Positions 1 through 64,000 of a stretch of DNA of 64,000 bases are shown here, piece after piece (the first letter of the stretch is position 1; the number at the start of each line of letters is the position of its first letter). The notes beneath the pieces were generated by a model. That model was not told where the DNA came from and did not search any database. It saw only the letters and a list, made by a program, of their open reading frames with translations. Source of the DNA: Escherichia coli (GTDB lineage Bacteria; Pseudomonadota; Gammaproteobacteria; Enterobacterales; Enterobacteriaceae); assembly GCF_048403405.1 (NCBI RefSeq), contig NZ_CP183129.1; one strand, written 5' to 3'. A program made the position numbers and the translations under genes.

Positions 1-570
1 CCTGGCAGTACAGGCTTCCCCTCTGACGGGATAGCCTGAAAAAATAACACAGAAAATTATTTGTTATAATTAATATAACTTACTCAAAAAAAAGCGACGA
101 GAAAATCAGCATCAACGAACAATAAGCGCCAATACGTGATAACAAATGGCAGCCATATTTATCTGCAGTATAAGCAATGGACAGGATAACCACTCCAGAA
201 ACCGTCAGCATAAAATCCATTTGAACTTCCCCGGACAAAATCGACTCATCTAAAGATTTACAGCTCTTTTTATTATCAATATGTTAAAAGTAAAATAAAC
301 AGATGTTCAATAACACGAATACAAAAACGTGCTGAAATTCAATGAATCCATTTCTGTGTCATCAATTAATAGTGATAAACATCCGGCTTCTTCCACCATC
401 GCACCGGACAGGCGACTATGAGGGGACAACGCCGCGCTCCGTTAACGCGGTAAACCCCGGTGTGTGTCGTTTTTGATTATCCCCGCACACTCGCGCAGAG
501 GAGTCTCCCTGTCGGGCTGCGGTCTCTGTTAATGCGGGGATACGGCGACAATACCGCGCATCAGCAAAAC

Positions 571-1044
571 CTATTTCAGGCACTGAGTGCGGATATAGTC
601 CTGCGCCCCTTCCAGCTGCTTCTGCATCAGCATCAACCGTTCTCTGAGAGTGAAATAATCCCGTTCAGCGGTGTCTGCCAGTTGGGGGCCGGTTGTATTA
701 TCCACGCGGGCGGTGCCGGTGGCTTCACGCACGGGACCTGGACAGGTGGCGTTGATACGCAGGCGCTTACGACCAGCGGCAACGTCAGCGCGAAGAGTTT
801 CATTTTCAGCTCTCGCATCGGCTAATTCCCTCGAGTATTTTGCATCGAGCGCAGCAACATCGCGCTGGCGCACCTGCATATCAGTAATGGTTGCGTTCGC
901 CAGCTTCAGTTCACTGGCTTTGTTATCGCGCTGCGCTTTGTAGGTAATCGCGTTATCACGGTAATGGTCTGTTGCCATCCACAGCGCTCCACAGGCCACC
1001 AGCAGAATAACGATAAACGCGGAAAGCATTCGGTTTATGTTCAC
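571..1044 (-). CDS. Rz-like i-spanin, last gene of the lysis cassette
   Basis: 157-aa ORF with N-terminal hydrophobic segment and charged/coiled-coil-like periplasmic part; fully contains an out-of-frame lipoprotein ORF (Rz1), the embedded spanin arrangement of lambdoid phages. Confidence 0.8.
633..818 (-). CDS. Rz1-like o-spanin lipoprotein, embedded in Rz in another frame
   Basis: Signal peptide ending in lipobox VSAC followed by proline-rich mature region ([14 protein letters not shown]); lies entirely inside 571..1044. Confidence 0.7.
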
Positions 1045-1172
1045 CCCAGCAGCCCCGACGAAGACAACATCATCCAGGCCATGGAAAGAAAAAGAGCAAC
1101 CAGCATTAGTGAAAATGAAATGCCGACAATTACACAGAGGATCTTCGCCAGCGTTATGAGTTTGTCTGACAT
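1041..1172 (-). CDS. small hydrophobic membrane peptide (43 aa), function unknown
   Basis: Internal ATG of the 73-aa ORF ([10 protein letters not shown]...); single TM helix; start of Rz overlaps its stop; no recognisable family. Confidence 0.35.
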
Positions 1173-1186
1173 GCTTAATCCTCCCT

Positions 1187-1369
1187 TCACGATTTCAACG
1201 CAATGACCAGTTTTGCCAGCCCATACAGCATCGGGGACACAGCAACACCGACCGCCACCCACTTAATGGCAAAAGCCAGTGCTCTGCTGATGTCATCAGT
1301 TACAGGCGCTTTCAGTTCAAGGCCGTTTTTCATAGTCAACCTCAACAGAATTCGTTTATACTTTTCCAT
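1187..1369 (-). CDS. small membrane-anchored protein (60 aa), possible lysis accessory
   Basis: ATG at 1369 preceded by AGGGAG Shine-Dalgarno; C-terminal hydrophobic helix; sits between endolysin and Rz. Confidence 0.4.
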
Positions 1370-1403
1370 GTTCTCCCTTGCCTTATCCAAGGTCAGAAAC
1401 ACA

Positions 1404-1436
1404 AAACCCCGCTTGCAGCCAACAAACGGGGTTTTT
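1404..1436. terminator. hairpin with flanking T/A runs between endolysin and downstream small gene
   Basis: aaccccg...cggggtt stem with ttttt on plus strand and T-rich tract on minus strand; large loop, so weak. Confidence 0.3.
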
Positions 1437-1525
1437 ACTTTTATTCACTTAGGTTTTGCCAGTTCTCAGGATTTCGTGTTATCCGTCCGCATTAGCCAAC
1501 GTCATTTTTCAACAAAATATTCTGC

Positions 1526-2059
1526 TTATTTGTCAATTCCCCAGCACGCCAGCGCGCTCTCCTGGTCACGCCGTGAGACCTGTCCATAGCAGTTATTTGA
1601 ACGAATACGGCAGTCTCTGCCACCGTCCTTAATCCACCAGCGAATCGCCTCACATGCTCCCCTGCGATCGCCAGCATTAATTCGTCTGTAAAACGTCGAC
1701 GGGAAACACTTACCGGGACCAATGTTGTACGGACAGAATGACGCGATCCCCGCTTTCTGGGGTTCGGTCAATGGCACTTTGATGTTTTTCTCCACCCATG
1801 CCAGCGCCTTATCACGCTCAATGGCGTTAACCCGGTCGCATTTTTCCTTCGACAACTTCATGCCCGGAACGACAGGTTTGCCATCCACCAGGATGGCACC
1901 GCGGCAGATGGTCCAGATACCCGCGCCATCACGGTATGCCGTGGTGTGGTTACCTTCCTTTTCATCCAGAAACTGGTCGAGAATGTCAGGCGCAGGCGCA
2001 CCAGCGGCAATCAGCGCCAGAACGGCAGCCGACAGGCCGTATCTGATTTTTGCGTTCAT
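1526..2059 (-). CDS. SAR-type phage endolysin (T4-lysozyme-like, GH24)
   Basis: N-terminal weakly hydrophobic Ala/Gly-rich signal-anchor-release segment (LSAAVLALIAAGAPAP) then E-x8-D-x5-T catalytic motif (EGNHTTAYRDGAGIWT); paired with a pinholin upstream. Confidence 0.85.
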   Translation of the reverse strand: MNAKIRYGLSAAVLALIAAGAPAPDILDQFLDEKEGNHTTAYRDGAGIWTICRGAILVDGKPVVPGMKLSKEKCDRVNAIERDKALAWVEKNIKVPLTEPQKAGIASFCPYNIGPGKCFPSTFYRRINAGDRRGACEAIRWWIKDGGRDCRIRSNNCYGQVSRRDQESALACWGIDK

Positions 2060-2164
2060 GGATATTTATCAGGATTTATCGGTTTCTGAGCCCTGGATAT
2101 GTTTATCAGTTCCAGCCTGTTGCCTCAGGCTGCTAACAGGTCAATACAATCATGAGGATTATTT

Positions 2165-2437
2165 ATGGACAATAACACCATTTCTCTACAGGAGTTGCTC
2201 GACAGCATTTCCAGGCTTCGGGAAGACGTGAATACCCTTACCGTCGCCTTCTCATATCTGGCATTCTCAATTCCAAGGGAACAGATGCAATCAACGCTGG
2301 CATCAATCCAGTTTGAATCATGCAATCCCAAATGGTCTCAGGAACAACAAGACTCTTTCAGGCGGCTTGCTGTATTACTGGATGAAAAATATGCTGGTAA
2401 AATTACCATTTCGGCGGACTCTTCAGAGAACCCGTAA
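2165..2437 (+). CDS. hypothetical 90-aa protein encoded antisense to the late operon
   Basis: ATG at 2165 with GAGGA Shine-Dalgarno 6 nt upstream; no TM or signal peptide; 3' end overlaps the convergent 114-aa gene by 35 bp. Confidence 0.45.
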   Translation: MDNNTISLQELLDSISRLREDVNTLTVAFSYLAFSIPREQMQSTLASIQFESCNPKWSQEQQDSFRRLAVLLDEKYAGKITISADSSENP

Positions 2438-2747
2438 TTATTCCCGGTAGTTTTCCTCTGTAGGTTATCAACACATCCTGCGCCTCTAAAATTACGGGGC
2501 GCTTTTCCGGCGACTGCTCATCCCCTTCACATAACCCGGCAGCAACATCCAGGAAGACCTGTCTGATGCTCCTTCTGGCTGCTGCCTCATAAAACTCCAG
2601 CGCGGCACCTTCAACACGGTCCAGCGAGATGTCCAGGTCAAAAATTTCACCGTCAAAGCGTTTTTTGTCCCGTAACGCTAAAGTTACCGTAACTTTATTC
2701 TCAAAATTGCGGATCCCTTTCACAATCAGTTTATAGTTTTGAGTCAT
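2403..2747 (-). CDS. hypothetical 114-aa protein between holin and endolysin
   Basis: ATG 4 nt after the holin stop with GGAGAG Shine-Dalgarno; no recognisable domain. Confidence 0.55.
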   Translation of the reverse strand: MTQNYKLIVKGIRNFENKVTVTLALRDKKRFDGEIFDLDISLDRVEGAALEFYEAAARRSIRQVFLDVAAGLCEGDEQSPEKRPVILEAQDVLITYRGKLPGIITGSLKSPPKW

Positions 2748-2751
2748 TGAA

Positions 2752-2967
2752 TTACTCTCCCCGTGCAGCCTTACGACGGTCCTCTCTGATTTTGAAATAC
2801 AGGTTAGTCAGATATGTCAGCAGCCCAAACAGCAGACTCCCCAGCACGCCTATTGCCGCCCACTGAGACGGGGAAACCCTGTCCAGCAACTGCAGGAACC
2901 AGTAGCCCGTTCCCACCGCTGACGTGGTGTATGACACACCTGTTGTGATTTTTTCCATCTGGTACAT
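2752..2967 (-). CDS. class II pinholin (phage 21 S21-like), dual-start motif
   Basis: [10 protein letters not shown]... two closely spaced Met starts; two TM segments; C-terminus ...[22 protein letters not shown] matches S21 as recalled. Confidence 0.8.
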
Positions 2968-3117
2968 ACCCCGTCTCCCGTTATCCGGAAGCTGACAACA
3001 ATAAAAAAAGCCACCAGTTAAGTACTGATGGCTCTGATAACTCATGCAGGCATCTCAGACGACCCACTGACACTACCGGTGAGTTTAACGATACCTTCCA
3101 TTTGGCTGGCTCACTTT

Positions 3118-4971
3118 TTATGATGATGCCGGTGCATTTATCTCCAGCACCAGACTTTCTATCTCAACGCCATACGCTGCATTTTTGGTAATATCCGTCA
3201 GCGTCAGCGCATTCAGCCCCAGTGTCAGACTGTCTTTTATGACCTGGAATGCCGGGCCAGCCACTCCATTCAGTTTCGGAGTAACCGTGGCACTGCCGGC
3301 GGTGAACACCAGCTCCAGCGTCTGCCAGTCGTTACTGTAATTCCCGAACTCGCCCAACTTTGTGTTTCCTGCTTTCTTGTGATGCATCAGATTCAGTTTG
3401 CCGTCTGTGGTCTGGGTGAAGAACGACATCAGGAACGGGTTACCAGTCCCGGTCATCGCCACGACGTCAGGTAACGCTACATCGGTATACAGATAAATTC
3501 CCAGACCGAACTGATTGTTGGTCAGTGCGCCTGACAGTCGAAACTTACAGCTCAGTCTGCCACCCCGTGTCAGCAGGGAGACTGCGTCATCCACCGGGCG
3601 CGTCAGGGACCAGGCTTTATTGCTCTGCTTGGTGATCTTAAATACACCATCTGACAACTGAATTCCGCCATTCTTAATGCTCCAGCCCTGCGCAGCAGCG
3701 TCTCCGGCTGTCGGCAACAGGGAGATTGTGCGTATGGATGCATCTTCAGACGGCCCCGATGGCGTGTCGCCGCCGGGCGAGAGTTTGATTTCCGGTGCCT
3801 TACCACTAATGAAGGCTAAGGTGCGACCGGCTACGTTCAGAATAGCAGTTGCCATACGATCGGGAATAATGCCACGACGCGCCCATGAGCTGAAATGCGT
3901 CGGGCGATTTGATGATACCCAGTTTTTGTTCGTTCGGGATGCCGAACCGTAATAACCAGACCCGACAATATCAGGATCTTCTGACGGGTTGTTTGTCGGT
4001 GTATTAACTCCGCTACCATCGGTCATAAAGGGAACAAAATAAATCTGCTGGGATTCTTTACCTTTATATGCACCATATACCACTTCATATTGCGTACCGT
4101 GTTCTTGTTTCCACGCGTATGTCGTGTCGCCACAAATCCAGGGGACTGATGCCGGACTTCCACCGTGACACTGCGCTGCCAGCCCGGCAAGGTCAGCACG
4201 GAACTGCTGTACCATTGCAAGAAATGCTGCTGGCTGCTGGGCGTAACTGGCATTCGTCATATCGAATTCCCCCTGCATCCAGCATATCGCCAGCAAAACG
4301 TTTTTCGGGTTTTTCTGCAATGCTGCCTTCGTGCGGAAAAGCAGATCCTGATATAACGGCTTACCCACTCCCCAGCGAGCCGAATCCTGACTGGCTCCCG
4401 TGGACTCGCTGAATGTCCCCTCCGTGCCCTGGGTGAATGCCGAACCACCACGACAGCATGGTACCAGCAGGATCCCCGCATTATTAGGGATATACGGAAG
4501 CAGTTTTTTGGCAATATGTAAGCCCTGTCCGACACAGCCGTACTGCCCTTTGCTCAGGTCAGCCCGGGGATGGTTAATCGTACTCATATCCTGAACATCA
4601 TGCAGACAATGGTCAGCAGGAATGATGTCGTTAAATACGCATACTTCACCACCGGGAGTCACTGTGTTACGACGGGCCAGTTGCTTAATGCGCGGATGGG
4701 GCGCATCGTATGAATCCGGAAGCGGAAGCCCTTCACCGTAAGCCATGGCATTGGATTGCCCGGCCAGTACGATGACGTAGTACCACTCCGGCTCAGTTGC
4801 ACCACTGACGACCACATCACCTTCTGCTGCAATCGCCTGCATCAGGGTATAAGGGGTTATGGCCACCGGACTACCAAACGGCTGCCAGCCCTCCTTCAGT
4901 TTTTGTGTCAGTCGTTTCGCAAGGTCTGACGGCGATGCCGCCCTGACCACGTCATAGTGTTTAAATGCCAT
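3118..4971 (-). CDS. nanS: prophage sialate O-acetylesterase (NanS-p-like, SGNH hydrolase)
   Basis: 617-aa protein with GQSN motif (VLAGQSNAMAYG) near N-terminus and long C-terminal beta-rich region; sits between the tRNA cluster and holin as in Stx phages. Confidence 0.75.
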   Translation of the reverse strand: MAFKHYDVVRAASPSDLAKRLTQKLKEGWQPFGSPVAITPYTLMQAIAAEGDVVVSGATEPEWYYVIVLAGQSNAMAYGEGLPLPDSYDAPHPRIKQLARRNTVTPGGEVCVFNDIIPADHCLHDVQDMSTINHPRADLSKGQYGCVGQGLHIAKKLLPYIPNNAGILLVPCCRGGSAFTQGTEGTFSESTGASQDSARWGVGKPLYQDLLFRTKAALQKNPKNVLLAICWMQGEFDMTNASYAQQPAAFLAMVQQFRADLAGLAAQCHGGSPASVPWICGDTTYAWKQEHGTQYEVVYGAYKGKESQQIYFVPFMTDGSGVNTPTNNPSEDPDIVGSGYYGSASRTNKNWVSSNRPTHFSSWARRGIIPDRMATAILNVAGRTLAFISGKAPEIKLSPGGDTPSGPSEDASIRTISLLPTAGDAAAQGWSIKNGGIQLSDGVFKITKQSNKAWSLTRPVDDAVSLLTRGGRLSCKFRLSGALTNNQFGLGIYLYTDVALPDVVAMTGTGNPFLMSFFTQTTDGKLNLMHHKKAGNTKLGEFGNYSNDWQTLELVFTAGSATVTPKLNGVAGPAFQVIKDSLTLGLNALTLTDITKNAAYGVEIESLVLEINAPASS

Positions 4972-5164
4972 GAATCCTCCCGGGCGGGATAATGTTGTGA
5001 GTCAGATAAGGAGCAGGCTGAAGTCCGGAAGTTACAGGACAATGGCAGAAGGGAGACTACAGCCCGCAATTCGAAAAAGACCGCGCAGTTGCGCAGAGTG
5101 ATTACTATGGGGTATTATTCGCCAGCTGAAATATTACTTCACGTTTTATTGTTTATTCCTTGCC

Positions 5165-5193
5165 GCCCGCGTCTCCCAGCGCGGGCTTTTTTT
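5165..5193 (+). terminator. intrinsic terminator oriented for the plus strand
   Basis: gcccgcg / cgcgggc 7-bp stem, 8-nt loop, then ttttttt. Confidence 0.6.
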
Positions 5194-5202
5194 GTCCATA
5201 AG

Positions 5203-5436
5203 AAAGCCCCTCCGGAGAGGGGCTAAAGCCGCGTATCTGTATCATCATGCACATGGTGCCGGGTGCCTCCCGGTGAGTTCAGCCCGGTGCCACTAAACCC
5301 GCGTCATTCTCGTTTTGATAATCAGAGATTATACCGTCACCAGTCGCCCCTCCGCTCAGGGGGATTCACCATGCGAAATTTTTTTAACAAATGCCCAGTC
5401 TGACAGGCAACTGTCAACTTACTGAATTGTGAGCAA
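5203..5436 (-). repeat. copy 1 of a tandem ~220-bp structured element (candidate sRNA unit)
   Basis: Direct repeat of 5690..5904 (roughly three-quarters identity by eye); shares the hairpins agcccctc-cgga-gaggggct and ggtgccgggtgcctcccggtga; on the minus strand the unit ends in hairpin plus T-tract. Confidence 0.6.
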
Positions 5437-5689
5437 CATAGCATTTAACGGGGAACCTGTTTTCTGCAGTAAAAAGGCCCACCGGAGCGGATGGGCCTGG
5501 AAGGATAGCGGTCATGTGATGCCGGTTTCCCGGTAACTCAGCACCGGTATCTGAGTCAACGTTTTCTCTACTGGGTCATTTCCGATACGCCCTGCCTGCT
5601 GACAGGCTTTCATCACATCTGAAAATATAGCACCCTGACTGATACTGTAGTACCTAAGGTTCCAGAAACTGTGATGTATCCGGCACAGA

Positions 5690-5904
5690 AAAGCCCCTCC
5701 GGAGAGGGGCTGGAGAGTGGCGCTATGTGCCATTGCATGGTGCCGGGTGCCTCCCGGTGAATTCAGTACCAGCACCTGAATCCGCGATTATCCCATATAC
5801 CTACTCGCTGATTGCCCCTCCGCACAGGGGGATTCACCATGCCAGTTTCTTTTAACAAACTCCCCGCAAACCAGACAACAGTCAACCGCCTGAATTGTGA
5901 GACA
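5690..5904 (-). repeat. copy 2 of the tandem structured element
   Basis: Same hairpin set and shared segments (gggggattcaccatgc, tgaattgtgag) as copy 1. Confidence 0.6.
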
Positions 5905-5945
5905 TTTAAAAAAAAGCCCGCAAAAGCGAGCCAGGGAAAATAAGT

Positions 5946-6022
5946 GTGGCGCGTTGTACTGGATTCGAACCAGTGACCGATTGCTTAGAAGGCAATTGCT
6001 CTGTCCGGCTGAGCTAACAACG
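5946..6022 (-). tRNA. argO: tRNA-Arg (anticodon UCU), phage argO-like
   Basis: Reverse complement folds as canonical cloverleaf: acceptor GCGTTGT/ACAACGC, anticodon loop CTTCTAA, T-loop TTCGAAT, 3' CCA. Confidence 0.85.
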
Positions 6023-6035
6023 CAGGATACAGATA

Positions 6036-6113
6036 ATGGACCGCCTTCGGGGACCCGAACTCCGCGCAACCAGCTTCGAAGGCTGGCGCTCTTTCCTGAT
6101 GAGCTAATGGCGG
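6036..6113 (-). tRNA. argN: tRNA-Arg-like (anticodon UCG inferred), phage argN-like, possibly degenerate
   Basis: Cloverleaf with anticodon stem CCAGC/GCTGG and loop CTTCGAA, but one acceptor mismatch, one T-stem mismatch and atypical T-loop TTCGGGT. Confidence 0.6.
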
Positions 6114-6120
6114 TATGTGA

Positions 6121-6196
6121 TGGTGGCCCTTGCTGGATTTGAACCAGCGACCTGGCGATTATGAGTCGCTCGCTCTCACCACTGAGCTAAAGGGCC
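6121..6196 (-). tRNA. ileZ: tRNA-Ile2-like (anticodon CAU), phage ileZ-like
   Basis: Reverse complement GGCCCTTTAGCTCAGTGGTGAGAGCG...CTCATAA...TTCAAATCCAGCAAGGGCCACCA closely resembles E. coli ileX as recalled. Confidence 0.85.
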
Positions 6197-6245
6197 GGAA
6201 GCAGAATAATAATGGTGCGTAATTAATTCTGCAATCTCATCCGTT

Positions 6246-6572
6246 TCAAACGATTAAATCCTGAACTTCCCTGACTGTCTGCTCAAAACGTCCGGTCTCC
6301 AGTTCAACGCCAATCGCACGACGCCCGAGCGCCAGTGCCGCTTTTACCGTTGAACCTGAGCCCATAAAAAAATCTGCAACCAGGTCTCCCGGACGACTGC
6401 TTGCGCTGATTATCTGCTGCAGCATTTCTGCCGGTTTTTCGCACGGATGTTTCCCGGGATAGAACTGCACCGGTTTATGCGTCCAGACATCGGTATACGG
6501 CACCTGCGCTGTCACGCCAAAATACCGCCGCAGTCGGCATTCACAACCACAAGCGTGTTTAACGTACTGCAC
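6246..6572 (-). pseudogene. 5'-truncated DNA methyltransferase remnant (C-terminal half only)
   Basis: Carries HPCEKP and FMGSGST motifs but no upstream DPPY-type catalytic motif; in-frame stop 2 codons upstream of the GTG; only ~110 bp to the next gene. Confidence 0.6.
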
Positions 6573-6585
6573 AGCTTTTCAGACA

Positions 6586-6612
6586 TAAAAAGGCCGCCTG
6601 ATAGCAGCCTTT
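6586..6612 (-). terminator. intrinsic terminator downstream of the PP2C gene
   Basis: On minus strand aggctgc-tatcag-gcggcct stem (one G-U pair) followed by ttttt. Confidence 0.5.
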
Positions 6613-6682
6613 TCACATTAAAATTAAGTTTTTCTTTACTCTGTAGTATGGGAAATTAGCATTCCCTACTGGGTTTATACAA

Positions 6683-7426
6683 CTAATCTGACGTCACACG
6701 CACCATTATACTTACTAAAGAAAAGTCATCATCAGGTCCGGCTCTCTCTATACGACGCAAAATACCATTAGAAAACTTCTGACTATTACTCATAGTATTT
6801 GATGTAAATCTGGGGCGTTTTTCCCAAACGTTATGAACTCCATCAGACATGATACACAGATGATACAACCCGTTAATACCAGGCAAATCTTTCCACGGGA
6901 TAAAATCACAGTCGTATTCCATATCAACATTTGAGGCTATGGCAGTCGTTAAGATATTTTTTCCCGGTTTATTCTTCAAATCTCTGGGTTTAAAAATATT
7001 CTGATCAATTAACATCTGATGTCTGGTATCGTCCTTCGTCAATTGATATGCTTTCTTTTCTCCAATGCAATACAAGCGACAATCACCAATATGACCAATA
7101 ATAATTCCGCTATCACAAACATAACAAAAGGTAAGTGTAGTAGCAGCTTTATCGAACTCATCATTAACTTCAGCTAACGACATAACTTTTCGCTTAACTT
7201 CAGCAAATACATTCGGAACTGCATCAAAAGATAAACTTGTCAATGCTGAAAGTTCAGCGATTGCCATGGATGAAGCATAACTGGCACCAGAGTATGAACC
7301 TACACCATCAGCTACGGCAAATAAGATGCCGTCTCCTACAATTTTTGGAGGAAGCAATGAATCTTCGTTGACCCTACCTGGTTCTTTTGGATACGAGAAT
7401 GATGAAGTCGCTATCAGCTGAATCAT
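6683..7426 (-). CDS. PP2C-family (PPM) Ser/Thr protein phosphatase
   Basis: Motifs NEDS, FAVADGVGS, GHIGDCR, MSDGV in PP2C order; ATG with AAGGAG Shine-Dalgarno; 103 bp downstream of the kinase gene. Confidence 0.8.
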   Translation of the reverse strand: MIQLIATSSFSYPKEPGRVNEDSLLPPKIVGDGILFAVADGVGSYSGASYASSMAIAELSALTSLSFDAVPNVFAEVKRKVMSLAEVNDEFDKAATTLTFCYVCDSGIIIGHIGDCRLYCIGEKKAYQLTKDDTRHQMLIDQNIFKPRDLKNKPGKNILTTAIASNVDMEYDCDFIPWKDLPGINGLYHLCIMSDGVHNVWEKRPRFTSNTMSNSQKFSNGILRRIERAGPDDDFSLVSIMVRVTSD

Positions 7427-7529
7427 GACTCACTCCTTAAAAAAGAATGCGCAAAATCAAACGCCACATCATCTATTGTCTGATATCTATCATCTTTATC
7501 CATCCTTGTGCACTTAGCTATGATAGGCT

Positions 7530-8186
7530 TTATTTTTTATCATCTAAATTTAAGTCTTCAATTAACCGTCCCACAGCATAAACATCAGTCTTAACTGAAT
7601 ACTCTGCATTATATAAAATCTCGGGAGCCATATATCTTGTACTTCCCATACGGGTACCGATCTCGGTCAATTTAGTGGTATCCCCTTCGGGATTCGTATC
7701 TTTTACCAGACCAAAATCAGACACCTTGTATGTTCCGTCGCTAAATCGCAAAACATTAAAGGGTTTTATATCTCTGTGTAAATAGCCTTTGGCATGGATG
7801 TAAGCTACACCATCTAATACCATTTTCACTATTGAAATTTTTTGATCTGTTGTAAGAAGGTTGTTCGTTATTTCGTGCTCAAGATCACATTCTGCTTTAT
7901 CCATAATGAACCATGGATTCTCAACAAACAAATCGCACAAATAAATAGGAACAATATTGCTATGTACGCAATGTGATTGATACACAACCTCCCTTTTAAA
8001 ACGCCTTCTAAACTGCTCTATTTGCGCCAAAAGCTCTGGTTTTTCGGGTGCTAAAACCTTTCTAGCATAATCCCCGCATTCACCTTTATTGAGGTTGTAA
8101 ACCTTAACGTGTTCAACAAAGCCAAATGCCCCTCTTCCAATCAACTGAATTCGTTTTATAAAGTAATTACCGTGCTGTTCTTCCAT
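7530..8186 (-). CDS. Hanks-type (eukaryotic-like) Ser/Thr protein kinase
   Basis: Gly-rich loop GRGAFGFV, catalytic loop HRDIKPFN, DFG (VSDFGLV) and APE (YMAPEIL) motifs; start taken at internal ATG 8186 because the ORF's TTG start lies inside the upstream terminator hairpin. Confidence 0.8.
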   Translation of the reverse strand: MEEQHGNYFIKRIQLIGRGAFGFVEHVKVYNLNKGECGDYARKVLAPEKPELLAQIEQFRRRFKREVVYQSHCVHSNIVPIYLCDLFVENPWFIMDKAECDLEHEITNNLLTTDQKISIVKMVLDGVAYIHAKGYLHRDIKPFNVLRFSDGTYKVSDFGLVKDTNPEGDTTKLTEIGTRMGSTRYMAPEILYNAEYSVKTDVYAVGRLIEDLNLDDKK

Positions 8187-8258
8187 TAAGCTCACCGACC
8201 TAAATTGTAACAATATCCATATATTACAACTACAGATAAAAAGGTCCACAGAGTTAAG

Positions 8259-8287
8259 CAAAAAACCCGCACATTTGAGCGGGTTTA
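8259..8287 (-). terminator. intrinsic terminator immediately after the Q-like gene (tR'-like)
   Basis: Minus strand aaacccgc-tcaaatgt-gcgggtttttt. Confidence 0.6.
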
Positions 8288-8332
8288 TACACTTTACAGC
8301 AATATATCACATTTACATAAAATATATGCTAT

Positions 8333-9028
8333 CTAATTGACTTTTGCAATATCTCGCTGCAAAAATGCCGCTTTTTGTTGAGATCTCCTTTTCACAGTGC
8401 AAATCAGAGATTCGGTATCGAGGTTCATAAAAATGTCGAGTATTTCACGCCAGTAGCTCACATAATTGTGGCTCCAGTTGTCAGGCTTAATCCCACACAG
8501 ACGGGCAAGCTCCTGTTGCTGGTAGATATCATGTCCTATAACCCATCTCCTGACATCCTGTGCAGCCAGCCAGATTAATTTTTTCAGGCGTTCCTGTGTC
8601 TTCCCTGCAATTTTCCTGGTACCAGAGTGAGTCTTAAATTCTGTCCATGCCCACTGCGTTATCGCGATCTGATACTCCCAGCAAGTATTTCCGCTGTAAC
8701 ACCACAACAACCAGGCTTTATGATGTTCTTCAAGAGACAAAACAGCCCGCCGCCATGATGATGTAGAAAAAGCAACCTGACTGACCAGAGGAATTGACGT
8801 CCCCTTCGCCAGCGATTGTTTTCCCGGGATTGGTGGATTATCCCGCGTTATCATTTTTCCGGTCACTTCATCGCGGTACCGGATTTTTTTACGCCTGTAA
8901 CGCCCTGTATCGAACATGGCATTCTCCTGCCAGGCTTCAAGCTGACCTTTTGTTGCCCCACTCAAATCAGCGGTGGCGATAATGAGCTGCTCACGCACAA
9001 ACTGTAAATACTGGTTATTCATGCGCAC
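8333..9028 (-). CDS. putative late-gene antiterminator (Q-like)
   Basis: 231-aa protein directly downstream of rusA and upstream of terminator, tRNAs and lysis genes; assignment by position, not by a recognised motif. Confidence 0.45.
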   Translation of the reverse strand: MRMNNQYLQFVREQLIIATADLSGATKGQLEAWQENAMFDTGRYRRKKIRYRDEVTGKMITRDNPPIPGKQSLAKGTSIPLVSQVAFSTSSWRRAVLSLEEHHKAWLLWCYSGNTCWEYQIAITQWAWTEFKTHSGTRKIAGKTQERLKKLIWLAAQDVRRWVIGHDIYQQQELARLCGIKPDNWSHNYVSYWREILDIFMNLDTESLICTVKRRSQQKAAFLQRDIAKVN

Positions 9029-9378
9029 TCCAGTTCTGTGATTTTTATCCCCAGCCGCCCACCAGGAACGAGCTGACCGCGCACAATATTGATTTCATCA
9101 AACTGCTCGTCGTCTATAAGTAGTCCGGCATGCGTCAGCGCATCCAGTGGTGCCTTCAGGATATTGTCCAGGTCGCGGCGGCGCTTATCCGGTGGCTCTG
9201 CAATCACCTTTATCGCCAGCCTTCCGGACAGGCTTAATTTCAGCCGCTGCTGGCGAACAATAAGCGCCACAGCCCGGCGATAACGCTTTCCCTCCTCCGA
9301 GATAAAATATGTGCTGCCACGGCGTCGCCAGTAAGTGTTCACCGTCGGCGGGTAAGGTAAAACCAAATCTATGAGCAT
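9019..9378 (-). CDS. rusA: RusA Holliday-junction resolvase
   Basis: 119 aa; conserved PDKRRRDLDN and GGRLGIKITE segments match RusA as recalled. Confidence 0.85.
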   Translation of the reverse strand: MLIDLVLPYPPTVNTYWRRRGSTYFISEEGKRYRRAVALIVRQQRLKLSLSGRLAIKVIAEPPDKRRRDLDNILKAPLDALTHAGLLIDDEQFDEINIVRGQLVPGGRLGIKITELECA

Positions 9379-9390
9379 CAGTCACCTCTT

Positions 9391-10437
9391 TTACCCAAGC
9401 ACGCCAGTTGCAAAGGCGTGATCAAGAAAACGAAAAATTAAATCAACCTGAGAACCATGCTTTTCTTCGAACGCCAGAGGATCCGCATGAAGCTCGTTGT
9501 GATGCTCCCGACACAGCGGTAGCGTGAAAATATCGTGAGATTTTGTCCCCATTCCGCCCTGACCATGACCAATCAGGTGATGGGGATCGTCGGCTGGCTT
9601 ACCACAACACGCACACGGCTGTGTCTTCACCCAGCGTGTGTATTTCTCGTTAACCCAGCGGCGACGTTTAGGTCGTTTCATGAAAGATTCCGGAGACTCA
9701 GGATCAACGGCAATGCTGACCACCGTCTCTTCCTGTGGCGGGTTTTGCTGGTGGGCGTGAGGCAGCGGCGCAAGATTTTTTGTGCGCTGCTTCAGTATGC
9801 TGGTGGCGGTCTGCTCTCCCGGTACGATGTCGCTTTCACGGTACATTGAGCGGATTTTTTCCGCACGCAACCCCAGCGAACGACGTAATACCGCTTCCGG
9901 TAGCGCGTCCGCCACCTGATTGCGGACCGCCCACCAGGATAATTCAGCCAGCGATAATTCCCGTTCCTGCGAGCCATTCATTGCATGGCGTATGACGTCA
10001 ATCATCCATGCAGACAGGTTTTGGTGAGCAAGTTGCCCGAGTGATTCGGAGGTCTGGTCGCGCAGCTGGTTGTCGCAGTGCCAGCACAACACCATTGCGC
10101 CGGTACCATAACGGTGAATGACGGTTTCACTGTGGTGATAATCGCCGTGTGGCCACTGGCAGGATTTAACATGGCGCAGTAACCAATCAGACAATGCGCC
10201 AGCGCCACCAGCAGCACGAATCACTCGTTCGTCGCTGAAAAATGGCAGTAATGATTTATCCTCCGCCAGCGGCTGGCGAACGGCAGGAACGACCCCGGAC
10301 GGCAGATTACGCATGCTTTTCGGTTCCGGCTCCACCAGTACCCGGGTATTGTGGAATACCGGCATGGATTCACGGCCCGGCTTAACGATCACCAGCCCGA
10401 GTTCCGGTACCAGAACAGGTCGAAGTAATACCCGCAC
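9391..10437 (-). CDS. YdfU-like prophage protein (DUF968 type) with C-terminal Cys/His-rich motif
   Basis: 348 aa; CACCG...HHLIGHGQGGMGTKSHD...CREHHNELH cluster; position equivalent to ydfU in Qin. Confidence 0.6.
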   Translation of the reverse strand: MRVLLRPVLVPELGLVIVKPGRESMPVFHNTRVLVEPEPKSMRNLPSGVVPAVRQPLAEDKSLLPFFSDERVIRAAGGAGALSDWLLRHVKSCQWPHGDYHHSETVIHRYGTGAMVLCWHCDNQLRDQTSESLGQLAHQNLSAWMIDVIRHAMNGSQERELSLAELSWWAVRNQVADALPEAVLRRSLGLRAEKIRSMYRESDIVPGEQTATSILKQRTKNLAPLPHAHQQNPPQEETVVSIAVDPESPESFMKRPKRRRWVNEKYTRWVKTQPCACCGKPADDPHHLIGHGQGGMGTKSHDIFTLPLCREHHNELHADPLAFEEKHGSQVDLIFRFLDHAFATGVLG

Positions 10438-10438
10438 G

Positions 10439-10723
10439 TTACCTCCAGATGCGTTGCTGGAATGTGCGGGACGGACGCGGTGGGCGTTCGGAATAAGGGA
10501 GTCTGACGTAGATTATCCAGTGACGATAATCGAGGGTGAGGGCTTTCCTAAACTCATATCCACGTCTGCGGTAGTTATGAATCAGCCATTCGGCCTGTTC
10601 TTCAGTACAGGGATCGTGCTGATACCAGTCATATTTGAATGCGTGAGAACGCCACCCGTGCCTGCTGGCAAAGGCAGAATCAGAATTGCGAAATTTGAAA
10701 TTATGCGCCATTGTCATCTCCAA
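10439..10723 (-). CDS. hypothetical nin-region protein (94 aa)
   Basis: ORF abutting the ydfU-like gene (2-nt gap); Trp/Tyr/His-rich; no recognised family. Confidence 0.4.
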   Translation of the reverse strand: MEMTMAHNFKFRNSDSAFASRHGWRSHAFKYDWYQHDPCTEEQAEWLIHNYRRRGYEFRKALTLDYRHWIIYVRLPYSERPPRPSRTFQQRIWR

Positions 10724-10770
10724 TGGCGCTGCAGGTTGCCAGTTGTTCAGGCTGGCTCACGTATTATAAC

Positions 10771-10992
10771 TTATTCCCGAACTACCTTGAAACCGAGTCT
10801 TTCCAAGTATTCAATGAATGCCTCAACAGATAACACTACATGATCATCAGGAATTAACGCTGTGTAGGTAATACCCCCATTCTCAACGCGCACAGCATAG
10901 AGGCCATCTTCACTAAAAATTTCACGTAATTCTTCGATTTTCATCAACAGAATCCTTCCAGATAAATAGCACTCCCCCTGTTCGGGGTCCAT
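10771..10992 (-). CDS. hypothetical small protein (57-73 aa, start ambiguous)
   Basis: Two candidate ATGs (10992, 10944), each with a purine-rich Shine-Dalgarno. Confidence 0.4.
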   Translation of the reverse strand: MDPEQGECYLSGRILLMKIEELREIFSEDGLYAVRVENGGITYTALIPDDHVVLSVEAFIEYLERLGFKVVRE

Positions 10993-11077
10993 CCCTCTTC
11001 TCCCTGCGCGCTACTTAAGTATTTTTGATTCTATTCTGGCACCGTCCAAAACTTCAAACACGTTGAAAATAAAAACA

Positions 11078-11100
11078 AAAAACCCGCCGAAGCGGGTATA
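11078..11100 (-). terminator. strong intrinsic terminator ending the two-gene cassette
   Basis: Minus strand acccgc-ttcg-gcgggt then ttttttgtttttatttt; same hairpin core as 12921..12938. Confidence 0.7.
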
Positions 11101-11101
11101 C

Positions 11102-12208
11102 TCAAACAATCTGGAAAATATTTCTTGGATTTGTAATAGGTCTGTTGATGGAGAACAACTCACGAATTAAATCTTGGCTCAAGCCAGTTTTCATAAGAAT
11201 TCTTAGCCAGGTTGCATCATCCAGCATTTCAATCGCCTCGGCCAGCATGCCGGGTTCTTCAGGGCGCAAAAGTTCATCACCAGGTTCAACTCTCGTATAC
11301 CCTCTGGAATTAAGATGCATATAGCCAGTTCTTGCCTGTTCCTGGGTCAATAAGCCTAATGCGCTGGCTCGATAAATACACATTTTAAGGCTGATTTTCC
11401 ATCTAAGTTTAAATTCAACCAGAGCATTCCAGTCGAATTGCTTACCTCGTATTCGTGGAAATTCTTTAATGAAAGATAACCTGGGAACTAATAAGGCGCT
11501 CGAAAAGTGATCGGCTTGTGATTCCGTAAGTTTATCACCTGTCGTTATGCCCTCATGCATTACTAAATGCCCTAATTCATGACCTAAATCAGAGCGAAAT
11601 CTACATATGCTTTTTTTAACATTGTTCCTGATGATAACAGGCCTGTTATTGTGAACAGTAAAAGCATCAACACGATCATCGACTCCCGTAACATGCGCAA
11701 CGATTACCCCTAAACTCTCCGCCAATTTAACCATTGATGATATAGGGCCAAGACCTAAATTCCAGGCACGGCGACAATCTTCTGCCACTCGCTCAATATC
11801 ATTCGGAGTAAGTAATTCAGCCCCTGGGTGCTCCGGTATGTTAACGTCAGGAAATTCGATTTCACCTTCAACAGCAGAAATTATAATATTAAGAATCTCA
11901 GCCCTGGCCAATACACTATTAGTCAGCGTTTGAGTCCTGGACTTCTTACTCCGAAAATGGCAGACATCACTTTCCAGAGCGTATTTTCGTTCAGTAAAAA
12001 GAAAACTGGACTTAATCATAAGCGCTGAAGATATTAACTCAAGACATTGCTCCGATGGCCTGCACCCCTTCTCCAGTTTGCTAACGAATTGCTTTGTCTT
12101 GCCAATTTTTTCGGCTAACTCTTCACAAGAAAGCCCAACAGCCATTCTCGCTAGTTTGAGCTTATCACCCCGATACTCAGTGAAGTTATTCACCTGATGT
12201 TCCATCAC
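11102..12208 (-). CDS. HTH (XRE-family) + ImmA/IrrE-type M78 zinc metallopeptidase fusion protein
   Basis: N-terminal helix-turn-helix (LKLARMAVGLSCEELAEKIGKTKQFVSKLEKG); C-terminal HExxH (HELGHLVMHE); start overlaps the upstream gene by 23 bp. Confidence 0.8.
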   Translation of the reverse strand: MMEHQVNNFTEYRGDKLKLARMAVGLSCEELAEKIGKTKQFVSKLEKGCRPSEQCLELISSALMIKSSFLFTERKYALESDVCHFRSKKSRTQTLTNSVLARAEILNIIISAVEGEIEFPDVNIPEHPGAELLTPNDIERVAEDCRRAWNLGLGPISSMVKLAESLGVIVAHVTGVDDRVDAFTVHNNRPVIIRNNVKKSICRFRSDLGHELGHLVMHEGITTGDKLTESQADHFSSALLVPRLSFIKEFPRIRGKQFDWNALVEFKLRWKISLKMCIYRASALGLLTQEQARTGYMHLNSRGYTRVEPGDELLRPEEPGMLAEAIEMLDDATWLRILMKTGLSQDLIRELFSINRPITNPRNIFQIV

Positions 12209-12836
12209 TGCTCACATCCAAATCTTTATCCTTCGTACGCCGACGAAGAGGCACCTTATTAATCTCCGCTTCGTCAGGGAGTGTGTTATAATCAAGAGGC
12301 ATAAGCGGCATCGATGCTGTAGATTGATGAGAAACTATACTAATCTGAGCACCATAAGTATTAAATCCAACAAGAGCTACCTCCCAACGAGGCAGTGTGG
12401 ACTCTAATTCACCATCGCCCTCTTCGGATAAAAAAGGCTCAGCTATGACTCGCCATGTAATATCTTGCTCAGCCTCAACATCACCAAACAATGAGAGCTG
12501 CTCATACTCTACTTTATTTCGACGCAGACGATGTTTCTTTTTGGGGTTATTAATGCAATCTTTGGTAAATTGTAGCGGAACTTTATTTAAAGCAACTACA
12601 TAGTCCAACCCCTTGGAAATCATCTCAAGGCCAGGAATTGCATCTTCATTTTGAATAAGATGATTTCTGACCCAATCATAAGCCCTTACACCTTCAGACC
12701 AGTTGCTGTCTAATGCGTGCTTATGATAGTACAGCTGCTCAAGTACGTTAGCGATCTCCGCCAACAAGTGGCGAACATAGTTTTCAGCAAGATAAGGTTG
12801 AAATTCCCAACAAGGAGCTAACTGATTTTCATTCAT
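12186..12836 (-). CDS. hypothetical 216-aa protein with no recognisable domain, first gene of the cassette
   Basis: ATG at 12836; basic patch NPKKKHRLRRNK, acidic C-terminus; translationally coupled to the HTH-peptidase gene. Confidence 0.6.
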   Translation of the reverse strand: MNENQLAPCWEFQPYLAENYVRHLLAEIANVLEQLYYHKHALDSNWSEGVRAYDWVRNHLIQNEDAIPGLEMISKGLDYVVALNKVPLQFTKDCINNPKKKHRLRRNKVEYEQLSLFGDVEAEQDITWRVIAEPFLSEEGDGELESTLPRWEVALVGFNTYGAQISIVSHQSTASMPLMPLDYNTLPDEAEINKVPLRRRTKDKDLDVSSDGTSGE

Positions 12837-12861
12837 TTCAAGTTTCGCTTTTTTTAGAATT

Positions 12862-12890
12862 CGTAAACCACATATTTTCGCATTTTTCTA
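12862..12890 (-). promoter_or_regulatory. candidate sigma70 promoter for the two-gene cassette
   Basis: Minus strand TTGACA, 17-bp spacer, AAATAT, about 25 bp upstream of the ATG. Confidence 0.4.
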
Positions 12891-12914
12891 TTTTTGTCAA
12901 CCAGACTAATGCAA

Positions 12915-12942
12915 AAACCCGCCGAAGCGGGTTAAGTGCGGG
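12915..12942 (-). terminator. intrinsic terminator downstream of hokD
   Basis: Minus strand aacccgc-ttcg-gcgggtt then tttgc; same hairpin core as 11081..11096. Confidence 0.55.
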
Positions 12943-13001
12943 TGCGTTGAGGATGCCTGGCACATCAGAGGTGGCGGGAGATTACTCCCCCGCCGGGTCT
13001 C

Positions 13002-13157
13002 TTACTCCTCAGGTTCGTAAGCTGTGAAGACAGCGACCTCCGTCTGGCCGGTTCGGATTCGTACCTCGCAGAGGTCTTTCCTCGTTACCAGTGCCGTCAC
13101 AATGACGGTTAAACAGATGACGATCAGGGCGATTAACATCGCCTTTTGCTGCTTCAT
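13002..13157 (-). CDS. hokD: Hok/Gef-family type I toxin (HokD/RelF-like), with overlapping mok-like leader ORF to 13214
   Basis: MKQQKAMLIALIVICLTVIVTALVTRKDLCEVRIRTGQTEVAVFTAYEPEE matches HokD as recalled. Confidence 0.85.
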   Translation of the reverse strand: MKQQKAMLIALIVICLTVIVTALVTRKDLCEVRIRTGQTEVAVFTAYEPEE

Positions 13158-13394
13158 AGCCTGCTTCCCCTTGCCTTTCGGCACGTAAGAGGCTAACCTA
13201 CATTTGTGAGACATAGATTGGGCCTCAGATTAATGTTAAGCGTCTTGCAGGACGCGAAATGTTAACTGGGGCTTTTCTCTATCTGCCTTTCAGTGTTCAT
13301 GCCTGAGACAGATAGCCTCAAGCACCCGCAGCCATTCTACTTAACTCACGTCACCTCGCCAATATGAAATCAATCAGAAAGGTGATCCATAAAA

Positions 13395-14081
13395 TCACTC
13401 CTTCTCTTCTTTTCCGTAGTGGAGTTGGCCAATTTTGATAAGAGGGCGTCCCTGAGATTTGCGGTGTAGATTGGTATCGCGCAGAGAATACACACAGCCA
13501 CAATATTCCTGCTGATAGAATTTTTCGCGCTTGCTGATTTCAATCATACGGGACGAGCCGCCCTGCTTGCGCCAGTTATAATCCCAGTACACCATACCCG
13601 GATAATGCGCAACAGCTCGCCGCCCACACTCGTTAACCTGCTGCATATTTTTCCAGCGTGAAATGCCCAGTGAACTGCTGATCACACTGAAACCATTTTC
13701 AGCAGCGTACAACGCTGTCCGCTCAAAACGCATGTCAAAACACATGGTACAACGGATCCCCCTCTCAGGCTCCCATTCCATTCCTTTGGCACGTTCAAAC
13801 CAGTTGTCGGTGTCGTAATCAGCATCGATAAACGGCACGCCGTGTTGTTCAGCAAAGCGAATATTTTCATCCTTACGAATTAAATACTCTTTCTGAGGAT
13901 GAATGTTCGGGTTGTAGAAAAAGATGGTGTAGTCGATTCCCGAGGCCTGAAGCGCCTCCATCACTTCACCGGAACATGGAGCACAGCAAGAGTGCAGTAG
14001 TAGTTTGTTTGCCCCGTTTGGGAGCTCCAATTTAGGCCGTTTGAAATCAGCAATAGTCATAAATATTTTTATTGGGGTCAT
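13395..14081 (-). CDS. QueH-like (DUF208) epoxyqueuosine reductase homologue
   Basis: HSCCAPCS motif plus additional conserved Cys; 228 aa from ATG 14081; the ORF-track start at 14123 is a TTG inside the IS150 inverted repeat and is rejected. Confidence 0.7.
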
Positions 14082-14135
14082 GAAAATAGCACAGAGTGTA
14101 GCATCAGAGTGTACTGACCCCAAAAAGTTGGACAG

Positions 14136-14987
14136 TTAAACACGAGGCATATAGGTCTGATTCCGATATTCAATTGGAGTCAGACCTTTTAATTTCAGGC
14201 TAATTCTTCTGCTGTTGTAGTATTCAATATATTCCGTAACAGCATCCTTCAGTTCGCTTATATTACTGAACTCATCAAGATAAAAACACTCCGACTTTAA
14301 GGTTCCAAAGAAACACTCCACCACAGCATTATCCAGACAATTGCCTTTTCTGGACATGCTTTGTTTAATACCATGTTCTTTAAGGATATTTTGATATCTT
14401 CTCATACGATACTGCCATCCCTGGTCAGAGTGCAGAACAGGATGCTCGTGAGGATTAAGCTTTTTGAATGCCTGATCGAGCATATTCTCAACCATGTTCA
14501 TCACTGGTCTTTCCGAAAGGCTGTAAGAAATAACTTCGTTGTTGAAGAGATCTATTACTGGAGACAAATACAGCTTGCGCCCATTGACTGCAAATTCAGT
14601 AACATCGGTAACCCACTTCTCGTTTGGCCGCGTAGCCTTGAAATCTCTTTGGAGAACATTAGGGGCGGTTTGCCCTACCTCTCCTCTGTAAGAGCGGTAT
14701 CGCTTGACCTTAATCGCTGCTTTAAGTGAGAGGGTTCCCATCAGGCGCTGAACAGCTTTATGGTTAATCTGTTTCCCTTCTCGATGAAGAGACAGCGTTA
14801 CCCTACGGTATCCGTATCGGCCTCTATTCTCGTGATAAATCTCACTAATACGCTTTTTAACGTCCGCATACTTGTCAGGCTTGCTGAGAGCCTTTAGATG
14901 ATAATAAAACGTACTGCGCGGTATCTCCGCAGCCCTGAGAAGCTCATCAAGAGGATAAAACTGCCTTAGCTCGTTGAGTACTTTCAC
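14136..14987 (-). CDS. insK: IS150 transposase OrfB (integrase/DDE domain)
   Basis: 283 aa; matches InsK as recalled; overlaps OrfA in the -1 frame. Confidence 0.9.
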
Positions 14988-15505
14988 TTTTTCGTGGGAT
15001 GAGCTAAGGCTTTCAGCTTTTTTAGATACATAAGCCGCGTTTCAAGAAATCGAACTTGCCTTTCAAGATCCTCAATGCGTCGGTCTTTTGACAGCTCCAA
15101 TGCTGATGCCGCTTTTTCTGGATCAACTGATATTGCAATGTTTCTTTTGGTGCCAATCTTGAGCGCGCGTAAACCAGCTTCTCCGCGCTCTTCATAGACC
15201 TTCAGCCACCTGGCTACAGAACCACTACCAGCAAGCATAAAGTGAGCAGCAGCCTGATTAAGGGACATGTGCTGCTCGATCACAGCTTTCACGACCTTAA
15301 TACGCAACTCTGGATCAGCACTAACGCCTTTAGGTTTGGGAATTAAACCTTTTTCTCCATGTTTTTCATAGAGGGCAACCCATGTCCTGACCTGGGTTCG
15401 GGGGACACCAAAACGTGCCGAGATGATCCTGTAACCATCATCAGTTGTGAAGTAGTGATTCACGACTTCAAGGCGCTTTTCAAAAGGGTATTTTGGCTTT
15501 GACAT
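14984..15505 (-). CDS. insJ: IS150 transposase OrfA (HTH)
   Basis: 173 aa; MSKPKYPFEKRLEVVNHYF... matches InsJ as recalled. Confidence 0.9.
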   Translation of the reverse strand: MSKPKYPFEKRLEVVNHYFTTDDGYRIISARFGVPRTQVRTWVALYEKHGEKGLIPKPKGVSADPELRIKVVKAVIEQHMSLNQAAAHFMLAGSGSVARWLKVYEERGEAGLRALKIGTKRNIAISVDPEKAASALELSKDRRIEDLERQVRFLETRLMYLKKLKALAHPTKK

Positions 15506-15680
15506 ATTAGGGGCTATTCCATTTCATCGTCCAACAAAATGGGTGCAGTACAGAGCAGGGCTATCGGGAATATATGTCTAAATCTGGTAATATCTGGTTT
15601 TGACGCAAAGCGGACAACCACGCTGGCTCTACCCTGCGCCATGAAAATGTCAATTCACATCTGAACTAATGCTCTTTAAT

Positions 15681-16121
15681 CTAGTAACGTCTAAAATACC
15701 TAACATTTCCTTGATAAAATGCCAGTACACGCTGCATAGCTTCGCTCTTCCGGCACTCGCGACAGATTATATTCAGGCGCCTGTCGTAGCGGCGTATTTC
15801 GCCGTCTGGTAACGACCAGATAAGGTCCGGATCAACCACTGCAGGTTTCTTCACCTTTGCCCTTGAGAGTTTTTTGCGAGCATTTTGCCAGTCCTTACGC
15901 GCCTGTTCAGACGGGAATAACCCGTAACCAGAGTTGTATACATCGCCACTGGCAACCAGCTCTCTGGCGAGAACACTCATCAGATATCTTGTCGCACCTG
16001 TCTTGGCTTCCAGTTGCCGCAACGTCTCGCGACCGCTCAGACGTACAAGTTCAACAACCTGCCCTTTAATTTTTTCCCGCTCTTCTTGTGTAAATACTTT
16101 TGCCATAAGCGCCTCCGGCAA
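15681..16121 (-). CDS. hypothetical prophage protein (146 aa)
   Basis: ORF abutting the 262-aa gene; Cys pair ICRECRK; no confident family. Confidence 0.45.
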   Translation of the reverse strand: MPEALMAKVFTQEEREKIKGQVVELVRLSGRETLRQLEAKTGATRYLMSVLARELVASGDVYNSGYGLFPSEQARKDWQNARKKLSRAKVKKPAVVDPDLIWSLPDGEIRRYDRRLNIICRECRKSEAMQRVLAFYQGNVRYFRRY

Positions 16122-16910
16122 TCACTTTTCCGATACAACACGGCGGGAAGAATCAGTAATCTGTCGAACAATATCCCGGTGCTTGTTCAGCTCCCGCAGC
16201 GCGGCGCAGACTCGCTCCCACTTCTGAACATCACTTTTCGCCCTGCGCAGCGCCAGGTTTGCCCTGCGAAGGGACGGAAAAATCAGCTCATCTGCTTGCG
16301 TTTCGGTAAACGATGGCAACGGCTGCACAATGTCCGCCACAGTTTCTGTTTTAATTTCTTCCTGTGTTGCGGCTTCCCGGACTGGTAACGCAGCACCTGC
16401 TGGCTGAGGAAAGGCCTTACCATCACTTTCCGTTACCAGCGCGGCTTTCGGCTCTGCTGGTAAATTATCGCCCGGCATGCAGTAACGAAATTTACCGTTC
16501 TGATTAACGCGTGCCAGCCGCCCCGTTGCGGTTACCACCGCCAGCGTGGAAGCAACCTTGCGAGTACTGACACCGAACTTACCCGCCAGTTCCTCACACG
16601 TTTTAGCCCCATCCTGACCGATAAACTCAATCATCATGTCTGCGGTAACTTTTTGTTCGACCTCCCCGGTCAGCATATCCTGTGCTTCAGATTTTACTGG
16701 CCGCTCTTCGGTTACCCGGGATTCACCTTCGCCAGCCAGAAACCAGGTGTGACCAGTTTTATCAACGACGCCTTTTCTTTTGAGTTCCCACAGCTCGTTG
16801 AGAACCTCTTCACGACTGATATCAAGTCGCGCGGCCAGTTCTACCGATGTGGCTTTTCCCATTGCTTTCAGTGCGTCAAATACGGTTTCCATTAAAATTT
16901 CCTCCGACAA
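16122..16910 (-). CDS. hypothetical replication-region protein (262 aa), possible winged-helix regions
   Basis: ORF downstream of the P-like gene; no P-loop. Confidence 0.45.
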
Positions 16911-16925
16911 AATCGTTTCTCAGAT

Positions 16926-17591
16926 TCAAATAAAACCAGCTGCCTTCCGGCGTTCGTATTCCTGTTTCAGCCGTTCAATTGGCGTTGGCCCTTGCGGGTG
17001 TTTCGCCCCTTCCAGTTGTCGTCGCACTGGCGGAACACTCATCCCGTTACCAACATGCTTTGCCCATTTCGTCAGTTGCCGTTCCGCAAGTCGTTTTAAC
17101 TCACCCTGCGTCATCTGGCGCTCAATCCCTCTGGTACGCATTTCGAGGCAGATGTGGTACAGCACAGGCTGAGGCCACGGATATTTGTCGCTTCCGTCAT
17201 ATCGCCAGGACTCATCACGCCAGCGGCGGTACTCCTCCATCACAGCATCCACCGTCAGGCCAAATGGATTGGCCCCGCTTTCTGAAATCAGCGCCACAAA
17301 CTCAGCCAGGTCCGGAGGCCATGTTTCACCCGCCCGGCAGCGGTCCATGCACTGGCGGCAGACCTGTCGGATTTGCTGCTCAGTCATCGCGCCAATCTGT
17401 GCAATCCAGAGCTTCGAAGGTGCGGCCCCGTTCTTCTGGGTCCAGCGGTTCGAATAAACCTCCCCCATGAGTTCCCACAGCTTCCAGACCGTTTCCGTCG
17501 CTGATAAATCCGTTTTCACGTTCCCACTGCTCACGTGCTGCCCGAATTTCCTGAACTGCCCGTGATGCGGTGCCACCTGGTGCTGCTGCAT
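16926..17591 (-). CDS. replication protein P-like (helicase loader)
   Basis: Segments ETWPPDLAEFVALI and YPWPQPVLYHICLEM parallel lambda P (RPFLPSPGQFVAWC, YPWKSNAHYWLV) as recalled; 5' 212 bp overlaps the O-like ORF in another frame, so start uncertain. Confidence 0.6.
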   Translation of the reverse strand: MQQHQVAPHHGQFRKFGQHVSSGNVKTDLSATETVWKLWELMGEVYSNRWTQKNGAAPSKLWIAQIGAMTEQQIRQVCRQCMDRCRAGETWPPDLAEFVALISESGANPFGLTVDAVMEEYRRWRDESWRYDGSDKYPWPQPVLYHICLEMRTRGIERQMTQGELKRLAERQLTKWAKHVGNGMSVPPVRRQLEGAKHPQGPTPIERLKQEYERRKAAGFI

Positions 17592-18426
17592 GGTTTACCC
17601 CCTTGCTGACTGGCTTAACCTGCGCCCTGACGTGATTTACGTGACGGGCGAATTTCTGCTCCCACTGAACCTGCGTGAAAACTTTCCCCTCCGCTGCCCA
17701 GTAGTCCCGGAAAGCGGCAAGTTCAGCAGGTGTAAATTCCGGCTCCGGCAAAGCCATCCCCCACAACGCAGCCCGTCGTCGAAAATCCGGCGACGGATGC
17801 CAGTCATCGACCATCGGAAATTTCCCGATGGGTTCGCTCAGTCCATCCAGGGATGCAGGTTCTGCTGCCTGCAACGGCGTACCACTCGACTCACTGGTCG
17901 GAGCACTCTCGCGCACGTGCGCGTTATGTGTGGGGTTTAATTCTTTATCTGTATCTTTATCTGTCGTGACTCGTCGTGACATGTCGTGACATATGCGTGA
18001 CTCGTCGTGACACCCCTCATTCTGTTTTCGTAATTTTTCCCTCTCGCGCTGCGCTCTCTTGCGCTCTGCCGGGGATTTCGCGGTTTGTGAAACGTTGCCA
18101 TTGTCCTCTTTCAGTACCTGGCGTTTTTCCCATCCGGTGATTAAATCTCCATCAAGTACCCGCCCCTGCATTGCCTGTAAAATTGAATCAATTACTTCTT
18201 CCGTCACATCAAGCGCACTTGCTAAATCTTCCGTCGTGACATCAATGTGACCACGTAGTGACACGCCGTGACATGTCGTGACATTTCGTGACGCGCTCAC
18301 CAGAAGGTGGATATACACTGCCATCACTGTTGCAATTGGCTGCCCTGACACCCTGGCAATTGTTCGCCACTTAGGGTCATTTGGCATGTCATGCCATAAT
18401 CTGAGCCAGGCGTTAGCCATACTCAC
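17380..18426 (-). CDS. replication initiator O-like protein containing the origin iterons
   Basis: 348-aa ORF upstream of P-like gene; two clusters of tandem ~10-bp GTCGTGAC repeats lie inside it. Confidence 0.6.
   Translation of the reverse strand: MSMANAWLRLWHDMPNDPKWRTIARVSGQPIATVMAVYIHLLVSASRNVTTCHGVSLRGHIDVTTEDLASALDVTEEVIDSILQAMQGRVLDGDLITGWEKRQVLKEDNGNVSQTAKSPAERKRAQREREKLRKQNEGCHDESRICHDMSRRVTTDKDTDKELNPTHNAHVRESAPTSESSGTPLQAAEPASLDGLSEPIGKFPMVDDWHPSPDFRRRAALWGMALPEPEFTPAELAAFRDYWAAEGKVFTQVQWEQKFARHVNHVRAQVKPVSKGVNHAAAPGGTASRAVQEIRAAREQWERENGFISDGNGLEAVGTHGGGLFEPLDPEERGRTFEALDCTDWRDD
17961..18011. repeat. iteron cluster A (5 tandem ~10-bp NNGTCGTGAC repeats), candidate ori
   Basis: Head-to-tail repeats at one helical-turn spacing, preceded by AT-rich tract 17935..17960. 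Confidence 0.65.
18231..18292. repeat. iteron cluster B (6 tandem ~10-11-bp repeats ending GTGAC)
   Basis: ccgtcgtgac, atcaatgtgac, cacgtagtgac, acgccgtgac, atgtcgtgac, atttcgtgac. Confidence 0.6.
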
Positions 18427-18491
18427 CTCTTCTGATACCGAATCTTTTTACTCACAAATTGCCGGAAGTGATCCGGTATGAATATTGCGAG

Positions 18492-18917
18492 TCAATGCAC
18501 AGCCACAATATTTCCTGCAGGGCCACCACGATTCATCTGGTTGAAACCAGCGATCGCCACTGCGACAAAATCATCAGCGTCTCTCACCAGTCGTTCCCGC
18601 GTCTCCACCAGCTCCCGAAAATAAGCTGAACTGTGGCTGCGCATTCGGGCCACCAGCAGAGGCGGCATTGCTTTTTCGATCGCTGGTAACAACGCCTGAA
18701 TTTTTTTAACCGCATCAGGAGTGTCTTTCTCCACCCAGCGGAAAATTTTCTGGGTATTGCGAGCCAGGGCTTCCGGATGGCTGTCGTCATATAATTCCGG
18801 GAACGTCATACCAAGCTCAAAATAAGCCCGGGTTATTTCAGCTGCCGGAACTTTTTCACCGTCCGGATGCGCCCAGGCATTCATCGCCATGCGGATGTGC
18901 TCATGCCTGATTTTCAT
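18492..18917 (-). CDS. YdaT-like protein (CII-position regulator)
   Basis: 141 aa; N-terminus MKIRHEHI and C-terminus ...VAVH resemble Rac YdaT as recalled; follows the YdaS-like gene. Confidence 0.55.
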   Translation of the reverse strand: MKIRHEHIRMAMNAWAHPDGEKVPAAEITRAYFELGMTFPELYDDSHPEALARNTQKIFRWVEKDTPDAVKKIQALLPAIEKAMPPLLVARMRSHSSAYFRELVETRERLVRDADDFVAVAIAGFNQMNRGGPAGNIVAVH

Positions 18918-19182
18918 GAATCAACTCCGATGCATTTGGTGTGTTAGCCTTGAATCCAACAGGTAAGCCGTCGGTTGGATTCGGGTAAATATCAGGCCGG
19001 AGTTCATGAGGTGTAACCTCGAAATTCGTTACTTCAGCAACACGTAATGCTTTTTCAGGGCTGAATCTTTCATAGCCCCCCAGCACTCGACTTACATGCA
19101 CCTGAGATAAACCCGTTAGCTTCCCAAACTGTAGCTGGGTGATATGTTTCTCTTTTAAATAGTCTCTTAAGTTCATAGCCAA
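18901..19182 (-). CDS. YdaS-like Cro-type HTH protein
   Basis: 93 aa; HTH (QLQFGKLTGLSQVHVSRVLGG) and HELRPDIYP segment; divergent from the repressor gene. Confidence 0.6.
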   Translation of the reverse strand: MAMNLRDYLKEKHITQLQFGKLTGLSQVHVSRVLGGYERFSPEKALRVAEVTNFEVTPHELRPDIYPNPTDGLPVGFKANTPNASELIHENQA

Positions 19183-19208
19183 CCTTCTACGTTATGCCTC
19201 GAGCAAAT

Positions 19209-19223
19209 ATTAGCCCCGCTAAT
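19209..19223. promoter_or_regulatory. perfect 15-bp palindrome ATTAGCcccGCTAAT in the divergent immunity promoter region (candidate operator)
   Basis: Lies between divergent YdaS-like and DicA-like genes. Confidence 0.4.
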
Positions 19224-19283
19224 TTTAAAGATCAATAGCCAGACTATCTTTGATAATATTGGTAAAACAAATAAACTCTATGT

Positions 19284-19745
19284 ATGAAAAAAACACGCGA
19301 AGTGATTGCAACTCCAGAAGCGAGCAAGAATTTAAAAGCCGCATGGAATGCAAGAAAAAAAGAGCTGAAGCTGACTCAAGAGCTGGCGGCTGAGTTGTTG
19401 GGATTCGAATCTCAAGGCACCGTTAGCCAGTATCTGAACGGCAAGATACCGGTAAATACCGACGCTGCGCTAAAATTTGCGGCTCTGTTAAAGGTAAAAC
19501 CAGAGGACATTCGAGAAGACCTTAAAGACTTAATGAATTATGTAAGATCATCAGATACTTATGATGATAACTTTTCAGGCAAAGGATGGAGGCTGGTCAA
19601 TGAAGAACAGGCAGAGTTACTTAACCTCTTCGAGATTCTACCTGCGTCAGAAAAAGCCAAACTCCTTAACCAGCTACGTGGACTAAACAAGCTCTACGAG
19701 GAAGCCTTCGAGAACATGCTGGCACTAAAGAAACGTAACCAGTAG
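19284..19745 (+). CDS. DicA-like prophage repressor (XRE HTH)
   Basis: 153 aa; HTH (LTQELAAELLGFESQGTVSQYLNG); C-terminal LLNLFEILPASEKAKLLNQL resembles DicA as recalled. Confidence 0.7.
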   Translation: MKKTREVIATPEASKNLKAAWNARKKELKLTQELAAELLGFESQGTVSQYLNGKIPVNTDAALKFAALLKVKPEDIREDLKDLMNYVRSSDTYDDNFSGKGWRLVNEEQAELLNLFEILPASEKAKLLNQLRGLNKLYEEAFENMLALKKRNQ

Positions 19746-19777
19746 CCACCGCTCACTACCCCATCCACAACAAAAAA

Positions 19778-19801
19778 ACCGACGTCTTAGTCGGTTTTTT
19801 T
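19778..19801 (+). terminator. intrinsic terminator after the repressor gene
   Basis: accgac-gtctta-gtcggt then ttttttt. Confidence 0.7.
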
Positions 19802-19998
19802 GTGCCATAACTTCTGCAAATCAGCTGTATAACTAATATTTTTCCCTTGAAAAAACATTTACATAGTTACCAAATCAAAAATATCATACGCCATACTGTT
19901 GACTTAAAATATCCGCGTTACTAATATTTCTATCAAGAACAGCACGGCGCTGTAGGTTTTAGTTCCGCCACCCGGCGTTAAGGGGAAATGAGGTCAGC

Positions 19999-20154
19999 AT
20001 GGATACTATCGAGCTTGGCAACAACGAATCTCTGGTGTACGGCGTGTTTCCCAACCAGGACGGCACATTCACCGCGATGACGTATACCAAAAGCAAAACG
20101 TTTAAAACCGAAAATGGTGCCCGTCGCTGGCTGGAAAGAAACTCAGGTGAGTGA
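19999..20154 (+). CDS. ydfA: YdfA-like small protein (51 aa)
   Basis: ATG with GAGG Shine-Dalgarno; MDTIELGNNESLVYGVFPNQDG... matches Qin YdfA as recalled. Confidence 0.6.
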   Translation: MDTIELGNNESLVYGVFPNQDGTFTAMTYTKSKTFKTENGARRWLERNSGE

Positions 20155-20155
20155 T

Positions 20156-20284
20156 ATGGATTTCGACACAATCATGGAAAAGGCTTACGAAGAATACTTC
20201 GATGGTCTTGCCGAAGGCGAAGAAGCTCTCAGCTTCAGTGAATTTAAACAGGCGCTTTCCAGTTCGGGAAAATCTAACGGCTGA
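20156..20284 (+). CDS. ydfB: YdfB-like small protein (42 aa)
   Basis: ATG 1 nt after ydfA stop with AGGTGAG Shine-Dalgarno. Confidence 0.55.
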   Translation: MDFDTIMEKAYEEYFDGLAEGEEALSFSEFKQALSSSGKSNG

Positions 20285-20313
20285 TAAGCGAAACAGCACC
20301 GCGAGGAATCAGT

Positions 20314-20532
20314 ATGCAGAAACGAGAACCCGTCATCATCGCGCCAGACTATACCGATGATGAACTTTATGAGTGGATGCGCCAGAAAATTAATGCAGTG
20401 CAGGATCTGAAATGGGCCAATGAAGCCAGGACTAAGCAGGCTGAAAATCTGTCCGCTCTGGAGCAGGATATCACCAGGCTGGAAAAAGCAGCGGCATTAA
20501 GCATTGCCAGAATGGTTACATACCCACGTTAA
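20314..20532 (+). CDS. ydfC: YdfC-like protein (72 aa)
   Basis: ORF in the dicB-operon position of ydfC. Confidence 0.55.
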   Translation: MQKREPVIIAPDYTDDELYEWMRQKINAVQDLKWANEARTKQAENLSALEQDITRLEKAAALSIARMVTYPR

Positions 20533-20554
20533 TAGCTAACCAACGAGGCTAATA

Positions 20555-20956
20555 ATGGAATTTAAAGATTTACCAATGCCATTCCAGGAAATGGCAGCGA
20601 ATGTGGTTCGCTCTCAACTGGCGACTCTTGACCTGAGTACTGTAGAAAAGGAAACCATCGATACTATATCCGGTAACGTGCGTCGTGCCTTTATAGGTCT
20701 GTATGAAGAGAAGCGCCTATTCGGCGGACAGAATTCGCCTGAAAACAAGAATCAAGCAAATGATGAGAAGCTGAAACACATTATCGCCTTACTTTTGGAA
20801 GACGCAAAACGTCTACAGCAACTGGAACCAAATGCAGGCACAGAGGCCCGCATTTGGATTGCCATGAAATCACTCAAATGTGAAAGCAGTGATTATTTCA
20901 AAACAACAATTAAAACTACTCAACTTTCGGGAGAGCTACTGAAGAAATTGCCATAA
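20555..20956 (+). CDS. hypothetical 133-aa protein, insertion between ydfC and dicF
   Basis: ATG with GAGG Shine-Dalgarno; no recognised domain. Confidence 0.5.
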   Translation: MEFKDLPMPFQEMAANVVRSQLATLDLSTVEKETIDTISGNVRRAFIGLYEEKRLFGGQNSPENKNQANDEKLKHIIALLLEDAKRLQQLEPNAGTEARIWIAMKSLKCESSDYFKTTIKTTQLSGELLKKLP

Positions 20957-21194
20957 GAGCATGGTCTTTCTCTTGTTCTGCAAGATGAGCATTAATACCT
21001 GGTATGGTTTTTTCAAATTTATCTATCTGTTGAATAACAACTTCGCGGTATACGTTTGTTTTTGTACCACCAAGCGCAGCCGTTAATGCAGAAAGCATAT
21101 TTAGTATCATATCAGTGCGATATGAAAGAATCCTGATAGCTTCATCTTGTTCTTCAATAATAGATTGCAGGGCCTCAATTTGCTTTTTATCCAT
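20916..21194 (-). CDS. hypothetical 92-aa protein antisense to the dicB operon
   Basis: ATG 21194 preceded by AGGAGG at ideal spacing; predicted helical; 3' end overlaps the 133-aa gene by 41 bp. Confidence 0.5.
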   Translation of the reverse strand: MDKKQIEALQSIIEEQDEAIRILSYRTDMILNMLSALTAALGGTKTNVYREVVIQQIDKFEKTIPGINAHLAEQEKDHALMAISSVALPKVE

Positions 21195-21529
21195 TTCACC
21201 CTCCTGAGGGTTGGTAATTAAGGAGTTCTCCACTGGTCAGGTGGAGTGCGTGCGCCGGACACGGGTGAGCATCCGGCACTGACAGTTTACTGAAAGGATA
21301 TGTCCCTGAAAAGTCAGGGCATAACGCGAAAGCGCACGGCGAAATTGGTCTCTCTGTACGGTGTCGTTAAATTTAGTTCGACCGTGCGCTTCCGGTTGTG
21401 GCACTCCGCGAAATGGCGCGGCGGTAAGTATGGCTGGGGTTTCCTCCATTGCTCCAGAAAATGCACCGGGTTGTCAGGTTGACCATACGCTTAAGTGACA
21501 ACCCCGCTACAACGCCCTCTGTTATCAAT

Positions 21530-21587
21530 TTTCTGGTGACATTTGGCGGTATCAGTTTTACTCCGTGACTGCTCTGCCGCCCTTTTT
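21530..21587 (+). ncRNA. dicF: DicF small RNA
   Basis: tttctggtgacatttggcggtatcagttttactccgtgactgctctgccgcccttttt is near-identical to K-12 DicF as recalled, including terminator hairpin. Confidence 0.85.
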
Positions 21588-21765
21588 AAAGTGAATTTTG
21601 TGATGCGGTGAATGCGGCTATGCGCACGCGGAACAGTTAAAGCAGTAAGGCGGTATTTTACGGGCGTAACGAGCATCAACTAACCCGGCGTTAATTGTTA
21701 ACTGGTTAACGTCACCTGGAGGCACCAGGCACTGCATCACAAAATTCATTGTTGAGGACGCGATA

Positions 21766-21954
21766 ATGGAAACGTTATTACCAAACGTTAATACGTCTGA
21801 AGGTTGTTTTGAAATTGGTGTCACTATCAGTAACCCTGTATTTACTGAAGATGCCATTAACAAGAGAAAACACGAACGGGAGTTATTAAATAAAATATGC
21901 ATTCTTTCAATGCTGGCCCGTTTACGTCCGATACAAAAAGGATGTGCACAATGA
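21766..21954 (+). CDS. dicB: DicB cell-division inhibitor
   Basis: 62 aa; METLLPNVNTSEGCFEIGVTISNPVFTEDAINKRK... matches DicB as recalled. Confidence 0.85.
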   Translation: METLLPNVNTSEGCFEIGVTISNPVFTEDAINKRKHERELLNKICILSMLARLRPIQKGCAQ

Positions 21955-22142
21955 ATACAGCATTTGCACTTGTTCTGACAGTTTTTCTTGTTTCCGGAGA
22001 GCCAGTTGATATTGCAGTCAGTGTTCACAGGACAATGCAGGAGTGTGTGACTGCAGCAACCGAACAGAAAATTCCCGGTAACTGTTACCCGGTCGATAAA
22101 GTTATTCACCAGGATAATAACGAAATCCCGGCAGGTCTTTAA
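21951..22142 (+). CDS. ydfD: YdfD-like small membrane protein
   Basis: 63 aa from ATG 21951 (overlaps dicB stop); N-terminal hydrophobic helix. Confidence 0.75.
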   Translation: MNTAFALVLTVFLVSGEPVDIAVSVHRTMQECVTAATEQKIPGNCYPVDKVIHQDNNEIPAGL

Positions 22143-22234
22143 AACAGTTCCGTAATAAATATCCGGTTTCATTCTTATATGCCAGCAATGGCAGGGATTT
22201 GTTCACCCTTAAATCTGTAATGAGGTAAAACAAA

Positions 22235-24706
22235 ATGAGTAAAGTCTTTATTTGCGCCGCCATTCCGGACGAACAGGCAATAAAGGAAGAAGGTGCAGTC
22301 GCTGTAGCCACTGCCATTGAAGCCGGTGATGAACGTCGCGCCCGCGCAAAATTTCACTGGCAATTCCTGGAACATTATCCGGCTGCTCAGGACTGCGCTT
22401 ATAAATTTCTTGTCTGCGAGGATAAACCCGGTATACCCCGCCCTGCCCTAGATTCCTGGGATGCTGAATATATGCAGGAAAACCGCTGGGATGAGGCGTC
22501 TGCTTCCTTTGTCCCGGTTGAGACTGAATCAGATCCGATGAACGTCACTTTTGACAAGCTGGCCCCTGAAGTACAGAACGCTGTCATGGTTAAGTTCGAC
22601 ACATGTGAAAACATCACCGTTGATATGGTGATTAGCGCGCAGGAACTGTTGCAGGAAGACATGGCAACATTCGACGGACATATCGTTGAAGCGTTGATGA
22701 AAATGCCAGAAGTTAACGCCATGTATCCGGAGCTTAAGCTGCATGCCATCGGGTGGGTTAAGCATAAATGTAAGCCTGGTGCCAAATGGCCCGAAATTCA
22801 GGCAGAGATGCGCATCTGGAAAAAACGTCGCGAAGGTGAACGCAAGGAAGCCGGAAAATACACGTCTGTTGTTGATCTCGCCCGCGCCAGAGCCAATCAA
22901 CAGCACACTGAAAATTCAACAGGAAAAATCAACCCGGTCATTGCTGCCATTCATCGCGAATACAAGCAGACATGGAAAACACTGGATGACGAACTGGCCT
23001 ACGCTCTCTGGCCTGGTGATGTGGATGCCGGAAACATTGACGGCAGCATCCATCGCTGGGCAAAAAATGAAGTTATCGACAACGACCGCGAAGACTGGAA
23101 GCGTATCTCGGCATCAATGCGCAAACAGCCTGATGCCCTTCGCTACGACCGCCAGACTATTTTTGGCCTTGTCCGTGAACGTCCGATCGACATTCACAAA
23201 GACCCTGTGGCACTGAACAAATACATTACTGAATACCTGACTACAAAGGGCGTGTTTGAAGATGAAGGAACAAATCAGAGCGCAACTGATACTCTCTCGT
23301 CGCCAGTACCAGAAACTGATGCAGTGGAAACGGCAATTCCGGACAACGAAAAAACCGAATGCAAAGTGGAAGTCGAACCATCTGTAGAACGTGAGGGGCC
23401 GTTCTACTTCCTCTTCACCGACAAGGATGGCGAAAAATACGGTCGCGCAAACAAACTTTCTGGTCTGGATAAGGCGCTGTCTGCTGGGGCTACTGAAATC
23501 ACGAAAGAAGAATATTTCGCCCGCAAAAACGGTACATACTCAGGTTCACAACAAAATACTGGTGCATCTGACACGACCGCACAACCAGGGTCAGTAAAAG
23601 TTACCGCTGACGAAGTAAACAAAATTATGCAGGCAGCCAATATCAGCCAGCCTGACGCCGATGAACTGCTTGCAGTATCACGTGGTGAATTTGTTGAAGG
23701 GATTAGCGACCCGAATGATCCGAAATGGGTTAAGGGGAACCAGACCCGCGATTCTGTGAACCAGAACCAGCAAGAAACGGAACAGAACGACCAGAAAGCG
23801 GAACAAAACAGCCCAAATGCGTTACAAAACGAGCCAGAAACGAAACAGCCTGAATCAGTGGCGCAACAGGAAGTGGAAAAAGTCTGCACCGCCTGCGGTC
23901 AGACCGGCGGCGGCAACTGCCCTGATTGTGGCGCGGTAATGGGCGACGCAACATACCAGGAAACATTCGATGAAGAGTATCAGCCTGAAGTTCAGGAAGA
24001 TGATCCGGAGGAAATGGAAGGCGCTGAACATCCACACAAGGAGAACACTGGCGGCAATCAGCATCACGATAGCGATAATGAAACTGGCGAGACGGCAGAT
24101 CACTCAATTAAGGTGAACGGTCATCAAGAAATCACATCCACCAGCAGGACGTGTGACCATCTAATGATCGACCTTGAAACCATGGGAAAAAATCCTGATG
24201 CCCCGATCATCTCAATAGGTGCAATATTTTTCGATCCGCAAACCGGAGATATGGGACCGGAATTTAGTAAGACTATCGATCTGGAAACTGCTGGCGGAGT
24301 CATTGATCGGGACACCATTAAATGGTGGCTTAAGCAATCACGCGAAGCGCAATCTGCCATTATGACCGATGAAATCCCGTTAGATGATGCACTGTTACAA
24401 TTGCGGGAATTTATCGACGAAAACTCCGGTGAATTTTTTGTTCAGGTTTGGGGAAATGGAGCCAACTTCGACAACACGATTTTGCGCCGTTCATACGAAC
24501 GGCAGGGGATCCCCTGCCCGTGGCGTTACTACAACGATCGCGATGTACGCACAATCGTTGAGCTGGGGAAAGCCATAGACTTCGATGCCAGAACGGCTAT
24601 TCCATTCGAAGGTGAGCGCCATAATGCACTTGATGACGCCCGTTACCAGGCAAAATACGTTTCAGCTATCTGGCAAAACCTGATCCCAAATCAGGCTGAT
24701 TTTTAA
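22235..24706 (+). CDS. YdfE-like prophage exonuclease, full length (C-terminal DnaQ-like DEDDh 3'-5' exonuclease domain)
   Basis: 823 aa; C-terminal MIDLETMG and HNALDDARYQ motifs; central acidic/Gln-rich linker with C-x2-C-x8-C-x2-C zinc ribbon (CTACGQTGGGNCPDCG). Confidence 0.7.
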   Translation: MSKVFICAAIPDEQAIKEEGAVAVATAIEAGDERRARAKFHWQFLEHYPAAQDCAYKFLVCEDKPGIPRPALDSWDAEYMQENRWDEASASFVPVETESDPMNVTFDKLAPEVQNAVMVKFDTCENITVDMVISAQELLQEDMATFDGHIVEALMKMPEVNAMYPELKLHAIGWVKHKCKPGAKWPEIQAEMRIWKKRREGERKEAGKYTSVVDLARARANQQHTENSTGKINPVIAAIHREYKQTWKTLDDELAYALWPGDVDAGNIDGSIHRWAKNEVIDNDREDWKRISASMRKQPDALRYDRQTIFGLVRERPIDIHKDPVALNKYITEYLTTKGVFEDEGTNQSATDTLSSPVPETDAVETAIPDNEKTECKVEVEPSVEREGPFYFLFTDKDGEKYGRANKLSGLDKALSAGATEITKEEYFARKNGTYSGSQQNTGASDTTAQPGSVKVTADEVNKIMQAANISQPDADELLAVSRGEFVEGISDPNDPKWVKGNQTRDSVNQNQQETEQNDQKAEQNSPNALQNEPETKQPESVAQQEVEKVCTACGQTGGGNCPDCGAVMGDATYQETFDEEYQPEVQEDDPEEMEGAEHPHKENTGGNQHHDSDNETGETADHSIKVNGHQEITSTSRTCDHLMIDLETMGKNPDAPIISIGAIFFDPQTGDMGPEFSKTIDLETAGGVIDRDTIKWWLKQSREAQSAIMTDEIPLDDALLQLREFIDENSGEFFVQVWGNGANFDNTILRRSYERQGIPCPWRYYNDRDVRTIVELGKAIDFDARTAIPFEGERHNALDDARYQAKYVSAIWQNLIPNQADF

Positions 24707-24770
24707 TGTTCAACCCCGGTCGTTGCCCACCAGCTATAGTGGCGGCGACCATGATTAGCGAACGACGCTC

Positions 24771-25019
24771 ATGGCAAGACTTATTCTGCTCACTGAGTGG
24801 GCAAAAGAGGAATTCAGTGAACCGGTCCCTACTCCGAGTACGTTAAGTAAATACGCTAAAGCCGGAATGATATTTCCTCTCCCCAAAAAAGTTGGAAGAC
24901 GCTGGCGAGTGGATCCGCAAGCTCGCTTTGTCGGAATGGTAAACAAGCCGGAGGTGATCGCCACAGATCACCCTGCTTTGAAGAGGATACTGGAAGATGG
25001 CGCGCCCGCGAAAATATAA
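24771..25019 (+). CDS. excisionase (Xis/AlpA-like)
   Basis: 82 aa; MIFPLPKKVGRRWRVDPQARF resembles lambda Xis; 3' end overlaps int start. Confidence 0.7.
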   Translation: MARLILLTEWAKEEFSEPVPTPSTLSKYAKAGMIFPLPKKVGRRWRVDPQARFVGMVNKPEVIATDHPALKRILEDGAPAKI

Positions 25020-26127
25020 AACCGATGTTCCGGGATTATCTCCGTATTTTGACAAAAGAAATAACAAAGTTTACTGGCGTTACAGGCATCCCATAACAGG
25101 CAAAAATCACGGTCTCGGCAGTATTGACCAGAAACTGGCAGAAACTATTGCAGCAGAAGCGAACAGCCGTCTTGCCCGGCAGCAAATGGAACAAATGCTC
25201 AGTCTGCAGGAGAAAATTATTAGTGATACCGGCGGTTCATCAACCGTTACCATTTTTCTGAATAATTACAGAAAAATTCAACAGGAAAGATATGAAAACG
25301 GCGAGATCAAACTCAACACGCTGAAACAGAAAGCGGCCCCTCTCAGGGTATTTGATGAACGTTTTGGCACCAGACCGTTAGATGCCATAACCGTAAAAGA
25401 TGTGGTATCAGTACTGGAAGAGTACAAGGCCAGAGGACATAACAGAATGGGACAAATTTTCAGGAAAGTACTGATCGATGTTTTCCGGGAAGCTCAGCAA
25501 ACGGGCGATGTCCCGCCAGGCTTTAACCCTGCAGAATCGGCAAAAAAACCGCAGGTGCGGATATCAAGACAGCGACTGACTTTTGATGAGTGGATGATGA
25601 TTTATAACGCAGCGGAAAAGAATGGTTACTTTTTACAGCGCGGTATGCTGCTGGCACTGATGACAGGCCAGCGCCTTTCAGATATTTGCAAAATGCAATT
25701 TTCGGATATCCGGGATGGTTATCTTCATGTCGAACAGCAAAAAACAGGAACCCGGATTGCCATCCCTCTGGCTCTGCGTTGCGATAAATTAAATCTCACC
25801 CTGGATGATGTAGTGTCATCCTGCCGCGATTGCGTTCTTAGTCCGTGGCTATTGCACCACCATCACGCGAAAGGGACAGCTAAGCGCGGCGGGATGGTTA
25901 AGCCAGCAACATTAACCGTTGCATTTAAAAAAGCCCGGGATTCTGTGGATTACAACTGGCGTGCTAATGGCACCCCACCCTCTTTCCATGAGCAGAGATC
26001 TTTATCAGAGCGATTGTTCAGAGAGCAGGGGGTTGATACCAAAATTTTGCTAGGCCATTCGAATCAAAAAATGACCGATATTTACAACGATGTACGCGGT
26101 AAGGAGTGGAAAAAACTGGTCATTTGA
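24997..26127 (+). CDS. phage integrase (tyrosine recombinase)
   Basis: 376 aa; C-terminal catalytic region ...LLGHSNQKMTDIYNDVRG; ends 45 bp from the ompW stop. Confidence 0.9.
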   Translation: MARPRKYKTDVPGLSPYFDKRNNKVYWRYRHPITGKNHGLGSIDQKLAETIAAEANSRLARQQMEQMLSLQEKIISDTGGSSTVTIFLNNYRKIQQERYENGEIKLNTLKQKAAPLRVFDERFGTRPLDAITVKDVVSVLEEYKARGHNRMGQIFRKVLIDVFREAQQTGDVPPGFNPAESAKKPQVRISRQRLTFDEWMMIYNAAEKNGYFLQRGMLLALMTGQRLSDICKMQFSDIRDGYLHVEQQKTGTRIAIPLALRCDKLNLTLDDVVSSCRDCVLSPWLLHHHHAKGTAKRGGMVKPATLTVAFKKARDSVDYNWRANGTPPSFHEQRSLSERLFREQGVDTKILLGHSNQKMTDIYNDVRGKEWKKLVI

Positions 26128-26133
26128 TGACCA

Positions 26134-26169
26134 GTTTTGCAGAAGAGTTTTGCAGAGGTTTTGCAGAGA
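26134..26169. repeat. three tandem ~12-bp repeats (GTTTTGCAGAG) at the prophage-chromosome junction
   Basis: gttttgcagaag / agttttgcagag / gttttgcagaga between int stop and ompW stop. Confidence 0.6.
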
Positions 26170-26172
26170 AAA

Positions 26173-26826
26173 TTAAAAACGATATCCTGCCGAGAACATA
26201 AACACCCACGGGTCAAGGCGTACATTGTCGCTATAACTGCCTTTAGCCAGTTTACGACCATCAGATTTATACTTCGCGGTGGTATCGATATCCATGTACC
26301 AGACTGACATGTTAACCAACCAGTCACGGTTAATCAGATAATCAACCCCCACCTGCCCGGCAGCTCCCCAGGAATCTTTCAGACTGAGATCGGAAAGCCC
26401 CGCCTCTTTGCCATGATCGTTAAATCCATTATCAAAGAAGGTGGTGTAGTTAATACCTGCCCCAACGTAAGGACGGAATTTGCTGCTGGCATCACCAAAA
26501 TACCACTGCGCCATCAGTGTTGGCGGCAGATGATGAACGGTTGCAATATCGCCGGTCGCCCGGGTGCCGATTTTATGGCGGAACGGCGTCGCTGCCAGCA
26601 ATTCCACACCAATGTTATCGGTCGCCATATAAGTAAACGTCAGGCCCAGTTGCGTGTTATTGGTCACGCTGAATCCACCCAGACTTCCTAACGTACCACC
26701 AGCACCTTCTGTTGGACGTACGGTTGCAGACCCTGCACGCATAAAAAATTCGCCTGCTTCATGCGCATAGGCACTGCCAGAGAGAAGAGTTGTTACTGCC
26801 AAAGCCGCCACTGTTAACTTTTTCAT
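26173..26826 (-). CDS. ompW: outer membrane protein OmpW (variant C-terminal loop)
   Basis: Signal peptide MKKLTVAALAVTTLLSGSAYA and body match OmpW; residues ~183-200 differ from the K-12 sequence as recalled. Confidence 0.9.
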   Translation of the reverse strand: MKKLTVAALAVTTLLSGSAYAHEAGEFFMRAGSATVRPTEGAGGTLGSLGGFSVTNNTQLGLTFTYMATDNIGVELLAATPFRHKIGTRATGDIATVHHLPPTLMAQWYFGDASSKFRPYVGAGINYTTFFDNGFNDHGKEAGLSDLSLKDSWGAAGQVGVDYLINRDWLVNMSVWYMDIDTTAKYKSDGRKLAKGSYSDNVRLDPWVFMFSAGYRF

Positions 26827-27182
26827 ATCCGCTCCGTCGTTATGGTTATAAAAACGTGACGAATATACCTACATTGGAGTAACAAATGATCCTACATAGG
26901 TCACATTACATATGATAATTCACCATTTATTGATCTGGATTAATTTAGAAGTTGCATTGAGAATCCTGGTTAATGTGATTTAAATCAATTTTTAAATATT
27001 TTCGCTACGCAAATATTAACTCGACCGCCACTTGCCGCGATTTGCCCACGTCTGAAGGCCAGCAATTACCTCCGCTTTACAAAGATATGCTTTTCCATAC
27101 AAGACCTGATGCTGCCACCCGAGGCTTAACCAGGGTACAATTGCCCGCTAATTAACACCTGCATAAAACTCAAGGAGAGTGC

Positions 27183-27926
27183 ATGTCTATCACGGCGCAG
27201 TCCGTATACCGTGACACCGGAAATTTCTTCCGTAATCAATTTATGACCATTCTGTTGGTATCGTTGCTATGTGCGTTTATCACAGTGGTGTTAGGGCATG
27301 TTTTCTCACCCAGTGATGCACAGCTTGCGCAGCTCAATGACGGCGTGCCCGTTAGCGGCAGTAGTGGGTTGTTCGACCTGGTTCAGAATATGTCACCGGA
27401 ACAGCAACAAATTTTGCTGCAGGCTTCAGCGGCGTCCACTTTTTCAGGATTAATCGGTAACGCCATTCTCGCCGGAGGCGTAATATTAATTATCCAGCTG
27501 GTGTCTGCGGGTCAGAGAGTCAGTGCGCTGCGAGCTATTGGTGCCAGTGCGCCGATATTGCCAAAGTTATTTATTCTGATTTTTCTGACTACCCTTTTAG
27601 TACAGATTGGCATCATGCTGGTGGTCGTTCCGGGAATTATCATGGCCATTTTACTGGCCCTGGCACCGGTGATGTTGGTACAGGACAAAATGGGCGTTTT
27701 TGCCTCGATGCGTAGCAGTATGCGGCTGACTTGGGCGAATATGCGTCTGGTGGCACCCGCAGTACTGAGCTGGTTGCTGGCAAAAACACTGTTGCTGCTT
27801 TTTGCCTCTTCTTTTGCCGCATTAACCCCGGAAATTGGTGCCGTACTGGCGAACACCTTGAGCAACCTGATTTCAGCCGTACTGCTCATCTATCTGTTCC
27901 GCCTGTATATGTTGATTCGCCAATAA
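27183..27926 (+). CDS. yciC: inner membrane protein YciC (UPF0259)
   Basis: 247-aa multi-TM protein; K-12 synteny. Confidence 0.9.
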
Positions 27927-27955
27927 CCTTAAGCATTTGATTACGGAATCGTAAA

Positions 27956-28495
27956 ATGAAGCAGTTTCTTGATTTTTTACCGCTGGTTGTCTTTTTCGCG
28001 TTTTACAAGATTTATGACATCTATGCGGCTACTGCGGCGCTGATCGTCGCCACGGCGATTGTGCTTATATATAGCTGGGTTCGCTTTCGTAAGGTTGAGA
28101 AGATGGCCCTGATCACTTTTGTTCTGGTGGTCGTCTTCGGTGGCTTGACCCTGTTCTTCCACAATGATGAGTTTATTAAATGGAAGGTTACTGTCATTTA
28201 TGCCCTGTTTGCGGGTGCCCTGTTAGTCAGCCAATGGGTGATGAAAAAGCCGCTAATTCAGCGGATGCTGGGTAAAGAACTCACGCTGCCGCAACCGGTA
28301 TGGTCGAAGCTGAATCTGGCCTGGGCTGTTTTCTTTATCCTTTGCGGTCTTGCAAACATCTACATCGCATTCTGGCTGCCGCAAAATATTTGGGTCAACT
28401 TTAAAGTCTTTGGCCTGACCGCCCTTACCTTAATCTTCACATTGTTAAGCGGTATCTATATCTACCGCCACATGCCGCAGGAAGATAAATCCTAA
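27956..28495 (+). CDS. yciB: intracellular septation protein YciB
   Basis: 179-aa membrane protein; K-12 synteny. Confidence 0.9.
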
Positions 28496-28599
28496 CCAGA
28501 CTGCCAGTCCTTCGGGGCTGGCGCTGTATCTCCTCTGTTCTCCTCAGGAAAATCATAGTAGCATCGCGCCTGTGATTTTCCTTTTAAGTCGGTTTTACC

Positions 28600-28998
28600 A
28601 TGTCTACAACACATAACGTCCCTCAGGGCGATCTTGTTTTACGTACTTTAGCCATGCCCGCCGATACCAATGCCAATGGTGACATCTTTGGTGGTTGGTT
28701 AATGTCACAAATGGATATTGGCGGCGCTATTCTGGCGAAAGAAATTGCCCACGGTCGCGTAGTGACTGTGCGGGTTGAAGGAATGACTTTCTTACGGCCG
28801 GTTGCGGTCGGCGATGTGGTGTGCTGCTATGCACGCTGTGTCCAGAAAGGGACGACATCGGTCAGCATTAATATTGAAGTGTGGGTGAAAAAAGTAGCGT
28901 CTGAACCCATCGGGCAACGCTATAAAGCGACAGAAGCATTATTTAAGTATGTCGCGGTTGATCCTGAAGGAAAACCTCGCGCCTTACCTGTTGAGTAA
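28600..28998 (+). CDS. yciA: acyl-CoA thioesterase YciA
   Basis: 132 aa hotdog-fold thioesterase; K-12 synteny. Confidence 0.9.
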   Translation: MSTTHNVPQGDLVLRTLAMPADTNANGDIFGGWLMSQMDIGGAILAKEIAHGRVVTVRVEGMTFLRPVAVGDVVCCYARCVQKGTTSVSINIEVWVKKVASEPIGQRYKATEALFKYVAVDPEGKPRALPVE

Positions 28999-29037
28999 TA
29001 ATCAAAAGCCTCCGGTCGGAGGCTTTTGACTTTCTGC

Positions 29038-29757
29038 TTACTGAATTTCGGTGGTGCCGTTAATTTTAAACAGGATATTCACCACAATCCCACTGCCTGG
29101 CTTACCCGGCTCATAACGCCATCTGCGCATCGCATTTTTCACCTCACGCTCAAACATATTCGCAGGCTTGGCTGAGAGGATTTGTACGTTATCCACGCGA
29201 CCATCCGGCGTGACGTCAAATTTAACTTTAACCTGCCCTTCAATGCGCAATGCCTGTGCTCGTGCCGGATACTGCGGCTGATTACGGCTTAATGCGCGTG
29301 GTCCTGAAGCCACACTGGTAACCGGCTTGCTGGTTGCAGCCGTCGCCGTACTTGATGTCGGGCGTGCCGGTGCCGTATTTTCAAACGGTGATGCCGGACG
29401 CGACTCTACGGGTTTGACATCGCGTTTTGGCTGTTCCTGTACCTTTTTCACCGGCTTCGGTTTTGGCTTAGGTTTCGGCTTCGGCTTTTCAATGACCACC
29501 GGTGCTTCTTTTGGCGGTTCGGGGATCGGCTCAGGTTCCGGTTCTGGCTCTACCACCGGCTCCGGTGGCGGCTGAACGGCTTGTGGCGGTTCGAGATCCG
29601 CAGGCGCAACCATCGTGACAGAAATTGGCTGCGCAGGCGCAGGTAGTTCAATAACCTGATGTACCGAGGTATAGAGCAGACCCGCCACAACAGCACCATG
29701 AATGCAGACCGAAAGTAACGTCGGCCAGGGGAAGCGGCGAGGTAAATCAAGGGTCAT
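29038..29757 (-). CDS. tonB: TonB energy transducer
   Basis: Start at MTLDLPRR; Pro-Glu and Pro-Lys repeats ([16 protein letters not shown]). Confidence 0.95.
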
Positions 29758-29980
29758 TGAAGTCATAATCATTTCAGTAGAAAAACCAGGCCTCGATTTT
29801 AAATGCAAATAGCAATCATATTCAATAAGGCAAGACGATCAGGATCAGTGAAAATGTCATTTTTGGCGTAATTGACCTTACTTTATGCATGGTCTTAACA
29901 AAGACATCATCTTTCCGTTGCAGATCTTCGCCCTTTCAAATAACGTACTTTACAACTTTCCCGAACAAGGAGTTGTGCCC

Positions 29981-30277
29981 GTGTTGTATGTTATTTACGC
30001 TCAAGACAAAGCTGATAGCCTCGAAAAACGCCTTTCCGTTCGTCCGGCACATTTAGCACGTTTACAGTTACTGCATGATGAAGGTCGTTTGTTGACAGCT
30101 GGTCCAATGCCAGCGGTAGACAGTAACGATCCAGGGGCTGCGGGATTTACTGGCTCAACCGTTATTGCTGAATTTGAATCGCTGGAAGCAGCTCAGGCCT
30201 GGGCCGATGCTGACCCGTACGTAGCGGCAGGAGTCTATGAACACGTTTCAGTGAAACCATTTAAGAAAGTGTTCTGA
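29981..30277 (+). CDS. yciI: YciI-like protein
   Basis: GTG start at 29981 with AAGGAG Shine-Dalgarno; 98 aa. Confidence 0.85.
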
Positions 30278-30577
30278 ATAGAGATTCAATATTTAAGGGC
30301 ACGGTTTTTGCAACCGTGTTCTTGTTTGGCCTTTCCTTATAGGTCGGTCAGTGCATTCCCCCCCACAAGCAGATAATAACTTTATCTGTATTTCTTTATA
30401 TGATGTGAGCATATTCAGGAAAAATGCCCTTTCCTGACGCAGAGTTGCTCACTCAAAACCTTTGATTACTGCGGATAAAGTCATCTACTATTGTTTAACA
30501 CATTCACGCGCTGCATGTATGTTCAGAAAATGTGCACGCTAAGATAATTAAACAAAATTGTGGTTACAGAGGTATCA

Positions 30578-31831
30578 GTGAGTCACTGGGCTACATTCAA
30601 ACAAACAGCAACTAATTTATGGGTGACCCTACGGCACGACATTCTCGCGCTGGCCGTCTTTTTAAATGGATTGCTTATTTTTAAAACAATCTATGGTATG
30701 TCGGTCAATTTGCTAGATATTTTCCATATCAAAGCATTTTCAGAGTTGGATCTCTCATTGCTGGCAAACGCCCCACTCTTTATGCTCGGCGTCTTTCTTG
30801 TCCTGAACTCCATTGGCTTACTGTTCCGGGCAAAGCTCGCATGGGCAATCAGTATCATTTTGTTGTTGATAGCGCTAATTTACACCCTGCATTTTTATCC
30901 CTGGCTGAAATTTAGTATTGGATTTTGCATTTTTACGCTGGTGTTTTTGCTGATACTGCGCAAAGACTTCTCCCACAGTAGCGCCGCAGCCGGGACAATT
31001 TTCGCATTTATTAGTTTCACGACGTTACTGTTTTACTCCACCTACGGTGCGCTTTATTTAAGCGAAGGTTTTAATCCGCGAATAGAAAGTTTGATGACCG
31101 CGTTCTATTTTTCGATAGAAACCATGTCAACCGTCGGCTATGGCGATATTGTCCCTGTTTCTGAATCAGCACGATTGTTCACTATTTCGGTCATTATTTC
31201 CGGCATTACCGTTTTTGCCACCTCCATGACTTCAATTTTTGGTCCGCTTATCCGCGGGGGATTCAACAAACTTGTAAAAGGAAACAATCATACAATGCAT
31301 CGTAAAGATCATTTTATTGTTTGCGGACATTCGATTCTCGCCATCAATACGATTCTGCAACTGAATCAACGCGGACAAAACGTAACGGTTATCAGCAATT
31401 TGCCTGAAGATGATATCAAGCAACTTGAGCAACGCTTAGGTGATAACGCTGATGTTATCCCCGGTGACAGTAATGACAGTTCAGTATTAAAGAAAGCAGG
31501 AATCGATCGATGCCGGGCCATTCTGGCGCTGAGTGATAACGATGCAGATAACGCGTTTGTTGTACTCTCGGCAAAAGATATGAGCAGTGATGTCAAAACA
31601 GTTCTCGCCGTCAGTGATAGCAAAAACCTGAATAAGATTAAGATGGTACATCCGGATATCATTCTCTCACCGCAACTGTTTGGCAGCGAAATTCTGGCGC
31701 GAGTTTTAAATGGTGAAGAGATTAATAATGATATGCTCGTTTCAATGTTGTTGAACTCCGGTCATGGTATTTTCAGCGATAACGATGAACAAAAAACGAA
31801 AGCTGACAATAAAGAATTGGCGCAAAAATAG
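30578..31831 (+). CDS. kch: voltage-gated potassium channel Kch
   Basis: Selectivity filter TVGYGD; C-terminal RCK/TrkA domain; start at MSHWATFK (GTG). Confidence 0.9.
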   Translation: MSHWATFKQTATNLWVTLRHDILALAVFLNGLLIFKTIYGMSVNLLDIFHIKAFSELDLSLLANAPLFMLGVFLVLNSIGLLFRAKLAWAISIILLLIALIYTLHFYPWLKFSIGFCIFTLVFLLILRKDFSHSSAAAGTIFAFISFTTLLFYSTYGALYLSEGFNPRIESLMTAFYFSIETMSTVGYGDIVPVSESARLFTISVIISGITVFATSMTSIFGPLIRGGFNKLVKGNNHTMHRKDHFIVCGHSILAINTILQLNQRGQNVTVISNLPEDDIKQLEQRLGDNADVIPGDSNDSSVLKKAGIDRCRAILALSDNDADNAFVVLSAKDMSSDVKTVLAVSDSKNLNKIKMVHPDIILSPQLFGSEILARVLNGEEINNDMLVSMLLNSGHGIFSDNDEQKTKADNKELAQK

Positions 31832-31885
31832 ACTTTAAAGACGGAAGAGTAAACTTATTGGGCACCGCAATGGTGCCCAGTACAT

Positions 31886-32059
31886 TTAGATATTGTAGAT
31901 CGCAAACAATAACGAGTTACGCTGTTTGTTTAGAATGCACTTCCTGATGCTGTGGATACGCATATTTCGGCGCGACTGCCCCTCAAGCCAACGCGATTTA
32001 CGTCGGCTAGCCTGACGCTGCATGCGCCAGCGCCCCACTTCCGTTCTACTCCGCTTCAT
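31886..32059 (-). CDS. yciY: small protein YciY
   Basis: 57-aa Arg-rich ORF between kch and clsA. Confidence 0.5.
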   Translation of the reverse strand: MKRSRTEVGRWRMQRQASRRKSRWLEGQSRRNMRIHSIRKCILNKQRNSLLFAIYNI

Positions 32060-32201
32060 GTTAACTACTCTATGCAATAACAGAATGGTCATTATACCCC
32101 CGCCCCCGACGCTGACCAGTGCTTTTCCCGCGTTTTTATTTGCCAGATGAATCCATATGCGTAAACTCATAACAATGCGCTTTCAAAAGGATTTCTAATC
32201 T

Positions 32202-34026
<1,825 letters not shown>

Positions 34027-34077
34027 ATAATCGCTTTCGGCGTAATAAATATCCTCCGGCATAGCCGGAGGTTTTTC

Positions 34078-34762
34078 AAATGCGCCTATAAGGCTCTCTT
34101 ACCAGCCGCGCCCTAACAGGCGCACACGATCTGACATTTGCATCCAACTTCGTTACTTACGGCCCGTAAACGGGCTGCCCGGATAGGGAATCGATAACTG
34201 CTCTCCCATTTTATCCTCTTCAAGCTGGTGCTTTATGTAATCCTGTATCTTCGCCGTGTTCTTACCCACCGTATCGACGTAGTACCCTCTGCACCAGAAC
34301 TCCCTGTTCCTGTATTTGAATTTCAAATCACCAAACTGCTCGTAAAGCATCAGACTGCTTTTCCCTTTCAGATATCCCATAAAGCCGGATACGCTCATTT
34401 TGGGCGGGATCTCCACAAGCATATGGATATGATCTGCACAGCATTCAGCTTCCAGAATCCGTACACTTTTCCACTCACACAGCTTTCTCAAAATACTGCC
34501 TATTGCTCTACGCTTCTCTCTGTAGAACACCTGTCTTCGGTATTTTGGCGCAAAAACTATGTGATATTTACAGTTCCATCGGGTGTGCGCTAAGCTCTTT
34601 TCGTTCCCCATTGGGACCCCCTTTTGATTTCTTGTTTGACACTTGCAGTTGCCAGACCGCAAGGTGTTTTAACAAATCAAAAGGGGTTTTAATAACTGGC
34701 TTAAAGCTGAAAGCTTTCCGGAACCCCCAGCCTAGCTGGGGGTTTTCTGTGCACAAAAAAGG
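34078..34762 (-). mobile_element. IS200-like insertion sequence (IS200/IS605 family), boundaries approximate
   Basis: Single Y1 transposase ORF; hairpin ccccagc-cta-gctgggg near the tnpA-upstream end; occupies a short intergenic in K-12. Confidence 0.65.
34153..34611 (-). CDS. tnpA: IS200-type TnpA (HUH/Y1 transposase)
   Basis: 152 aa from MGNEKSLAHTRW; HxH motif (ADHIHMLVEIPP) and conserved Tyr region. Confidence 0.85.
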   Translation of the reverse strand: MGNEKSLAHTRWNCKYHIVFAPKYRRQVFYREKRRAIGSILRKLCEWKSVRILEAECCADHIHMLVEIPPKMSVSGFMGYLKGKSSLMLYEQFGDLKFKYRNREFWCRGYYVDTVGKNTAKIQDYIKHQLEEDKMGEQLSIPYPGSPFTGRK

Positions 34763-34789
34763 GCTGACAACTGTCAGCCCTTATTTTGT

Positions 34790-35794
34790 TTAAAGCGGAT
34801 CGACTTTCAGGCAAGAAACGGCGTGTCTGAAACTCCCCTCCAGCACAGGACGTGTTTTGGCACACTCCGGACCGGCAATCGGACAACGGGTACGGAAAAC
34901 ACAACCGGAAGGCGGGTTGATCGGCGACGGTAATTCCCCTTCCAGTAACTGGATGGTTTTGTTCTTCTCCAGATCCGGATCAGGTATGGGAACTGCCGAC
35001 ATCAATGCCCGGGTGTAAGGATGTAGTGGATTGTGGTAGACCTCATCATAGGTCCCCAGTTCTACCGCATGGCCGAGATACATCACCAGCACACGATCGG
35101 AAATGTGTTTTACCACGGCCAGGTCGTGAGCGATAAAAATTAATGACAATCCCATCTCGCGTTGCAGCTGCTGGAGCAAGTTGACCACCTGCGCCTGAAT
35201 TGACACGTCCAGCGCCGACACCGGCTCATCACAGATAATCAGCTTCGGTTCAAGAATAAGAGCACGAGCAATCCCGATACGCTGGCACTGCCCACCAGAG
35301 AACTCATGCGGATAGCGGTTAATCAGGTTAGGCAATAACCCGACTTTCAGCATCATCGCCTTCACGCGCTCGCGAACTTCCTGGCGTGACATTTTCGGAT
35401 GATAAGTACGCAGTGGTTCAGCGATGATCTCGCCGATGGTCATACGCGGGTTAAGCGATGCCAACGGATCCTGGAAAATCATCTGAATATCACTGCGAAC
35501 GGCACGCCATTCATCGGGCTTCATGCCCAGCAACTCTTTACCTAACCAGGCAACATGACCGTCGGTCGCCTTGACCAAACCGATGATGGCGCGAGCAAAG
35601 GTGGACTTACCGCATCCCGATTCCCCTACCACACCTAATGTTTCCCCTTCATACAGACGAAGAGTGACACCATCGACGGCTTTGAGCGTTTTCGGCGGTT
35701 GCCAGAACCACTGTTTGCCATCTTTGATTTCAAAGTGCACTTTCAGATCGGCGATTTCAAGGAGGACTTTTCTTCCTTCAGTTACAGCATTCAT
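34790..35794 (-). CDS. oppF: oligopeptide ABC transporter ATPase OppF
   Basis: Walker A GESGCGKST, ABC signature LSGGQ. Confidence 0.95.
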   Translation of the reverse strand: MNAVTEGRKVLLEIADLKVHFEIKDGKQWFWQPPKTLKAVDGVTLRLYEGETLGVVGESGCGKSTFARAIIGLVKATDGHVAWLGKELLGMKPDEWRAVRSDIQMIFQDPLASLNPRMTIGEIIAEPLRTYHPKMSRQEVRERVKAMMLKVGLLPNLINRYPHEFSGGQCQRIGIARALILEPKLIICDEPVSALDVSIQAQVVNLLQQLQREMGLSLIFIAHDLAVVKHISDRVLVMYLGHAVELGTYDEVYHNPLHPYTRALMSAVPIPDPDLEKNKTIQLLEGELPSPINPPSGCVFRTRCPIAGPECAKTRPVLEGSFRHAVSCLKVDPL

Positions 35795-36804
35795 AACAGT
35801 TCCTCCACCGGTTTAAAGCAAGCACGCAGACGGCCAGGCGTAAACTCTTCCAGCGGCGGTGCGCTACTACAAATTTCCATCGCATGTGGACAACGTGGCT
35901 GGAACGGGCAACCTTTCGGTAATCGCAGCAAGTTTGGCGGATTACCCGGGATGGTCAACATTGTTTCACCTTCCGCATCAAGACGCGGCACCGCGTTGAG
36001 CAAACCGATAGAATAAGGATGAACGGGTTGATAAAAGACATCGCGCGCATTGCCATATTCCATCGTGCGCCCGGCGTACATTACCAGCACTTTGTCGCAG
36101 ATCCCTGCCACCACGCCAAGATCGTGGGTGATCATAATGATGGCGGTATTAAATTCCCGCTTCAGTTCATTTAATAGCGTCATGATCTGTGCCTGTACGG
36201 TGACGTCCAGCGCAGTAGTGGGTTCATCCGCAATCAGCAGCTTAGGTCGACATAGCAATGCCATCGCAATCATGACTCGCTGACGCATGCCGCCAGAAAA
36301 TTCGTGCGGGTACATTTTCATGCGTTTACGCGCTTCCGGCATTTTTACCGCATCGAGCATCCGCACCGACTCTTCAAACGCCTCAGCTTTGCTCATGTTC
36401 TTATGCAGCATCAGCACTTCCATCAACTGCTCACCGACACGCATATAGGGATTCAACGAAGTCATTGGGTCCTGAAAAATCATTGAGATTTGTTCAGCGC
36501 GCAGTTTATTGAGTTCACGCTCTGGCAAATTGAGGATTTCACGCCCATTGAAGGTTGCCGATCCGCCAATACGTCCGTTGGCAGCCAACAGGCCCATCAA
36601 CGCAAATGCAGTTTGCGATTTACCCGAACCAGACTCACCTACAATGCCCAGCGTTTCTCCGGCACGTAGGGAAAAATTCAAATCATTGACCGCCGTGACG
36701 TCGCCGTCCGGGGTACTAAAGGTGACACGCAAATCTTTCACGTTCAGCAGTGCGTCAGCCTGTTGTTGTGCGAGCGGCACAGTTGCAGTTTCAATTACGC
36801 TCAT
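35791..36804 (-). CDS. oppD: oligopeptide ABC transporter ATPase OppD
   Basis: Walker A GESGSGKSQ; ABC signature. Confidence 0.95.
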   Translation of the reverse strand: MSVIETATVPLAQQQADALLNVKDLRVTFSTPDGDVTAVNDLNFSLRAGETLGIVGESGSGKSQTAFALMGLLAANGRIGGSATFNGREILNLPERELNKLRAEQISMIFQDPMTSLNPYMRVGEQLMEVLMLHKNMSKAEAFEESVRMLDAVKMPEARKRMKMYPHEFSGGMRQRVMIAMALLCRPKLLIADEPTTALDVTVQAQIMTLLNELKREFNTAIIMITHDLGVVAGICDKVLVMYAGRTMEYGNARDVFYQPVHPYSIGLLNAVPRLDAEGETMLTIPGNPPNLLRLPKGCPFQPRCPHAMEICSSAPPLEEFTPGRLRACFKPVEELL

Positions 36805-36815
36805 GGCTGCACTCC

Positions 36816-37724
36816 TTAACGATCTTTCGGGTCGAGGGCATCACGCAAGCCATCGCCGATAAAGTTGAAACAAAACAGCGTCACCACGAGGAATCCCGCT
36901 GGGAACAACAGTAACCATGGAGAGACTTCCATCGAGTTCGCGCCATCACTCAGCAATGCACCCCAGCTGCTTAACGGCTCTTGCGTACCCAACCCCAGGA
37001 AGCTAAGGAAAGATTCAAAGAGGATCATGCTGGGCACCAGAAGTGATGCGTAGACCACCACCACACCGAGTACATTCGGCACAATGTGGCGAATAACAAT
37101 GCCCGACGTCGATACACCGCCAACTTGTGCCGCCTCAATAAACTCCTTGCGCTTCAGACTCAGGGTTTGCCCACGCACAATACGAGCCATATCCAGCCAG
37201 GAAACCATGCCTATCGCCACGAAAATCAGCAGGATGTTTTGACCGAAAAAGGTCACCAGCAAAATGACGAAGAACATGAATGGGAAGGAGTTGAGGATTT
37301 CCAGCAGACGCATCATTACCGAATCCACTTTACCGCCCAGATAACCGGAAAGCGAACCATAAAGTGTCCCGACGACCACAGCCACCAGTGCCGCAGCAAC
37401 ACCGACCATGAGTGAGATACGCCCGCCAATCGCAACGCGTACAAGCAGGTCGCGACCGGATGAGTCAGTACCAAAGTAGTGACCGGACTCCATATCCGGG
37501 GCGCTGGACATCATCGCCCAGTCAGTATCGTCATAGGCAAACTGCGAAAGCATCGGTGCCAGGATTACAAATAACGCGATCAGCACCAGCACTATCAGAC
37601 TGGCAACCGCCGCACGGTTATGCATAAAACGTCGACGTGCGTCCTGCCACAAGCTGCGCCCTTCGACCTCCAGCTTTTCACTGAAATTTTCCAGCGTCTC
37701 GCTGTTTTTCTTACTTAACATCAT
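36816..37724 (-). CDS. oppC: oligopeptide ABC transporter permease OppC
   Basis: 302-aa multi-TM permease; synteny. Confidence 0.95.
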   Translation of the reverse strand: MMLSKKNSETLENFSEKLEVEGRSLWQDARRRFMHNRAAVASLIVLVLIALFVILAPMLSQFAYDDTDWAMMSSAPDMESGHYFGTDSSGRDLLVRVAIGGRISLMVGVAAALVAVVVGTLYGSLSGYLGGKVDSVMMRLLEILNSFPFMFFVILLVTFFGQNILLIFVAIGMVSWLDMARIVRGQTLSLKRKEFIEAAQVGGVSTSGIVIRHIVPNVLGVVVVYASLLVPSMILFESFLSFLGLGTQEPLSSWGALLSDGANSMEVSPWLLLFPAGFLVVTLFCFNFIGDGLRDALDPKDR

Positions 37725-37738
37725 CGCGAGCTCCAGTA

Positions 37739-38659
37739 TCAGTAACGGATTTTCGGGTCGATAACCGCATATAGCACATCGACAATGGCATTAAACAAAA
37801 TGGTTAACGCACCAACCAGAATGGTCAGACTTAACACTAAGGAATAGTCACGGTTCAATGCGCCATTAACGAACAATTGCCCAATCCCCGGTAAACCATA
37901 AATGGTTTCGATGACCATAGAACCGGTAATAATGCCGACAAATGCAGGGCCCATATAGGAGAGCACGGGTAACAGAGCTGGTTTTAATGCGTGGCGTAAA
38001 ATGATCCGCCGCATAGGTAACCCTTTCGCCCGGGCAGTACGAATAAAGTTGGAGTGTAAAACCTCAATCATAGAGCCACGGGTAATACGCGCAATACTGG
38101 CGATATAGGCGAGTGACAACGCCACCATCGGCAATATCATGAATTTAAGCGCCCCACCATTCCAGCCACCGCCCGGCAGCCAATGCAAAATGATCGCAAA
38201 TATCATGACTAATAATGGCGCAACCACAAAACTGGGGATAACAACCCCGGTCATTGCCAGCCCCATCACGGTATAGTCCCATTTGGTGTTTTGTTTTAAT
38301 GCGGCAATAACGCCAGCACTAACACCCAGTATTACCGCAAGGAAAAATGCTGCGGCTCCCAGTTTGGCAGAAACGGGAAAACTGGATGCAACCAGGTCGT
38401 TGACCGAATAATCTTTATATTTAAACGATGGACCGAAATCGCCATGCGCCAGTTGTTTCAGGTAGCTGAAATACTGTGTCATGATCGGATCATTTAGATG
38501 ATATTTCGCTTCGATATTGGCCATCACTTCTGGCGGTAAAGTACGTTCGCCGGTAAAAGGGCTTCCCGGCGCGAGGCGCATCATGAAGAACGAAATAGTA
38601 ATAAGAATAAATAGCGTCGGAATCGCTTCCAGACAGCGACGTAGAATAAATTTTAACAT
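37739..38659 (-). CDS. oppB: oligopeptide ABC transporter permease OppB
   Basis: 306-aa multi-TM permease; synteny. Confidence 0.95.
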   Translation of the reverse strand: MLKFILRRCLEAIPTLFILITISFFMMRLAPGSPFTGERTLPPEVMANIEAKYHLNDPIMTQYFSYLKQLAHGDFGPSFKYKDYSVNDLVASSFPVSAKLGAAAFFLAVILGVSAGVIAALKQNTKWDYTVMGLAMTGVVIPSFVVAPLLVMIFAIILHWLPGGGWNGGALKFMILPMVALSLAYIASIARITRGSMIEVLHSNFIRTARAKGLPMRRIILRHALKPALLPVLSYMGPAFVGIITGSMVIETIYGLPGIGQLFVNGALNRDYSLVLSLTILVGALTILFNAIVDVLYAVIDPKIRY

Positions 38660-38744
38660 TGCCCTACCTTCTGGCCTGTGCCTTCTGTAATGCGATAAAA
38701 ATCAGACACCGTGGAGCAGGACACGCCTGCCCCACGTATTGCCA

Positions 38745-40376
38745 TTAGTGCTTCACAATGTACATATTCCGGGTGTAGGTATTATCCAGCGGATCTTTGC
38801 CGGTATAGCCACCAACCCACGGTTTCACCAGACGCGCATTCACGTAGTAATAAACAGGAACAATGGCCGAATCCTTATCCAGCTGTTGTTCTGCTTTAGT
38901 GTACAGAGCTGTGCGCTGCGCCTCGTCAGTCGCTTTCAGCGTTTCCGCCATAATGCTGTCAAAGGCCGGGCTCTTATAATGCGCGGTATTCATCGAGCTG
39001 TTCGACAGCATGGTGTTCAGGAAGGAAGTTGGTTCGTTGTAGTCTGCACACCAGCCTGCACGGGCCACATCAAAAGTGCCCTGGTGACGGGTGTCGAGGA
39101 ATGTTTTCCACTCCTGGTTAACCAGTTTGACGTTTACACCAATGTTTTTCTTCCACAATGAAGAGGCAGCAATCGCCAGCTTTTTATGCAGATCGGAGGT
39201 GTTATACAACAGGTTGATGGTTAACGGTTTGTCTGCGGTATAACCCGCTTCAGCCAGCAGTTTTTTCGCTTCTTCGTTACGTTTTTCCTGGCTCCAGCCA
39301 AACCATTCCGGCTGAGTCAATTTTGCGCCATCAGTATACGGTGGAGTGTAACTATAGGCGGGCATGTCGCCCTGCGCTTTCACTTTATTAACAATGATAT
39401 CGCGGTCCATACCCAGTTTCAGTGCGGTACGCACACGTACATCGTTAAATGGCGGTTTCTGGTTGTTAATTTCGTAATAATAAGTGCACAGGTATGGATC
39501 AACGTGAACTTCGTCCGGGATCTCTTTTTTCAGCTTCTGGAACAATTCGATCGGCATGTTGTTATAAGTCATGTCGATTTCACCACTACGGTAGCGATTG
39601 ACATCGGTAACTTCAGAAGCAATAGGCAAATAGGTTACCTGGTTAATAACGGTTTTCGCGTTGTTCCAGTAGGTCGGGCTGCGTTCAAGAACGATTCGTT
39701 CGTTTACGACCCAATCTTTTAAGGTATAGGCACCGTTGGTGACGATATTACCAGGCTGGGTCCATTTTTCGCCGAATTTCTCGATAGCGGCTTTTGGCAC
39801 CGGTGAAGTTGACGGGTGAACAAGTAATTTATAGAAGTACGGAACGGGTTCACTTAAGGTGACTTCTAATGTGTGATCATCAATAGCTTTCACGCCGAGA
39901 TCGGTAATCGGTTTTTTCCCTTCAAGAATTTCATCAATACCGGCGATATGCCCATATTGCAGATAACTGGCATACGGAGAAGCGGTGTTCGGATCAACAG
40001 AACGTTGCCAGCTATACACAAAGTCTTGGGCTGTGACTGGCGTGCCATCAGACCATTTCGCATCTTTACGCAAATGGAAGGTCCAGACTTTCGCGTCTTT
40101 ATTATCCCAGGATTCAGCGACGCCAGGTGCCGGATGGCCGTCAAGATCGCTGACCAGTAAGCCTTCAAACAGGTCTCGGCTGATATTAGACTCCGGAACA
40201 CCTTCAATTTTGTGCGGATCTAATGACTGAACTTCTGAACCATTGTTACGTACCAGCGTTTGTTTTTCCGCCAGTGTGACGCCTGCGGGTACATCAGCTG
40301 CCAGCGCGACATTCCCTGCCATAAGCGCAGCCAGAACGCCAGCTGCTACTAAACTTCTCTTGGTGATGTTGGTCAT
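38745..40376 (-). CDS. oppA: periplasmic oligopeptide-binding protein OppA
   Basis: 543 aa from MTNITKRS with signal peptide. Confidence 0.95.
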   Translation of the reverse strand: MTNITKRSLVAAGVLAALMAGNVALAADVPAGVTLAEKQTLVRNNGSEVQSLDPHKIEGVPESNISRDLFEGLLVSDLDGHPAPGVAESWDNKDAKVWTFHLRKDAKWSDGTPVTAQDFVYSWQRSVDPNTASPYASYLQYGHIAGIDEILEGKKPITDLGVKAIDDHTLEVTLSEPVPYFYKLLVHPSTSPVPKAAIEKFGEKWTQPGNIVTNGAYTLKDWVVNERIVLERSPTYWNNAKTVINQVTYLPIASEVTDVNRYRSGEIDMTYNNMPIELFQKLKKEIPDEVHVDPYLCTYYYEINNQKPPFNDVRVRTALKLGMDRDIIVNKVKAQGDMPAYSYTPPYTDGAKLTQPEWFGWSQEKRNEEAKKLLAEAGYTADKPLTINLLYNTSDLHKKLAIAASSLWKKNIGVNVKLVNQEWKTFLDTRHQGTFDVARAGWCADYNEPTSFLNTMLSNSSMNTAHYKSPAFDSIMAETLKATDEAQRTALYTKAEQQLDKDSAIVPVYYYVNARLVKPWVGGYTGKDPLDNTYTRNMYIVKH

Positions 40377-41113
40377 TGTTTTTTGGACTCCCTCATTATA
40401 ATTACTGGTATTAACCAGCATGTGTAATCCCGGATTGGGACCCTGCACAGGCTCGGAGACTTTCTGCTGTCAGGTTACTTTATCGTTACGTATTACTATC
40501 ACCGACTTTATTTATTCTGGTGATTCAGACGATCACCTTATGTCGATTCGTACTGTGTCTCCCCTGTCGAGACACATTATTCTTTCGCGACGCTCTTTAA
40601 TTGTTAATTATTCTCATTACCAATAAAGAATCGTCTGGCGGTTGCCCGGAAAGTACCAAATGCGCTTCTTACTCGCCAATACATTTTGCAAAATTGTTAA
40701 GCAATTCTCTTTTATTGACCGTATCAGAATCTATAGCTTGCATCCATGTCTTAACAAACATCTTTTAATTCAATCAAATAGAGATTGGTTAAGCATGTCT
40801 CTCTTTTCTGATTACAGTTCCAGTAGTGAAATGCACAATAATTTAACAATTGATTATTATTTAGCACTTTCCTCTACCAAAGGCAGTGGAATTACTAATA
40901 TCATTTCAATTATTCTTCAGCAAGCCCAGGATTATGATGTGGCGAAAATAACATGATGGTGAGGAGAAGCAGTTACGGAAATCCTTATAACTAACTGTAA
41001 TTTGAGAAGAATATTTTTACCTATTCCTTTTGCTTTTGATAACTGCACCGGAACAAAGTAAAAATAATGACGAAGTAAACGGAGCATGGCAGCTCCGTTT
41101 CATTTGAAAGGAA

Positions 41114-41761
41114 TTAATTAAGCAGGCCGGGGAAAATCCCCTTAATACCAGTAACGATAAATTCAATCCCCAATGCCATCAGCAATAGCCCCATAATACG
41201 CGTGATCACGTTGATGCCGGTTTGGCGTAAAACCCGTACCAGCCACGGTGCCATGCGGAACAATCCCCAGCAACATAAAGCGAACAATGCAATAGCCACA
41301 AAGAAACCAAACAGATAGCTAATGCTGTGATAACGCGTACCCCAGACGATGGTAGAACTGATCGCCCCTGGCCCCGCCATCAACGGCAACGCCAGTGGCA
41401 CCACACCAATGCTTTCACGTACCGCGGTTTCTGATTTTTCTTGCTTGTTCTGTTTATCCTCGCCAAGCTTGCCGCTGATCATCGACATCGCTATCGTCAC
41501 CACCAGGATGCCCCCGGCGATACGGAACGAATCAATTGATATACCAAAAAGTTGCAGAATCGTGTCGCCGAGAAAAAGCGAGATCCACAAGATAATGGCC
41601 ACAGACAGGTTGGCTGTAAGGTTAGTTTTGTTTCGCGCTGCCGCTGTCTGATAACTGGTCATGCTGATAAAGACGGGAATAATCCCTACCGGGTTGACCA
41701 GCGCAAATAACCCGATGAAAAATTTGAAGTAAACGGGAAAATCAAAAAGGGTCTGAATCAC
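41114..41761 (-). CDS. ychE: MarC-family inner membrane protein YchE
   Basis: 215-aa multi-TM protein; synteny. Confidence 0.9.
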   Translation of the reverse strand: MIQTLFDFPVYFKFFIGLFALVNPVGIIPVFISMTSYQTAAARNKTNLTANLSVAIILWISLFLGDTILQLFGISIDSFRIAGGILVVTIAMSMISGKLGEDKQNKQEKSETAVRESIGVVPLALPLMAGPGAISSTIVWGTRYHSISYLFGFFVAIALFALCCWGLFRMAPWLVRVLRQTGINVITRIMGLLLMALGIEFIVTGIKGIFPGLLN

Positions 41762-42237
41762 GGTTAGCTCCGAAGCAAAAGCCGGATAATGTTAGCCATA
41801 AATAAGGTTAAAAAGACGCGCTGACAATACGCCTTTTGACAGCATTTTTCACCTCCTAACTACTTAAAATTGCTATCATTCGTTATTGTTATCTGGTTGT
41901 GCAAAACATGATAATGTAGCCAACAAATCATACTACAATTTATTAACTGTTAGCTATAATGGCGAAAAGCGATGCTGAAAGGTGTCAGCTTTGCAAAAAT
42001 TTGATTTGGATCACGTAATCAGTACCCAGAAGTGAGTAATCTTGCTTACGCCACCTGGAAGTGACGCATTAGAGATAATAACTCTAATGTTTAAACTCTT
42101 TTAGTAAATCACAGTGAGTGTGAGCGCGAGTAAGCTTTTGATTTTCATCGGTTAAGCAAATCATCACCGCACTGACTATACTCTCGTATTCGAGCAGATG
42201 ATTTACTAAAAAAGTTTAACATTATCAGGAGAGCATT

Positions 42238-44913
42238 ATGGCTGTTACTAATGTCGCTGAACTTAACGCACTCGTAGAGCGTGTAAAAAAAGCCCAGCGT
42301 GAATATGCCAGTTTCACTCAAGAGCAAGTAGACAAAATCTTCCGCGCCGCCGCTCTGGCTGCTGCAGATGCTCGAATCCCACTCGCGAAAATGGCCGTTG
42401 CCGAATCCGGCATGGGTATCGTCGAAGATAAAGTGATCAAAAACCACTTTGCTTCTGAATATATCTACAACGCCTATAAAGATGAAAAAACCTGTGGTGT
42501 TCTGTCTGAAGACGACACTTTTGGTACCATCACTATCGCTGAACCAATCGGTATTATTTGCGGTATCGTTCCGACCACTAACCCGACTTCAACTGCTATC
42601 TTCAAATCGCTGATCAGCCTGAAGACCCGTAACGCCATTATCTTCTCCCCGCACCCGCGTGCAAAAGATGCAACCAACAAAGCAGCTGATATCGTTCTGC
42701 AGGCTGCTATCGCTGCCGGTGCTCCGAAAGATCTGATCGGCTGGATCGATCAACCTTCTGTTGAACTGTCTAACGCACTGATGCACCACCCAGACATCAA
42801 CCTGATCCTCGCGACTGGTGGTCCGGGCATGGTTAAAGCCGCATACAGCTCCGGTAAACCAGCTATCGGCGTAGGCGCGGGCAACACTCCAGTTGTTATC
42901 GATGAAACTGCTGATATCAAACGTGCAGTTGCATCTGTACTGATGTCCAAAACCTTCGACAACGGCGTAATCTGTGCTTCTGAACAGTCTGTTGTTGTTG
43001 TTGACTCTGTTTATGACGCAGTACGTGAACGTTTCGCAACCCACGGCGGCTATCTGTTGCAGGGTAAAGAGCTGAAAGCTGTTCAGGACGTTATCCTGAA
43101 AAACGGTGAGCTGAACGCGGCTATCGTTGGTCAGCCAGCCTATAAAATTGCTGAACTGGCAGGCTTCTCTGTACCAGAAAACACCAAGATTCTGATCGGT
43201 GAAGTGACCGTTGTTGATGAAAGCGAACCGTTCGCACATGAAAAACTGTCCCCGACTCTGGCAATGTACCGCGCTAAAGATTTCGAAGACGCGGTAGAAA
43301 AAGCAGAGAAACTGGTTGCTATGGGCGGTATCGGTCATACCTCTTGCCTGTACACTGACCAGGATAACCAACCGGCTCGCGTTTCTTACTTCGGTCAGAA
43401 AATGAAAACGGCTCGTATCCTGATTAACACCCCGGCTTCTCAGGGTGGTATCGGTGACCTGTATAACTTCAAACTCGCACCTTCCCTGACTCTGGGTTGT
43501 GGTTCCTGGGGTGGTAACTCCATCTCTGAAAACGTTGGTCCGAAACACCTGATCAACAAGAAAACCGTTGCTAAGCGAGCTGAAAACATGTTGTGGCACA
43601 AACTTCCGAAATCTATCTACTTCCGCCGTGGCTCCCTGCCAATCGCGCTGGATGAAGTGATTACTGATGGCCACAAACGTGCGCTCATCGTGACTGACCG
43701 CTTCCTGTTCAACAATGGTTATGCTGATCAGATCACTTCCGTACTGAAAGCAGCAGGCGTTGAAACTGAAGTCTTCTTCGAAGTAGAAGCTGACCCGACC
43801 CTGAGCATCGTTCGTAAAGGTGCAGAACTGGCAAACTCCTTCAAACCAGACGTGATTATCGCGCTGGGTGGTGGTTCCCCGATGGACGCCGCGAAGATCA
43901 TGTGGGTCATGTACGAACATCCGGAAACTCACTTCGAAGAACTGGCGCTGCGCTTTATGGATATCCGTAAACGTATCTACAAGTTCCCGAAAATGGGCGT
44001 GAAAGCGAAAATGATCGCTGTCACCACCACTTCTGGTACAGGTTCTGAAGTCACTCCGTTTGCGGTTGTAACTGACGACGCTACTGGTCAGAAATATCCG
44101 CTGGCAGACTATGCGCTGACCCCGGATATGGCGATTGTCGATGCCAACCTGGTTATGGACATGCCGAAGTCCCTGTGTGCTTTCGGTGGTCTGGACGCAG
44201 TAACTCACGCCATGGAAGCTTATGTTTCTGTACTGGCATCTGAGTTCTCTGATGGTCAGGCTCTGCAGGCGCTGAAACTGCTGAAAGAATATCTGCCAGC
44301 GTCCTACCACGAAGGATCTAAAAATCCGGTAGCGCGTGAACGTGTTCACAGTGCAGCAACTATCGCGGGTATCGCGTTTGCGAACGCCTTCCTGGGTGTA
44401 TGTCACTCAATGGCGCACAAACTGGGTTCCCAGTTCCATATTCCGCACGGTCTGGCAAACGCCCTGCTGATTTGTAACGTTATTCGCTACAACGCGAACG
44501 ACAACCCGACCAAGCAGACTGCATTCAGCCAGTATGACCGTCCGCAAGCTCGCCGTCGTTATGCTGAAATTGCTGACCACCTGGGTCTGAGCGCACCGGG
44601 CGACCGTACTGCTGCTAAGATCGAGAAACTGCTGGCATGGCTGGAAACGCTGAAAGCTGAACTGGGTATTCCGAAATCTATCCGTGAAGCTGGCGTTCAG
44701 GAAGCAGACTTCCTGGCGAATGTGGATAAACTGTCTGAAGATGCATTCGATGACCAGTGCACCGGCGCTAACCCGCGTTACCCACTGATCTCCGAGCTGA
44801 AACAGATTCTGCTGGATACCTACTACGGTCGTGATTATGTAGAAGGTGAAACTGCAGCGAAAAAAGAAGCCGCTCCGGCTAAAGCTGAGAAAAAAGCGAA
44901 GAAATCCGCTTAA
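42238..44913 (+). CDS. adhE: bifunctional aldehyde/alcohol dehydrogenase AdhE
   Basis: 891 aa; N-terminal aldehyde DH and C-terminal iron-type alcohol DH domains. Confidence 0.97.
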
Positions 44914-45215
44914 TCAGTAGCGCTGTCTGGCAACATAAACGGTCCCTTCTGGGGCCGTTTTTTTGTTTTACCCAAAGCAACTTTCCCATAAACCGACAGC
45001 ATTTGCCTTCATCATATTTACGGCGATGTATAACGCCTACACACAGCGATATTGTACTTTACAGGTCACAAGTCAACGTCACTGTAAAAGCGCTCTGTGA
45101 GGGGTATAGTGGCGTTAAAGAACTGTCGAGAAGGGTATATACACCGGATGAAGTGAGTAAAACGAACTGACAGGATAAAAGCGCCCTGCTCACCCTGTCA
45201 GTAAAGAAATTCTTA

Positions 45216-45833
45216 TTAATCGTGGCGATGCCTTTCCTGAATAGCCGTTAATGAACCGACTTCTAACGCCTCTTTATAGTGTTTACGGCATACAGAAACG
45301 TAGCGTTCATTACCACCAATAACCACCTGCTCACCTTCGTTATAAGGTCTGCCTGCTTGATCAAGACGCAGCACCATGCTTGCTTTGCGGCCACAAAAAC
45401 AGATGGTTTTTAATTCAACCAGTTTGTCGGACCATGCCAGTAAGTATTGGCTGCCAATAAATAACTCACCTCGAAAATCGGTACGTAAACCATAACAAAG
45501 TACGGGTATATCGAGTTGATCGACAACCTCCGATAATTCATATACTTGTTGTCTGGTTAAAAACTGGCATTCATCAACCAGTACGCAATGAATTGCCTGC
45601 TGTTCATGTTCCGCACGAATCTCATCAAATAATGATGAATTTTGGTTAAATAATTTTGCAGGCGATGACAAACCTATACGCGAGCTGACTTTCCCGGCAC
45701 CAAAGCGATCATCAATTTCTGCCGTATATACGACAGTGCGCATGCCGCGTTCCTGGTAATTGTATGAAGATTGCAACAATGCTGTAGACTTACCCGCATT
45801 CATTGCGGAATAGTAGAAATATAGCTGTGCCAT
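45216..45833 (-). CDS. tdk: thymidine kinase
   Basis: 205 aa; P-loop MNAGKST. Confidence 0.95.
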
Positions 45834-46436
45834 CAGCCACAGGCCCTCAATGATATGAATTAAAGTTGGCTGGAGTTTATCATAATTCGTCAGTTTTTCA
45901 GCTCAACAGTATGCACAGAAGTGGTATATGCGTTCTCCCTTACGAAGCCTTGCATAATCCTTCTGAGCTATCATTACAACTGCCTCGCTTGTTATAAGCG
46001 GGTAAATGACTGCTGGTAACTATTCACAATCTTTAACCTGTTGCGCAAGTAATAGCCCTCTGTTGACCTCCAGGAGATAGTGCAATACTAAGTCCCTGCT
46101 CTTATTGCGACTGTTCTACTTTTCATCATTCGCTTAATAGGGAATTCTCGTAAACACGACTAATACAGAAGACTGAAAGGTCGTCAGCCTACGATAATCT
46201 CCCCATAAAATGTGACATGAATCAGGAAGTTTTAACCTCACGTGCTGCGAAATCATCGGCGCAAATAGGGCTATATGCCGCGTCTTTTCTGGCTAATTTT
46301 ATGAAAAGATATTTATTGGCGGCACAAAATAAAGAACAATTTTGAATTCCTTACATTCCTGGCTATTGCACAACTGAATTTAAGGCTCTATTATTACCTC
46401 AACAAACCACCCCAATATAAGTTTGAGATTACTACA

Positions 46437-46850
46437 ATGAGCGAAGCACTTAAAATTCTGAACAACATCCGTACTCTTCGTGCGCAGGCAAGAGAATGTA
46501 CACTTGAAACGCTGGAAGAAATGCTGGAAAAATTAGAAGTTGTTGTTAACGAACGTCGCGAAGAAGAAAGCGCGGCTGCTGCTGAAGTTGAAGAGCGCAC
46601 TCGTAAACTGCAGCAATATCGCGAAATGCTGATCGCTGACGGTATTGACCCGAACGAACTGCTGAATAGCCTTGCTGCCGTTAAATCTGGCACCAAAGCT
46701 AAACGTGCTCAGCGTCCGGCAAAATATAGCTACGTTGACGAAAACGGCGAAACTAAAACCTGGACTGGTCAGGGCCGTACTCCAGCTGTAATCAAAAAAG
46801 CAATGGATGAGCAAGGTAAATCCCTCGACGATTTCCTGATCAAGCAATAA
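46437..46850 (+). CDS. hns: nucleoid protein H-NS
   Basis: 137 aa; [20 protein letters not shown]...TWTGQGRTP. Confidence 0.97.
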
Positions 46851-46994
46851 TCTTTTGTAGATTGCACTTGCTTAAAAATCCCGCCATCGGCGGGATTTTT
46901 TATTGTCCGGTTTAAGACAATTTAATAAGAATAAGCTATAAAAAAACGGCGTCGATTGCTCAACGCCGTTTCGTGGATAACACCGATACGGATG

Positions 46995-47903
46995 TTACTT
47001 CTTAATGCCCATCTCTTCTTCAAGCCAGGCTTTAAATTCCGTGCCAAGGGTGTTATGACGAATACCGTATTCAACGAAGGCCTGCATGTAACCTAATTTA
47101 TTACCGCAGTCATGGCTCTTCCCTTTCATATGATAGGCTTCCACCGTTTCTTTTTCGATCAGCATATCAATTGCGTCGGTGAGCTGAATTTCATCACCAG
47201 CTCCCGGAGGAGTTTTTGCCAGCAACGGCCAAATATCCGCGCTAAGTACGTAACGACCCACAATAGCGAGATTAGACGGCGCAACATCCGCTTTCGGTTT
47301 TTCTACCACACCAACCATCGGTACGCTTTCACCCGGCGCTAATTCAACGCCTTTGCAATCCACAACGCCATATGCGGTAACATCAGCAACCGGTTCAACC
47401 ATGATCTGGCTATGACCCGTTTCATCAAAGCAGCGGATCATCTCTGCCAGGTTATCCTGTGACAAATCGGATTCATATTCATCCAGAATAACGTCAGGCA
47501 AAATAACAGCCACAGGTTCATCACCCACTACCGGGTGAGCACACAATACCGCATGTCCCAGGCCTTTCGCCAGCCCCTGACGAACTTGCATAATAGTCAC
47601 GTGCGGCGGACAAATAGACTGCACTTCATCAAGCAGTTGACGTTTTACACGTTTTTCCAGCATTGCTTCCAGTTCAAAACTGGTATCAAAGTGGTTTTCA
47701 ATCGAGTTTTTAGATGAGTGAGTAACCAGCACAATTTCAGTAATGCCAGCCGCAATACATTCATTCACGACGTATTGAATTAATGGCTTATCGACAAGTG
47801 GCAGCATCTCTTTCGGGATGGCTTTCGTCGCCGGCAACATCCTGGTTCCTAATCCCGCAACGGGGATAACGGCTTTTTTGACTTTCGTATTAATGGCAGC
47901 CAT
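46995..47903 (-). CDS. galU: UTP-glucose-1-phosphate uridylyltransferase GalU
   Basis: 302 aa; nucleotidyltransferase motif [16 protein letters not shown]. Confidence 0.95.
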
Positions 47904-48104
47904 TTAAATTCTCCTGGACTGTTCGTGTTTTGAACGTGTTCATATTTCTGTATCGCATCCCAGTATATCAGCACCCCGAAGGGGCTAAGTTCTGAAAAGG
48001 AGGCGAGTTAGCATAATTAAGACAATTACTTATACGAATGGCGACGATAGTAACACCAGCCGACATTAGCAGGTAATGCAAATTTAGCCCGCGTTATCGT
48101 TTGC

Positions 48105-49118
48105 TCATTCTGCAGACAACATCAAGCGAAGCCGACCACCGGTTCCCCATATTTGGCATTGCCAGGCATCGCATCGCTGGCTCAATTGATTCAAATAAGC
48201 GTTACCTAAAGTGCCTAACGGAACACCATTACTGATTTGCACCTGGTGTTCGCCAGTATTTAATGTCGCATTCAGACCCGCAGAAACCAGAATGAGATTT
48301 TTCAGTTCGCGATGATAATAGCCAACTAATAGCGGAAACTGCCCCGGTAGATTGGCCTGACGGAGTAAATGGTTTACCTGCTTCAATAACGCGCCCAACT
48401 CTGGCAACCGTTGATTTTGATGTGCAAGCTGTTCCTGTAATAATCCGTTAAACAATGCGCGTAATAACAAGGCAGCAAGTACGCCATTATGTCCAGCTCG
48501 GGTGACATCAAGGCAATAAAATGCCAGATCGTTTTCCGAAAGTGCGGCAATATCAAGCACCAGGCCGGGTTTGTCCGCGGCAACCAATTGACGATAATTA
48601 ACCCGGCAATGGGAAATCACCTGCTGAACCGGCGGTTGCAATTCCTGTAATAATTTCGCCGCTGCGGCAGGGTTATCAACCATTGCATCCCAGTCGCGAA
48701 AAAGCCTCTCCTCTTCCTCAACGCGGGAATTAAACATGCTGGGATAGAGACAGGCAAAAACCATCTCGCGCAAGCGATTCAGATCTTTAACTGGTTTCAG
48801 CAAAACATCTTCAACGCCCAGACGTAACGCTTTGGCAATATCTGCCATATTTTCAGTGGCAGATATCACCAGAACAGGTGTCTGGTCGCCTCTGTTACGT
48901 ATATGCTCCAGCAGTTTAAGCCCGTTCATTCGTGGCATCGCGATATCACATATCATCAGGTCTGGAGTGAAACCTCCCAGCAACTCAAGGGCATCCACCC
49001 CATCAGCCGCCAGTACCGTTGTCGCTCCCAATGAGGAAAACCACGAATCCAGAAGCGAGCGAAATACCTGCTCATCTTCAACAATGAGAATCTGTTTTCC
49101 GACCAATGGCTGCGTCAT
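48105..49118 (-). CDS. rssB: RpoS proteolysis adaptor RssB (response regulator)
   Basis: 337 aa; receiver domain N-terminus. Confidence 0.95.
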   Translation of the reverse strand: MTQPLVGKQILIVEDEQVFRSLLDSWFSSLGATTVLAADGVDALELLGGFTPDLMICDIAMPRMNGLKLLEHIRNRGDQTPVLVISATENMADIAKALRLGVEDVLLKPVKDLNRLREMVFACLYPSMFNSRVEEEERLFRDWDAMVDNPAAAAKLLQELQPPVQQVISHCRVNYRQLVAADKPGLVLDIAALSENDLAFYCLDVTRAGHNGVLAALLLRALFNGLLQEQLAHQNQRLPELGALLKQVNHLLRQANLPGQFPLLVGYYHRELKNLILVSAGLNATLNTGEHQVQISNGVPLGTLGNAYLNQLSQRCDAWQCQIWGTGGRLRLMLSAE

Positions 49119-49209
49119 GTTCTCTCCCCTGACTGGCTTTACTCAATAGTGGCATGCTATTGCCACCTGCGCCTGTCAGAATTAACTTAAGTGTAGATAA
49201 AAATTCTGG

Positions 49210-50115
49210 TCAAATGTTGGTGCGTACCAACGGCAAAAGTTCATCCATTTTCTTTTCCACTGCCAGCTGCCCAGCCGCAATGGCAGCGTGCGCGCGATGG
49301 AAATCAAGCGTAGATATTTGCGGGCAAACAGGTTGAATCAGAATATCGGGCGGATCACCTGCCATGCGGTTCCTTTTAAGGCGGTTCTCCAGCACCTGGA
49401 TAGAAGTGGTCATAATCTCTGTTGCCGTTGGCGCTGTCACCGCCCGACGTGTCGTTATGCTGCCCAACCTTTCTTTCAGACGCGCATGCCACGGCAGAGA
49501 ATCACCATTCTCGCTATTTTCTTCACTAACATTAAAGGAGAGCAGATCTTGTTGCATCAAATGAGCATCGTGCTGCAGGTCGACCGCTATCACAATATCA
49601 GCACCCAATGCACGCGTGAGCGAAATAGGAATTGGGTTAACTACAGCGCCATCAACCAGCCAGTAGCCGTTATGCGCAACGGGTGCCATTAGTCCTGGAA
49701 TACTGCATGATGCACGAATAGCAAGATGGAGATCGCCTTCAGTAAACCATAATTCGCGCCCAGTACTTAAATTGGTGGCAACAGCCGCGAAGCGACGGGA
49801 ACAATTTTCGATCTCTGTTTCCGGCATTATTTCGCGATATTGATTGAAGACACGCTCGCCGCGCAGTAACCCACCGCGCTGCCAGGAGAGATCCATCAGG
49901 CGTAAAACATCCCAATAACTGAAAGAGGTCACCCAATCTTCCAGCGCAGATAGTCGATCGCATGCATAGGCAGCGCCCACCAGCGAACCAATTGAACATC
50001 CTGCAACGATATCAATTTCAATACCCACTTTTTTTAGCGCATTAATAACGCCAATATGCGACCAACCTCTCGCCGCGCCAGATCCCAGCGCCAGCCCTAT
50101 TTTTATCTTTCTCAT
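49210..50115 (-). CDS. rssA: patatin-like phospholipase RssA
   Basis: GxSxG (GCSIGS) and oxyanion motif. Confidence 0.9.
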   Translation of the reverse strand: MRKIKIGLALGSGAARGWSHIGVINALKKVGIEIDIVAGCSIGSLVGAAYACDRLSALEDWVTSFSYWDVLRLMDLSWQRGGLLRGERVFNQYREIMPETEIENCSRRFAAVATNLSTGRELWFTEGDLHLAIRASCSIPGLMAPVAHNGYWLVDGAVVNPIPISLTRALGADIVIAVDLQHDAHLMQQDLLSFNVSEENSENGDSLPWHARLKERLGSITTRRAVTAPTATEIMTTSIQVLENRLKRNRMAGDPPDILIQPVCPQISTLDFHRAHAAIAAGQLAVEKKMDELLPLVRTNI

Positions 50116-50227
50116 TATTCCCGCAAGATTCCCCTGGAATGCAATCGTAGCAACATCGCTACTGCTCGGTTAACATAGTGCTACTCAGGCGGTTAATACG
50201 CCGTTATTGTTTCCAGGGAGATTATTT

Positions 50228-50686
50228 GTGTCTCAGCTTTGTCCCTGTGGTAGTGCTGTCGAGTATAGCCTATGTTGCCACCCTTATGTGTCTGGTGAAA
50301 AGGTTGCACCTGATCCAGAACATCTCATGCGTTCGCGTTACTGCGCTTTTGTGATGAAAGACGCAGATTATTTAATAAAGACCTGGCATCCATCTTGTGG
50401 AGCGGCGGCGTTACGTGCCGAATTGATTGCCGGATTTGCGCATACTGAATGGTTAGGATTGACCGTATTTGAACATTGTTGGCAGGACGTCGACAATATC
50501 GGATTTGTCAGTTTTGTTGCGCGATATACCGAAGGTGGCAAAACAGGTGCAATCATTGAACGTTCGCGATTTTTGAAAGAAAACGGTCAATGGTACTATA
50601 TTGACGGTACACGTCCGCAGTTTGGCCGCAACGATCCCTGCCCTTGTGGTTCAGGTAAAAAATTTAAAAAGTGCTGCGGCCAATAA
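50228..50686 (+). CDS. ychJ: YchJ (SEC-C motif protein)
   Basis: GTG start; CPCGS motifs at both termini. Confidence 0.85.
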
Positions 50687-50735
50687 TGGTTGACGGTACG
50701 GTTTAGCAAACACTCTCAACAAGGTTTTTCCAGCA

Positions 50736-51578
50736 ATGCATTCACTCCAACGTAAAGTTCTGCGTACTATTTGTCCGGACCAAAAAGGTCTGATCGCACG
50801 TATTACCAATATTTGCTACAAGCACGAGTTAAATATCGTGCAGAACAATGAATTTGTTGATCACCGTACCGGGCGCTTTTTTATGCGCACGGAACTGGAA
50901 GGAATTTTTAATGATTCCACCCTGCTGGCGGATCTCGATAGCGCATTGCCAGAAGGCTCCGTACGTGAGCTGAATCCTGCCGGTCGTCGCCGGATAGTGA
51001 TTCTGGTCACTAAAGAGGCGCATTGCCTCGGCGATTTGTTGATGAAAGCCAATTATGGCGGCCTGGATGTCGAAATCGCGGCAGTTATTGGTAACCACGA
51101 TACTTTACGTTCTCTGGTTGAGCGTTTTGATATTCCATTTGAGCTGGTAAGCCATGAAGGGTTAAGCCGCAACGAGCACGATCAAAAGATGGCGGATGCC
51201 ATTGATGCTTATCAACCTGACTATGTGGTACTGGCGAAGTATATGCGGGTATTAACGCCGGAATTTGTGGCACGCTTCCCGAATAAGATCATCAATATTC
51301 ACCATTCATTCCTGCCAGCGTTTATCGGCGCACGTCCTTATCACCAGGCCTATGAACGTGGCGTGAAGATTATTGGCGCAACCGCTCACTATGTGAATGA
51401 CAATCTGGACGAAGGTCCAATCATCATGCAGGACGTTATTCATGTCGATCATACCTACACAGCTGAAGATATGATGCGCGCAGGTCGTGACGTCGAGAAA
51501 AACGTCTTAAGTCGCGCACTCTACAAAGTACTGGCGCAGCGCGTCTTTGTTTACGGTAATCGGACGATTATTCTTTAA
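50736..51578 (+). CDS. purU: formyltetrahydrofolate deformylase PurU
   Basis: 280 aa; ACT domain then formyltransferase domain. Confidence 0.95.
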   Translation: MHSLQRKVLRTICPDQKGLIARITNICYKHELNIVQNNEFVDHRTGRFFMRTELEGIFNDSTLLADLDSALPEGSVRELNPAGRRRIVILVTKEAHCLGDLLMKANYGGLDVEIAAVIGNHDTLRSLVERFDIPFELVSHEGLSRNEHDQKMADAIDAYQPDYVVLAKYMRVLTPEFVARFPNKIINIHHSFLPAFIGARPYHQAYERGVKIIGATAHYVNDNLDEGPIIMQDVIHVDHTYTAEDMMRAGRDVEKNVLSRALYKVLAQRVFVYGNRTIIL

Positions 51579-51737
51579 TCGCCAGCAAAAATAACTGGTT
51601 ACCTTTAATCCGTTACGGATGAAAATTACGCAACCAGTTCATTTTTCTCAACGTAACACTTTACAGCGGCGCGTCATTTGATATGATGCGCCCCGCTTCC
51701 CGATAAGGGAGCAGGCCAGTAAAAAGCATTACCCCGT

Positions 51738-51822
<85 letters not shown>

Positions 51823-51856
51823 TCTCAAGCATTACCTCAAAATTTGAATTACCCTT

Positions 51857-51941
<85 letters not shown>

Positions 51942-52007
51942 TCACTTTCAAAAGTCCCTGAACTCTCAAACGAATCCGTAATTAAATATTCTGCCCAAGC
52001 GGGGAAG

Positions 52008-52097
52008 GATGAGAAGCTTCGACCAAGGTTCGACTCGAGCGCCAGCGAGAGAGCGTTGCCGCAGGCAACGACCCGAAGGGCGAAGCGCGCAGCGCTG
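52008..52097 (+). CDS. tpr: protamine-like protein Tpr in the tyrT operon 3' region
   Basis: 29-aa [32 protein letters not shown] followed by partial tRNA 3'-end repeat. Confidence 0.6.
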
Positions 52098-52303
52098 AGT
52101 AATCCTTCCCCCACCACCATCACTTCCTGTAAATACTCAAAACCTGTTACTCCGAGCTAATTCTGCCCAATGGCACCGCGTTTACCGGACCTACAATATC
52201 CTCCCCTGAAGTTCGGATAAGCGAAGCGCATCCGACAACTCACCCCGTACCGTGCCCATAAAAAAACCCCGCCGAAGCGGGGTCTATGCAAACTAAAATT
52301 CGC

Positions 52304-52981
52304 TTAGTGACGAGCGCGCACCAGCTGATACTTACGTGTCAAATACTCCACCGGTACGCTCCAGATGTGCACCAGACGTGAGAACGGGAACAGCAAGAAT
52401 AACGTCATCCCCAGCACCAGGTGCAGACGGAAGATAAACGCCACACCATCAAGGTGTTGAGAAGCGCCACCGTGGAAGGTCACTACCGACTGCGCCCAGC
52501 CAACCAGTTTCATCATCTCGCTACCGTCCATATGCTGGGCTGAGAACGGAATGGTCAGCAAGCCCAGCGCGCACTGGATAACGAGCAGCGACAGGATCAG
52601 GATATCCGCTCCGGTAGTCGTTGCACGCACGCGTGGGCTGAACAGACGACGTTTCAGCAACAGCACGCCGCCAATCAGACACAGCACGCCGCTGGCACCA
52701 CCAGCAAACATCGCCATTTTTTGTTTCACTTCAATCGGCAGCCAGGCTTCATACATCCAGTGCGGCGTCAGCATACCGAAGAAGTGACCGACAAAAATCC
52801 CCAGAATACCGATATGGAACAGGTTCGACGCCAGGTTCATCCCTTTGCGATCCAGCATCTGGCTGGACGCCGCGCGCCAGGTGTACTGCCCGTAGTCATA
52901 ACGCAGCCAGCTACCAATCAGGAAGACCGCCCCGGCTATGTACGGGTAGATATCAAAGAAGAACATATTCAGGAATTGCAT
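52304..52981 (-). CDS. narI: nitrate reductase A gamma subunit NarI
   Basis: 225-aa haem b membrane subunit; synteny. Confidence 0.95.
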
Positions 52982-53691
52982 TAGTGCTGTCCTCCGGTGG
53001 TGATATTCAGATATTGCGGCGCGACGGCACCAGCAAAGCGACGCTGATGAGCAGTGATTGCTGAATCACCGCAGCCTTTGTCAGCAAAAAACTTAACCTG
53101 CTCTTCTTCCCAGACGGCATCCAGCGCCTGCGGCGTATCGTCGCGCGCTTCGTCGGCAATTTTTTCCGCCACTTTGTCGCTGTCGATTGCGGTATTCGCC
53201 AGTTTCAGCAGCAGATCAAACAGCACGGCATAACGGCTTTCACGCTGTTGCAGACGCGCACTCAGCAATGCCAGAATCGGCGCAATATCTTTCAAACCCT
53301 CCACGGCTTCGATTTGCGGCAGCTGCGCCAGGTACTCCAGATACAGCGGCAGATGGTCGGGCAATTCGCGGCTGTTTAACTGCAAGCCGTGCTGCTCGTA
53401 CTGTGCCAGCAGGTCAACCATTGCCTGACCACGGTCGCGGGATTCCCCGTGAACATGTTCAAACAGCAACAGCGACGTGGCACGACCACGGTCGAACAGT
53501 TCGCTGTACTGCGCCTGAGCATCGAGCGGATCCATCGCCGTTAAATCGCGCAGGAAAATGCCCAGCGCATGGGCATCTTCTTTCGACAGATTTTTCGACG
53601 CGGCAATCGCCTCAAACATCTCTTGTTGATGCTGCCATAAGGCAGCATCCGGATATTCAAGGAGACGCGATACAATCACGAGTTCGATCAT
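52981..53691 (-). CDS. narJ: nitrate reductase chaperone NarJ
   Basis: 236 aa; synteny. Confidence 0.95.
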
Positions 53692-55226
53692 GGGTGCGGC
53701 TCCGTTTTGCTCGTTACGTCAATGGCATCGATACGGCGGCTGTTGAACAGATTGAATTTGGTATCTGAACCGTGGCAGCCATCACCAAAGGTAAAGCCGC
53801 AGCCATTTTTCTCCGGGAAGGCTTCCCGCGCCAATTCACGATGACTGCTCGGGACCACAAAGCGATCTTCGTAGTTAGCAATCGCCAGATAACGGTACAT
53901 CTCCTGTGCCTGGGCTTCGGTCAGACCGACCTCTTCCAGCGCACGGGTATCGACTTTACCGTCAACGGTTTCAGCACGTTTGTAATGACGCATCGCCAGC
54001 ATACGTTTCAGCGCGCGCAGTACTGGTTTGGTATCACCGGCGGTCAGCAGATTCGCCAGATACTGTACCGGAATACGCAGACTTTCGACGTCTGGCAGAA
54101 TGCCATTGCTGCCCAGTTCACCCGCATCTGCCGCAGACTGAATCGGCGACAGAGGCGGCACGTACCAGACCATCGGCAGTGTGCGATATTCCGGATGCAG
54201 CGGCAGCGCCAGTTTCCATTCCATCGCCATTTTATAAACCGGCGACTGCTGTGCGGCTTCAATAACGCTCAGCGGAATACCGTCTTTAATTGCCTGCTCG
54301 ATGACTTTCGGATCGTTCGGATCGAGGAACACCTCCAGCTGACGCTGGTAGAGATCTTTCTCGTTCTCGGTGCTGGCTGCACGTTCAATGGCGTCCGCAT
54401 CGTACAGCAGCACGCCGAGATAACGGATACGACCGACACAGGTTTCAGAGCACACCGTCGGCTGACCGGCTTCAATACGCGGATAGCAGAAGATGCACTT
54501 CTCAGACTTACCGCTCTTCCAGTTGAAGTAGATTTTTTTGTACGGGCATCCGGTGATGCACATACGCCAGCCACGGCATTTATCCTGGTCGATCAGGACG
54601 ATGCCATCTTCTTCACGCTTGTAAATCGCACCGCTCGGGCAGGTCGCCACACATGCCGGGTTCAGGCAGTGTTCGCACAGGCGCGGCAAATACATCATGA
54701 AGGTGTTTTCGAACTGGCTATACATCGCCTTCTGGATGTTGTCGAAGTTCTTGTCTTTCGCCAGCTTGTCAAACTCACCGCCCAGGTCATCTTCCCAGTT
54801 CGGCCCTTTTTCGATTTTCGCCATCCGTTCGCCGGTAATCAGCGAACGCGGACGGGCAATCGGCTGCGATTTGCTGCCTTCCGGCGCGGTATGCAGGTTC
54901 TGATAATCAAAATCGAACGGCTCGTAATAATCGTCGATACCCGGCAGATGCGGGTTAGCAAAGATTTTACCCAGCAGCATGGCGCGGTTACCCATGCGCG
55001 GCTGCAGTTTGCCGTTGATTTTACGAATCCAGCCGCCTTTGTATTTTTCCTGGTTTTCCCAGTCAGTCGGGAAGCCCTGGCCCGGCTTGGTTTCCACGTT
55101 GTTGAACCACGCGTATTCCACGCCTTCGCGGCTGGTCCAGACGTTTTTACAGGTAACTGAACAGGTGTGGCAGCCGATGCACTTATCGAGATTCAGCACC
55201 ATGCCGACTTGTGAACGAATTTTCAT
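53688..55226 (-). CDS. narH: nitrate reductase A beta subunit NarH
   Basis: 512 aa; multiple Cys ferredoxin-like clusters. Confidence 0.95.
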   Translation of the reverse strand: MKIRSQVGMVLNLDKCIGCHTCSVTCKNVWTSREGVEYAWFNNVETKPGQGFPTDWENQEKYKGGWIRKINGKLQPRMGNRAMLLGKIFANPHLPGIDDYYEPFDFDYQNLHTAPEGSKSQPIARPRSLITGERMAKIEKGPNWEDDLGGEFDKLAKDKNFDNIQKAMYSQFENTFMMYLPRLCEHCLNPACVATCPSGAIYKREEDGIVLIDQDKCRGWRMCITGCPYKKIYFNWKSGKSEKCIFCYPRIEAGQPTVCSETCVGRIRYLGVLLYDADAIERAASTENEKDLYQRQLEVFLDPNDPKVIEQAIKDGIPLSVIEAAQQSPVYKMAMEWKLALPLHPEYRTLPMVWYVPPLSPIQSAADAGELGSNGILPDVESLRIPVQYLANLLTAGDTKPVLRALKRMLAMRHYKRAETVDGKVDTRALEEVGLTEAQAQEMYRYLAIANYEDRFVVPSSHRELAREAFPEKNGCGFTFGDGCHGSDTKFNLFNSRRIDAIDVTSKTEPHP

Positions 55227-58200
55227 TTTACGCTCTCCTGTACCTGGTCATTGCCTTCGCCATCTAACCAGTCAATGTTCTTCATCTTACGCACTACAAC
55301 AAACTCATCGCGGTTAGAACCTACGGTGCCGTAGTAGTTAAAGCCGTATGCCAGATGGGCATAGCCGCCAATCATATGCGTCGGTTTCGGCGTGATACGG
55401 GTGACCGAGTTATGGATACCACCACGCTGTTGGGTAATTTCCGAACCCGGCAGGTTAACGATACGTTCCTGCGCGTGGTACATCATGGTCATCCCTGCCG
55501 GAACACGCTGGCTGACAACCGCACGGGCAGTCAGAGCACCGTTGCTGTTGAAGACTTCAATCCAGTCGTTATCGGCAATGCCCAGATCTTTGGCATCGGC
55601 TTCACTCAGCCAGACCACCGGACCACCGCGACCTAAAGTCAGCATCAGCAGGTTGTCGCTGTAGGTGGAGTGGATACCCCACTTCTGGTGCGGCGTCAGG
55701 AAGTTGAGCGCTTTTTCCGGGTTGCCGTTGGATTTCTGGCCTATCACTTCTTTCACCGAACGGGTGTCGATCGGCGGACGATAAACCAGCAGGCTTTCAC
55801 CGAAATCACGCATCCACTGGTGATCCTGATACAGCTGCTGACGGCCAGAGAGCGTACGCCACGGGATCAGCTCGTGAACGTTGGTGTAACCGGCGTTGTA
55901 AGAAACGTGTTCATCTTCAAGGCCAGACCAGGTCGGGCTGGAGATGATTTTGCGCGGCTGTGCCTGAATATCGCGGAAGCGAATCTTCTCGTCTTCTTTA
56001 TTCAGCGCCAGATGCGTATGGTCACGACCGGTAAACTCGCTCAGGGCAGCCCAGGCTTTCACGGCTACCTGACCGTTGGTTTCCGGTGCCAGCGTCAGGA
56101 TCATCTCTGCCGCATCAATGGCGGTGTTCAGCATCGGCTGACCTTTCGCCGGACCTTCCGCTTTGGTGTAGTTGAGCTTACGCAGCAGATCCATCTCGCT
56201 CTGGGTGTTCCAGGCAATCCCTTTACCGCCATTACCGATTTTCTCCATCAGCGGGCCGATAGAGGTAAAGCGTTCGTAAGTTGCCGGATAATCGCGCTCT
56301 ACGACCATAATGTGCGGTGCAGTTTTACCTGGGATCAGGTCGCATTCGCCTTTTTTCCAGTCTTTCACATCCAGCGGCTGCGCCAGTTCAGCGGCAGAGT
56401 CGTGCTGGATAGGCAGCGTGACGATGTCAGTTTCTTTACCCAGATGACCAACGCACACTTCGGAGAATTTCTTCGCGATGGCTTTGTAGATTTCCCAGTC
56501 GCTTTTCGCTTCCCAGGCCGGATCGACCGCCGCAGACAGCGGGTGAATAAACGGATGCATATCCGAAGTATTCATGTCGTCTTTTTCGTACCAGGTCGCC
56601 GTCGGCAAAATGATGTCGGAATAGAGACAGGTGCTCGACAGACGGAAGTCCAGCGTCACCACCAGATCCAGCTTGCCTTCCAGACCGTTGTCCTGCCAGT
56701 CCACTTCTTCCGGCTTCACGCCGCCCTGCTGCCCCAGGTCTTTGCCCTGGATACCGTGCTCCGTCCCCAGCAGGTACTTGAGCATAAACTCATGACCTTT
56801 ACCGGAAGAACCGAGCAGGTTAGAACGCCAGATGAACAGGTTACGCGGGTGGTTTTTACCGTTTTCCGGCTGTTCTGCCGCAAAACGGATAGAACCCTCT
56901 TTCAGGGATTTCACGGTGTAATCCACCGGATTCATGCCCGCTTTTTCCGCTTCGCGAGCGATAGTTAGCGGGTTAGTGCCTAACTGCGGCGCAGACGGCA
57001 GCCAGCCCATACGTTCTGCACGGACGTTAAAGTCGATCAGATGTCCGGTATAACGGGATTTATCCGCCATCGGCGACAACAACTCTTCTGCGGTCACGGT
57101 TTCATAACGCCACTGGCTGGAGTGGTTATAGAAGTACGAGGTGCTGTTCATGTGACGCGCCGGACGCTGCCAGTCAAGAGCAAACGCCAGCGGCTGCCAG
57201 CCAGTTTGCGGACGCAGTTTTTCCTGACCTACATAGTGCGCCCAGCCACCACCGCTCTGACCGACACAGCCGCAGAAAATCAGCATGTTGATCAGACCAC
57301 GATAGTTCATATCGAGGTGATACCAGTGGTTCAGCCCCGCACCGACGATAATCATCGAACGACCGTGCGTTTTATCCGCGTTATCGGCAAATTCACGGGC
57401 GATGCGAATAATCTGGCTGCGAGAAACGCCGGTAATCTGCTCGGCCCACGCAGGGGTGTAAGCTTTCACGTCGTCATAACTGGTTGCACAATTAACGTCG
57501 TTCAGGCCACGTTCCAGACCGTAGTTTGCCAGCGTCAGATCATAAACGGTGGTCACCAGGGCGGTGCTGCCATCAGCCAGTTGCAGGCGTTTCACCGGCA
57601 GCTTGTGCAGCAGCACGTTTTCCAGTTCCACTTTGTTGAAGTGTTCCGTGCCGTCGCCACCAAAGTACGGGAAGCCCACCTCAGCGATCTCATCCTGGCT
57701 ACCCAGCAGACTCAGTTGCAGCTCGGTTTCTTCGCCAGTTTTGCCGTCGCGCTGCTCAAGATTCCATTTGCCCTTCTCGCCCCAGCGGAAGCCAATAGAA
57801 CCGTTCGGCGCAACCATTTCGCCATTGGTATTAAAGGCGACAGTTTTCCATTCCGGATTGTTTTCCTGGCCCAGCGCATCCACCAGATCGGCAGCGCGCA
57901 GCATACGACCTGCGGCGTAGTAACCGTCGCGTTCTTCCAGCATCACCAGCATCGGCATGTCGGTGTAGCGACGCACATAGTCGGTGAAATACTGGCTTGG
58001 GTTGTCGAGGTGGAATTCACGCAGCATTACGTGGCCCATCGCCAGCGCCATTGCCGCATCGGTGCCCTGTTTCGGTGCCAGCCACAGATCGCACAGTTTG
58101 GCGATTTCAGCGTAGTCTGGTGTGACGGCAACAGTTTTGGTGCCTTTGTAACGCACTTCAGTAAAGAAGTGAGCATCCGGGGTACGCGTCTGCGGCACGT

Positions 58201-58966
58201 TTGAACCCCAGGCGATGATGTAGCTGGAGTTGTACCAGTCAGCAGATTCCGGTACGTCAGTTTGCTCGCCCCAGGTTTGCGGAGACGCAGGAGGCAGGTC
58301 GCAGTACCAGTCGTAGAAGCTTAAGCAAGTACCGCCAAGCAGCGAGAGATAGCGCGCCCCCGATGCGTAAGAAACCATCGACATTGCCGGAATTGGCGAG
58401 AAACCAGCGACACGGTCCGGGCCGTAGTTTTTGATGGTGTAAACGTTAGATGCGGCGATCAGTTCGTTCACTTCCTGCCAGGAAGAACGAACAAAACCAC
58501 CGCGTCCACGCGCCTGCTTAAAGCTTTTCGCTTTATCGGCGTCTTCAATGATAGAAGCCCATGCCTCAACCGGATCGCTATGCAGCGCCTTCGCTTCACG
58601 CCACATTTTCATCAGGCGTTTGCGCATCATCGGGTATTTCAGGCGGTTGGCACTGTAAAGATACCAGGAGTAGCTGGCACCGCGCGGGCAGCCGCGAGGT
58701 TCATGGTTTGGCAGATCCGGACGGGTACGCGGATAGTCAGTCTGCTGGGTTTCCCAGGTGACCAGACCGTTTTTGACGTAGATTTTCCAGCTGCAGGAGC
58801 CGGTGCAGTTTACCCCGTGGGTAGAGCGGACGATTTTGTCATGCTGCCAACGCTGGCGATATCCATCCTCCCAGTCGCGGTTGGTATTGAGAAGCTGGCC
58901 ATGCCCATCGGCAAAGGTTTCACCCTTCTGTTTGAAGTAGCGAAACCGGTCCAGGAATTTACTCAT
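55223..58966 (-). CDS. narG: nitrate reductase A alpha subunit NarG
   Basis: 1247-aa molybdopterin enzyme. Confidence 0.97.
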   Translation of the reverse strand: MSKFLDRFRYFKQKGETFADGHGQLLNTNRDWEDGYRQRWQHDKIVRSTHGVNCTGSCSWKIYVKNGLVTWETQQTDYPRTRPDLPNHEPRGCPRGASYSWYLYSANRLKYPMMRKRLMKMWREAKALHSDPVEAWASIIEDADKAKSFKQARGRGGFVRSSWQEVNELIAASNVYTIKNYGPDRVAGFSPIPAMSMVSYASGARYLSLLGGTCLSFYDWYCDLPPASPQTWGEQTDVPESADWYNSSYIIAWGSNVPQTRTPDAHFFTEVRYKGTKTVAVTPDYAEIAKLCDLWLAPKQGTDAAMALAMGHVMLREFHLDNPSQYFTDYVRRYTDMPMLVMLEERDGYYAAGRMLRAADLVDALGQENNPEWKTVAFNTNGEMVAPNGSIGFRWGEKGKWNLEQRDGKTGEETELQLSLLGSQDEIAEVGFPYFGGDGTEHFNKVELENVLLHKLPVKRLQLADGSTALVTTVYDLTLANYGLERGLNDVNCATSYDDVKAYTPAWAEQITGVSRSQIIRIAREFADNADKTHGRSMIIVGAGLNHWYHLDMNYRGLINMLIFCGCVGQSGGGWAHYVGQEKLRPQTGWQPLAFALDWQRPARHMNSTSYFYNHSSQWRYETVTAEELLSPMADKSRYTGHLIDFNVRAERMGWLPSAPQLGTNPLTIAREAEKAGMNPVDYTVKSLKEGSIRFAAEQPENGKNHPRNLFIWRSNLLGSSGKGHEFMLKYLLGTEHGIQGKDLGQQGGVKPEEVDWQDNGLEGKLDLVVTLDFRLSSTCLYSDIILPTATWYEKDDMNTSDMHPFIHPLSAAVDPAWEAKSDWEIYKAIAKKFSEVCVGHLGKETDIVTLPIQHDSAAELAQPLDVKDWKKGECDLIPGKTAPHIMVVERDYPATYERFTSIGPLMEKIGNGGKGIAWNTQSEMDLLRKLNYTKAEGPAKGQPMLNTAIDAAEMILTLAPETNGQVAVKAWAALSEFTGRDHTHLALNKEDEKIRFRDIQAQPRKIISSPTWSGLEDEHVSYNAGYTNVHELIPWRTLSGRQQLYQDHQWMRDFGESLLVYRPPIDTRSVKEVIGQKSNGNPEKALNFLTPHQKWGIHSTYSDNLLMLTLGRGGPVVWLSEADAKDLGIADNDWIEVFNSNGALTARAVVSQRVPAGMTMMYHAQERIVNLPGSEITQQRGGIHNSVTRITPKPTHMIGGYAHLAYGFNYYGTVGSNRDEFVVVRKMKNIDWLDGEGNDQVQESVK

Positions 58967-59057
58967 CGGTTTTCTCCTGTGGGAGCCTGTCGGCCCTCTG
59001 ATAAATCGACATTGCTAATGTTTAAGGGCAAGGTAACGCTCTGAAACAGCGTGGGAA

Positions 59058-59071
59058 TTGATAACGATCAA
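59058..59071 (-). promoter_or_regulatory. FNR-box-like palindrome TTGATaacgATCAA upstream of narG
   Basis: Perfect TTGAT-N4-ATCAA about 95 bp upstream of the narG start; narG is FNR-activated. Confidence 0.55.
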
Positions 59072-59359
59072 GAGTGATGGGGATGAAAAATAAAGTAAAT
59101 TCCTAAGATACCCCTTTAGGATAATTAACAGCCACCACATAACAGACTGTAAATTAAGACGTTTTATACCTGTAGTTATTTAAACTATTAAGATTTTTAT
59201 GCAGATGGGTATTAAGGAGTATTCCCCATGGGTAACATATTAATGGCTCTTAATGAAATCCGGCGAAATAAGCCACTCACACATAAGTATGTTGTAACTA
59301 AAAGACAGATAAAAAAAGCGCGACATCATGCCGCGCAAAGGATAATCAAATATTAAGAT

Positions 59360-60751
59360 TTATTTTTTAGAATGCCGACCATATACCGCCCAGGTAATCA
59401 CTACGCAGGCGATATAGAAAATCAAAAATACTTTCATTGCGCCGACTGGAGAACCCGTTAATGCCAGCGAGCTACCGAACGCTTTCGGGATAAAGAAGCC
59501 ACCAATCGCGCCAATCGCAGAGATGAAACCCAGCGCCGCCGCCGTGTCGGTTGCCGCTTCACGCATCGCACGTTCGTCAGAACCCCCTTCTGCTTTCACG
59601 CGATCCATTGTCAGTTTACGGAAGATCACGGAAATCATCTGGAAAGTGGAACCACTACCCAGCCCAGCTGTCAGGAACAGCGCCAGGAAGACTGCGAAGA
59701 ACGCCATGAAGCTTCCGCCCTGCCCGTCAGTCGGTAAGGTCAGGAACAGCAGGCCGCTGAAAATCGCCATCAGGATAAAGTTCACCAGTGTAACACGAGT
59801 TCCGCCCAGACGGTCAGATAATGCACCACCTGCAGAACGCGCCAGCGCACCAATAAACGGCCCGAAGAAAGCGTATTGCAGAATCTGAACATCCGGGAAC
59901 TGCGTTTTTGACAGCATCGCAAAGCCCGCGGAGAAGCCGATGAAGGAGCCGAAGGTTGCCAGATACAGCAGGCTCATAATCCACAGATGACCCCGTTTGA
60001 GTACCGGCAACTGCTCCTTGATGGAGGCTTTCGAGGTAGCAAGATCGTTCATGCCAAACCACGCCGCAATGGTGAAGATGGCAAGGAACGGCACCCATAC
60101 CCAGGACGCATTCGCCAGATACAGCTCACTCCCATCCGGCTGTTTGACACCCTGGCTACCAAATACTGCGAAAATCGACAGTGATACCACCAGCGGAGCA
60201 ACCAACTGCATGACGCTGACGCCCATGTTGCCCAGACCACCATTCAGGCCCAGCGCGCCACCCTGCTTCTGTTTCGGAAAGAAGAAGCTGATGTTTGCCA
60301 TACTGGATGCGAAGTTCGCGCCAGCAAAGCCGCACAGCAGAGAGATGATGATGAAGACGCTATAAGGCGTGGAGGTATCCTGCACGGCAAAACCCAGCCA
60401 GACGCAAGGAATAATCAGAATACCGGTGCTGAACGCCGTCCAGCGACGACCACCGAAGATAGGAACCATAAAGGAGTATGGAACACGTAATAACGCGCCA
60501 GAAACCGAAGGCAGCGCAGTCAACATAAATAGCTGATCTGTCGTAAAATTAAAACCAACTTTTGGTAAGTTCACCGCAACAGCGCTGAACAACATCCATA
60601 CGCAAAACGCCAGCAGCAGACAGGGAACGGAAATCCACAGGTTGCGGCTGGCAATACGTTGACCGCGTTGTTGCCAGAACGCAGGATCTTCCGGTCGCCA
60701 ATCTGTAATGACAGCTCCAGTAGCCCTTTCGGGGGCGGATGAGTGACTCAT
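59360..60751 (-). CDS. narK: nitrate/nitrite transporter NarK (MFS)
   Basis: 463 aa from MSHSSAPERATG; 12-TM MFS. Confidence 0.95.
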   Translation of the reverse strand: MSHSSAPERATGAVITDWRPEDPAFWQQRGQRIASRNLWISVPCLLLAFCVWMLFSAVAVNLPKVGFNFTTDQLFMLTALPSVSGALLRVPYSFMVPIFGGRRWTAFSTGILIIPCVWLGFAVQDTSTPYSVFIIISLLCGFAGANFASSMANISFFFPKQKQGGALGLNGGLGNMGVSVMQLVAPLVVSLSIFAVFGSQGVKQPDGSELYLANASWVWVPFLAIFTIAAWFGMNDLATSKASIKEQLPVLKRGHLWIMSLLYLATFGSFIGFSAGFAMLSKTQFPDVQILQYAFFGPFIGALARSAGGALSDRLGGTRVTLVNFILMAIFSGLLFLTLPTDGQGGSFMAFFAVFLALFLTAGLGSGSTFQMISVIFRKLTMDRVKAEGGSDERAMREAATDTAAALGFISAIGAIGGFFIPKAFGSSLALTGSPVGAMKVFLIFYIACVVITWAVYGRHSKK

Positions 60752-61089
60752 AGACACCTCTGATACTCGTTTCGATGTCTGCCACCTTAGTGTCTGTAGC
60801 TAAAGGCAATTTGATGTAAATCAAACGATAAGATAACTTTATCTATCATTGATATTTATCATTACCCATAGTGAGTACAGTGATTTCATAAAAATTATGA
60901 GATTTTTCACGGTGCTGTAGAATCCCTACCCTTACCGATGTAAAGCGACTAACCACACGGCAAATAAGGAGTAACTCTTTCCGGGTATGGGTATACTTCA
61001 GCCAATAGCCGAGAATACTGCCATTCCAGAATGTATCGTCACATTCATTAAGGTTATTGCTCATTTAAAGCCTGAAGGAAGAGGTTTAC

Positions 61090-62886
61090 ATGCTTAAACG
61101 TTGTCTCTCTCCGCTCACCCTGGTTAATCAGGTTGCGCTTATTGTGTTGCTTTCTACTGCTATTGGACTGGCAGGGATGGCAGTTTCTGGCTGGCTGGTG
61201 CAAGGCGTTCAGGGCAGCGCCCATGCGATCAACAAAGCGGGATCGCTGCGCATGCAAAGTTACCGTCTGTTGGCAGCAGTGCCATTAAGCGAGAAAGACA
61301 AGCCCTTAATTAAAGAAATGGAACAAACGGCATTTAGCGCCGAGTTAACCCGAGCAGCAGAACGAGACGGACAACTGGCGCAATTACAGGGTTTACAAGA
61401 TTACTGGCGTAATGAACTGATCCCTACGCTGATGCGTGCACAAAACCGCGAAACGGTGTCAGCGGATGTCAGCCAGTTTGTTGCCGGGCTTGATCAGCTG
61501 GTGTCTGGTTTTGACCGCACCACGGAAATGCGTATTGAGACAGTGGTGCTGGTCCATCGGGTAATGGCGGTATTTATGGCACTTTTACTGGTGTTCACTA
61601 TTATCTGGTTGCGGGCGCGATTGCTACAACCGTGGCGGCAACTGCTGGCAATGGCGAGTGCCGTCAGCCATCGCGATTTTACCCAACGCGCGAACATCAG
61701 CGGGCGCAACGAAATGGCGATGCTTGGAACTGCGTTGAACAATATGTCTGCAGAACTGGCCGAAAGTTATGCCATACTTGAGCAGCGGGTTCAGGAGAAA
61801 ACCGCCGGGCTGGAGCATAAAAATCAGATCCTCTCTTTTTTATGGCAGGCCAACCGCCGATTGCATTCCCGCGCCCCGCTGTGTGAACGCCTGTCACCTG
61901 TACTCAACGGCTTACAGAATTTGACCCTGCTACGTGATATTGAACTGCGGGTGTATGACACTGATGATGAAGAGAATCATCAGGAGTTTACCTGCCAGCC
62001 AGATATGACTTGTGATGATAAAGGCTGCCAGCTCTGCCCGCGCGGCGTATTACCCGTTGGCGATCGCGGCACAACCCTGAAGTGGCGGCTGGCTGACTCT
62101 CATACGCAGTACGGTATTTTGCTGGCGACCCTGCCGCAGGGGCGTCATCTTAGCCATGATCAACAACAACTGGTGGATACCCTGGTTGAACAACTCACCG
62201 CCACGCTGGCGTTGGATCGCCATCAGGAACGTCAGCAACAGTTGATCGTGATGGAAGAGCGTGCCACCATTGCGCGCGAACTGCATGATTCTATTGCCCA
62301 ATCTCTCTCTTGCATGAAGATGCAGGTGAGTTGTTTACAGATGCAGGGCGATGCGCTGCCAGAAAGCAGTCGCGAACTGTTAAGTCAGATCCGTAACGAA
62401 CTGAATGCATCCTGGGCGCAGTTGCGTGAATTGCTCACCACATTCCGTTTGCAGCTCACCGAGCCTGGATTACGTCCGGCGCTGGAGGCGAGTTGCGAAG
62501 AGTACAGCGCCAAATTTGGCTTCCCGGTGAAGCTGAATTATCAATTGCCGCCTCGTCTGGTGCCTTCGCATCAGGCAATCCACTTGTTGCAAATTGCCCG
62601 TGAGGCATTAAGTAACGCCCTCAAACATTCGCAAGCGAGTGAAGTCGTGGTGACGGTGGCGCAAAACGATAATCAGGTCAAACTGACCGTCCAGGATAAC
62701 GGCTGCGGCGTGCCTGAAAATGCCATCCGCAGCAATCACTACGGCATGATAATAATGCGCGACCGTGCGCAAAGTTTACGAGGCGATTGCCGCGTCCGCC
62801 GTCGTGAATCAGGTGGCACCGAAGTGGTGGTCACCTTTATTCCCGAAAAAACTTTCACAGACGTCCAAGGAGATACCCATGAGTAA
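61090..62886 (+). CDS. narX: nitrate sensor histidine kinase NarX
   Basis: 598 aa; two TM segments, HAMP, H-box ([10 protein letters not shown]) and ATPase domain. Confidence 0.95.
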
Positions 62887-63529
62887 TCAGGAACCGGCTA
62901 CTATCCTGCTGATCGACGATCACCCGATGCTGCGAACTGGCGTAAAACAGCTTATCAGTATGGCACCAGATATCACCGTGGTTGGCGAAGCGAGTAATGG
63001 CGAACAGGGTATTGAACTGGCGGAATCTCTTGATCCCGATTTGATCCTGTTAGATCTCAATATGCCCGGCATGAACGGTCTGGAAACGCTGGATAAACTG
63101 CGCGAAAAGTCCCTCTCCGGGCGCATTGTGGTATTCAGCGTTTCTAACCATGAAGAAGATGTGGTCACCGCACTGAAACGCGGCGCGGATGGCTATCTGT
63201 TAAAAGATATGGAACCGGAAGATCTGCTGAAAGCGTTACATCAGGCAGCTGCTGGCGAAATGGTATTAAGCGAAGCATTAACGCCTGTTCTGGCCGCCAG
63301 CTTGCGTGCTAACCGTGCCACTACTGAGCGCGATGTTAACCAGTTAACCCCACGCGAGCGCGATATTCTCAAGCTGATTGCCCAGGGTTTGCCGAACAAG
63401 ATGATTGCCCGCCGCCTGGACATCACCGAAAGCACAGTAAAAGTGCACGTCAAGCACATGCTGAAGAAAATGAAGCTCAAGTCTCGCGTGGAAGCAGCGG
63501 TATGGGTGCATCAGGAGCGCATTTTCTGA
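62879..63529 (+). CDS. narL: nitrate response regulator NarL
   Basis: 216 aa from [19 protein letters not shown]; receiver plus LuxR-type HTH. Confidence 0.95.
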
Positions 63530-64000
63530 TTACGGTTCCCAGCGCAGTTCGTCGTTTGACAATGCATCGAACGGTTCGACAAGCGTTAGCGTGATCTCAT
63601 TGGAGGAGACACGCTGCCCCTGGTTATCTTCCACCACCACCGACAATCGCCAGTGATTGCTCGCCCCTTCCCCGTTCTGCCAGTCAGGCATGATCAGCGT
63701 CCAGCCCTCCACGCTGTTGGCTTGTGCGCCCGGCGTCAAACTTAATATCTGCGTATCGCCCTGCCAAATCAGTTGCCGAATACCGTAACGACTGCGGATT
63801 TGTAATTTCAGCGGCACTGTTTCGCCAGGTTTTAGATCCCACGGAGGTGTCGCCAGAAACACCGTTAACGTTTTTCGCTGTCGGTACTCAAGAGTCGGTA
63901 GATTATTTCGCTGCGGATTGTCATAGCGACTACCACGTAACGACTGACTTTCGGCAACCTCGCCCGCAGAAAGTTGTTTTTTGAGCGGTACACCAAAGCG
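63530..64000 (-). CDS. ychO: ychO-like invasin-family protein, 3' portion only (gene continues beyond window)
   Basis: Open frame running off the window end, convergent with narL; K-12 synteny. Confidence 0.5.
   Translation of the reverse strand, partial: RFGVPLKKQLSAGEVAESQSLRGSRYDNPQRNNLPTLEYRQRKTLTVFLATPPWDLKPGETVPLKLQIRSRYGIRQLIWQGDTQILSLTPGAQANSVEGWTLIMPDWQNGEGASNHWRLSVVVEDNQGQRVSSNEITLTLVEPFDALSNDELRWEP

Follow-up and report, generated by a model that had tools for sequence, protein, structure and literature searches.

Organization of the locus

The window, a stretch of 64,000 nucleotides from contig NZ_CP183129.1 of an Escherichia coli genome (assembly GCF_048403405.1), contains a RosmerTA cassette, in which two overlapping minus-strand genes are flanked on both sides by identical 20-nt terminator hairpins. 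The first gene, rmrT (gene 1; 12186-12836, minus strand), encodes a 216-aa candidate toxin of the Vmi480-type RmrT family, and the second, rmrA (gene 2), encodes a candidate antitoxin/regulator. When rmrA is started at the ATG chosen by RefSeq, it extends over 11102-12205 and encodes 367 aa; when it is started at the GTG adjacent to this ATG, it extends over 11102-12208 and encodes 368 aa. From this follows that the two genes overlap by 20 bp in the former case and by 23 bp in the latter, so that the overlap of 23 bp in the first-pass annotation of this DNA is valid with the GTG start but not with that of RefSeq.

RmrA joins an XRE-type HTH domain (12020-12160, minus strand; Pfam HTH_3, E 2e-6, residues 17-63 of the 368-aa form) to an ImmA/IrrE-type M78 metallopeptidase domain (11363-11680, minus strand; Pfam Peptidase_M78, E 1.2e-10, residues 177-282), and the HELGH motif at 11567-11581 (minus strand) is read off the sequence as intact. 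The fusion of an XRE HTH with an HExxH peptidase of ImmA/IrrE type, proposed earlier, is in this way confirmed. In the PDB, the HTH has sequence matches to SinR and to the 434 repressor.

The hairpin sequence AAAAACCCGCCGAAGCGGGT is an exact direct repeat of 20 nt, located at 11078-11097 and 12913-12932, and two matches to it occurred in 0 of 100 shuffles of the window. A hairpin core shared by the two ends had been noted before as 19 bp at 11080-11096 and 12921-12938; the repeat is real, but its length and positions are those given here. Both copies score as intrinsic terminators on the minus strand. The upstream copy (12913-12932), with a terminator-like site at 12933-12916, is the hokD intrinsic terminator and defines the upstream boundary of the insert. 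At the downstream copy a terminator-like site (11097-11082) is followed by TTTTTGTTTT, and the hairpin with its T-run (11062-11097, minus strand) is the terminator of the cassette and its downstream boundary, which agrees with the earlier view that the cassette ends in an intrinsic terminator. In the cassettes of Enterobacter and of E. coli KL53, the terminal hairpin shares the stem ACCCGC/GCGGGT but differs in its loop.

Upstream of rmrT, the region 12837-12902 (minus strand) contains a candidate promoter and a candidate operator. The -35 box of the promoter is a perfect TTGACA (12900-12895), but the -10 box, 17 nt beyond it, is a poor AAATAT (12877-12872), and the promoter was not called in a scan for consensus promoters. 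The claim that the cassette has a sigma70-like promoter of its own is therefore favored by the -35 box and by the conservation of the region across genera, and weakened by the -10 box and the negative scan. Two GTTkAC boxes, each followed by GCGAAA, are found at 12901-12896 and 12868-12863, 33 nt apart, and the whole region is conserved in an alignment of E. coli, Enterobacter, Serratia, Xenorhabdus, and Aeromonas. When 307 kb were scanned for pairs of GTTkAC boxes with a spacing of 30-35 nt, 10 of the 11 pairs found were located upstream of rmrT homologues. The tandem GTTkAC repeat over the promoter is, as judged from these sequences, a candidate operator for RmrA.

Assignment of the gene pair to RosmerTA

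A search of the cassette with defence-system profiles, asked for beforehand, identifies the pair as RosmerTA in PADLOC. Gene 2 matches the RmrA model PDLC03943 (E 6.2e-105, residues 12-351) and 13 further RmrA models, so that the RosmerTA antitoxin architecture ascribed to it, with an N-terminal HTH and an M78 Zn-peptidase, is accompanied by an RmrA profile match. Gene 1, which adjoins rmrA in the same orientation, matches the RmrT model PDLC03929 (E 4.6e-25, 5-195 of 198 profile positions), and this model is also matched by eight distant members of the gene 1 family. Gene 1 further matches PHROG 5786 (E 8e-85) and has no match in Pfam or NCBIfam. The description of gene 1 as domain-less thus holds for Pfam, but not when the RmrT and PHROG models are taken into account. 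Its description as a novel effector must be given up, since the RmrT model that it matches already existed and a toxin of its family, the Vmi480 type, was validated in 2015 (PMC4671572). Its role as effector partner of the HTH-peptidase gene is supported by the RmrT profile match. Two findings had been named in advance as speaking against the whole reading, namely that gene 1 is a phage structural or regulatory protein or that the cassette is ubiquitous in its prophage lineage, and neither was made.

The locus is, in other words, of an already catalogued type, which standard defence finders would call Rosmer, and because they already flag it, the cassette is modest as a discovery. A literature search gave no paper naming WP_001004956.1 (gene 1) or WP_000401168.1 (gene 2).

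To characterize the fold of RmrT, two AF2 models were computed: the first, from an alignment of 13 close homologues, has a pLDDT of 63, and the second, from an alignment of 62 sequences, has a pLDDT of 85. By the model, RmrT is a soluble alpha/beta protein. Foldseek gives no match in the PDB at E <= 1e-3 for the gene 1 model, a sequence-profile search of the PDB gives no match, and the matches in AFDB50 bring no annotated function, nearly all of them being named 'Uncharacterized protein'. A reading of gene 1 as a nuclease was dropped, because its conserved residues form no PD-(D/E)XK motif, position 89 being R, Q, or K.

The cassette as an optional insert

The cassette is carried by 236 of 5426 complete E. 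coli genomes. The comparison with prophages lacking it, suggested in the first-pass annotation, reveals precise empty sites in collinear prophages, K-12 Qin included, which keep one hairpin at this position. Such single-hairpin sites are present in 66 E. coli genomes in addition to K-12 Qin, and the hairpin left in them is the upstream copy, i.e., the hokD terminator. They bear out the proposal that the cassette is a moron inserted at a terminator. The gene order in K-12 Qin is ydfU-rem-hokD, in agreement with the first-pass annotation. The GC content of the cassette is 41.5%, compared with 46-52% (about 50%) in the flanks.

In 11 other loci, which come from six named genera and two further assemblies, rmrT and rmrA are always adjacent and co-oriented, and the flanks are unrelated. 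The two genes overlap by 8-23 bp in 10 of these loci and have a 5-bp spacer in the remaining one (L016, from Vibrio fluvialis). In lambdoid prophages the pair occurs in nin regions, between Q and the lysis genes, or between the lysis genes and terminase; its other settings are a Mu-like prophage, islands linked to an integrase or a resolvase, and defence islands, where it adjoins SIR2/TIR/Mrr or Kiwa genes. The two-gene unit is in this sense conserved independently of its surroundings, which is a further property of RosmerTA. A tblastn search of 50,697 genomes of isolated phages gave no copy of gene 1, and its two plasmid matches both come from one prophage segment, which is contained in a linear record.

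These data bear on whether the cassette could instead be a regulatory switch, in which the repressor and protease, fused in one protein, would respond to DNA damage and govern either the induction of the prophage or an operon nearby, gene 1 being a regulated product and not a toxin. An XRE repressor and an M78 protease are the domain pair of ImmR and ImmA in ICEBs1 and of CapH and CapP in CBASS, where the protease cleaves the repressor; gene 2 has domain-level PADLOC matches to capP (E 1.6e-14) and capH (E 1.5e-4), and the conserved promoter repeats point to regulation of the operon by RmrA itself. Self-regulation is, however, compatible with a toxin-antitoxin module as well, and in the two switches repressor and protease are encoded separately and act on an element or operon next to them, whereas here they are fused, paired with a toxin candidate, and portable. 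Moreover, the nin region, where the cassette is located, is far removed from the immunity region with its own repressor genes; collinear prophages whose site is otherwise intact lack the cassette; the two-gene unit moves between unrelated elements; and the cassette adjoins neither a CBASS operon nor another operon with a regulated effector. A switch of the ImmR/ImmA or the CapH/CapP type is on these grounds very improbable, and both assignments were rejected.

Relation to Vmi480/Vmi470 and the polarity of the pair

A related pair that has been studied by experiment is Vmi480/Vmi470 from the element MGIVmi1 of Vibrio mimicus, where Vmi480 is lethal to E. coli and Vmi470 rescues the cells (PMC4671572). 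The V. fluvialis locus L016 agrees with what is published on vmi480/vmi470 in the primer sequences, the upstream arm, the N- and C-termini, the 5-bp spacer, and the resolvase neighbour. Gene 1 is 27% identical over its full length (E 1e-17) to P0033, the V. fluvialis near-orthologue of Vmi480, and the likeness of gene 1 to Vmi480 is judged through this near-orthologue together with primer-derived fragments of Vmi480. Gene 2 shares 47% identity (E 1e-123) with the Vmi470-like antitoxin of L016 in an alignment of 357 residues. The sequence comparison assigns gene 1 to the Vmi480 toxin family and gene 2 to the Vmi470 antitoxin family. Gene order is the same, the sizes are similar (198/362 aa in Vibrio and 216/367 aa here), and tandem GTTkAC boxes are found upstream in L016 too. 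The Vibrio pair differs in that it resides in a mobilisable genomic island, not in a prophage, and in that its genes are separated by the 5-bp spacer, where those of the present cassette overlap.

The E. coli prophage pair E101_02645/02644, the members of which are 33% and 42% identical to Vmi480 and Vmi470 and in the presence of which clpP becomes essential (10.1101/2020.05.25.114553), is probably a member of the family of the cassette, when the identities stated by its authors are taken as the basis. The proteins are different ones (WP_001179380.1/WP_000481765.1), and WP_001179380.1, the E101 toxin, did not turn up among the members of the gene 1 family when these were searched by cluster and by accession.

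For the cassette, the opposite polarity must also be considered, in which the HTH-peptidase would be toxic and the 216-aa protein would neutralise it. This polarity was found by Vassallo et al. for PD-lambda-2B/A (PMC9519451), an abortive infection system where the Xre-peptidase is toxic and the first gene rescues, and where a fusion of an Xre-HTH with an ImmA-type peptidase likewise lies downstream of a small partner gene. PD-lambda-2 has, however, three genes, of which the first is HigB-like and the third (P4 antitoxin-like) is required, whereas gene 1 does not resemble HigB and the present locus lacks a third gene. With a gene 1 that matches neither Pfam nor NCBIfam and with terminators that bound a two-gene unit, membership in PD-lambda-2 was rejected. 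In the homologous Vmi480/Vmi470 pair the first gene is toxic, and the HTH-peptidase gene, vmi470, could not be deleted singly (PMC4671572). In E. coli FDAARGOS_1249, further, an IS5 element interrupts gene 1 and leaves gene 2 intact, a single case in which expression of the whole operon may be lost as well. Taken together, this makes the reverse polarity a highly improbable one.

Comparison with other Rosmer-type systems

For RosmerTA of E. coli OLC-716, protection against phage has been verified (Millman 2022, 10.1101/2022.05.11.491447; sequences from its Table S2). This system and the present cassette have in common a toxin-first two-gene operon, an RmrA of about 370 aa with HTH and M78 domains, and the host species. 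Gene 2 and the verified RmrA share 29% identity in an alignment of 300 residues (E 2e-35), in which the HELGH motif and the downstream ExxAD are kept. The toxins, in contrast, show no detectable similarity: BLASTP of gene 1 against the OLC-716 RmrT (239 aa) gives E 7, and hhalign with the gene 1 profile gives probabilities of 0.2% against the single sequence and 1% for profile against profile, the alignment being collinear and not significant. The OLC-716 toxin matches PDLC03935 and gene 1 matches PDLC03929, and an assignment of gene 1 to the OLC-716 toxin subtype was rejected on account of the negative BLASTP and hhalign results.

In RmrTA of Gordonia phage Kita, which is phage-borne and has an ImmA-type antitoxin, protection is narrow in range (PMC10440598). 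The Kita toxin is a transmembrane protein that depolarises the membrane, whereas gene 1 encodes a soluble alpha/beta protein according to the model. RipAB (Spr1630/Spr1629) of Streptococcus pneumoniae is Rosmer-type as well; the toxin is directed at the DnaN sliding clamp, and neutralisation is ClpX-dependent (PMC12795458). The RipAB antitoxin family matches gene 2 with E 1.5e-45, a match that falls short of the curated cut-off, but RipAB is chromosomal, competence-linked, and found in a Gram-positive host.

Proposed mechanism

The cassette is quite probably a RosmerTA (RmrT/RmrA) module that belongs to the Vmi480/Vmi470 subtype, is present in a lambdoid prophage as an optional insert, and works in the following way. 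In the lysogen, both genes would be transcribed from the promoter of the cassette, and the terminators would insulate it on each side. The XRE-HTH of RmrA would bind the tandem GTTkAC...GCGAAA repeats over the -35 box and the start region, the conservation of which suggests autorepression of the operon. RmrT would act as a soluble cytoplasmic toxin of alpha/beta fold that is neutralised by RmrA, as Vmi480 is by Vmi470, and the overlapping reading frames would ensure that RmrA is co-produced with RmrT. Neutralisation may involve the M78 peptidase and a host Clp protease, beyond binding alone; the Clp step is suggested by two other Rosmer-type systems, because the E101 pair makes clpP essential and RipAB needs clpX. 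When a sensitive phage infects, RmrA would be disabled or depleted, by analogy with the two RosmerTA systems that have been challenged with phages, and the freed RmrT could, by the same analogy, arrest or kill the cell before the phage finishes, so that the lysogen population and its prophage are spared.

The response to infection separates this proposed defence module from a plain addiction or selfish toxin-antitoxin pair, which would stabilise the prophage or merely persist and leave other phages unaffected. The experiments made on the toxin subtype itself, with Vmi480/Vmi470 and the E101 pair, demonstrate toxicity, rescue, and Clp dependence but do not concern phage defence (PMC4671572; 10.1101/2020.05.25.114553), phage protection having been demonstrated solely for RosmerTA with other toxins, i.e., those of OLC-716 (10.1101/2022.05.11.491447) and Kita (PMC10440598). 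Stabilisation would also be sensible for a mobilisable genomic island such as that of Vmi480/Vmi470. Against this stands that the same architecture, with RmrA homologues, is phage-protective in both tested cases, and that homologues adjoin Thoeris-like SIR2/TIR genes and Kiwa and occupy classic optional-cargo positions in prophages, placements that are typical for defence cargo. Addiction without defence is therefore fairly unlikely, and the defence module remains the preferred reading.

RosmerTA is a widespread defence family, and the cassette is a tractable E. coli example of one of its subtypes, with exact boundaries, natural empty-site controls such as K-12 Qin, a conserved candidate operator, and an RmrT that is modeled with confidence and that, in the model, resembles nothing characterised. 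It also joins three literatures, on the Vmi480 counter-selection toxin, on the prophage pair that makes clpP essential, and on RosmerTA defence. A more specific form of the mechanism, which is rather unlikely, would have the Vmi480-type RmrT as a toxin of truly new fold, neutralised in a proteolytic relay and not by sequestration: the M78 peptidase would act on RmrT, perhaps at its conserved disordered C-terminal tail, and pass it to ClpXP. The GTTkAC operator would then couple transcription to the same sensor, and a phage that blocks the relay would thereby trigger the system.

Organization of the cassette

The cassette consists of two overlapping genes on the minus strand. Gene 1 (rmrT, the toxin candidate) is an ORF of 216 aa at 12186-12836 (-), and gene 2 (rmrA, the antitoxin or regulator candidate) is an ORF of 367 aa at 11102-12205 (-) when read from the RefSeq ATG, or of 368 aa, to 12208, from the adjacent GTG; the overlap is 20-23 bp, depending on the gene 2 start codon. 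On either side of the pair stands an exact direct repeat of 20 nt, AAAAACCCGCCGAAGCGGGT, at 11078-11097 and 12913-12932 (-); two matches to it occurred in 0 of 100 shuffles of the window. Both copies score as intrinsic terminators on the minus strand, the upstream one being the terminator of hokD and the downstream one terminating the cassette. The first-pass annotation had described two overlapping genes between terminators with a shared hairpin, and this layout was accurate, apart from the coordinates of the second hairpin, which were wrong by a few bases, and the strength of the promoter. The sigma70-like promoter that it assigned to the cassette has a perfect -35 (TTGACA, 12900-12895, -), but the -10, spaced 17 nt from it, is weak (AAATAT, 12877-12872, -), and a consensus promoter scan of the window did not call it, so that the assignment is less clear-cut than proposed.

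About 70 nt 5' of gene 1 can be aligned across five genera. Two GTTkAC boxes lie 31-34 nt apart 5' of rmrT, in the window at 12863-12901 (-), and the sequence after each box is GCGAAA in the enteric loci and TGCAC in Pseudomonas. When the window and ten comparison loci were scanned on both strands (307 kb in total), 10 of the 11 GTTkAC pairs with a spacing of 30-35 nt were found directly 5' of an rmrT homologue, namely in the window and in loci L004, L006, L008, L011, L012, L014, L016, L018 and L020; among the loci, the MAG locus L015 is an exception, its boxes being 19 nt apart. The first box coincides with the -35 and the second is close to the predicted start, and the tandem boxes, overlapping both, are a candidate operator for the HTH of RmrA.

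Relation to RosmerTA

Defence-system profiles match both genes to RosmerTA models. Gene 2 (WP_000401168.1, 'helix-turn-helix domain-containing protein' in RefSeq; PHROG 2439) has the Pfam domains HTH_3 at residues 17-63 and Peptidase_M78 at residues 177-282, with the HELGH motif encoded at 11567-11581 (-), and it matches the PADLOC RmrA model PDLC03943 (E 6.2e-105) as well as 13 other RmrA models. Gene 1 (WP_001004956.1, 'hypothetical protein'; PHROG 5786, function unknown) is domain-less as first described, with no match in Pfam or NCBIfam, but it matches the RmrT model PDLC03929 over almost its full length (E 4.6e-25). In the definition of Millman et al., RosmerTA pairs an antitoxin that is a Zn-peptidase with a toxin whose function is unknown, and the one system that they verified is that of E. 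coli OLC-716 (10.1101/2022.05.11.491447). Compared with the OLC-716 sequences in Table S2 of that work, gene 2 shares 29% identity with RmrA across 300 residues (E 2e-35), and both proteins keep the metal-site motifs, whereas gene 1 has no similarity to RmrT detected by BLASTP or profile comparison (probability 0.2% and 1%), the OLC-716 toxin matching a different model, PDLC03935. From the two PADLOC matches and the homology of gene 2 to OLC-716 RmrA we infer that the locus is RosmerTA by the family's working definition, and from the lack of toxin similarity and the different toxin model that its toxin subtype is other than the phage-verified one. The cassette, in other words, adds a new and uncharacterised member to a known family, at a locus that defence finders would report already; the remaining interest lies in a toxin fold without a characterised match, in its target and trigger, in the candidate operator and in the ready-made natural controls.

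When 1.84 billion representative proteins were searched with a profile, just 69 relatives of gene 1 emerged at E <= 1e-3, mostly of 190-225 aa, and those named belong to Aeromonas, Vibrio, Pseudomonas and Enterobacterales; gene 1 was absent from the isolated phage genomes of the phage collection searched. Its AlphaFold model, made from a 62-sequence alignment, is confident (pLDDT 85.2, pTM 0.75), and comprises a pair of long helices at the N-terminus, a sheet of six strands with two short helices, and a C-terminal tail of low confidence. Foldseek found no match to it in the PDB at E <= 1e-3, and in AFDB50 it found no annotated function, nearly all matches being an 'Uncharacterized protein' of ~200 aa. 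In the tail (residues ~172-216; 12186-12323, -) the block means of model confidence are 50-86, and the motifs LRRR..D.DV..NGTSG are nonetheless conserved among close relatives; the conserved tail could serve as a signal for binding, cleavage or degradation.

A portable insert

Of 5426 complete E. coli genomes, 236 carry the 1815-bp interior of the cassette, 223 of them at >= 99% identity. The GC content of the cassette is 41.5%, against 46-52% in the flanks. A synthetic empty junction, in which a single hairpin joins the left and right flanks, was matched as one piece in 66 genomes, and in the junction alignment these have exactly one hairpin at the empty site. The same single-hairpin empty site lies between rem and hokD in Qin of K-12 MG1655 (L019, 4534-4550), which makes K-12 a natural control host free of the cassette. 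In E. coli KL53 (L018, 3983-5717) a cassette of 80% identity sits in another lambdoid prophage, one that lacks hokD. The KL53 and Enterobacter cassettes end in a hairpin with the stem ACCCGC/GCGGGT and a loop unlike that of the window; across L018, L011 and the window (11078-11097) the loops include TTCG, TATAT and TGCTA. Hairpins with the same stem and different loops fit the earlier proposal of insertion by recombination between similar terminators; the hokD terminator carries this stem too, which may have guided insertion at this site.

Homologous pairs are found in nin regions (Enterobacter, Xenorhabdus), between Q and the holin gene (Serratia), between the lysis genes and terminase near Kiwa (L020, with KwaA/KwaB beside the prophage at 1-819), in a Mu-like prophage (Aeromonas), in islands linked to an integrase or resolvase (Vibrio), and adjoining SIR2/TIR/ThsB-TIR/Mrr (Pseudomonas, L004, CM001513.1, 1-3734). 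No third gene is conserved among the loci compared.

Polarity and proposed mechanism

Luo et al. found that Vmi480 of Vibrio mimicus kills E. coli, that Vmi470 rescues it, and that vmi470 alone cannot be deleted (PMC4671572). The V. fluvialis locus L016, which encodes the Vmi480 near-orthologue P0033, agrees with the published vmi480/vmi470 locus (cf. PMC4671572) in the upstream homology arm, which agrees with the published primer, in gene lengths equal to within one codon, in a 5-bp spacer between the toxin and antitoxin genes, in a resolvase gene upstream on the opposite strand, and in the protein termini (N-terminus MTPKPEFY in P0033, MTKKPEFY in Vmi480; C-termini alike). With P0033 as a stand-in for Vmi480, the match to gene 1 spans the full protein at 27% identity (E 1e-17), and gene 2 shares 47% identity with the antitoxin of L016 (E 1e-123). 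Rousset et al. reported a prophage-borne pair of E. coli, with 33% and 42% identity to Vmi480/470, that renders clpP essential (10.1101/2020.05.25.114553), and the pneumococcal Rosmer pair RipAB is clpX-dependent, with DnaN as toxin target (PMC12795458).

By analogy with the Vmi480/470 experiments, gene 1 would be the toxin and gene 2 the antitoxin. The IS5 element inside gene 1 of E. coli FDAARGOS_1249 (L017, NZ_CP069459.1, 2589-4148), where gene 2 is intact, agrees with this polarity and, as a single case, is what would be expected if gene 1 were the toxic partner and dispensable. The reverse polarity, as in PD-lambda-2 (PMC9519451), and a regulator of the ImmR/ImmA or CapH/CapP kind are both disfavoured, because the pair is homologous to Vmi480/470, lies at a distance from the immunity region, leaves empty sites and is portable. 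On the reading with the most support, the two genes would form a self-regulated operon, insulated by terminators and expressed from the prophage, in which RmrT would be a cytoplasmic toxin restrained by RmrA, the M78 peptidase and host Clp protease probably sharing in the restraint. Phage infection would then free RmrT, with the infection aborted as a result; anti-phage defence by this cassette is suggested by analogy only, and its main rival is a purely selfish toxin-antitoxin module.

Neighbouring genes

The ORF of the hokD toxin, together with the antisense RNA sok (13002-13327, -; Rfam RF01794, 120 bits; sok RNA at 13152-13327), lies directly upstream of the cassette, and two toxin-antitoxin modules thus stand side by side in the prophage. 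Adjoining hokD, and inside the prophage, is a QueH-like ORF (epoxyqueuosine reductase in the FDAARGOS_1249 annotation) followed by IS3-type transposase ORFs (13395-14123 and 14136-15505, both -); given these transposase ORFs, the QueH-like ORF may be a further cargo gene. The stretch from the late regulatory region to the lysis genes contains two copies of the STnc100 sRNA and three tRNA genes, with a DicF sRNA further along (5194-6196, -, and 21531-21582, +), all of which is ordinary for this type of lambdoid prophage.

What the first reader, a model, noticed from the sequence alone, without database searches (positions are those of the whole stretch)
13002..13394. hokD-like toxin without relBE, beside non-Qin cargo
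The Hok peptide is intact with its overlapping mok-like leader. In K-12 Qin, hokD sits next to relBE as I recall; here the neighbour is the queH-like gene and IS150. The ~180 bp upstream should hold the antisense Sok RNA promoter; its integrity decides whether the toxin is restrained.
Basis: partly seen in the sequence, partly recalled or inferred. Interest (0 to 1): 0.3.

Follow-up and report, generated by a model that had tools for sequence, protein, structure and literature searches.

The report
Intact prophage hokD/sok toxin–antitoxin cassette
This is a complete, ordinary copy of the well-known hok/sok RNA-controlled toxin cassette carried by a lambda-like prophage; the laboratory strain K-12, where relBE sits next to a truncated hokD, is the unusual case.

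Summary
Window 13002-13157 (-) encodes a 51-aa Hok peptide identical to K-12 HokD. An in-frame mok-like extension starts at 13214. The whole hok/mok/sok cassette spans about 12912-13362, wider than the reported interval. It has a hok promoter, a 5' tac element that pairs with a 3' fbi element, an anti-SD box over the mok ribosome site, an antisense Sok gene (+ strand, about 13206-13281), a 3' protective hairpin and a terminator. The Sok promoter is not in the 180 bp upstream. It lies between the mok and hok start codons (13171-13199), at the same place as in plasmid R1.

There is no relBE anywhere in the window, but that is not an anomaly. K-12 homology starts only at 13171, so K-12 hokD is a 5'-truncated remnant fused behind relBE. 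The full-length locus is in 2769 of 5426 complete E. coli genomes and in 74 sequenced phages. The relE-hokD junction is in 1164 genomes and the queH-hok junction in 796.

The host element is a lambda-like prophage next to ompW, not Qin. The "cargo" downstream is a Rosmerta (RmrT/RmrA) defence pair bracketed by two copies of the hok terminator.

Verdict: already known, low interest.

The parts
13334..13362 (-). hok mRNA promoter: -35 TTGGCG (13362-13357), 17-nt spacer, -10 TAGAAT (13339-13334)
   Evidence: This is the only sigma-70-like site found in 12800-13500. It aligns with the TATAAT box of the K-12 hokC locus.
12912..13327 (-). Predicted full-length hok mRNA, 416 nt. The +1 position is placed at 13327/13326 by homology to the R1 hok 5' end.
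   Evidence: The R1 5' end comes from the Faridani 2006 primer and was mapped by alignment. The fold has MFE -167 kcal/mol with z = -5.3, and 0 of 100 shuffles fold as well.
13316..13327 (-). tac (translational activator) element, GGGUGCUUGAGG, at the 5' end of the mRNA
   Evidence: It pairs with 12940-12952 in the full-length fold. In the 3'-trimmed RNA it re-pairs locally with AAGCCCC at 13268-13274, the tac-stem. 93-96% of cells are paired across 7 homologues, against 30-54% in the slid controls.
13266..13272 (-). ucb / anti-SD box, GCCCCAG, which pairs with the mok Shine-Dalgarno region CUGAGGC (13222-13228) in the closed form
   Evidence: Seen in the centroid structure of the full-length RNA. 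The role is assigned by analogy to R1 (PMC9841398).
13206..13281 (+). Predicted Sok antisense RNA (sokD), ~76 nt: a 14-nt single-stranded 5' tail complementary to the mok start codon region, a long hairpin, then GGGGCUUUUCUCU
   Evidence: The ends were mapped from the annotated K-12 sokC (5' maps to 13206, 3' to 13282) and from the R1 Sok primer ends (13208, 13281). The hairpin fold is -28.1 kcal/mol, z = -5.0.
13171..13199 (+). Sok promoter: -35 TTGCCT (13171-13176), 17-nt spacer, -10 TAACCT (13194-13199). It lies between the mok and hok start codons.
   Evidence: It is positionally homologous to R1 TTGCGC-17-TATCCT and is 7 nt upstream of the mapped Sok 5' end. It matches 7 of 12 consensus positions, as R1 does, so the 9-of-12 scan did not call it.
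13002..13214 (-). mok-like reading frame, 70 codons, in frame with hok. SD GAGG at 13223-13226, ATG at 13214-13212.
   Evidence: ORF list. It is collinear with the annotated K-12 mokC, which is also in frame with hokC.
13002..13157 (-). hok (hokD) toxin ORF, 51 aa plus stop
   Evidence: 100% identical to K-12 HokD. Pfam PF01848 E = 3e-23.
12973..12994 (-). 3' hairpin GGCGGGGGA-GUAA-UCUCCCGCC. It is the predicted 3' end of the processed (truncated, translatable) hok mRNA.
   Evidence: Seen in the folds. The R1 mature 3' end (Faridani 2006 primer) maps to 12973.
12940..12952 (-). fbi (fold-back inhibition) element, CCUCAACGCACCC, which pairs with tac
   Evidence: 12 base pairs with 13316-13327 in the MFE structure. 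96% paired in 7 homologues, with one compensatory U-A to C-G change in R1.
12912..12933 (-). Intrinsic terminator of the hok mRNA, AACCCGCUUCGGCGGGUUUUUG
   Evidence: Terminator scan. It is conserved in K-12 hokD.

Best explanation
The locus is a complete, autonomous hokD-type hok/mok/sok type I toxin-antitoxin cassette. It sits in the early-right (nin-like) region of a lambda-like prophage integrated at ompW.

Shown here by sequence, homology and folding: a promoter at 13362-13334 is placed to give a ~416-nt hok mRNA. The 5' tac element of that mRNA pairs with the 3' fbi element. An upstream box covers the mok ribosome-binding site.

Inferred from the R1 paradigm: this full-length RNA is stable and can neither be translated nor bound by Sok. 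Slow 3' trimming back to the hairpin at 12973-12994 removes fbi. Tac then re-pairs locally, which the fold of the trimmed RNA also predicts, and this frees the mok ribosome site and the Sok target. A short-lived ~76-nt Sok RNA is made from the opposite strand, from a promoter between the mok and hok start codons. Sok pairs across the mok start region, blocks mok translation (and so the coupled hok translation), and marks the duplex for RNase III. If Sok supply stops, through loss of the element or transcription shut-off, the stored mRNA is translated and the 51-aa Hok peptide depolarises the inner membrane.

The most probable biological role is a selfish stabilising or moron function for the prophage, possibly with some phage exclusion. 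The role is inferred, not shown.
For: The Hok peptide is identical to K-12 HokD and matches Pfam HOK_GEF at 3e-23. Rfam RF01794 scores 120.5 bits. The locus is collinear, element by element, with the intact hokC locus, with R1-type hok/sok and with four other hokD loci. A promoter and a terminator are found at the expected places. The full-length fold closes 5' on 3' by 12 base pairs, z = -5.3. The trimmed RNA refolds into the tac-stem that the Rfam model also encodes. The pairings are kept in homologues at 93-96%, against 30-54% in slid controls, with compensatory changes. The Sok ends map consistently from two independent references, and the Sok hairpin has z = -5.0. The same full-length cassette is present in 2769 of 5426 E. 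coli genomes and in 74 phage records, including mEp460-like and Stx phages. The mechanism is taken from PMC9841398 and PMC1635323.
Against: No expression or toxicity data exist for this copy. [quoted passage not shown] The Sok promoter hexamers match only 7 of 12 consensus positions (as do R1's) and were not called by the generic scan. The alignment set behind the pairing counts is small (7 sequences, 5 of them close), so covariation is modest.
Confidence: 0.9

Rival explanations
1. The cassette has intact sequence but is functionally silent. It would be a domesticated or neutral passenger that never kills, like the chromosomal hok loci tested in the 1990s. In that case the integrity of its Sok promoter would have no physiological consequence.
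For: [quoted passage not shown] Genomes carry a median of 2 and up to 9 hokD-like places, so cross-acting Sok RNAs could buffer any single copy.
Against: Every regulatory element is retained. The 561-nt stretch that contains the locus matches at 99% identity or more in 39 records, and the locus is conserved in viable temperate phages. HokD peptide was among the homologues tested for toxicity on over-expression, and 42 of the 45 tested were toxic. A single chromosomal copy of R1 hok is lethal without Sok (PMC9841398).
Confidence: 0.2
2. The cassette acts mainly as an anti-phage (abortive-infection or exclusion) module. It would form a small defence island with the adjacent Rosmerta pair, rather than acting as a prophage-stabilising addiction module.
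For: RmrT/RmrA lie directly downstream, and a Kiwa KwaB-like gene is annotated within the matched queH/DUF977 region of related prophages. Hok has a reported role in phage defence, and hok is enriched in prophages.
Against: The same preprint found no enrichment of hok next to defence systems. The hok cassette also occurs at this position without any defence cargo, for example in K-12-like and rem-adjacent loci.
Confidence: 0.2
3. hokD here is, as in K-12, the distal gene of a relBE-type operon, with relBE displaced elsewhere in the prophage.
For: K-12 has relB-relE-hokD co-transcribed as relBEF (PMC3598666). The relE-hokD junction exists in 1164 genomes.
Against: No RelB or RelE homologue and no K-12 relBE-region DNA is in the window. 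None is annotated in the rest of the near-identical prophage of strain 118UI. The locus has its own promoter and complete leader.
Confidence: 0.01

Closest known systems
hokD (relF) of E. coli K-12 Qin prophage, in the relBEF operon
   Same: The Hok peptide is identical over 51 of 51 residues. The hok ORF, 3' UTR, fbi element and terminator are 97.7% identical over window 13171-12912.
   Different: K-12 lacks everything upstream of 13171: the hok promoter, tac, ucb, the Sok gene, the Sok -10 box and the mok start. These are replaced by relB-relE. The window copy is complete and stands alone. It lies in a prophage at ompW, not at the Qin site.
hok/sok (parB) of plasmid R1
   Same: The architecture is the same and is collinear throughout: promoter, tac, Sok target, Sok promoter between the mok and hok starts, mok, hok, 3' hairpin and fbi. 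The closed and open alternative folds are the same.
   Different: The peptide is only distantly similar. In R1 mok is out of frame with hok, while here it is in frame (and direct reading). The Sok/target hairpin carries an ~18-nt insertion, giving a Sok of ~76 nt against 63-64 nt. The carrier is a prophage rather than a plasmid.
hokC/mokC/sokC (gef) of E. coli
   Same: DNA identity is ~77%. mok is in frame, and the annotated sokC 5' end maps exactly to the predicted Sok start.
   Different: hokC is a core-chromosome locus next to nhaA/dnaJ, and in K-12 it is cut by IS186 20 bp after the stop codon. It lacks the hairpin insertion.
hok/mok ('MokW/HokW', 'gef homolog') cassettes of lambdoid and Stx phages (mEp460-like, VT2-Sakai, Rac)
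   Same: The cassette is the same across its full length, at 93-97% identity.
   Different: Nothing essential differs. Only the flanking cargo (queH upstream, Rosmerta downstream) and the nearby IS150 differ.

Membership tests
[quoted passage not shown] | Small hydrophobic Hok/Gef-family peptide | tested here: met
   Pfam PF01848 E = 3e-23, 81.6 bits against a cut-off of 22. 100% identical to K-12 HokD.
[quoted passage not shown] | An overlapping mok reading frame that starts upstream of hok and has its own Shine-Dalgarno sequence | tested here: met
   70-codon ORF from ATG 13214, with GAGG 9 nt upstream. It is collinear with the annotated mokC.
[quoted passage not shown] | A cis-encoded antisense Sok RNA gene across the mok translation-initiation region, with its promoter inside mok | tested here: met
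   Met at sequence level only. Hexamers TTGCCT-17-TAACCT are homologous to R1's. The Sok ends map to 13206-13281 from sokC and from R1. The fold is a hairpin plus U-tract. Rfam RF01794 scores 120.5 bits.
[quoted passage not shown] | Long-range tac/fbi pairing of the mRNA 5' and 3' ends (closed, inert form) | tested here: met
   12 base pairs between 13316-13327 and 12940-12952 in the MFE structure. 96.4% paired across 7 homologues, against 30-54% when slid.
[quoted passage not shown] | Alternative tac-stem (tac/ucb) in the 3'-processed mRNA, which frees the mok SD | tested here: met
   The predicted fold of RNA trimmed to 12962-12970 forms GGG.UGCU/AAGC.CCC. 93.3% paired, with 3 pairs showing double-sided changes.
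[quoted passage not shown] | Sok RNA is expressed and unstable; Hok kills when Sok is depleted | not testable with these tools
   This needs a Northern blot or RNA-seq and a killing assay.
relBEF operon arrangement of hokD (K-12 type) | relB-relE immediately upstream of hokD, replacing the hok leader | tested here: not met
   No RelB or RelE hit below E = 1 and no DNA match to the K-12 flxA-relE region. A full leader is present instead.
Qin cryptic prophage | The same element at the same chromosomal site as K-12 Qin | tested here: not met
   The window is 99.8-100% identical to the strain 118UI prophage that abuts ompW, with a complete lambda-like late region. Only patches match Qin, at 81-97% identity.
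Rosmerta (RmrT/RmrA) defence system (neighbouring cargo) | An RmrT gene followed by an HTH plus M78-peptidase RmrA gene | tested here: met
   PADLOC RmrT 4.6e-25 and RmrA 6.2e-105. Pfam HTH_3 and Peptidase_M78 hits. The two ORFs overlap and lie on the same strand.

The most novel reading that the evidence does not exclude
The hok terminator may act as a recurrent docking or recombination point for defence cargo in lambdoid prophages. Here a Rosmerta cassette sits exactly between two copies of the 20-nt terminator core, and other prophages carry other cargo nearby. On this reading the intact hok/sok cassette and the cargo would work together as a prophage-borne defence and addiction island.
Probability: 0.12. 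Interest if true: 0.3.

Novelty: already known. Interest (0 to 1): 0.08.

Why it matters
It matters little beyond correct annotation. The window carries the complete prophage-borne form of hokD/sok, which is present in about half of complete E. coli genomes and in many temperate phages. The useful corrections are these. K-12's relBE-hokD arrangement is a derived truncation and should not be taken as the reference state. The Sok promoter lies inside mok rather than upstream of it. The regulatory unit extends 90 nt past the stop codon, through fbi and the terminator. For anyone working with this strain, the cassette is predicted to be self-restrained, because Sok is intact. The neighbouring genes form a Rosmerta anti-phage system.

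Tried and rejected
I searched the window for relB, relE, ydfV and flxA by protein and by DNA and found nothing.

I looked for the exact genome by searching 12800-16200. No complete E. coli genome has the IS150 at this site, so the source strain was not identified.

Pedersen & Gerdes 1999 (PubMed 10361310) is the primary description of the chromosomal hok loci and of the K-12 hokD truncation. It is not held in the library. The truncation claim therefore rests on my own alignments, not on that paper.

A search for 'sokD' in the literature gave no relevant hit.

The generic promoter scan did not call the Sok promoter. I assigned it by positional homology instead.

NCBIfam Hok models score below their curated cut-offs for this peptide: 48.5 bits against 73 for NF007279, and 40.2 against 89 for the HokA model NF007290. 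I relied on Pfam and on identity to HokD.

I considered whether the IS150 disrupts the cassette. It does not: it lies about 750 bp upstream of the hok promoter, on the far side of queH.

Full report
**What is there**

On the minus strand, window 13157-13002 encodes MKQQKAMLIALIVICLTVIVTALVTRKDLCEVRIRTGQTEVAVFTAYEPEE. This peptide is 100% identical to K-12 HokD (tblastn). RefSeq gives it the same protein accession, WP_000813254.1, in K-12 and in the near-identical locus of strain 118UI. Pfam HOK_GEF matches at E = 3e-23.

The ORF extends upstream in frame to an ATG at 13214, giving 70 codons. This extension is collinear with the annotated K-12 mokC, which is also in frame with hokC. Rfam RF01794 ('sok') scores 120.5 bits, against a gathering score of 59, at 13152-13327. 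It is the only such hit in the window.

**Anatomy of the cassette**

A generic scan finds one sigma-70-like promoter, TTGGCG-17-TAGAAT at 13362-13334 on the minus strand. It also finds one intrinsic terminator at 12933-12916 on the minus strand.

I took the experimentally used ends of R1 hok mRNA and Sok RNA from the primers in Faridani et al. 2006 (PMC1635323). The R1-type sequence was verified as a 100% match in plasmids and fetched as L004. I also used the annotated K-12 sokC. Mapping these through alignments gives:
- hok mRNA +1 at 13327/13326;
- Sok 5' end at 13206-13208;
- Sok 3' end at 13281-13282;
- the processed hok 3' end at about 12973.

The predicted 416-nt full-length mRNA folds with z = -5.3. 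Its first 12 nucleotides (tac, GGGUGCUUGAGG) pair with 12952-12940 (fbi, CCUCAACGCACCC). In the centroid structure, GCCCCAG (13272-13266) covers the mok SD region CUGAGGC (13228-13222). When the RNA is trimmed just upstream of fbi, tac re-pairs locally with AAGCCCC. This is the tac-stem of the translatable form described for R1 (PMC9841398), and it is also the structure encoded in the Rfam model.

I aligned seven homologues: the window, three other chromosomal hokD loci, one hokD locus on a plasmid, an uninterrupted hokC locus, and R1. Across them:
- the tac/fbi helix is 96% paired, against 30-54% with slid partners;
- the tac-stem plus inner hairpin is 93% paired, with three pairs changed on both sides.

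The set is small and mostly closely related, so this shows consistency rather than independent proof.

**Sok and its promoter**

The + strand from 13206 gives a 14-nt unpaired tail, GUGAGACAUAGAUU, complementary to the mok start codon region. The tail is followed by a long hairpin and GGGGCUUUUCUCU. The fold is -28.1 kcal/mol, z = -5.0.

Seven nucleotides upstream of that start lies TTGCCT-17-TAACCT (13171-13199, + strand). This is positionally homologous to R1's TTGCGC-17-TATCCT. Both match 7 of 12 consensus positions, which is why the 9-of-12 scan did not list it.

That upstream stretch holds the hok promoter, tac, ucb and the Sok-coding/target sequence. Relative to the Rfam consensus and to R1 and hokC, the Sok/target hairpin carries an ~18-nt insertion. 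This insertion is typical of hokD-type loci.

**relBE and K-12**

No RelB, RelE, YdfV or FlxA homologue and no DNA from the K-12 flxA-relE interval occurs in the window. None is annotated in the remaining late region of the near-identical prophage of strain 118UI.

This is not an anomaly. K-12 hokD matches the window only over 13171-12912, at 97.7% identity, and the alignment shows relE-proximal sequence replacing everything upstream. K-12 hokD therefore lacks the hok promoter, tac, ucb, the Sok gene, the Sok -10 box and the mok start. It is expressed as the third gene of relBEF (PMC3598666).

Among 5426 complete E. coli genomes:
- 2769 carry a place that covers at least 80% of the full-length query;
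- 1164 carry the relE-hokD junction;
- 796 carry the queH-hok junction seen here.

The full cassette is also in 74 phage records at 93-97% identity. These include mEp460-like phages, Stx phages such as VT2-Sakai (annotated 'gef homolog'), and a Rac record annotated mok/hok. A recent survey likewise reports hok enrichment in prophages (10.1101/2025.08.07.668861).

**Context**

The window is 99.8-100% identical to a prophage of strain 118UI that abuts ompW and has a full lambda-like late region. It shares only patches with Qin, at 81-97% identity. It is therefore not Qin.

Going upstream from the cassette, the neighbours are queH (13395-14060, minus strand), then an IS150 (14110-15552, 3-bp duplication GAG), then a DUF977 gene. 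The IS150 site is empty in 118UI and in the other genomes whose flanks match at 100%.

Going downstream, the 'non-Qin cargo' is a Rosmerta pair: RmrT at 12836-12186 and RmrA at 12208-11102. It is bracketed by two copies of the terminator core ACCCGCTTCGGCGGGTTTTT, at 12913-12932 and 11078-11097, where chance expects 0. After the second copy the sequence resumes as in K-12 toward rem, of which only a 26-codon stub remains.

**How it most likely works**

Shown here:
- all sequence elements of a hok/sok cassette are present and intact;
- the alternative closed and open RNA folds are predicted and are compatible with homologues.

Inferred from R1:
- the full-length mRNA is stable and inert;
- slow 3' trimming to the 12973-12994 hairpin removes fbi and triggers refolding;
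- short-lived Sok pairs over the mok initiation region, blocks the coupled mok/hok translation and triggers RNase III cleavage;
- loss of Sok supply lets Hok be made, and Hok depolarises the membrane.

Whether this prophage copy actually kills, stabilises the prophage or excludes phages is unknown. Earlier tests of the chromosomal hokA, hokB and hokC loci found no post-segregational killing (relayed). By contrast, a single chromosomal R1 hok copy is lethal without Sok.

**Verdict**

This is a real, complete and ordinary member of a very well-known family: already known, of low interest. The framing (relBE missing, Qin, Sok promoter upstream) needs the corrections given above.

Noticed in passing
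window 11102-12836 (-), repeats at 12913-12932 and 11078-11097: The two genes downstream of hok are a Rosmerta anti-phage pair (RmrT 4.6e-25, RmrA 6.2e-105 in PADLOC). The cassette lies exactly between two copies of the 20-nt hok terminator core. K-12 runs straight from that terminator to rem. This suggests cargo insertion or exchange at the terminator.
   Followed up: partly
window 14110-15552: There is a clean IS150 insertion: 1443 bp, with ends TGTACTG...CAGTACA and a 3-bp target duplication GAG. It lies 50 bp upstream of the queH start codon and is oriented like queH and hok. The site is empty in strain 118UI and in the other genomes whose flanks match at 100%. No complete E. coli genome in the collection has the insertion at this site.
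   Followed up: partly
window 13152-13327 (-): Rfam RF01794 is named 'sok antitoxin', but it matches on the hok-sense strand and runs to the hok AUG. Its consensus structure is the tac-stem form of the hok mRNA leader. The strand of such hits should not be read as the strand of Sok.
   Followed up: yes
window 13014-13020 (-): The Tyr47 codon of hok lies in UUACGAA, a TadA-like editing motif. A 2026 preprint states that hokC, hokD and hokE mRNAs are A-to-I edited to give a Cys at this position. Editing here was not tested.
   Followed up: no
window 10870-10947 (-): Only the first 26 codons of a rem homologue remain, at 73% identity to K-12 Rem. The same stub is annotated as a partial pseudogene in strain 118UI.
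   Followed up: partly
window 1-~26130, ompW at ~26173-26826: The prophage is a lambda-like element inserted at ompW, about 53 kb in the sister strain 118UI. Its Qin/Rac-like early region carries dicB, DicF (21531-21582) and ydfABC. The window holds only the half from int to the lysis genes.
   Followed up: partly
window 5194-6196 (-): Two tandem STnc100 sRNA copies (5194-5403 and 5681-5871) sit beside three phage tRNA genes (5950-6196), in the region downstream of the Q antiterminator. Strain 118UI has an IS3-family element inserted at about this position, which the window lacks.
   Followed up: no
window 34621-34744 (-), 51738-52119 (+): The chromosomal part of the window contains STnc490 and the tyrT-tyrV-RtT array. 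This is consistent with the tonB-ompW/tyrTV region of the E. coli chromosome.
   Followed up: no

Follow-up and report, generated by a model that had tools for sequence, protein, structure and literature searches.

Two enzymes, QueG and QueH, are described for the last step of queuosine (Q) formation on tRNA, the reduction of epoxyqueuosine (oQ). E. coli has the full Q pathway and does not synthesize vitamin B12 de novo. Zallot and co-workers are said to have found, in 2017, no cobalamin with QueH and few organisms with both enzymes. The QueG reaction is cobalamin-dependent, according to PMC4646009, where Frey et al. 1988 is cited, and in some bacteria QueG is replaced by the non-orthologous QueH (PMC5372724). 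As for viruses, a 2019 survey of phage 7-deazaguanine genes reported finding no homologue of QueA, QueG, or QueH in the viruses analysed (PMC6884629). With respect to gene order, a described counterpart of the locus considered here is the Qin prophage of E. coli K-12, in which relE-relB lie between the immunity/replication side and hokD. The window, that is, the whole 64,000-nucleotide stretch of E. coli DNA that was analysed, carries a queH gene in the same slot of a lambdoid prophage.

The window starts inside the prophage, which is ~52 kb long and integrated at ompW. The RefSeq annotation of E. coli FDAARGOS_1249 was used as the map of the prophage because the first 34 kb of the window are 99.4-100% identical to it, barring the IS150 of the window and an IS5 present only in FDAARGOS_1249; over window positions 1-12720, the shared late and cargo region, the identity is 99.98%. 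The layout, all on the minus strand, is as follows. The early-right transcription unit opens with a cro-like gene, YdaT, and O/P-like replication genes, which are followed by DUF1627, DUF977, the inserted IS150, queH, and hokD/sok. It continues through a two-gene insert (11102-12836) into DUF968, RusA, and the Q antiterminator, and then into the genes for a Ser/Thr kinase and a PP2C phosphatase, tRNAs, a SASA-family esterase, and lysis. The tRNAs are Arg-UCU, Arg-UCG, and a CAU tRNA (Ile2/Met; Ile in RefSeq), none of which is a Q substrate. Near hok/sok, a consensus scan places a promoter-like site at 13362-13334 and a terminator-like site at 12933-12916, both on the minus strand. Defence or counter-defence genes in the prophage region are a Rosmer toxin-antitoxin system and a kinase; a PADLOC scan of QueH itself gave no defence-system match. 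The coordinates of the features are collected in Table 1.

Table 1. Features in and around queH, in window positions.
Feature	Position	Strand	Description
hokD toxin gene	13002..13157	minus	51 aa, directly downstream of queH; RefSeq "type I toxin-antitoxin system toxin HokD", identical DNA
hok leader/sok antisense region	13152..13327	minus	Rfam RF01794 sok, score 120.5 bits (gathering threshold 59), full model length
queH CDS	13395..14060	minus	221 codons and the stop codon; product identical to RefSeq WP_000150294.1 "epoxyqueuosine reductase QueH"; from the ORF list and Pfam PF02677
Third Cys pair of queH, C-G-C codons	13494..13502	minus	C194 and C196; invariant in the 41-sequence alignment; align with T. 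maritima C169 and C171
Second Cys pair of queH, C-T-M-C codons	13740..13751	minus	C111 and C114 (228-aa numbering); align with T. maritima C87 and C90
First Cys motif of queH, H-S-C-C-A-P-C-S codons	13971..13994	minus	Putative metal-binding; C32, C33, P35, and C36 invariant in the 41-sequence alignment
Possible 7-codon N-terminal extension of queH	14061..14081	minus	Upstream in-frame ATG at 14081; probably untranslated leader
IS150	14110..15552	minus	1443 bp; insJ 14984-15505, insK 14136-14987; same orientation as queH; delimited against an uninterrupted locus (L001)
DUF977/Ren-like gene	15681..16121	minus	Usual upstream neighbour of queH; PHROG 142; RefSeq "DUF977 family protein"

The gene lies on a lambdoid prophage beside hokD, as the earlier note had it. 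The note had also placed queH in the position of relBE, and this agrees with the K-12 Qin layout and with the Qin-like prophage of E. coli B, where the slot holds DUF977-queH-hokD-rem. The slot is one of variable cargo: relBE occupies it in K-12 Qin, and what lies downstream of queH may be hok/sok, a restriction-modification system, or a DUF1971 gene, the restriction-modification system being that of an O157:H7 prophage. Some related prophages carry queH and others do not, the distribution by which the cargo slot of a moron, or lysogenic-conversion gene, is recognized.

The stop codon of queH, TGA, lies at 13395-13397 on the minus strand in the ORF list, and there are two candidate start codons, the ATG at 14081, giving 228 aa, and the ATG at 14060, giving 221 aa. 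The latter is the better choice, since RefSeq uses it for WP_000150294.1 on identical DNA, since the chromosomal homologues of Erwinia and Enterobacter start at the equivalent Met, and since the 14081 ATG reads ATT in the GF47 allele while the 14060 ATG is invariant. The segment originally singled out, 13395-14109, does hold a real ORF that ends at 13395; its other limit is no gene boundary, position 14109 being the last base before IS150, an element (14110-15552) about which the earlier note was silent although it forms the upper border of the region.

The encoded protein matches the Pfam QueH model (PF02677, formerly DUF208) with E = 1.2e-65 from model position 1 to 174 of 175, which is far beyond chance. 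The chains of the T. maritima QueH crystal structure (PDB 7LC5) are matched with a phmmer E of 8e-22, and a scan of 1.84 billion representatives returned 4774 relatives at E <= 0.001. An NCBIfam scan gave no family match; that library apparently has no model reaching the protein. Family alignments were built from full-length representatives, one with 41 sequences and one with 61 representatives at 50% identity. The window protein keeps the invariant or nearly invariant residues C32, C33, P35, C36, N59, Y66, R69, E106, and R110, and likewise C111, C114, R118, K144, Q191, C194, G195, and C196. The cysteines among these (C32, C33, C36, C111, C114, C194, and C196) are all invariant in the 41-sequence alignment and occur in 80-100% of the 61 representatives, C111 and C114 in every one (61/61). 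Their assignment as putative ligands of the cluster or the iron follows what the paper on 7LC5 reportedly describes and the existence of structures of C9S and D13N mutants. At the position of T. maritima Asp13, 58 of the 61 representatives have a Cys, so that CCAPC is the family norm and the motif of the window protein is typical rather than aberrant.

Structure prediction leads to the same assignment. The AlphaFold (AF2) model, built on the family alignment, has a mean pLDDT of 93.9 and a pTM of 0.89. Its top five Foldseek matches in the PDB are all T. maritima QueH, with target-normalised TM scores of 0.90-0.92 and rmsd values of 1.2-2.0 Å; the match to 7LC5 spans 179 columns with a target-normalised TM score of 0.92 and an rmsd of 1.2 Å. 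The TtuA/LarE-type ATP-pyrophosphatase folds, which rank next, score many orders of magnitude worse. Membership of the window protein in the QueH family is therefore strongly supported by sequence and by the predicted fold. The HSCCAPCS stretch had been read as a QueH-type Fe-S motif, and not only this motif but all the Cys motifs and the modelled fold match QueH. Alignment and structure prediction had been suggested as the check on this reading, with a Cys spacing and fold unlike those of QueH as the outcome that would speak against it; both Cys spacing and predicted fold turned out to be consistent with QueH.

Among 5426 complete E. coli genomes, 994 (~18%) carry queH, nearly always as a single chromosomal copy, and the gene is at least 80% complete in 984 of the 994 carriers. 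queG was found in 5425 of the 5426. It follows that carriers are predicted to possess two enzymes for this step, QueG and QueH, which are not homologous. The near universality of queG bears out the statement that QueG is the regular enzyme of E. coli; to call a queH gene in this species unexpected, however, was to overstate the case, given the number of carriers and the fact that RefSeq already names QueH. Indeed, the E. coli queH records read "epoxyqueuosine reductase QueH" on every match listed, and the exact window protein, the commonest allele, is present on at least 1000 contigs of a large protein collection as [quoted passage not shown].

A survey of homologues in prophages, which had also been advised, shows how regular the setting is. 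At every E. coli locus sampled (4/1-1, O157:H7 Z1832, E. coli B, GF47, and FDAARGOS_1249), the prophage slot that queH occupies is the same. A relative is encoded on 185 viral contigs of IMG/VR, and the best 80 of these all encode the identical protein; DUF977 lies upstream at 68 of these 80 loci, at a gap of 175 bp in 66 of them, and hok/sok lies downstream at 58. The gap of 175 bp is the usual spacing of DUF977 and queH when the IS is absent. Escherichia phage HannyBb, a lambdoid phage of 45 kb, has a queH copy that is 95% identical and annotated as "hypothetical protein". HannyBb is the only deposited phage genome that we accept as a queH carrier; the other records with QueH relatives in phage databases, mostly unannotated metagenomic fragments or very large, were not counted as phages. 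PHROG 3217, which matches the window QueH, is labelled "unknown function". Searches of the literature for QueH or DUF208 together with phage, prophage, or strain names turned up no discussion of QueH on a prophage. Because the databases name queH, yet the searchable literature holds no discussion of it, prophage queH is, as far as we have checked, known to annotation pipelines and undescribed as a phage trait.

The nearest relatives outside E. coli that are named QueH belong to Erwinia, Providencia, Proteus, Photorhabdus, Gibbsiella, Ewingella, Enterobacter, Klebsiella, and others. Eight aligned relatives are 79-91% identical to the window protein, the closest being those of Klebsiella and Enterobacter (87-91%), followed by Erwinia (85.5%) and Providencia (82.7%). 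At the loci inspected, homologues that are 83-91% identical sit in ordinary chromosomal, non-phage neighbourhoods. That is, the Erwinia gene lies between purL and a glrK-like kinase gene, the Providencia gene lies beside tmcA, and those of Enterobacter ludwigii and Klebsiella variicola lie among metabolic and regulatory genes. The pairwise identities track host taxonomy, which fits the capture by a phage of an Enterobacteriaceae housekeeping gene. Among the prophage and phage alleles (window, E. coli B, GF47, and HannyBb), dS is 0.27-0.46 and dN 0.013-0.017, giving a dN/dS of 0.03-0.06. By this ratio, purifying selection on the protein has been strong and long-term during its time on prophages, and queH is hardly a passenger in decay; a reading of queH as a pseudogene was rejected on the same ground.

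We propose that the window gene encodes a genuine QueH, captured from an Enterobacterales housekeeping locus, that makes the oQ-to-Q step of the lysogen independent of cobalamin, and we consider this the probable reading of the locus. The mechanism would be as follows. Lambdoid phages would have captured a cellular housekeeping queH of the Enterobacterales. It would have entered their variable cargo region, which extends from the replication genes to the Q antiterminator and also collects hok/sok, relBE, restriction-modification, and defence modules. By homology, the seven cysteines of QueH would bind a [4Fe-4S] cluster and an adjacent iron. Host Tgt and QueA would supply oQ34 in tRNA-Asn, -Asp, -His, and -Tyr, and QueH, again by homology, would reduce the oQ34 epoxide to the Q34 cyclopentene in these tRNAs. 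In the lysogen, QueH would duplicate the chemistry of QueG without the need for vitamin B12, and the expected effect is that Q-tRNA would be completed even when cobalamin is scarce. The beneficiary might be the lysogen, in the manner of lysogenic conversion, or lytic development. This reading is the most economical since QueG needs cobalamin, QueH replaces QueG, and E. coli has no B12 synthesis of its own.

What the analysis establishes is the family of the protein, the conservation of its presumed metal ligands, its predicted fold, its place on a prophage, its descent from chromosomal relatives, the strong purifying selection, and the redundancy with queG. The enzymatic activity of the prophage protein and B12 independence as its selected benefit are what we infer here, as is the time of its expression. 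To our knowledge, no physiological difference between oQ-tRNA and Q-tRNA has been established, and the benefit of a B12 bypass is therefore conjecture. Nor does codon usage point to a translational advantage: NAU codons make up 57% of the Asn, Asp, His, and Tyr codons in the prophage ORFs and 54% in the chromosomal ORFs, a difference without meaning, so that an argument from tuning of translation is unsupported.

As to expression, queH is co-oriented with the early-right operon. Consensus scans of the uninterrupted locus found neither a sigma-70-like promoter nor an intrinsic terminator upstream of queH in the 175-bp spacer, and promoter and terminator scans of the window and the uninterrupted locus gave nothing convincing upstream of the gene, the counts being at the level of shuffled sequence. 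In the window, 46 nt separate the inserted IS150 from the queH start codon downstream of it, and the expression of this copy is uncertain for that reason. The element, to which RefSeq gives the name "IS3-like element IS150 family transposase" on matching DNA, is bounded by the terminal inverted repeats TGTACTG...CAGTACA and contains two transposase ORFs, of 173 and 283 aa, that overlap. The 3 bp CTC, duplicated at the target, flank it at 14107-14109 and 15553-15555. The IS150-queH junction of the window was found in none of the 5426 complete E. coli genomes, and none of the best 80 of the 185 IMG/VR contigs has IS150 at the queH locus. The window gene may now be transcribed by read-through of the IS or from a hybrid promoter, or it may be transcribed less than before. 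Since IS150 and queH are co-oriented, transcripts of the transposase genes could run on into queH. As for a hybrid promoter, the terminal repeat of IS150 puts TTGGGG 17 nt upstream of TGcTACACT, an extended -10-like element of putative function that is conserved in five queH alleles, and the combined sequence could be a candidate promoter.

The same nucleotide has been struck elsewhere. The GF47-type queH allele, a divergent class found in 43 genomes that are all at least 99% alike, has ~38 bp of a solo IS150-like end at precisely this junction, with GGGGCAGTACA abutting CTCTGATGC. Together with the IS150 of the window, this solo end means that elements of the IS150 group have struck this nucleotide at least twice. 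Repeated insertion at one nucleotide could stem from a target preference or from selection on the expression of queH.

These observations bear on the foremost alternative, namely, that queH is a neutral passenger without a selected function or else a copy that IS150 has silenced in the window strain. Lambdoid cargo regions shuffle freely and the host already has queG, both of which would suit a neutral passenger. The insertion may indeed have silenced the window copy, since IS150 parts queH from the upstream operon and from any promoter more than 46 nt upstream, and consensus scans detected no promoter belonging to the gene itself. A neutral passenger, however, is hard to reconcile with the low dN/dS among prophage alleles over a dS of up to 0.46 and with the near-complete gene in all but ten of its 994 carriers. 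Against silencing, the window ORF is intact and identical to the commonest allele, and the co-oriented IS150 would permit read-through and supply at its end the upstream half of the candidate promoter just described. On this evidence, we regard a neutral or silenced queH as unlikely.

Less likely again is that queH serves phage-host conflict at the level of tRNA, with completed Q34 making GUN-anticodon tRNAs more or less sensitive to anticodon nucleases or colicins, or tuning translation in lytic growth. Some toxins do target Q-family tRNAs, and the immediate neighbours of queH, namely hok/sok, the Rosmer toxin-antitoxin system, and the Ser/Thr kinase with its PP2C phosphatase, are conflict genes. 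No nuclease or partner gene consistently accompanies queH, however: hok/sok follows it at 58 of the 80 identical-protein loci (the best 80 of 185), other cargo replaces hok elsewhere, and the tRNAs of the prophage, for Arg, Arg, and Ile2/Met, are not of the Q family.

It is very improbable that the protein has the fold of QueH and a different substrate. Such a change might be suspected from the C-terminal tail of about 25 residues that is missing from T. maritima QueH, but the tail is common to chromosomal gammaproteobacterial QueH proteins, all invariant residues of the family are kept, and the identity to housekeeping Enterobacterales QueH is 83-91%.

The least probable reading, and the one offered in the earlier note, is that queH belongs to a phage 7-deazaguanine pathway of DNA modification directed against restriction, and we reject it because no partner gene is annotated. 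Phages do modify their DNA through the preQ0/archaeosine branch (PMC6884629), and the queH region is rich in defence and counter-defence cargo, as seen in the Rosmer system, the kinase, and the restriction-modification system of the O157:H7 prophage, but DNA modification needs a DpdA-type transglycosylase and usually genes for preQ0 synthesis. At the level of annotation, neither a DpdA/TGT-like transglycosylase nor any of the preQ0-synthesis genes folE, queD, queE, and queC accompanies queH in the 52-kb FDAARGOS_1249 prophage or in the complete HannyBb genome. In the pathway, QueH follows QueA at the tRNA-specific end, where the epoxide is bound to tRNA, and we know of no oQ in DNA. Moreover, the window protein is 83-91% identical to chromosomal enzymes of the tRNA pathway, and the 2019 survey found no QueA, QueG, or QueH in DNA-modifying phages (PMC6884629).

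Returning to QueH as a cobalamin-independent enzyme of Q completion, it is tempting, though tentative, to propose that lambdoid phages keep the gene because the last step to Q-tRNA becomes free of cobalamin. If so, whether position 34 carries oQ or Q would affect how fit the lysogen or the phage is under B12 scarcity or after loss of B12 uptake, and E. coli B and BL21 and many O157:H7 or ST131 isolates would differ from K-12 in tRNA modification in B12-free media. A strongly conserved, B12-independent bypass in about one-fifth of E. coli genomes would be indirect evidence that finishing Q matters, and E. coli B and K-12 provide a natural strain pair for testing Q completion. In a related reading, selection on the expression of queH could account for two independent IS150-type insertions having hit one and the same upstream nucleotide. 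In studies of tRNA modification in E. coli other than K-12, QueG is not safely assumed to be the sole oQ reductase. The 2019 survey found no QueH in its viruses (PMC6884629), yet QueH is carried by many prophages and by at least one phage that has been isolated; the labels "unknown" for PHROG 3217 and "hypothetical" in the HannyBb record mark a gap in annotation. In our assessment, prophage queH encodes an ordinary, known enzyme in an undescribed setting, and it stands out by its prevalence, its conservation in prophages, and the hypothesis of a B12 bypass.

The locus can be compared with known systems as follows. The window protein shares the three Cys motifs and the predicted fold with the QueH proteins of PF02677, including T. 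maritima QueH, for which structures 7LC5, 7LC7, and 9DEU are available. It differs from T. maritima QueH in having the Cys of the family consensus in place of Asp13 and in its tail, which is basic, absent from the T. maritima protein, and shared with gammaproteobacterial relatives. Its gene lies on a lambdoid prophage rather than at a housekeeping locus, and QueG already belongs to the core genome of the host species. QueG (YjeS), which depends on cobalamin and a [4Fe-4S] cluster, carries out the same reaction on the same tRNAs as predicted for QueH, and carriers have both genes. The two proteins are not homologous; QueG needs B12 (PMC4646009), and QueH is its non-orthologous replacement (PMC5372724).

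The relBE-hokD segment of Qin has the same position and orientation, with the replication/immunity side, cargo, hokD, and rem or DUF968 preceding Q. The cargo differs, being queH in the window prophage and relBE in Qin, and hokD of the window keeps a full sok/leader region that matches the Rfam model. The rRNA methyltransferase of a STEC prophage (PMC10810198) is likewise temperate-phage cargo that would alter host RNA modification; it is another enzyme, with another substrate and another level of evidence than prophage queH. Finally, the DpdA clusters with FolE, QueD, QueE, and QueC (Hutinet et al. 2019) are also phage-borne, queuosine-related genes. They comprise the early preQ0 steps and a DNA transglycosylase, whereas the queH prophage, as annotated, has the last, tRNA-specific step alone.

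A complete IS150 element lies immediately upstream of the prophage gene queH and is flanked by a CTC target duplication (14107-14109 and 15553-15555). The junction that it forms is found in none of 5426 complete E. coli genomes, nor in any of the best 80 of 185 IMG/VR viral loci, all of which encode an identical QueH. A divergent queH allele class, typified by E. coli GF47 and represented by 43 complete genomes that are at least 99% alike, contains an IS150-like terminal repeat, solo and about 38 bp long (at about 4657-4700 of L012, the GF47 locus). This solo repeat sits at the exact nucleotide of the window IS150 insertion (junction 14109/14110), and the DNA upstream of it is unrelated. The identity of position means one of two things for this site near queH, namely repeated insertion or an IS-mediated rearrangement.

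Features of the queH prophage and its integration site in the window
Feature	Position	Strand	Location and remarks
SASA-family carbohydrate esterase, 617 aa	3118-4971	-	between tRNAs and holin
sRNA STnc100, two full-length copies	5194-5403, 5681-5871	-	165 and 136 bits
Three prophage tRNA genes	5947-6196	-	Arg-UCU, Arg-UCG, CAU (RefSeq: Ile)
PP2C-family phosphatase and Ser/Thr protein kinase	6683-8261	-	between Q antiterminator and tRNA cluster
Two-gene insert	11102-12836	-	between hokD and DUF968 gene; Rosmer toxin-antitoxin match
Mok-like ORF	13002-13214	-	overlaps hokD
hokD leader/sok region, complete, with promoter-like site	13152-13362	-	leader/sok matches full Rfam model
IS150, complete	14110-15552	as queH	between DUF977 gene and queH
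DicF sRNA	21531-21582	+	Rfam, 77 bits; upstream of dicB
Prophage integrase	24997-26127		abuts ompW
ompW, intact	26173-26826		adjoins integrase

On the downstream side, a promoter-like site is located 33 nt 3′ of the queH stop codon, ahead of hokD. The gap from queH to hok/sok is fixed at 65 nt in 55 of the best 80 of 185 IMG/VR loci; the position of hok/sok after queH is filled in other prophages by a restriction-modification system or by a DUF1971 gene. Beyond hokD, both genes of the Rosmer insert are intact. They encode RmrA, of 368 aa, with an HTH and an ImmA-like peptidase (E = 6e-105 to the Rosmer defence system), and RmrT, of 216 aa (E = 5e-25). The insert is present in only 6 of the same 80 IMG/VR loci. 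In contrast to the whole RmrT gene of the window, that of the otherwise identical prophage in E. coli FDAARGOS_1249 is split by an IS5.

Phage resources miss the function of QueH, although it is known to RefSeq bacterial records, where the same protein is named QueH. The gene in phage HannyBb (PP925841.1, L002 7001-7687) is labelled “hypothetical protein”, and its family, PHROG 3217, is listed as of “unknown function”.

The phage inserts into ompW and restores the ompW reading frame, since an intact ompW lies beside the integrase in the window and an ompW fragment is found at the far end of the FDAARGOS_1249 prophage.

The remaining cargo includes a Ser/Thr kinase similar to the PADLOC PD-T4-6, mad6 and Stk2 kinases (E = 1e-40). 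None of the three prophage tRNAs (Arg-UCU, Arg-UCG, CAU) is a queuosine tRNA; the STnc100 copies adjoin these genes. The esterase is of the NanS-p-like sort carried by Stx phages, and no stx genes are annotated in the window region around it. The DicF-dicB arrangement is common to this prophage and to Qin of K-12, in which DicF likewise lies upstream of dicB.

Follow-up and report, generated by a model that had tools for sequence, protein, structure and literature searches.

An insertion sequence stands between a queH-like gene of an Escherichia coli prophage and the DNA that naturally precedes it, and the locus raises the question of how the element came to lie there and what it does to the expression of the gene behind it. 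The window considered here is a stretch of 64,000 nucleotides of contig NZ_CP183129.1 (assembly GCF_048403405.1), and positions are given in its numbering.

The element and the gene beside it

An earlier note on this DNA had described a complete 1443-bp IS150 flanked by a 3-bp GAG target duplication. Alignment to a reference copy agrees in full: window positions 14110-15552 (minus strand) show 0 differences to the IS150 of K-12 MG1655 (NC_000913.3 3720633-3722075). The element is IS150, of the IS150 group of the IS3 family, and matching genomes annotate it as 'IS3-like element IS150 family transposase'. It is an ordinary, already known element in a strain-specific insertion. Its 3' end, the right inverted repeat (IRR, 14110-14140, TGTACTGACCCCAAAAAGTTGG), adjoins queH, and its 5' end, the left inverted repeat (IRL), occupies 15522-15552; the two 31-nt arms are imperfect, 71% complementary, and follow the pattern TGTACTG...CAGTACA. 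The GAG duplication can be read from the sequence at 14107-14109 on the side of queH and at 15553-15555 on the side of the DUF977 gene, where the empty site of relatives has a single GAG. A 3-bp target duplication is typical of IS150 (PMC11708052).

The element contains two overlapping reading frames on the minus strand. The first, insA (orfA, 15505-14984, 173 aa, taken from the ORF list and equal to K-12 insJ by sequence identity), has Pfam matches to HTH_28 and related helix-turn-helix families. The second, insB (orfB, 14987-14136, 283 aa), lies in the -1 frame and supplies the catalytic rve/DDE part of the transposase; it matches the NCBIfam model NF033516 for IS3 family transposases (E=1.4e-104; 350 bits, cut-off 160), and Pfam finds the rve domain in a protein identical to it. 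An A AAA AAG slippery site (A6G) is present at 15017-15023 on the minus strand, position 530 of the element corresponding to 15023; according to Vogele et al. (1991), as cited in PMC10379815, a -1 frameshift at this site fuses InsA and InsB in IS150. Because its sequence is that of an active element and its duplication is fresh, the copy is taken to be potentially active. The K-12 copy (insJ/insK, in the hokA-sokA locus) shares the 1443-bp sequence, the inverted repeats, the frames and the A6G site, but it lies at another locus, where the triplets on its two sides, GTT and TAC, do not match; in the window copy the GAG duplication is perfect, and relatives preserve an intact empty site.

The insertion resides in a Qin/Rac-like lambdoid prophage adjoining ompW. 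PGAP annotation of an identical prophage that lacks the IS gives a one-strand gene string consisting of ydaS (cro-like), ydaT, an O-like gene, P, DUF1627, DUF977, queH, hokD, further genes, DUF968, rusA and Q, with IS150 placed between DUF977 and queH in the window. Q is the antiterminator gene, and the element is therefore situated inside the string that runs from the cro-like gene to Q and is co-directional with it. From this place within the ydaS-to-Q string it follows that IS150 physically splits the early-right operon, and the gene order of the IS-free prophage thus supports what the earlier note had proposed. The upstream neighbour in the operon is the DUF977 (Ren-like) gene at 15681-16106 (minus strand; PGAP of the IS-free prophage, Pfam PF06163). 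The native spacer between DUF977 and queH measures 174 bp and is identical in 10 different prophage contexts; 125 of these 174 bp are now 1.45 kb away from queH, including the displaced remainder of the spacer at 15563-15680 (minus strand), which contains two weak promoter-like sites.

The queH gene (13395-14060, minus strand, 221 aa, PGAP WP_000150294.1) had been taken to be intact, and rightly so: its DNA is identical to that of genomes annotated with WP_000150294.1 and its product gives a full-length Pfam match. This match (PF02677, QueH, E=1.2e-65, model positions 1-174 of 175), together with a match to PDB 7lc5, the QueH of T. maritima (E=7.8e-22), in which the CCAPx, CxxC and CGC cysteine motifs are aligned, identifies the product as a predicted epoxyqueuosine reductase of the B12-independent QueH/DUF208 family; an NCBIfam profile search returned no QueH match for it. 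A dN/dS of about 0.05 across lineages indicates constraint on the protein and says nothing of the reaction. Very many prophages of E. coli carry queH. E. coli already has a B12-dependent enzyme, QueG.

The distance between the element and the gene depends on the start codon. A value of 28 bp, as given earlier, is correct for an in-frame ATG at 14081, which reads ATT in the diverged lineage referred to below as AR436-type. The ATG at 14060, on the other hand, is the PGAP start, is shared by the three diverged lineages that were compared and lies 49 bp from the IS, so that 49 bp rather than 28 bp is more likely to be the distance to the real start of queH. The start coordinate of the earlier note, 14082, is the first base of the 28-bp spacer and not the end of the IS. 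The ORF track has instead a spurious 242-aa ORF that begins inside the IS, and the ORF list bears out that its start at 14123 is a TTG within the right inverted repeat. As one more strain-specific copy of a well-known element in a prophage spacer, the insertion itself is of little weight; the main use of the analysis is for annotation, namely the IS boundaries, the true queH start and the spurious 242-aa ORF.

Empty sites in related prophages

When the IS and one GAG are taken out, the resulting 700-nt empty site is found in many E. coli genomes, at 100% and in one piece. Over a longer range, window positions 1-25,000 minus the IS and one GAG (23,554 bp) show 0 differences to strain MSB1_7C. 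Comparison with IS-free relatives, which had been suggested as a check, thus shows a true insertion into a prophage that is identical over 23,554 bp. The occupied junction was found in 0 of 5,426 complete E. coli genomes. Exact scans for the 19-nt junction in species-representative genomes and metagenome contigs returned AR436-type scars and three chance matches only, and look-ups of two junction-spanning ORFs gave no match, the second query being a weak one that began with L and not M. Given flanks identical to those of IS-free prophages and a junction absent from the genomes and metagenome contigs scanned, the insertion is recent and private to the source strain.

Possible consequences for queH transcription

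The insertion had been expected to silence or rewire queH. Rewiring is plausible, on the strength of consensus matches and analogy; silencing is not supported as it was stated, the IS being co-directional and free of a sense-strand terminator and a -10-like block being kept. The explanation that we regard as probable, taken as a whole, is that of a recent IS150 at a preferred site, with transcription reading through it and with low, altered expression of queH. Elements of the IS3 family transpose by copy-out, paste-in, and here an intact IS150 transposed recently into the 174-bp spacer. Its transposase genes run in the same direction as queH, and its 3' end (IRR) abuts the gene. A scan of the IS for terminators found no terminator-like site on the sense strand; a hairpin followed by a T-run in the right end (14153-14187, plus strand) is terminator-like only for transcription opposing the transposase direction, and on the sense strand it has no U-run after it. 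Since the sense strand carries no intrinsic terminator, phage early transcription probably reads through the element, with some polar effect on the genes that separate it from Q.

There are two candidate sources for the transcription of queH in the occupied allele, and low, altered expression would be more likely than silencing. The first would be transcripts that leave the IS at its 3' end. The second would be a hybrid promoter that combines TTGGGG of the IS (14118-14123, minus strand, within IRR), a 17-bp spacer and the conserved TGcTACACT. The latter, an extended -10-like consensus match at 14095-14103 (minus strand), goes with a conserved 14-nt block, CTCTGATGCTACAC (14096-14109), which stays on the side of queH and does not differ between the window, the AR436-type lineage and phage HannyBb; in the AR436-type lineage the hexamer itself is TACACA, the final T missing. 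In a rough promoter matrix the occupied allele reaches the best score, 10.1, versus 7.5 for the native combination TTCCCG-18-TACACT. Promoter and terminator consensus scans gave no more sites than were found in shuffled sequence, and in the part of the native spacer that lies upstream of the insertion point there are promoter-like sites that are just as good. If the native queH promoter is among these, it is now cut off by the IS.

Both sources have counterparts among known insertions. Among new IS150 insertions of the E. coli long-term evolution experiment, 12 of 55 gave modest new downstream transcription from the 3' end, and the other 43 showed no significant change (PMC11101190). These cases resemble the window in element and in geometry, with the 3' end of the IS facing the downstream DNA, but they are documented by RNA-seq and concern non-genic DNA, whereas the window has a conserved gene with a possible -10 of its own, read from sequence alone. 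Likewise, the hybrid promoters reviewed in PMC12095673, in which the end of an IS supplies the -35 and the flanking DNA the -10, are similar to the window arrangement TTGGGG-17-TACACT preceded by TG; the window promoter is a sequence match, and the unmutated 150-bp IS150 ends of that work had no detectable activity.

The same reporter study, in which the IS150 ends were picked for this lack of promoter activity (PMC12095673), lends some weight to a polar block. Here queH would be cut off from a native promoter in the displaced 125 bp and from pR read-through, and early-right transcription would be blocked as well, so that queH, hokD and Q would be under-expressed and the prophage crippled. This outcome would fit with the 1.45 kb of foreign DNA that now separate the replication genes from Q, and with the promoter-like sites that the native spacer has farther upstream, TTGTCC-17-GATATT (8.2 in the rough matrix and partly conserved in phage HannyBb) and TTGACA-16-TAGAGC. 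We nevertheless consider it unlikely. The IS is co-directional, translated and devoid of a terminator-like site on its sense strand, and the conserved -10-like block is still joined to queH. Moreover, the AR436-type lineage has lost all native upstream DNA at this point, yet queH is intact in its 43 genomes, and the low dN/dS of queH across lineages likewise argues against such a block.

A further possibility, which we find doubtful, is that the IS is a neutral passenger, with the queH promoter contained in the retained 49 bp or with queH served by read-through upon induction only, and hence with no measurable change. The retention and conservation of TGcTACACT are in line with this, given that extended -10 promoters can function without a -35, and so is the lack of a sense-strand terminator; furthermore, an insertion that is private and recent has not yet been tested by selection. 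Against neutrality, the -35 region and any element upstream of it have been replaced, insertions of 1.45 kb usually bring some polarity, and in transcripts that read through the element, UUGGGGUCA of IRR can base-pair with UGACCCCAA of the leader. Low and altered expression of queH from read-through or from the hybrid promoter is the reading that we retain.

Target preference and a second hit at the same nucleotide

The empty site reads AGCATC-A-GAG-C-AGGGCT (17-bp site AGCATCAGAGCAGGGCT). Its left half, AGCATC-A-GAG (14100-14109, plus strand), fits the pattern RGC[C/A][C/T]N-N-(duplication) that lies beside the IRR of other copies, and its right half, C-AGGGCT (15556-15562, plus strand), mirrors AGCCCT-G and is a half-site in the top 0.009% of all positions. 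In 20 of 22 distinct IS150 flanks, GC is found at -9/-8 from the tip of IRR, with a one-base shift at sites with a 4-bp duplication. With the window left out of its construction, a target-site matrix places the real site 1st of 62,528 positions (two-sided score), and a matrix from 10 non-hok sites only ranks it 2nd. Judged by these scores, the landing point of IS150 is not random: no other position of the window fits so well a target motif that was derived here from 16 other insertion sites. In all, the motif comes from only about 22 sites, many of them paralogous hok/sok loci. The stronger half-site of the window is on the IRL side, whereas nearly all other IS150 copies have the motif on the IRR side.

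Many of the sampled IS150 copies are located in hok/sok loci, at GGCCTCACTT or GGCCTCGGTT. At the hokB/ydcA locus, insertions in two strains are 1 bp apart, and at hokA the element is present in both orientations. Insertion-sequence hot spots at hok/sok loci have been described (Durrant et al., preprint, 10.1101/527788); the window insertion differs from these in that it lies outside the module, upstream of queH, with sok (13152-13327, the only family found in an Rfam search) about 0.8 kb downstream. A parallel in target structure is IS186, for which the palindromic target GGGG(N6/N7)CCCC is known (PMC5009759). It has in common with IS150 a short GC-rich target, roughly symmetric about the duplication, and hence recurrent hits at the same sites, but it belongs to the IS4 family and has another motif, while that of IS150, RGCCYC-N-NNN-N-GRGGCY, is usually one-sided and comes from about 22 sites. 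In the literature on IS150 target-site preference we found no description of a target motif, which does not prove that none exists. If confirmed, the motif would explain the repeated hits in hok/sok loci and would help to foresee where insertions cluster in production strains and evolution experiments.

The site upstream of queH has a second history in the AR436-type lineage. This diverged queH prophage lineage carries a 39-bp scar of an IS150 end at the identical nucleotide and in the same orientation, its junction reading ...CATCAGAG|TGTACTGCCCCAAAAAGTTGGCAG. The scar is present in 43 genomes and 5 metagenome contigs, and homology to the empty type stops exactly at the junction. In the 680 bp next to it there is neither an IRL partner nor further homology to IS150, and no parent of the scar turned up when species-representative genomes were scanned for an exact 24-nt match; by its sequence the scar is a solo 39-bp IS150 end. 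With the best motif match and a scar at the identical nucleotide, the spot upstream of queH looks like a hot spot for IS150.

A bolder proposal can be built on this, namely that IS150, far from inserting almost at random, recognises the short, GC-rich and partly palindromic target RGCCYC-N-(3-bp duplication)-N-GRGGCY, that the queH spot has been hit at least twice independently, and that the better -35 which the IS end, in the orientation of both hits, adds to the conserved extended -10 makes queH a constitutive lysogenic-conversion gene which would provide the host with B12-independent queuosine. As a whole we regard it as speculative and improbable. Should these side results be confirmed, the IS, scar and empty alleles would form a natural series with which to test the expression of queH and its role for the lysogen.

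In place of a hot spot, the window IS and the AR436-type scar could derive from one ancient insertion, as position and orientation are identical and the scar is ~10% off IS150, a distance close to the 12% by which the flanks diverge. A single event is nonetheless very improbable. For 23.5 kb the flanks in the window agree at 100% with prophages whose site is empty, and the IS in the window does not differ from that of K-12, whereas the queH of the AR436-type lineage stands at a dS of 0.43. In addition, the independent target model predicts the exact nucleotide, and IS150 has hit other places repeatedly, as at hokB/ydcA and hokA. Least credible of all is an artefact in which the assembler misplaced a repeat and no IS exists at the locus: the junction is indeed missing from every other genome and contig searched, but an assembly error would not yield exact IS ends, a perfect 3-bp duplication, flanks continuous with the empty site to the base and a site that fits the IS150 target motif.

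Targeting directed by inverted repeats, as in IS911, was also considered for the choice of site. The queH leader holds an exact 9-mer of IRR (14072-14080), a post-hoc match with a chance expectation of roughly 3%. The 9-mer is degraded in the other two lineages, and the idea was dropped in favour of the target motif.

The IS150 element and its prophage host

The element at 14110-15552 (1443 bp, all genes on the minus strand) is a canonical IS150, and the insertion is for this reason an ordinary finding. Its outer sequence reads TGTACTGACCCC at the start and GGGTGCAGTACA at the end, the two ends forming imperfect inverted repeats of 31 nt, and over its full length the element is identical to the copy annotated as IS150 in E. 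coli K-12 MG1655. insA (15505-14984, minus strand, 173 aa) is overlapped by insB (14987-14136, minus strand, 283 aa), an A AAA AAG slippery site lies within the element at 15023 on the minus strand, and InsB matches the NCBIfam IS3-family transposase model with E=1.4e-104. The target-site duplication GAG is present on both sides (14107-14109 and 15553-15555). The earlier note was thus right to describe a complete 1443-bp element with a 3-bp duplication. It is the only IS150 copy in the window; near-identical copies, annotated as IS150-family transposase, occur in about half of 5,426 complete E. coli genomes.

The gene order around the insertion was taken from the annotation of an identical IS-free prophage, whose coordinates equal those of the window below 14,109 and become window coordinates above it when 1,446 is added. 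According to this annotation, the host element is a Qin/Rac-like lambdoid prophage that carries on one strand the cro-like ydaS, ydaT, an O-like DnaT-domain protein, P, DUF1627 and DUF977, followed by queH, hokD, two more genes, DUF968, rusA and the Q antiterminator gene. IS150 is located between DUF977 and queH, and the gene order bears out the claim that it splits the early-right operon. The sok antitoxin RNA was found at 13152-13327 (Rfam).

For the empty site, 700 nt of joined flanks were used as a query, with IS150 and one GAG deleted. The reconstructed site is a 100% single-piece match in many genomes, including O104:H4 and ST131 strains, where the region is annotated as 'DUF977 family protein' next to 'epoxyqueuosine reductase QueH'. 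A 25-kb window query matched MSB1_7C and others over 23,554 bp, exactly 1,446 bp less, and direct comparison with the window minus IS150 and one GAG gave no difference over these 23,554 bp. The occupied left junction was found in none of the 5,426 complete E. coli genomes, exact scans of metagenome contigs and species-representative genomes did not find the occupied junction, and two junction-spanning ORFs returned no matches. The insertion is true, recent and private to the strain.

In its chromosomal part (adhE, nar genes) the window shares 100% identity with strains such as MS 69-1, where ompW has no prophage beside it. Identity to MS 69-1 starts again at 26303, within ompW, so that bases 1 to about 26,200 are prophage; the prophage adjoins the 3' end of ompW (about 26,180-26,830). 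Elsewhere in the prophage, adjacent genes for a PP2C-type protein phosphatase and a Ser/Thr protein kinase (6683-8186, minus strand) have the Q antiterminator gene on one side and the prophage tRNA genes Arg, Arg and Ile (5947-6196) on the other, as annotated in the identical prophage. A 368-aa protein that combines an N-terminal helix-turn-helix with an ImmA/IrrE-like HExxH region is inserted between hokD and DUF968 (11102-12836, minus strand). It overlaps a 216-aa protein of unknown function and is missing from the prophage as found in O104:H4.

The queH gene and its start codon

The ORF downstream of IS150 matches the full Pfam QueH model (E=1.2e-65) and the solved T. maritima QueH structure 7lc5 (E=7.8e-22); position 13 of the T. 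maritima enzyme, Asp (CCAPD), is aligned with Cys in the window protein (CCAPC). PGAP places the gene at 13395-14060, starting at ATG 14060 (221 aa, WP_000150294.1). All three lineages under comparison (the window type, the diverged AR436-type and phage HannyBb) conserve this ATG and the residues following it, whereas the in-frame ATG 14081, taken as the start in the earlier note, is ATT in the AR436-type lineage. The reported distance of 28 bp is thus correct for ATG 14081, a non-conserved alternative, and IS150 probably lies 49 bp from the actual start. The ORF-track start at 14123 is, as had been stated, a TTG within the right inverted repeat (IRR, the IS 3' end on the queH side), opening a 242-aa ORF.

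The exact 221-aa protein is extremely common in E. coli prophages, the assembly collection listing it in about 25,000 blocks. Across ten contexts that otherwise form a mosaic, queH is always placed 174 bp downstream of DUF977, and these spacers are identical to the reconstructed window spacer. In an isolated 45-kb E. coli phage, HannyBb, the region 2241-3166 (PP925841.1) holds queH at 96.8% amino-acid identity together with about 100 bp of the same upstream spacer; the upstream neighbour is a different one, a 68-aa fragment with a DNA methyltransferase annotation. Part of the upstream region therefore moves along with queH. Its dN/dS of about 0.05 in all lineage comparisons indicates strong constraint. 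The B12-dependent QueG is already present in E. coli, and no study of a prophage queH copy was found in the literature searched.

Expected effect on transcription

The earlier interpretation, that the insertion likely silences or rewires the cargo gene and splits the operon, is supported in part; it did not consider the orientation of IS150 relative to queH. The transposase genes point in the same direction as queH and the rest of the operon, with the 3' end of the IS directly next to queH. The sole terminator-like site in the region (14153-14187) is on the opposite strand and faces transcription entering IS150 backwards. An outward-facing promoter at the IS150 3' end was reported from the long-term evolution experiment, where 12 of 55 IS150 insertions gave modest new downstream transcription (PMC11101190); another study picked 150-bp IS150 ends for their undetectable promoter activity (PMC12095673).

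Physical separation of queH from its upstream DNA is real, as had been noted, the native 125 bp being displaced. A 14-nt block, CTCTGATGCTACAC, directly adjoins the insertion point towards queH; it is identical in three diverged lineages and includes TGcTACACT, a consensus match to an extended -10-like element. Promoters were scored with a rough matrix whose hits are consensus matches only. The native candidate TTCCCG-18-TACACT scored 7.5, and the occupied allele offers TTGGGG (from IRR)-17-TACACT with 10.1, in the top 0.01% of background. A further native candidate, TTGTCC-17-GATATT (8.2), matters because it falls within the displaced 125 bp; a second, weak promoter-like site in the displaced spacer is TTGACA-16-TAGAGC. 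In a standard promoter scan, sites were no more numerous than in shuffled sequence. Rewiring of queH to a low, IS-influenced level seems slightly likelier than either silencing or the absence of any effect. To reach Q, early phage transcripts would now have to pass through 1.45 kb of DNA that is translated and co-directional; a degree of polarity is likely, and nothing points to a complete block.

Several details of the junction deserve mention. The insB stop codon TAA (14136-14138) is in the queH frame and no further stop follows through 14060-14135, InsB and QueH being separated by a single stop codon, which is probably a coincidence. The queH leader at 14072-14080 (plus strand), TTGGGGTCA, is the exact reverse complement of nine bases of the IS150 right end (14115-14123, plus strand). 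In a read-through RNA, leader and IRR bases could pair (161-nt fold z-score -4.1, the IS's own hairpin included); the nine-base match is weaker in the other two queH lineages. The IS tip and the duplication (CAGAG/TGTA, 14105-14113) recreate the native CAGAGTGTA (14093-14101) 12 bp off, yielding a second TACACT hexamer on the gene strand at the junction.

Probable recurrent insertion and a proposed IS150 target motif

A junction search surfaced the AR436-type queH lineage, which has 88% nucleotide identity and occurs in 43 complete genomes as well as 5 metagenome contigs; its junction reads ...GTAGCATCAGAG joined to TGTACTGCCCCAAAAAGTTGGCAGTTAAACGAGAGGC. It carries a solo IS150-type right-end scar of 39 bp (E. 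coli AR436, NZ_CP029111.1, 4149-4187) at the position corresponding to 14109/14110 of the window and oriented like the IS150 there, with 89.7% identity to the IS150 right end (E=1e-8). Homology to the empty type ends exactly at the scar junction; upstream of it, all native DNA is replaced by unrelated sequence including a small ORF, and 680 bp beyond the scar hold neither further IS150-like sequence nor a left-end partner. The queH gene is intact. It follows that an IS150-family element formerly sat at the same nucleotide and orientation and was then mostly lost with the native upstream DNA. The two insertions are best read as independent events, because the window has flanks identical to the empty type and an IS identical to the K-12 copy, while queH of the scarred lineage shows a dS of 0.43.

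Other IS150 copies, 9 of them on viral contigs, and 20 places in genome assemblies being covered, supplied flanks for 22 distinct sites, the window excluded. GC occupies positions -9/-8 from the IRR tip in 20 of the 22, displaced by one base at three sites with a known or assumed 4-bp duplication; one of the remaining sites has the motif on the side of the left inverted repeat (IRL, which faces DUF977 in the window) and one has none. The consensus beside IRR is RGC[C/A][C/T]N, one base, then the duplication, as in AGCCCC-T-ATA, AGCCCT-G-AAA, GGCCTC-A-CTT and AGCCTG-C-TTC (loci L025-L053, holding other IS150 copies). The window has AGCATC-A-GAG on the IRR side (14100-14109) and a mirrored AGCCCT-G on the IRL side (15556-15562), the empty site being the near-palindrome AGCATC-A-GAG-C-AGGGCT. 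With a 16-site matrix that leaves the window out and scores both sides, the real insertion point ranks first among 62,528 positions of the IS-free window, and second with a matrix from the 10 non-hok/sok sites.

What the analysis adds is this evidence for an IS150 target motif and for recurrent insertion at a hot spot upstream of a prophage queH that is itself widespread. Among IS3-family elements, IS150 has been described as exceptional because it shows an insertion preference (PMC10379815). The literature searched, which did not extend to the original IS150 papers, contained no account of the motif, so that it may already be known. The hok/sok loci, listed as an insertion hot spot (preprint 10.1101/527788), are sites of repeated independent IS150 insertions. 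At hokB/ydcA, two strains carry insertions 1 bp apart with 3-bp and 4-bp duplications (L038 versus L041). At glyS-hokA, IS150 occurs in opposite orientations (L001/L035 versus L040/L046), and the K-12 copy at the hokA locus is without a matching duplication.
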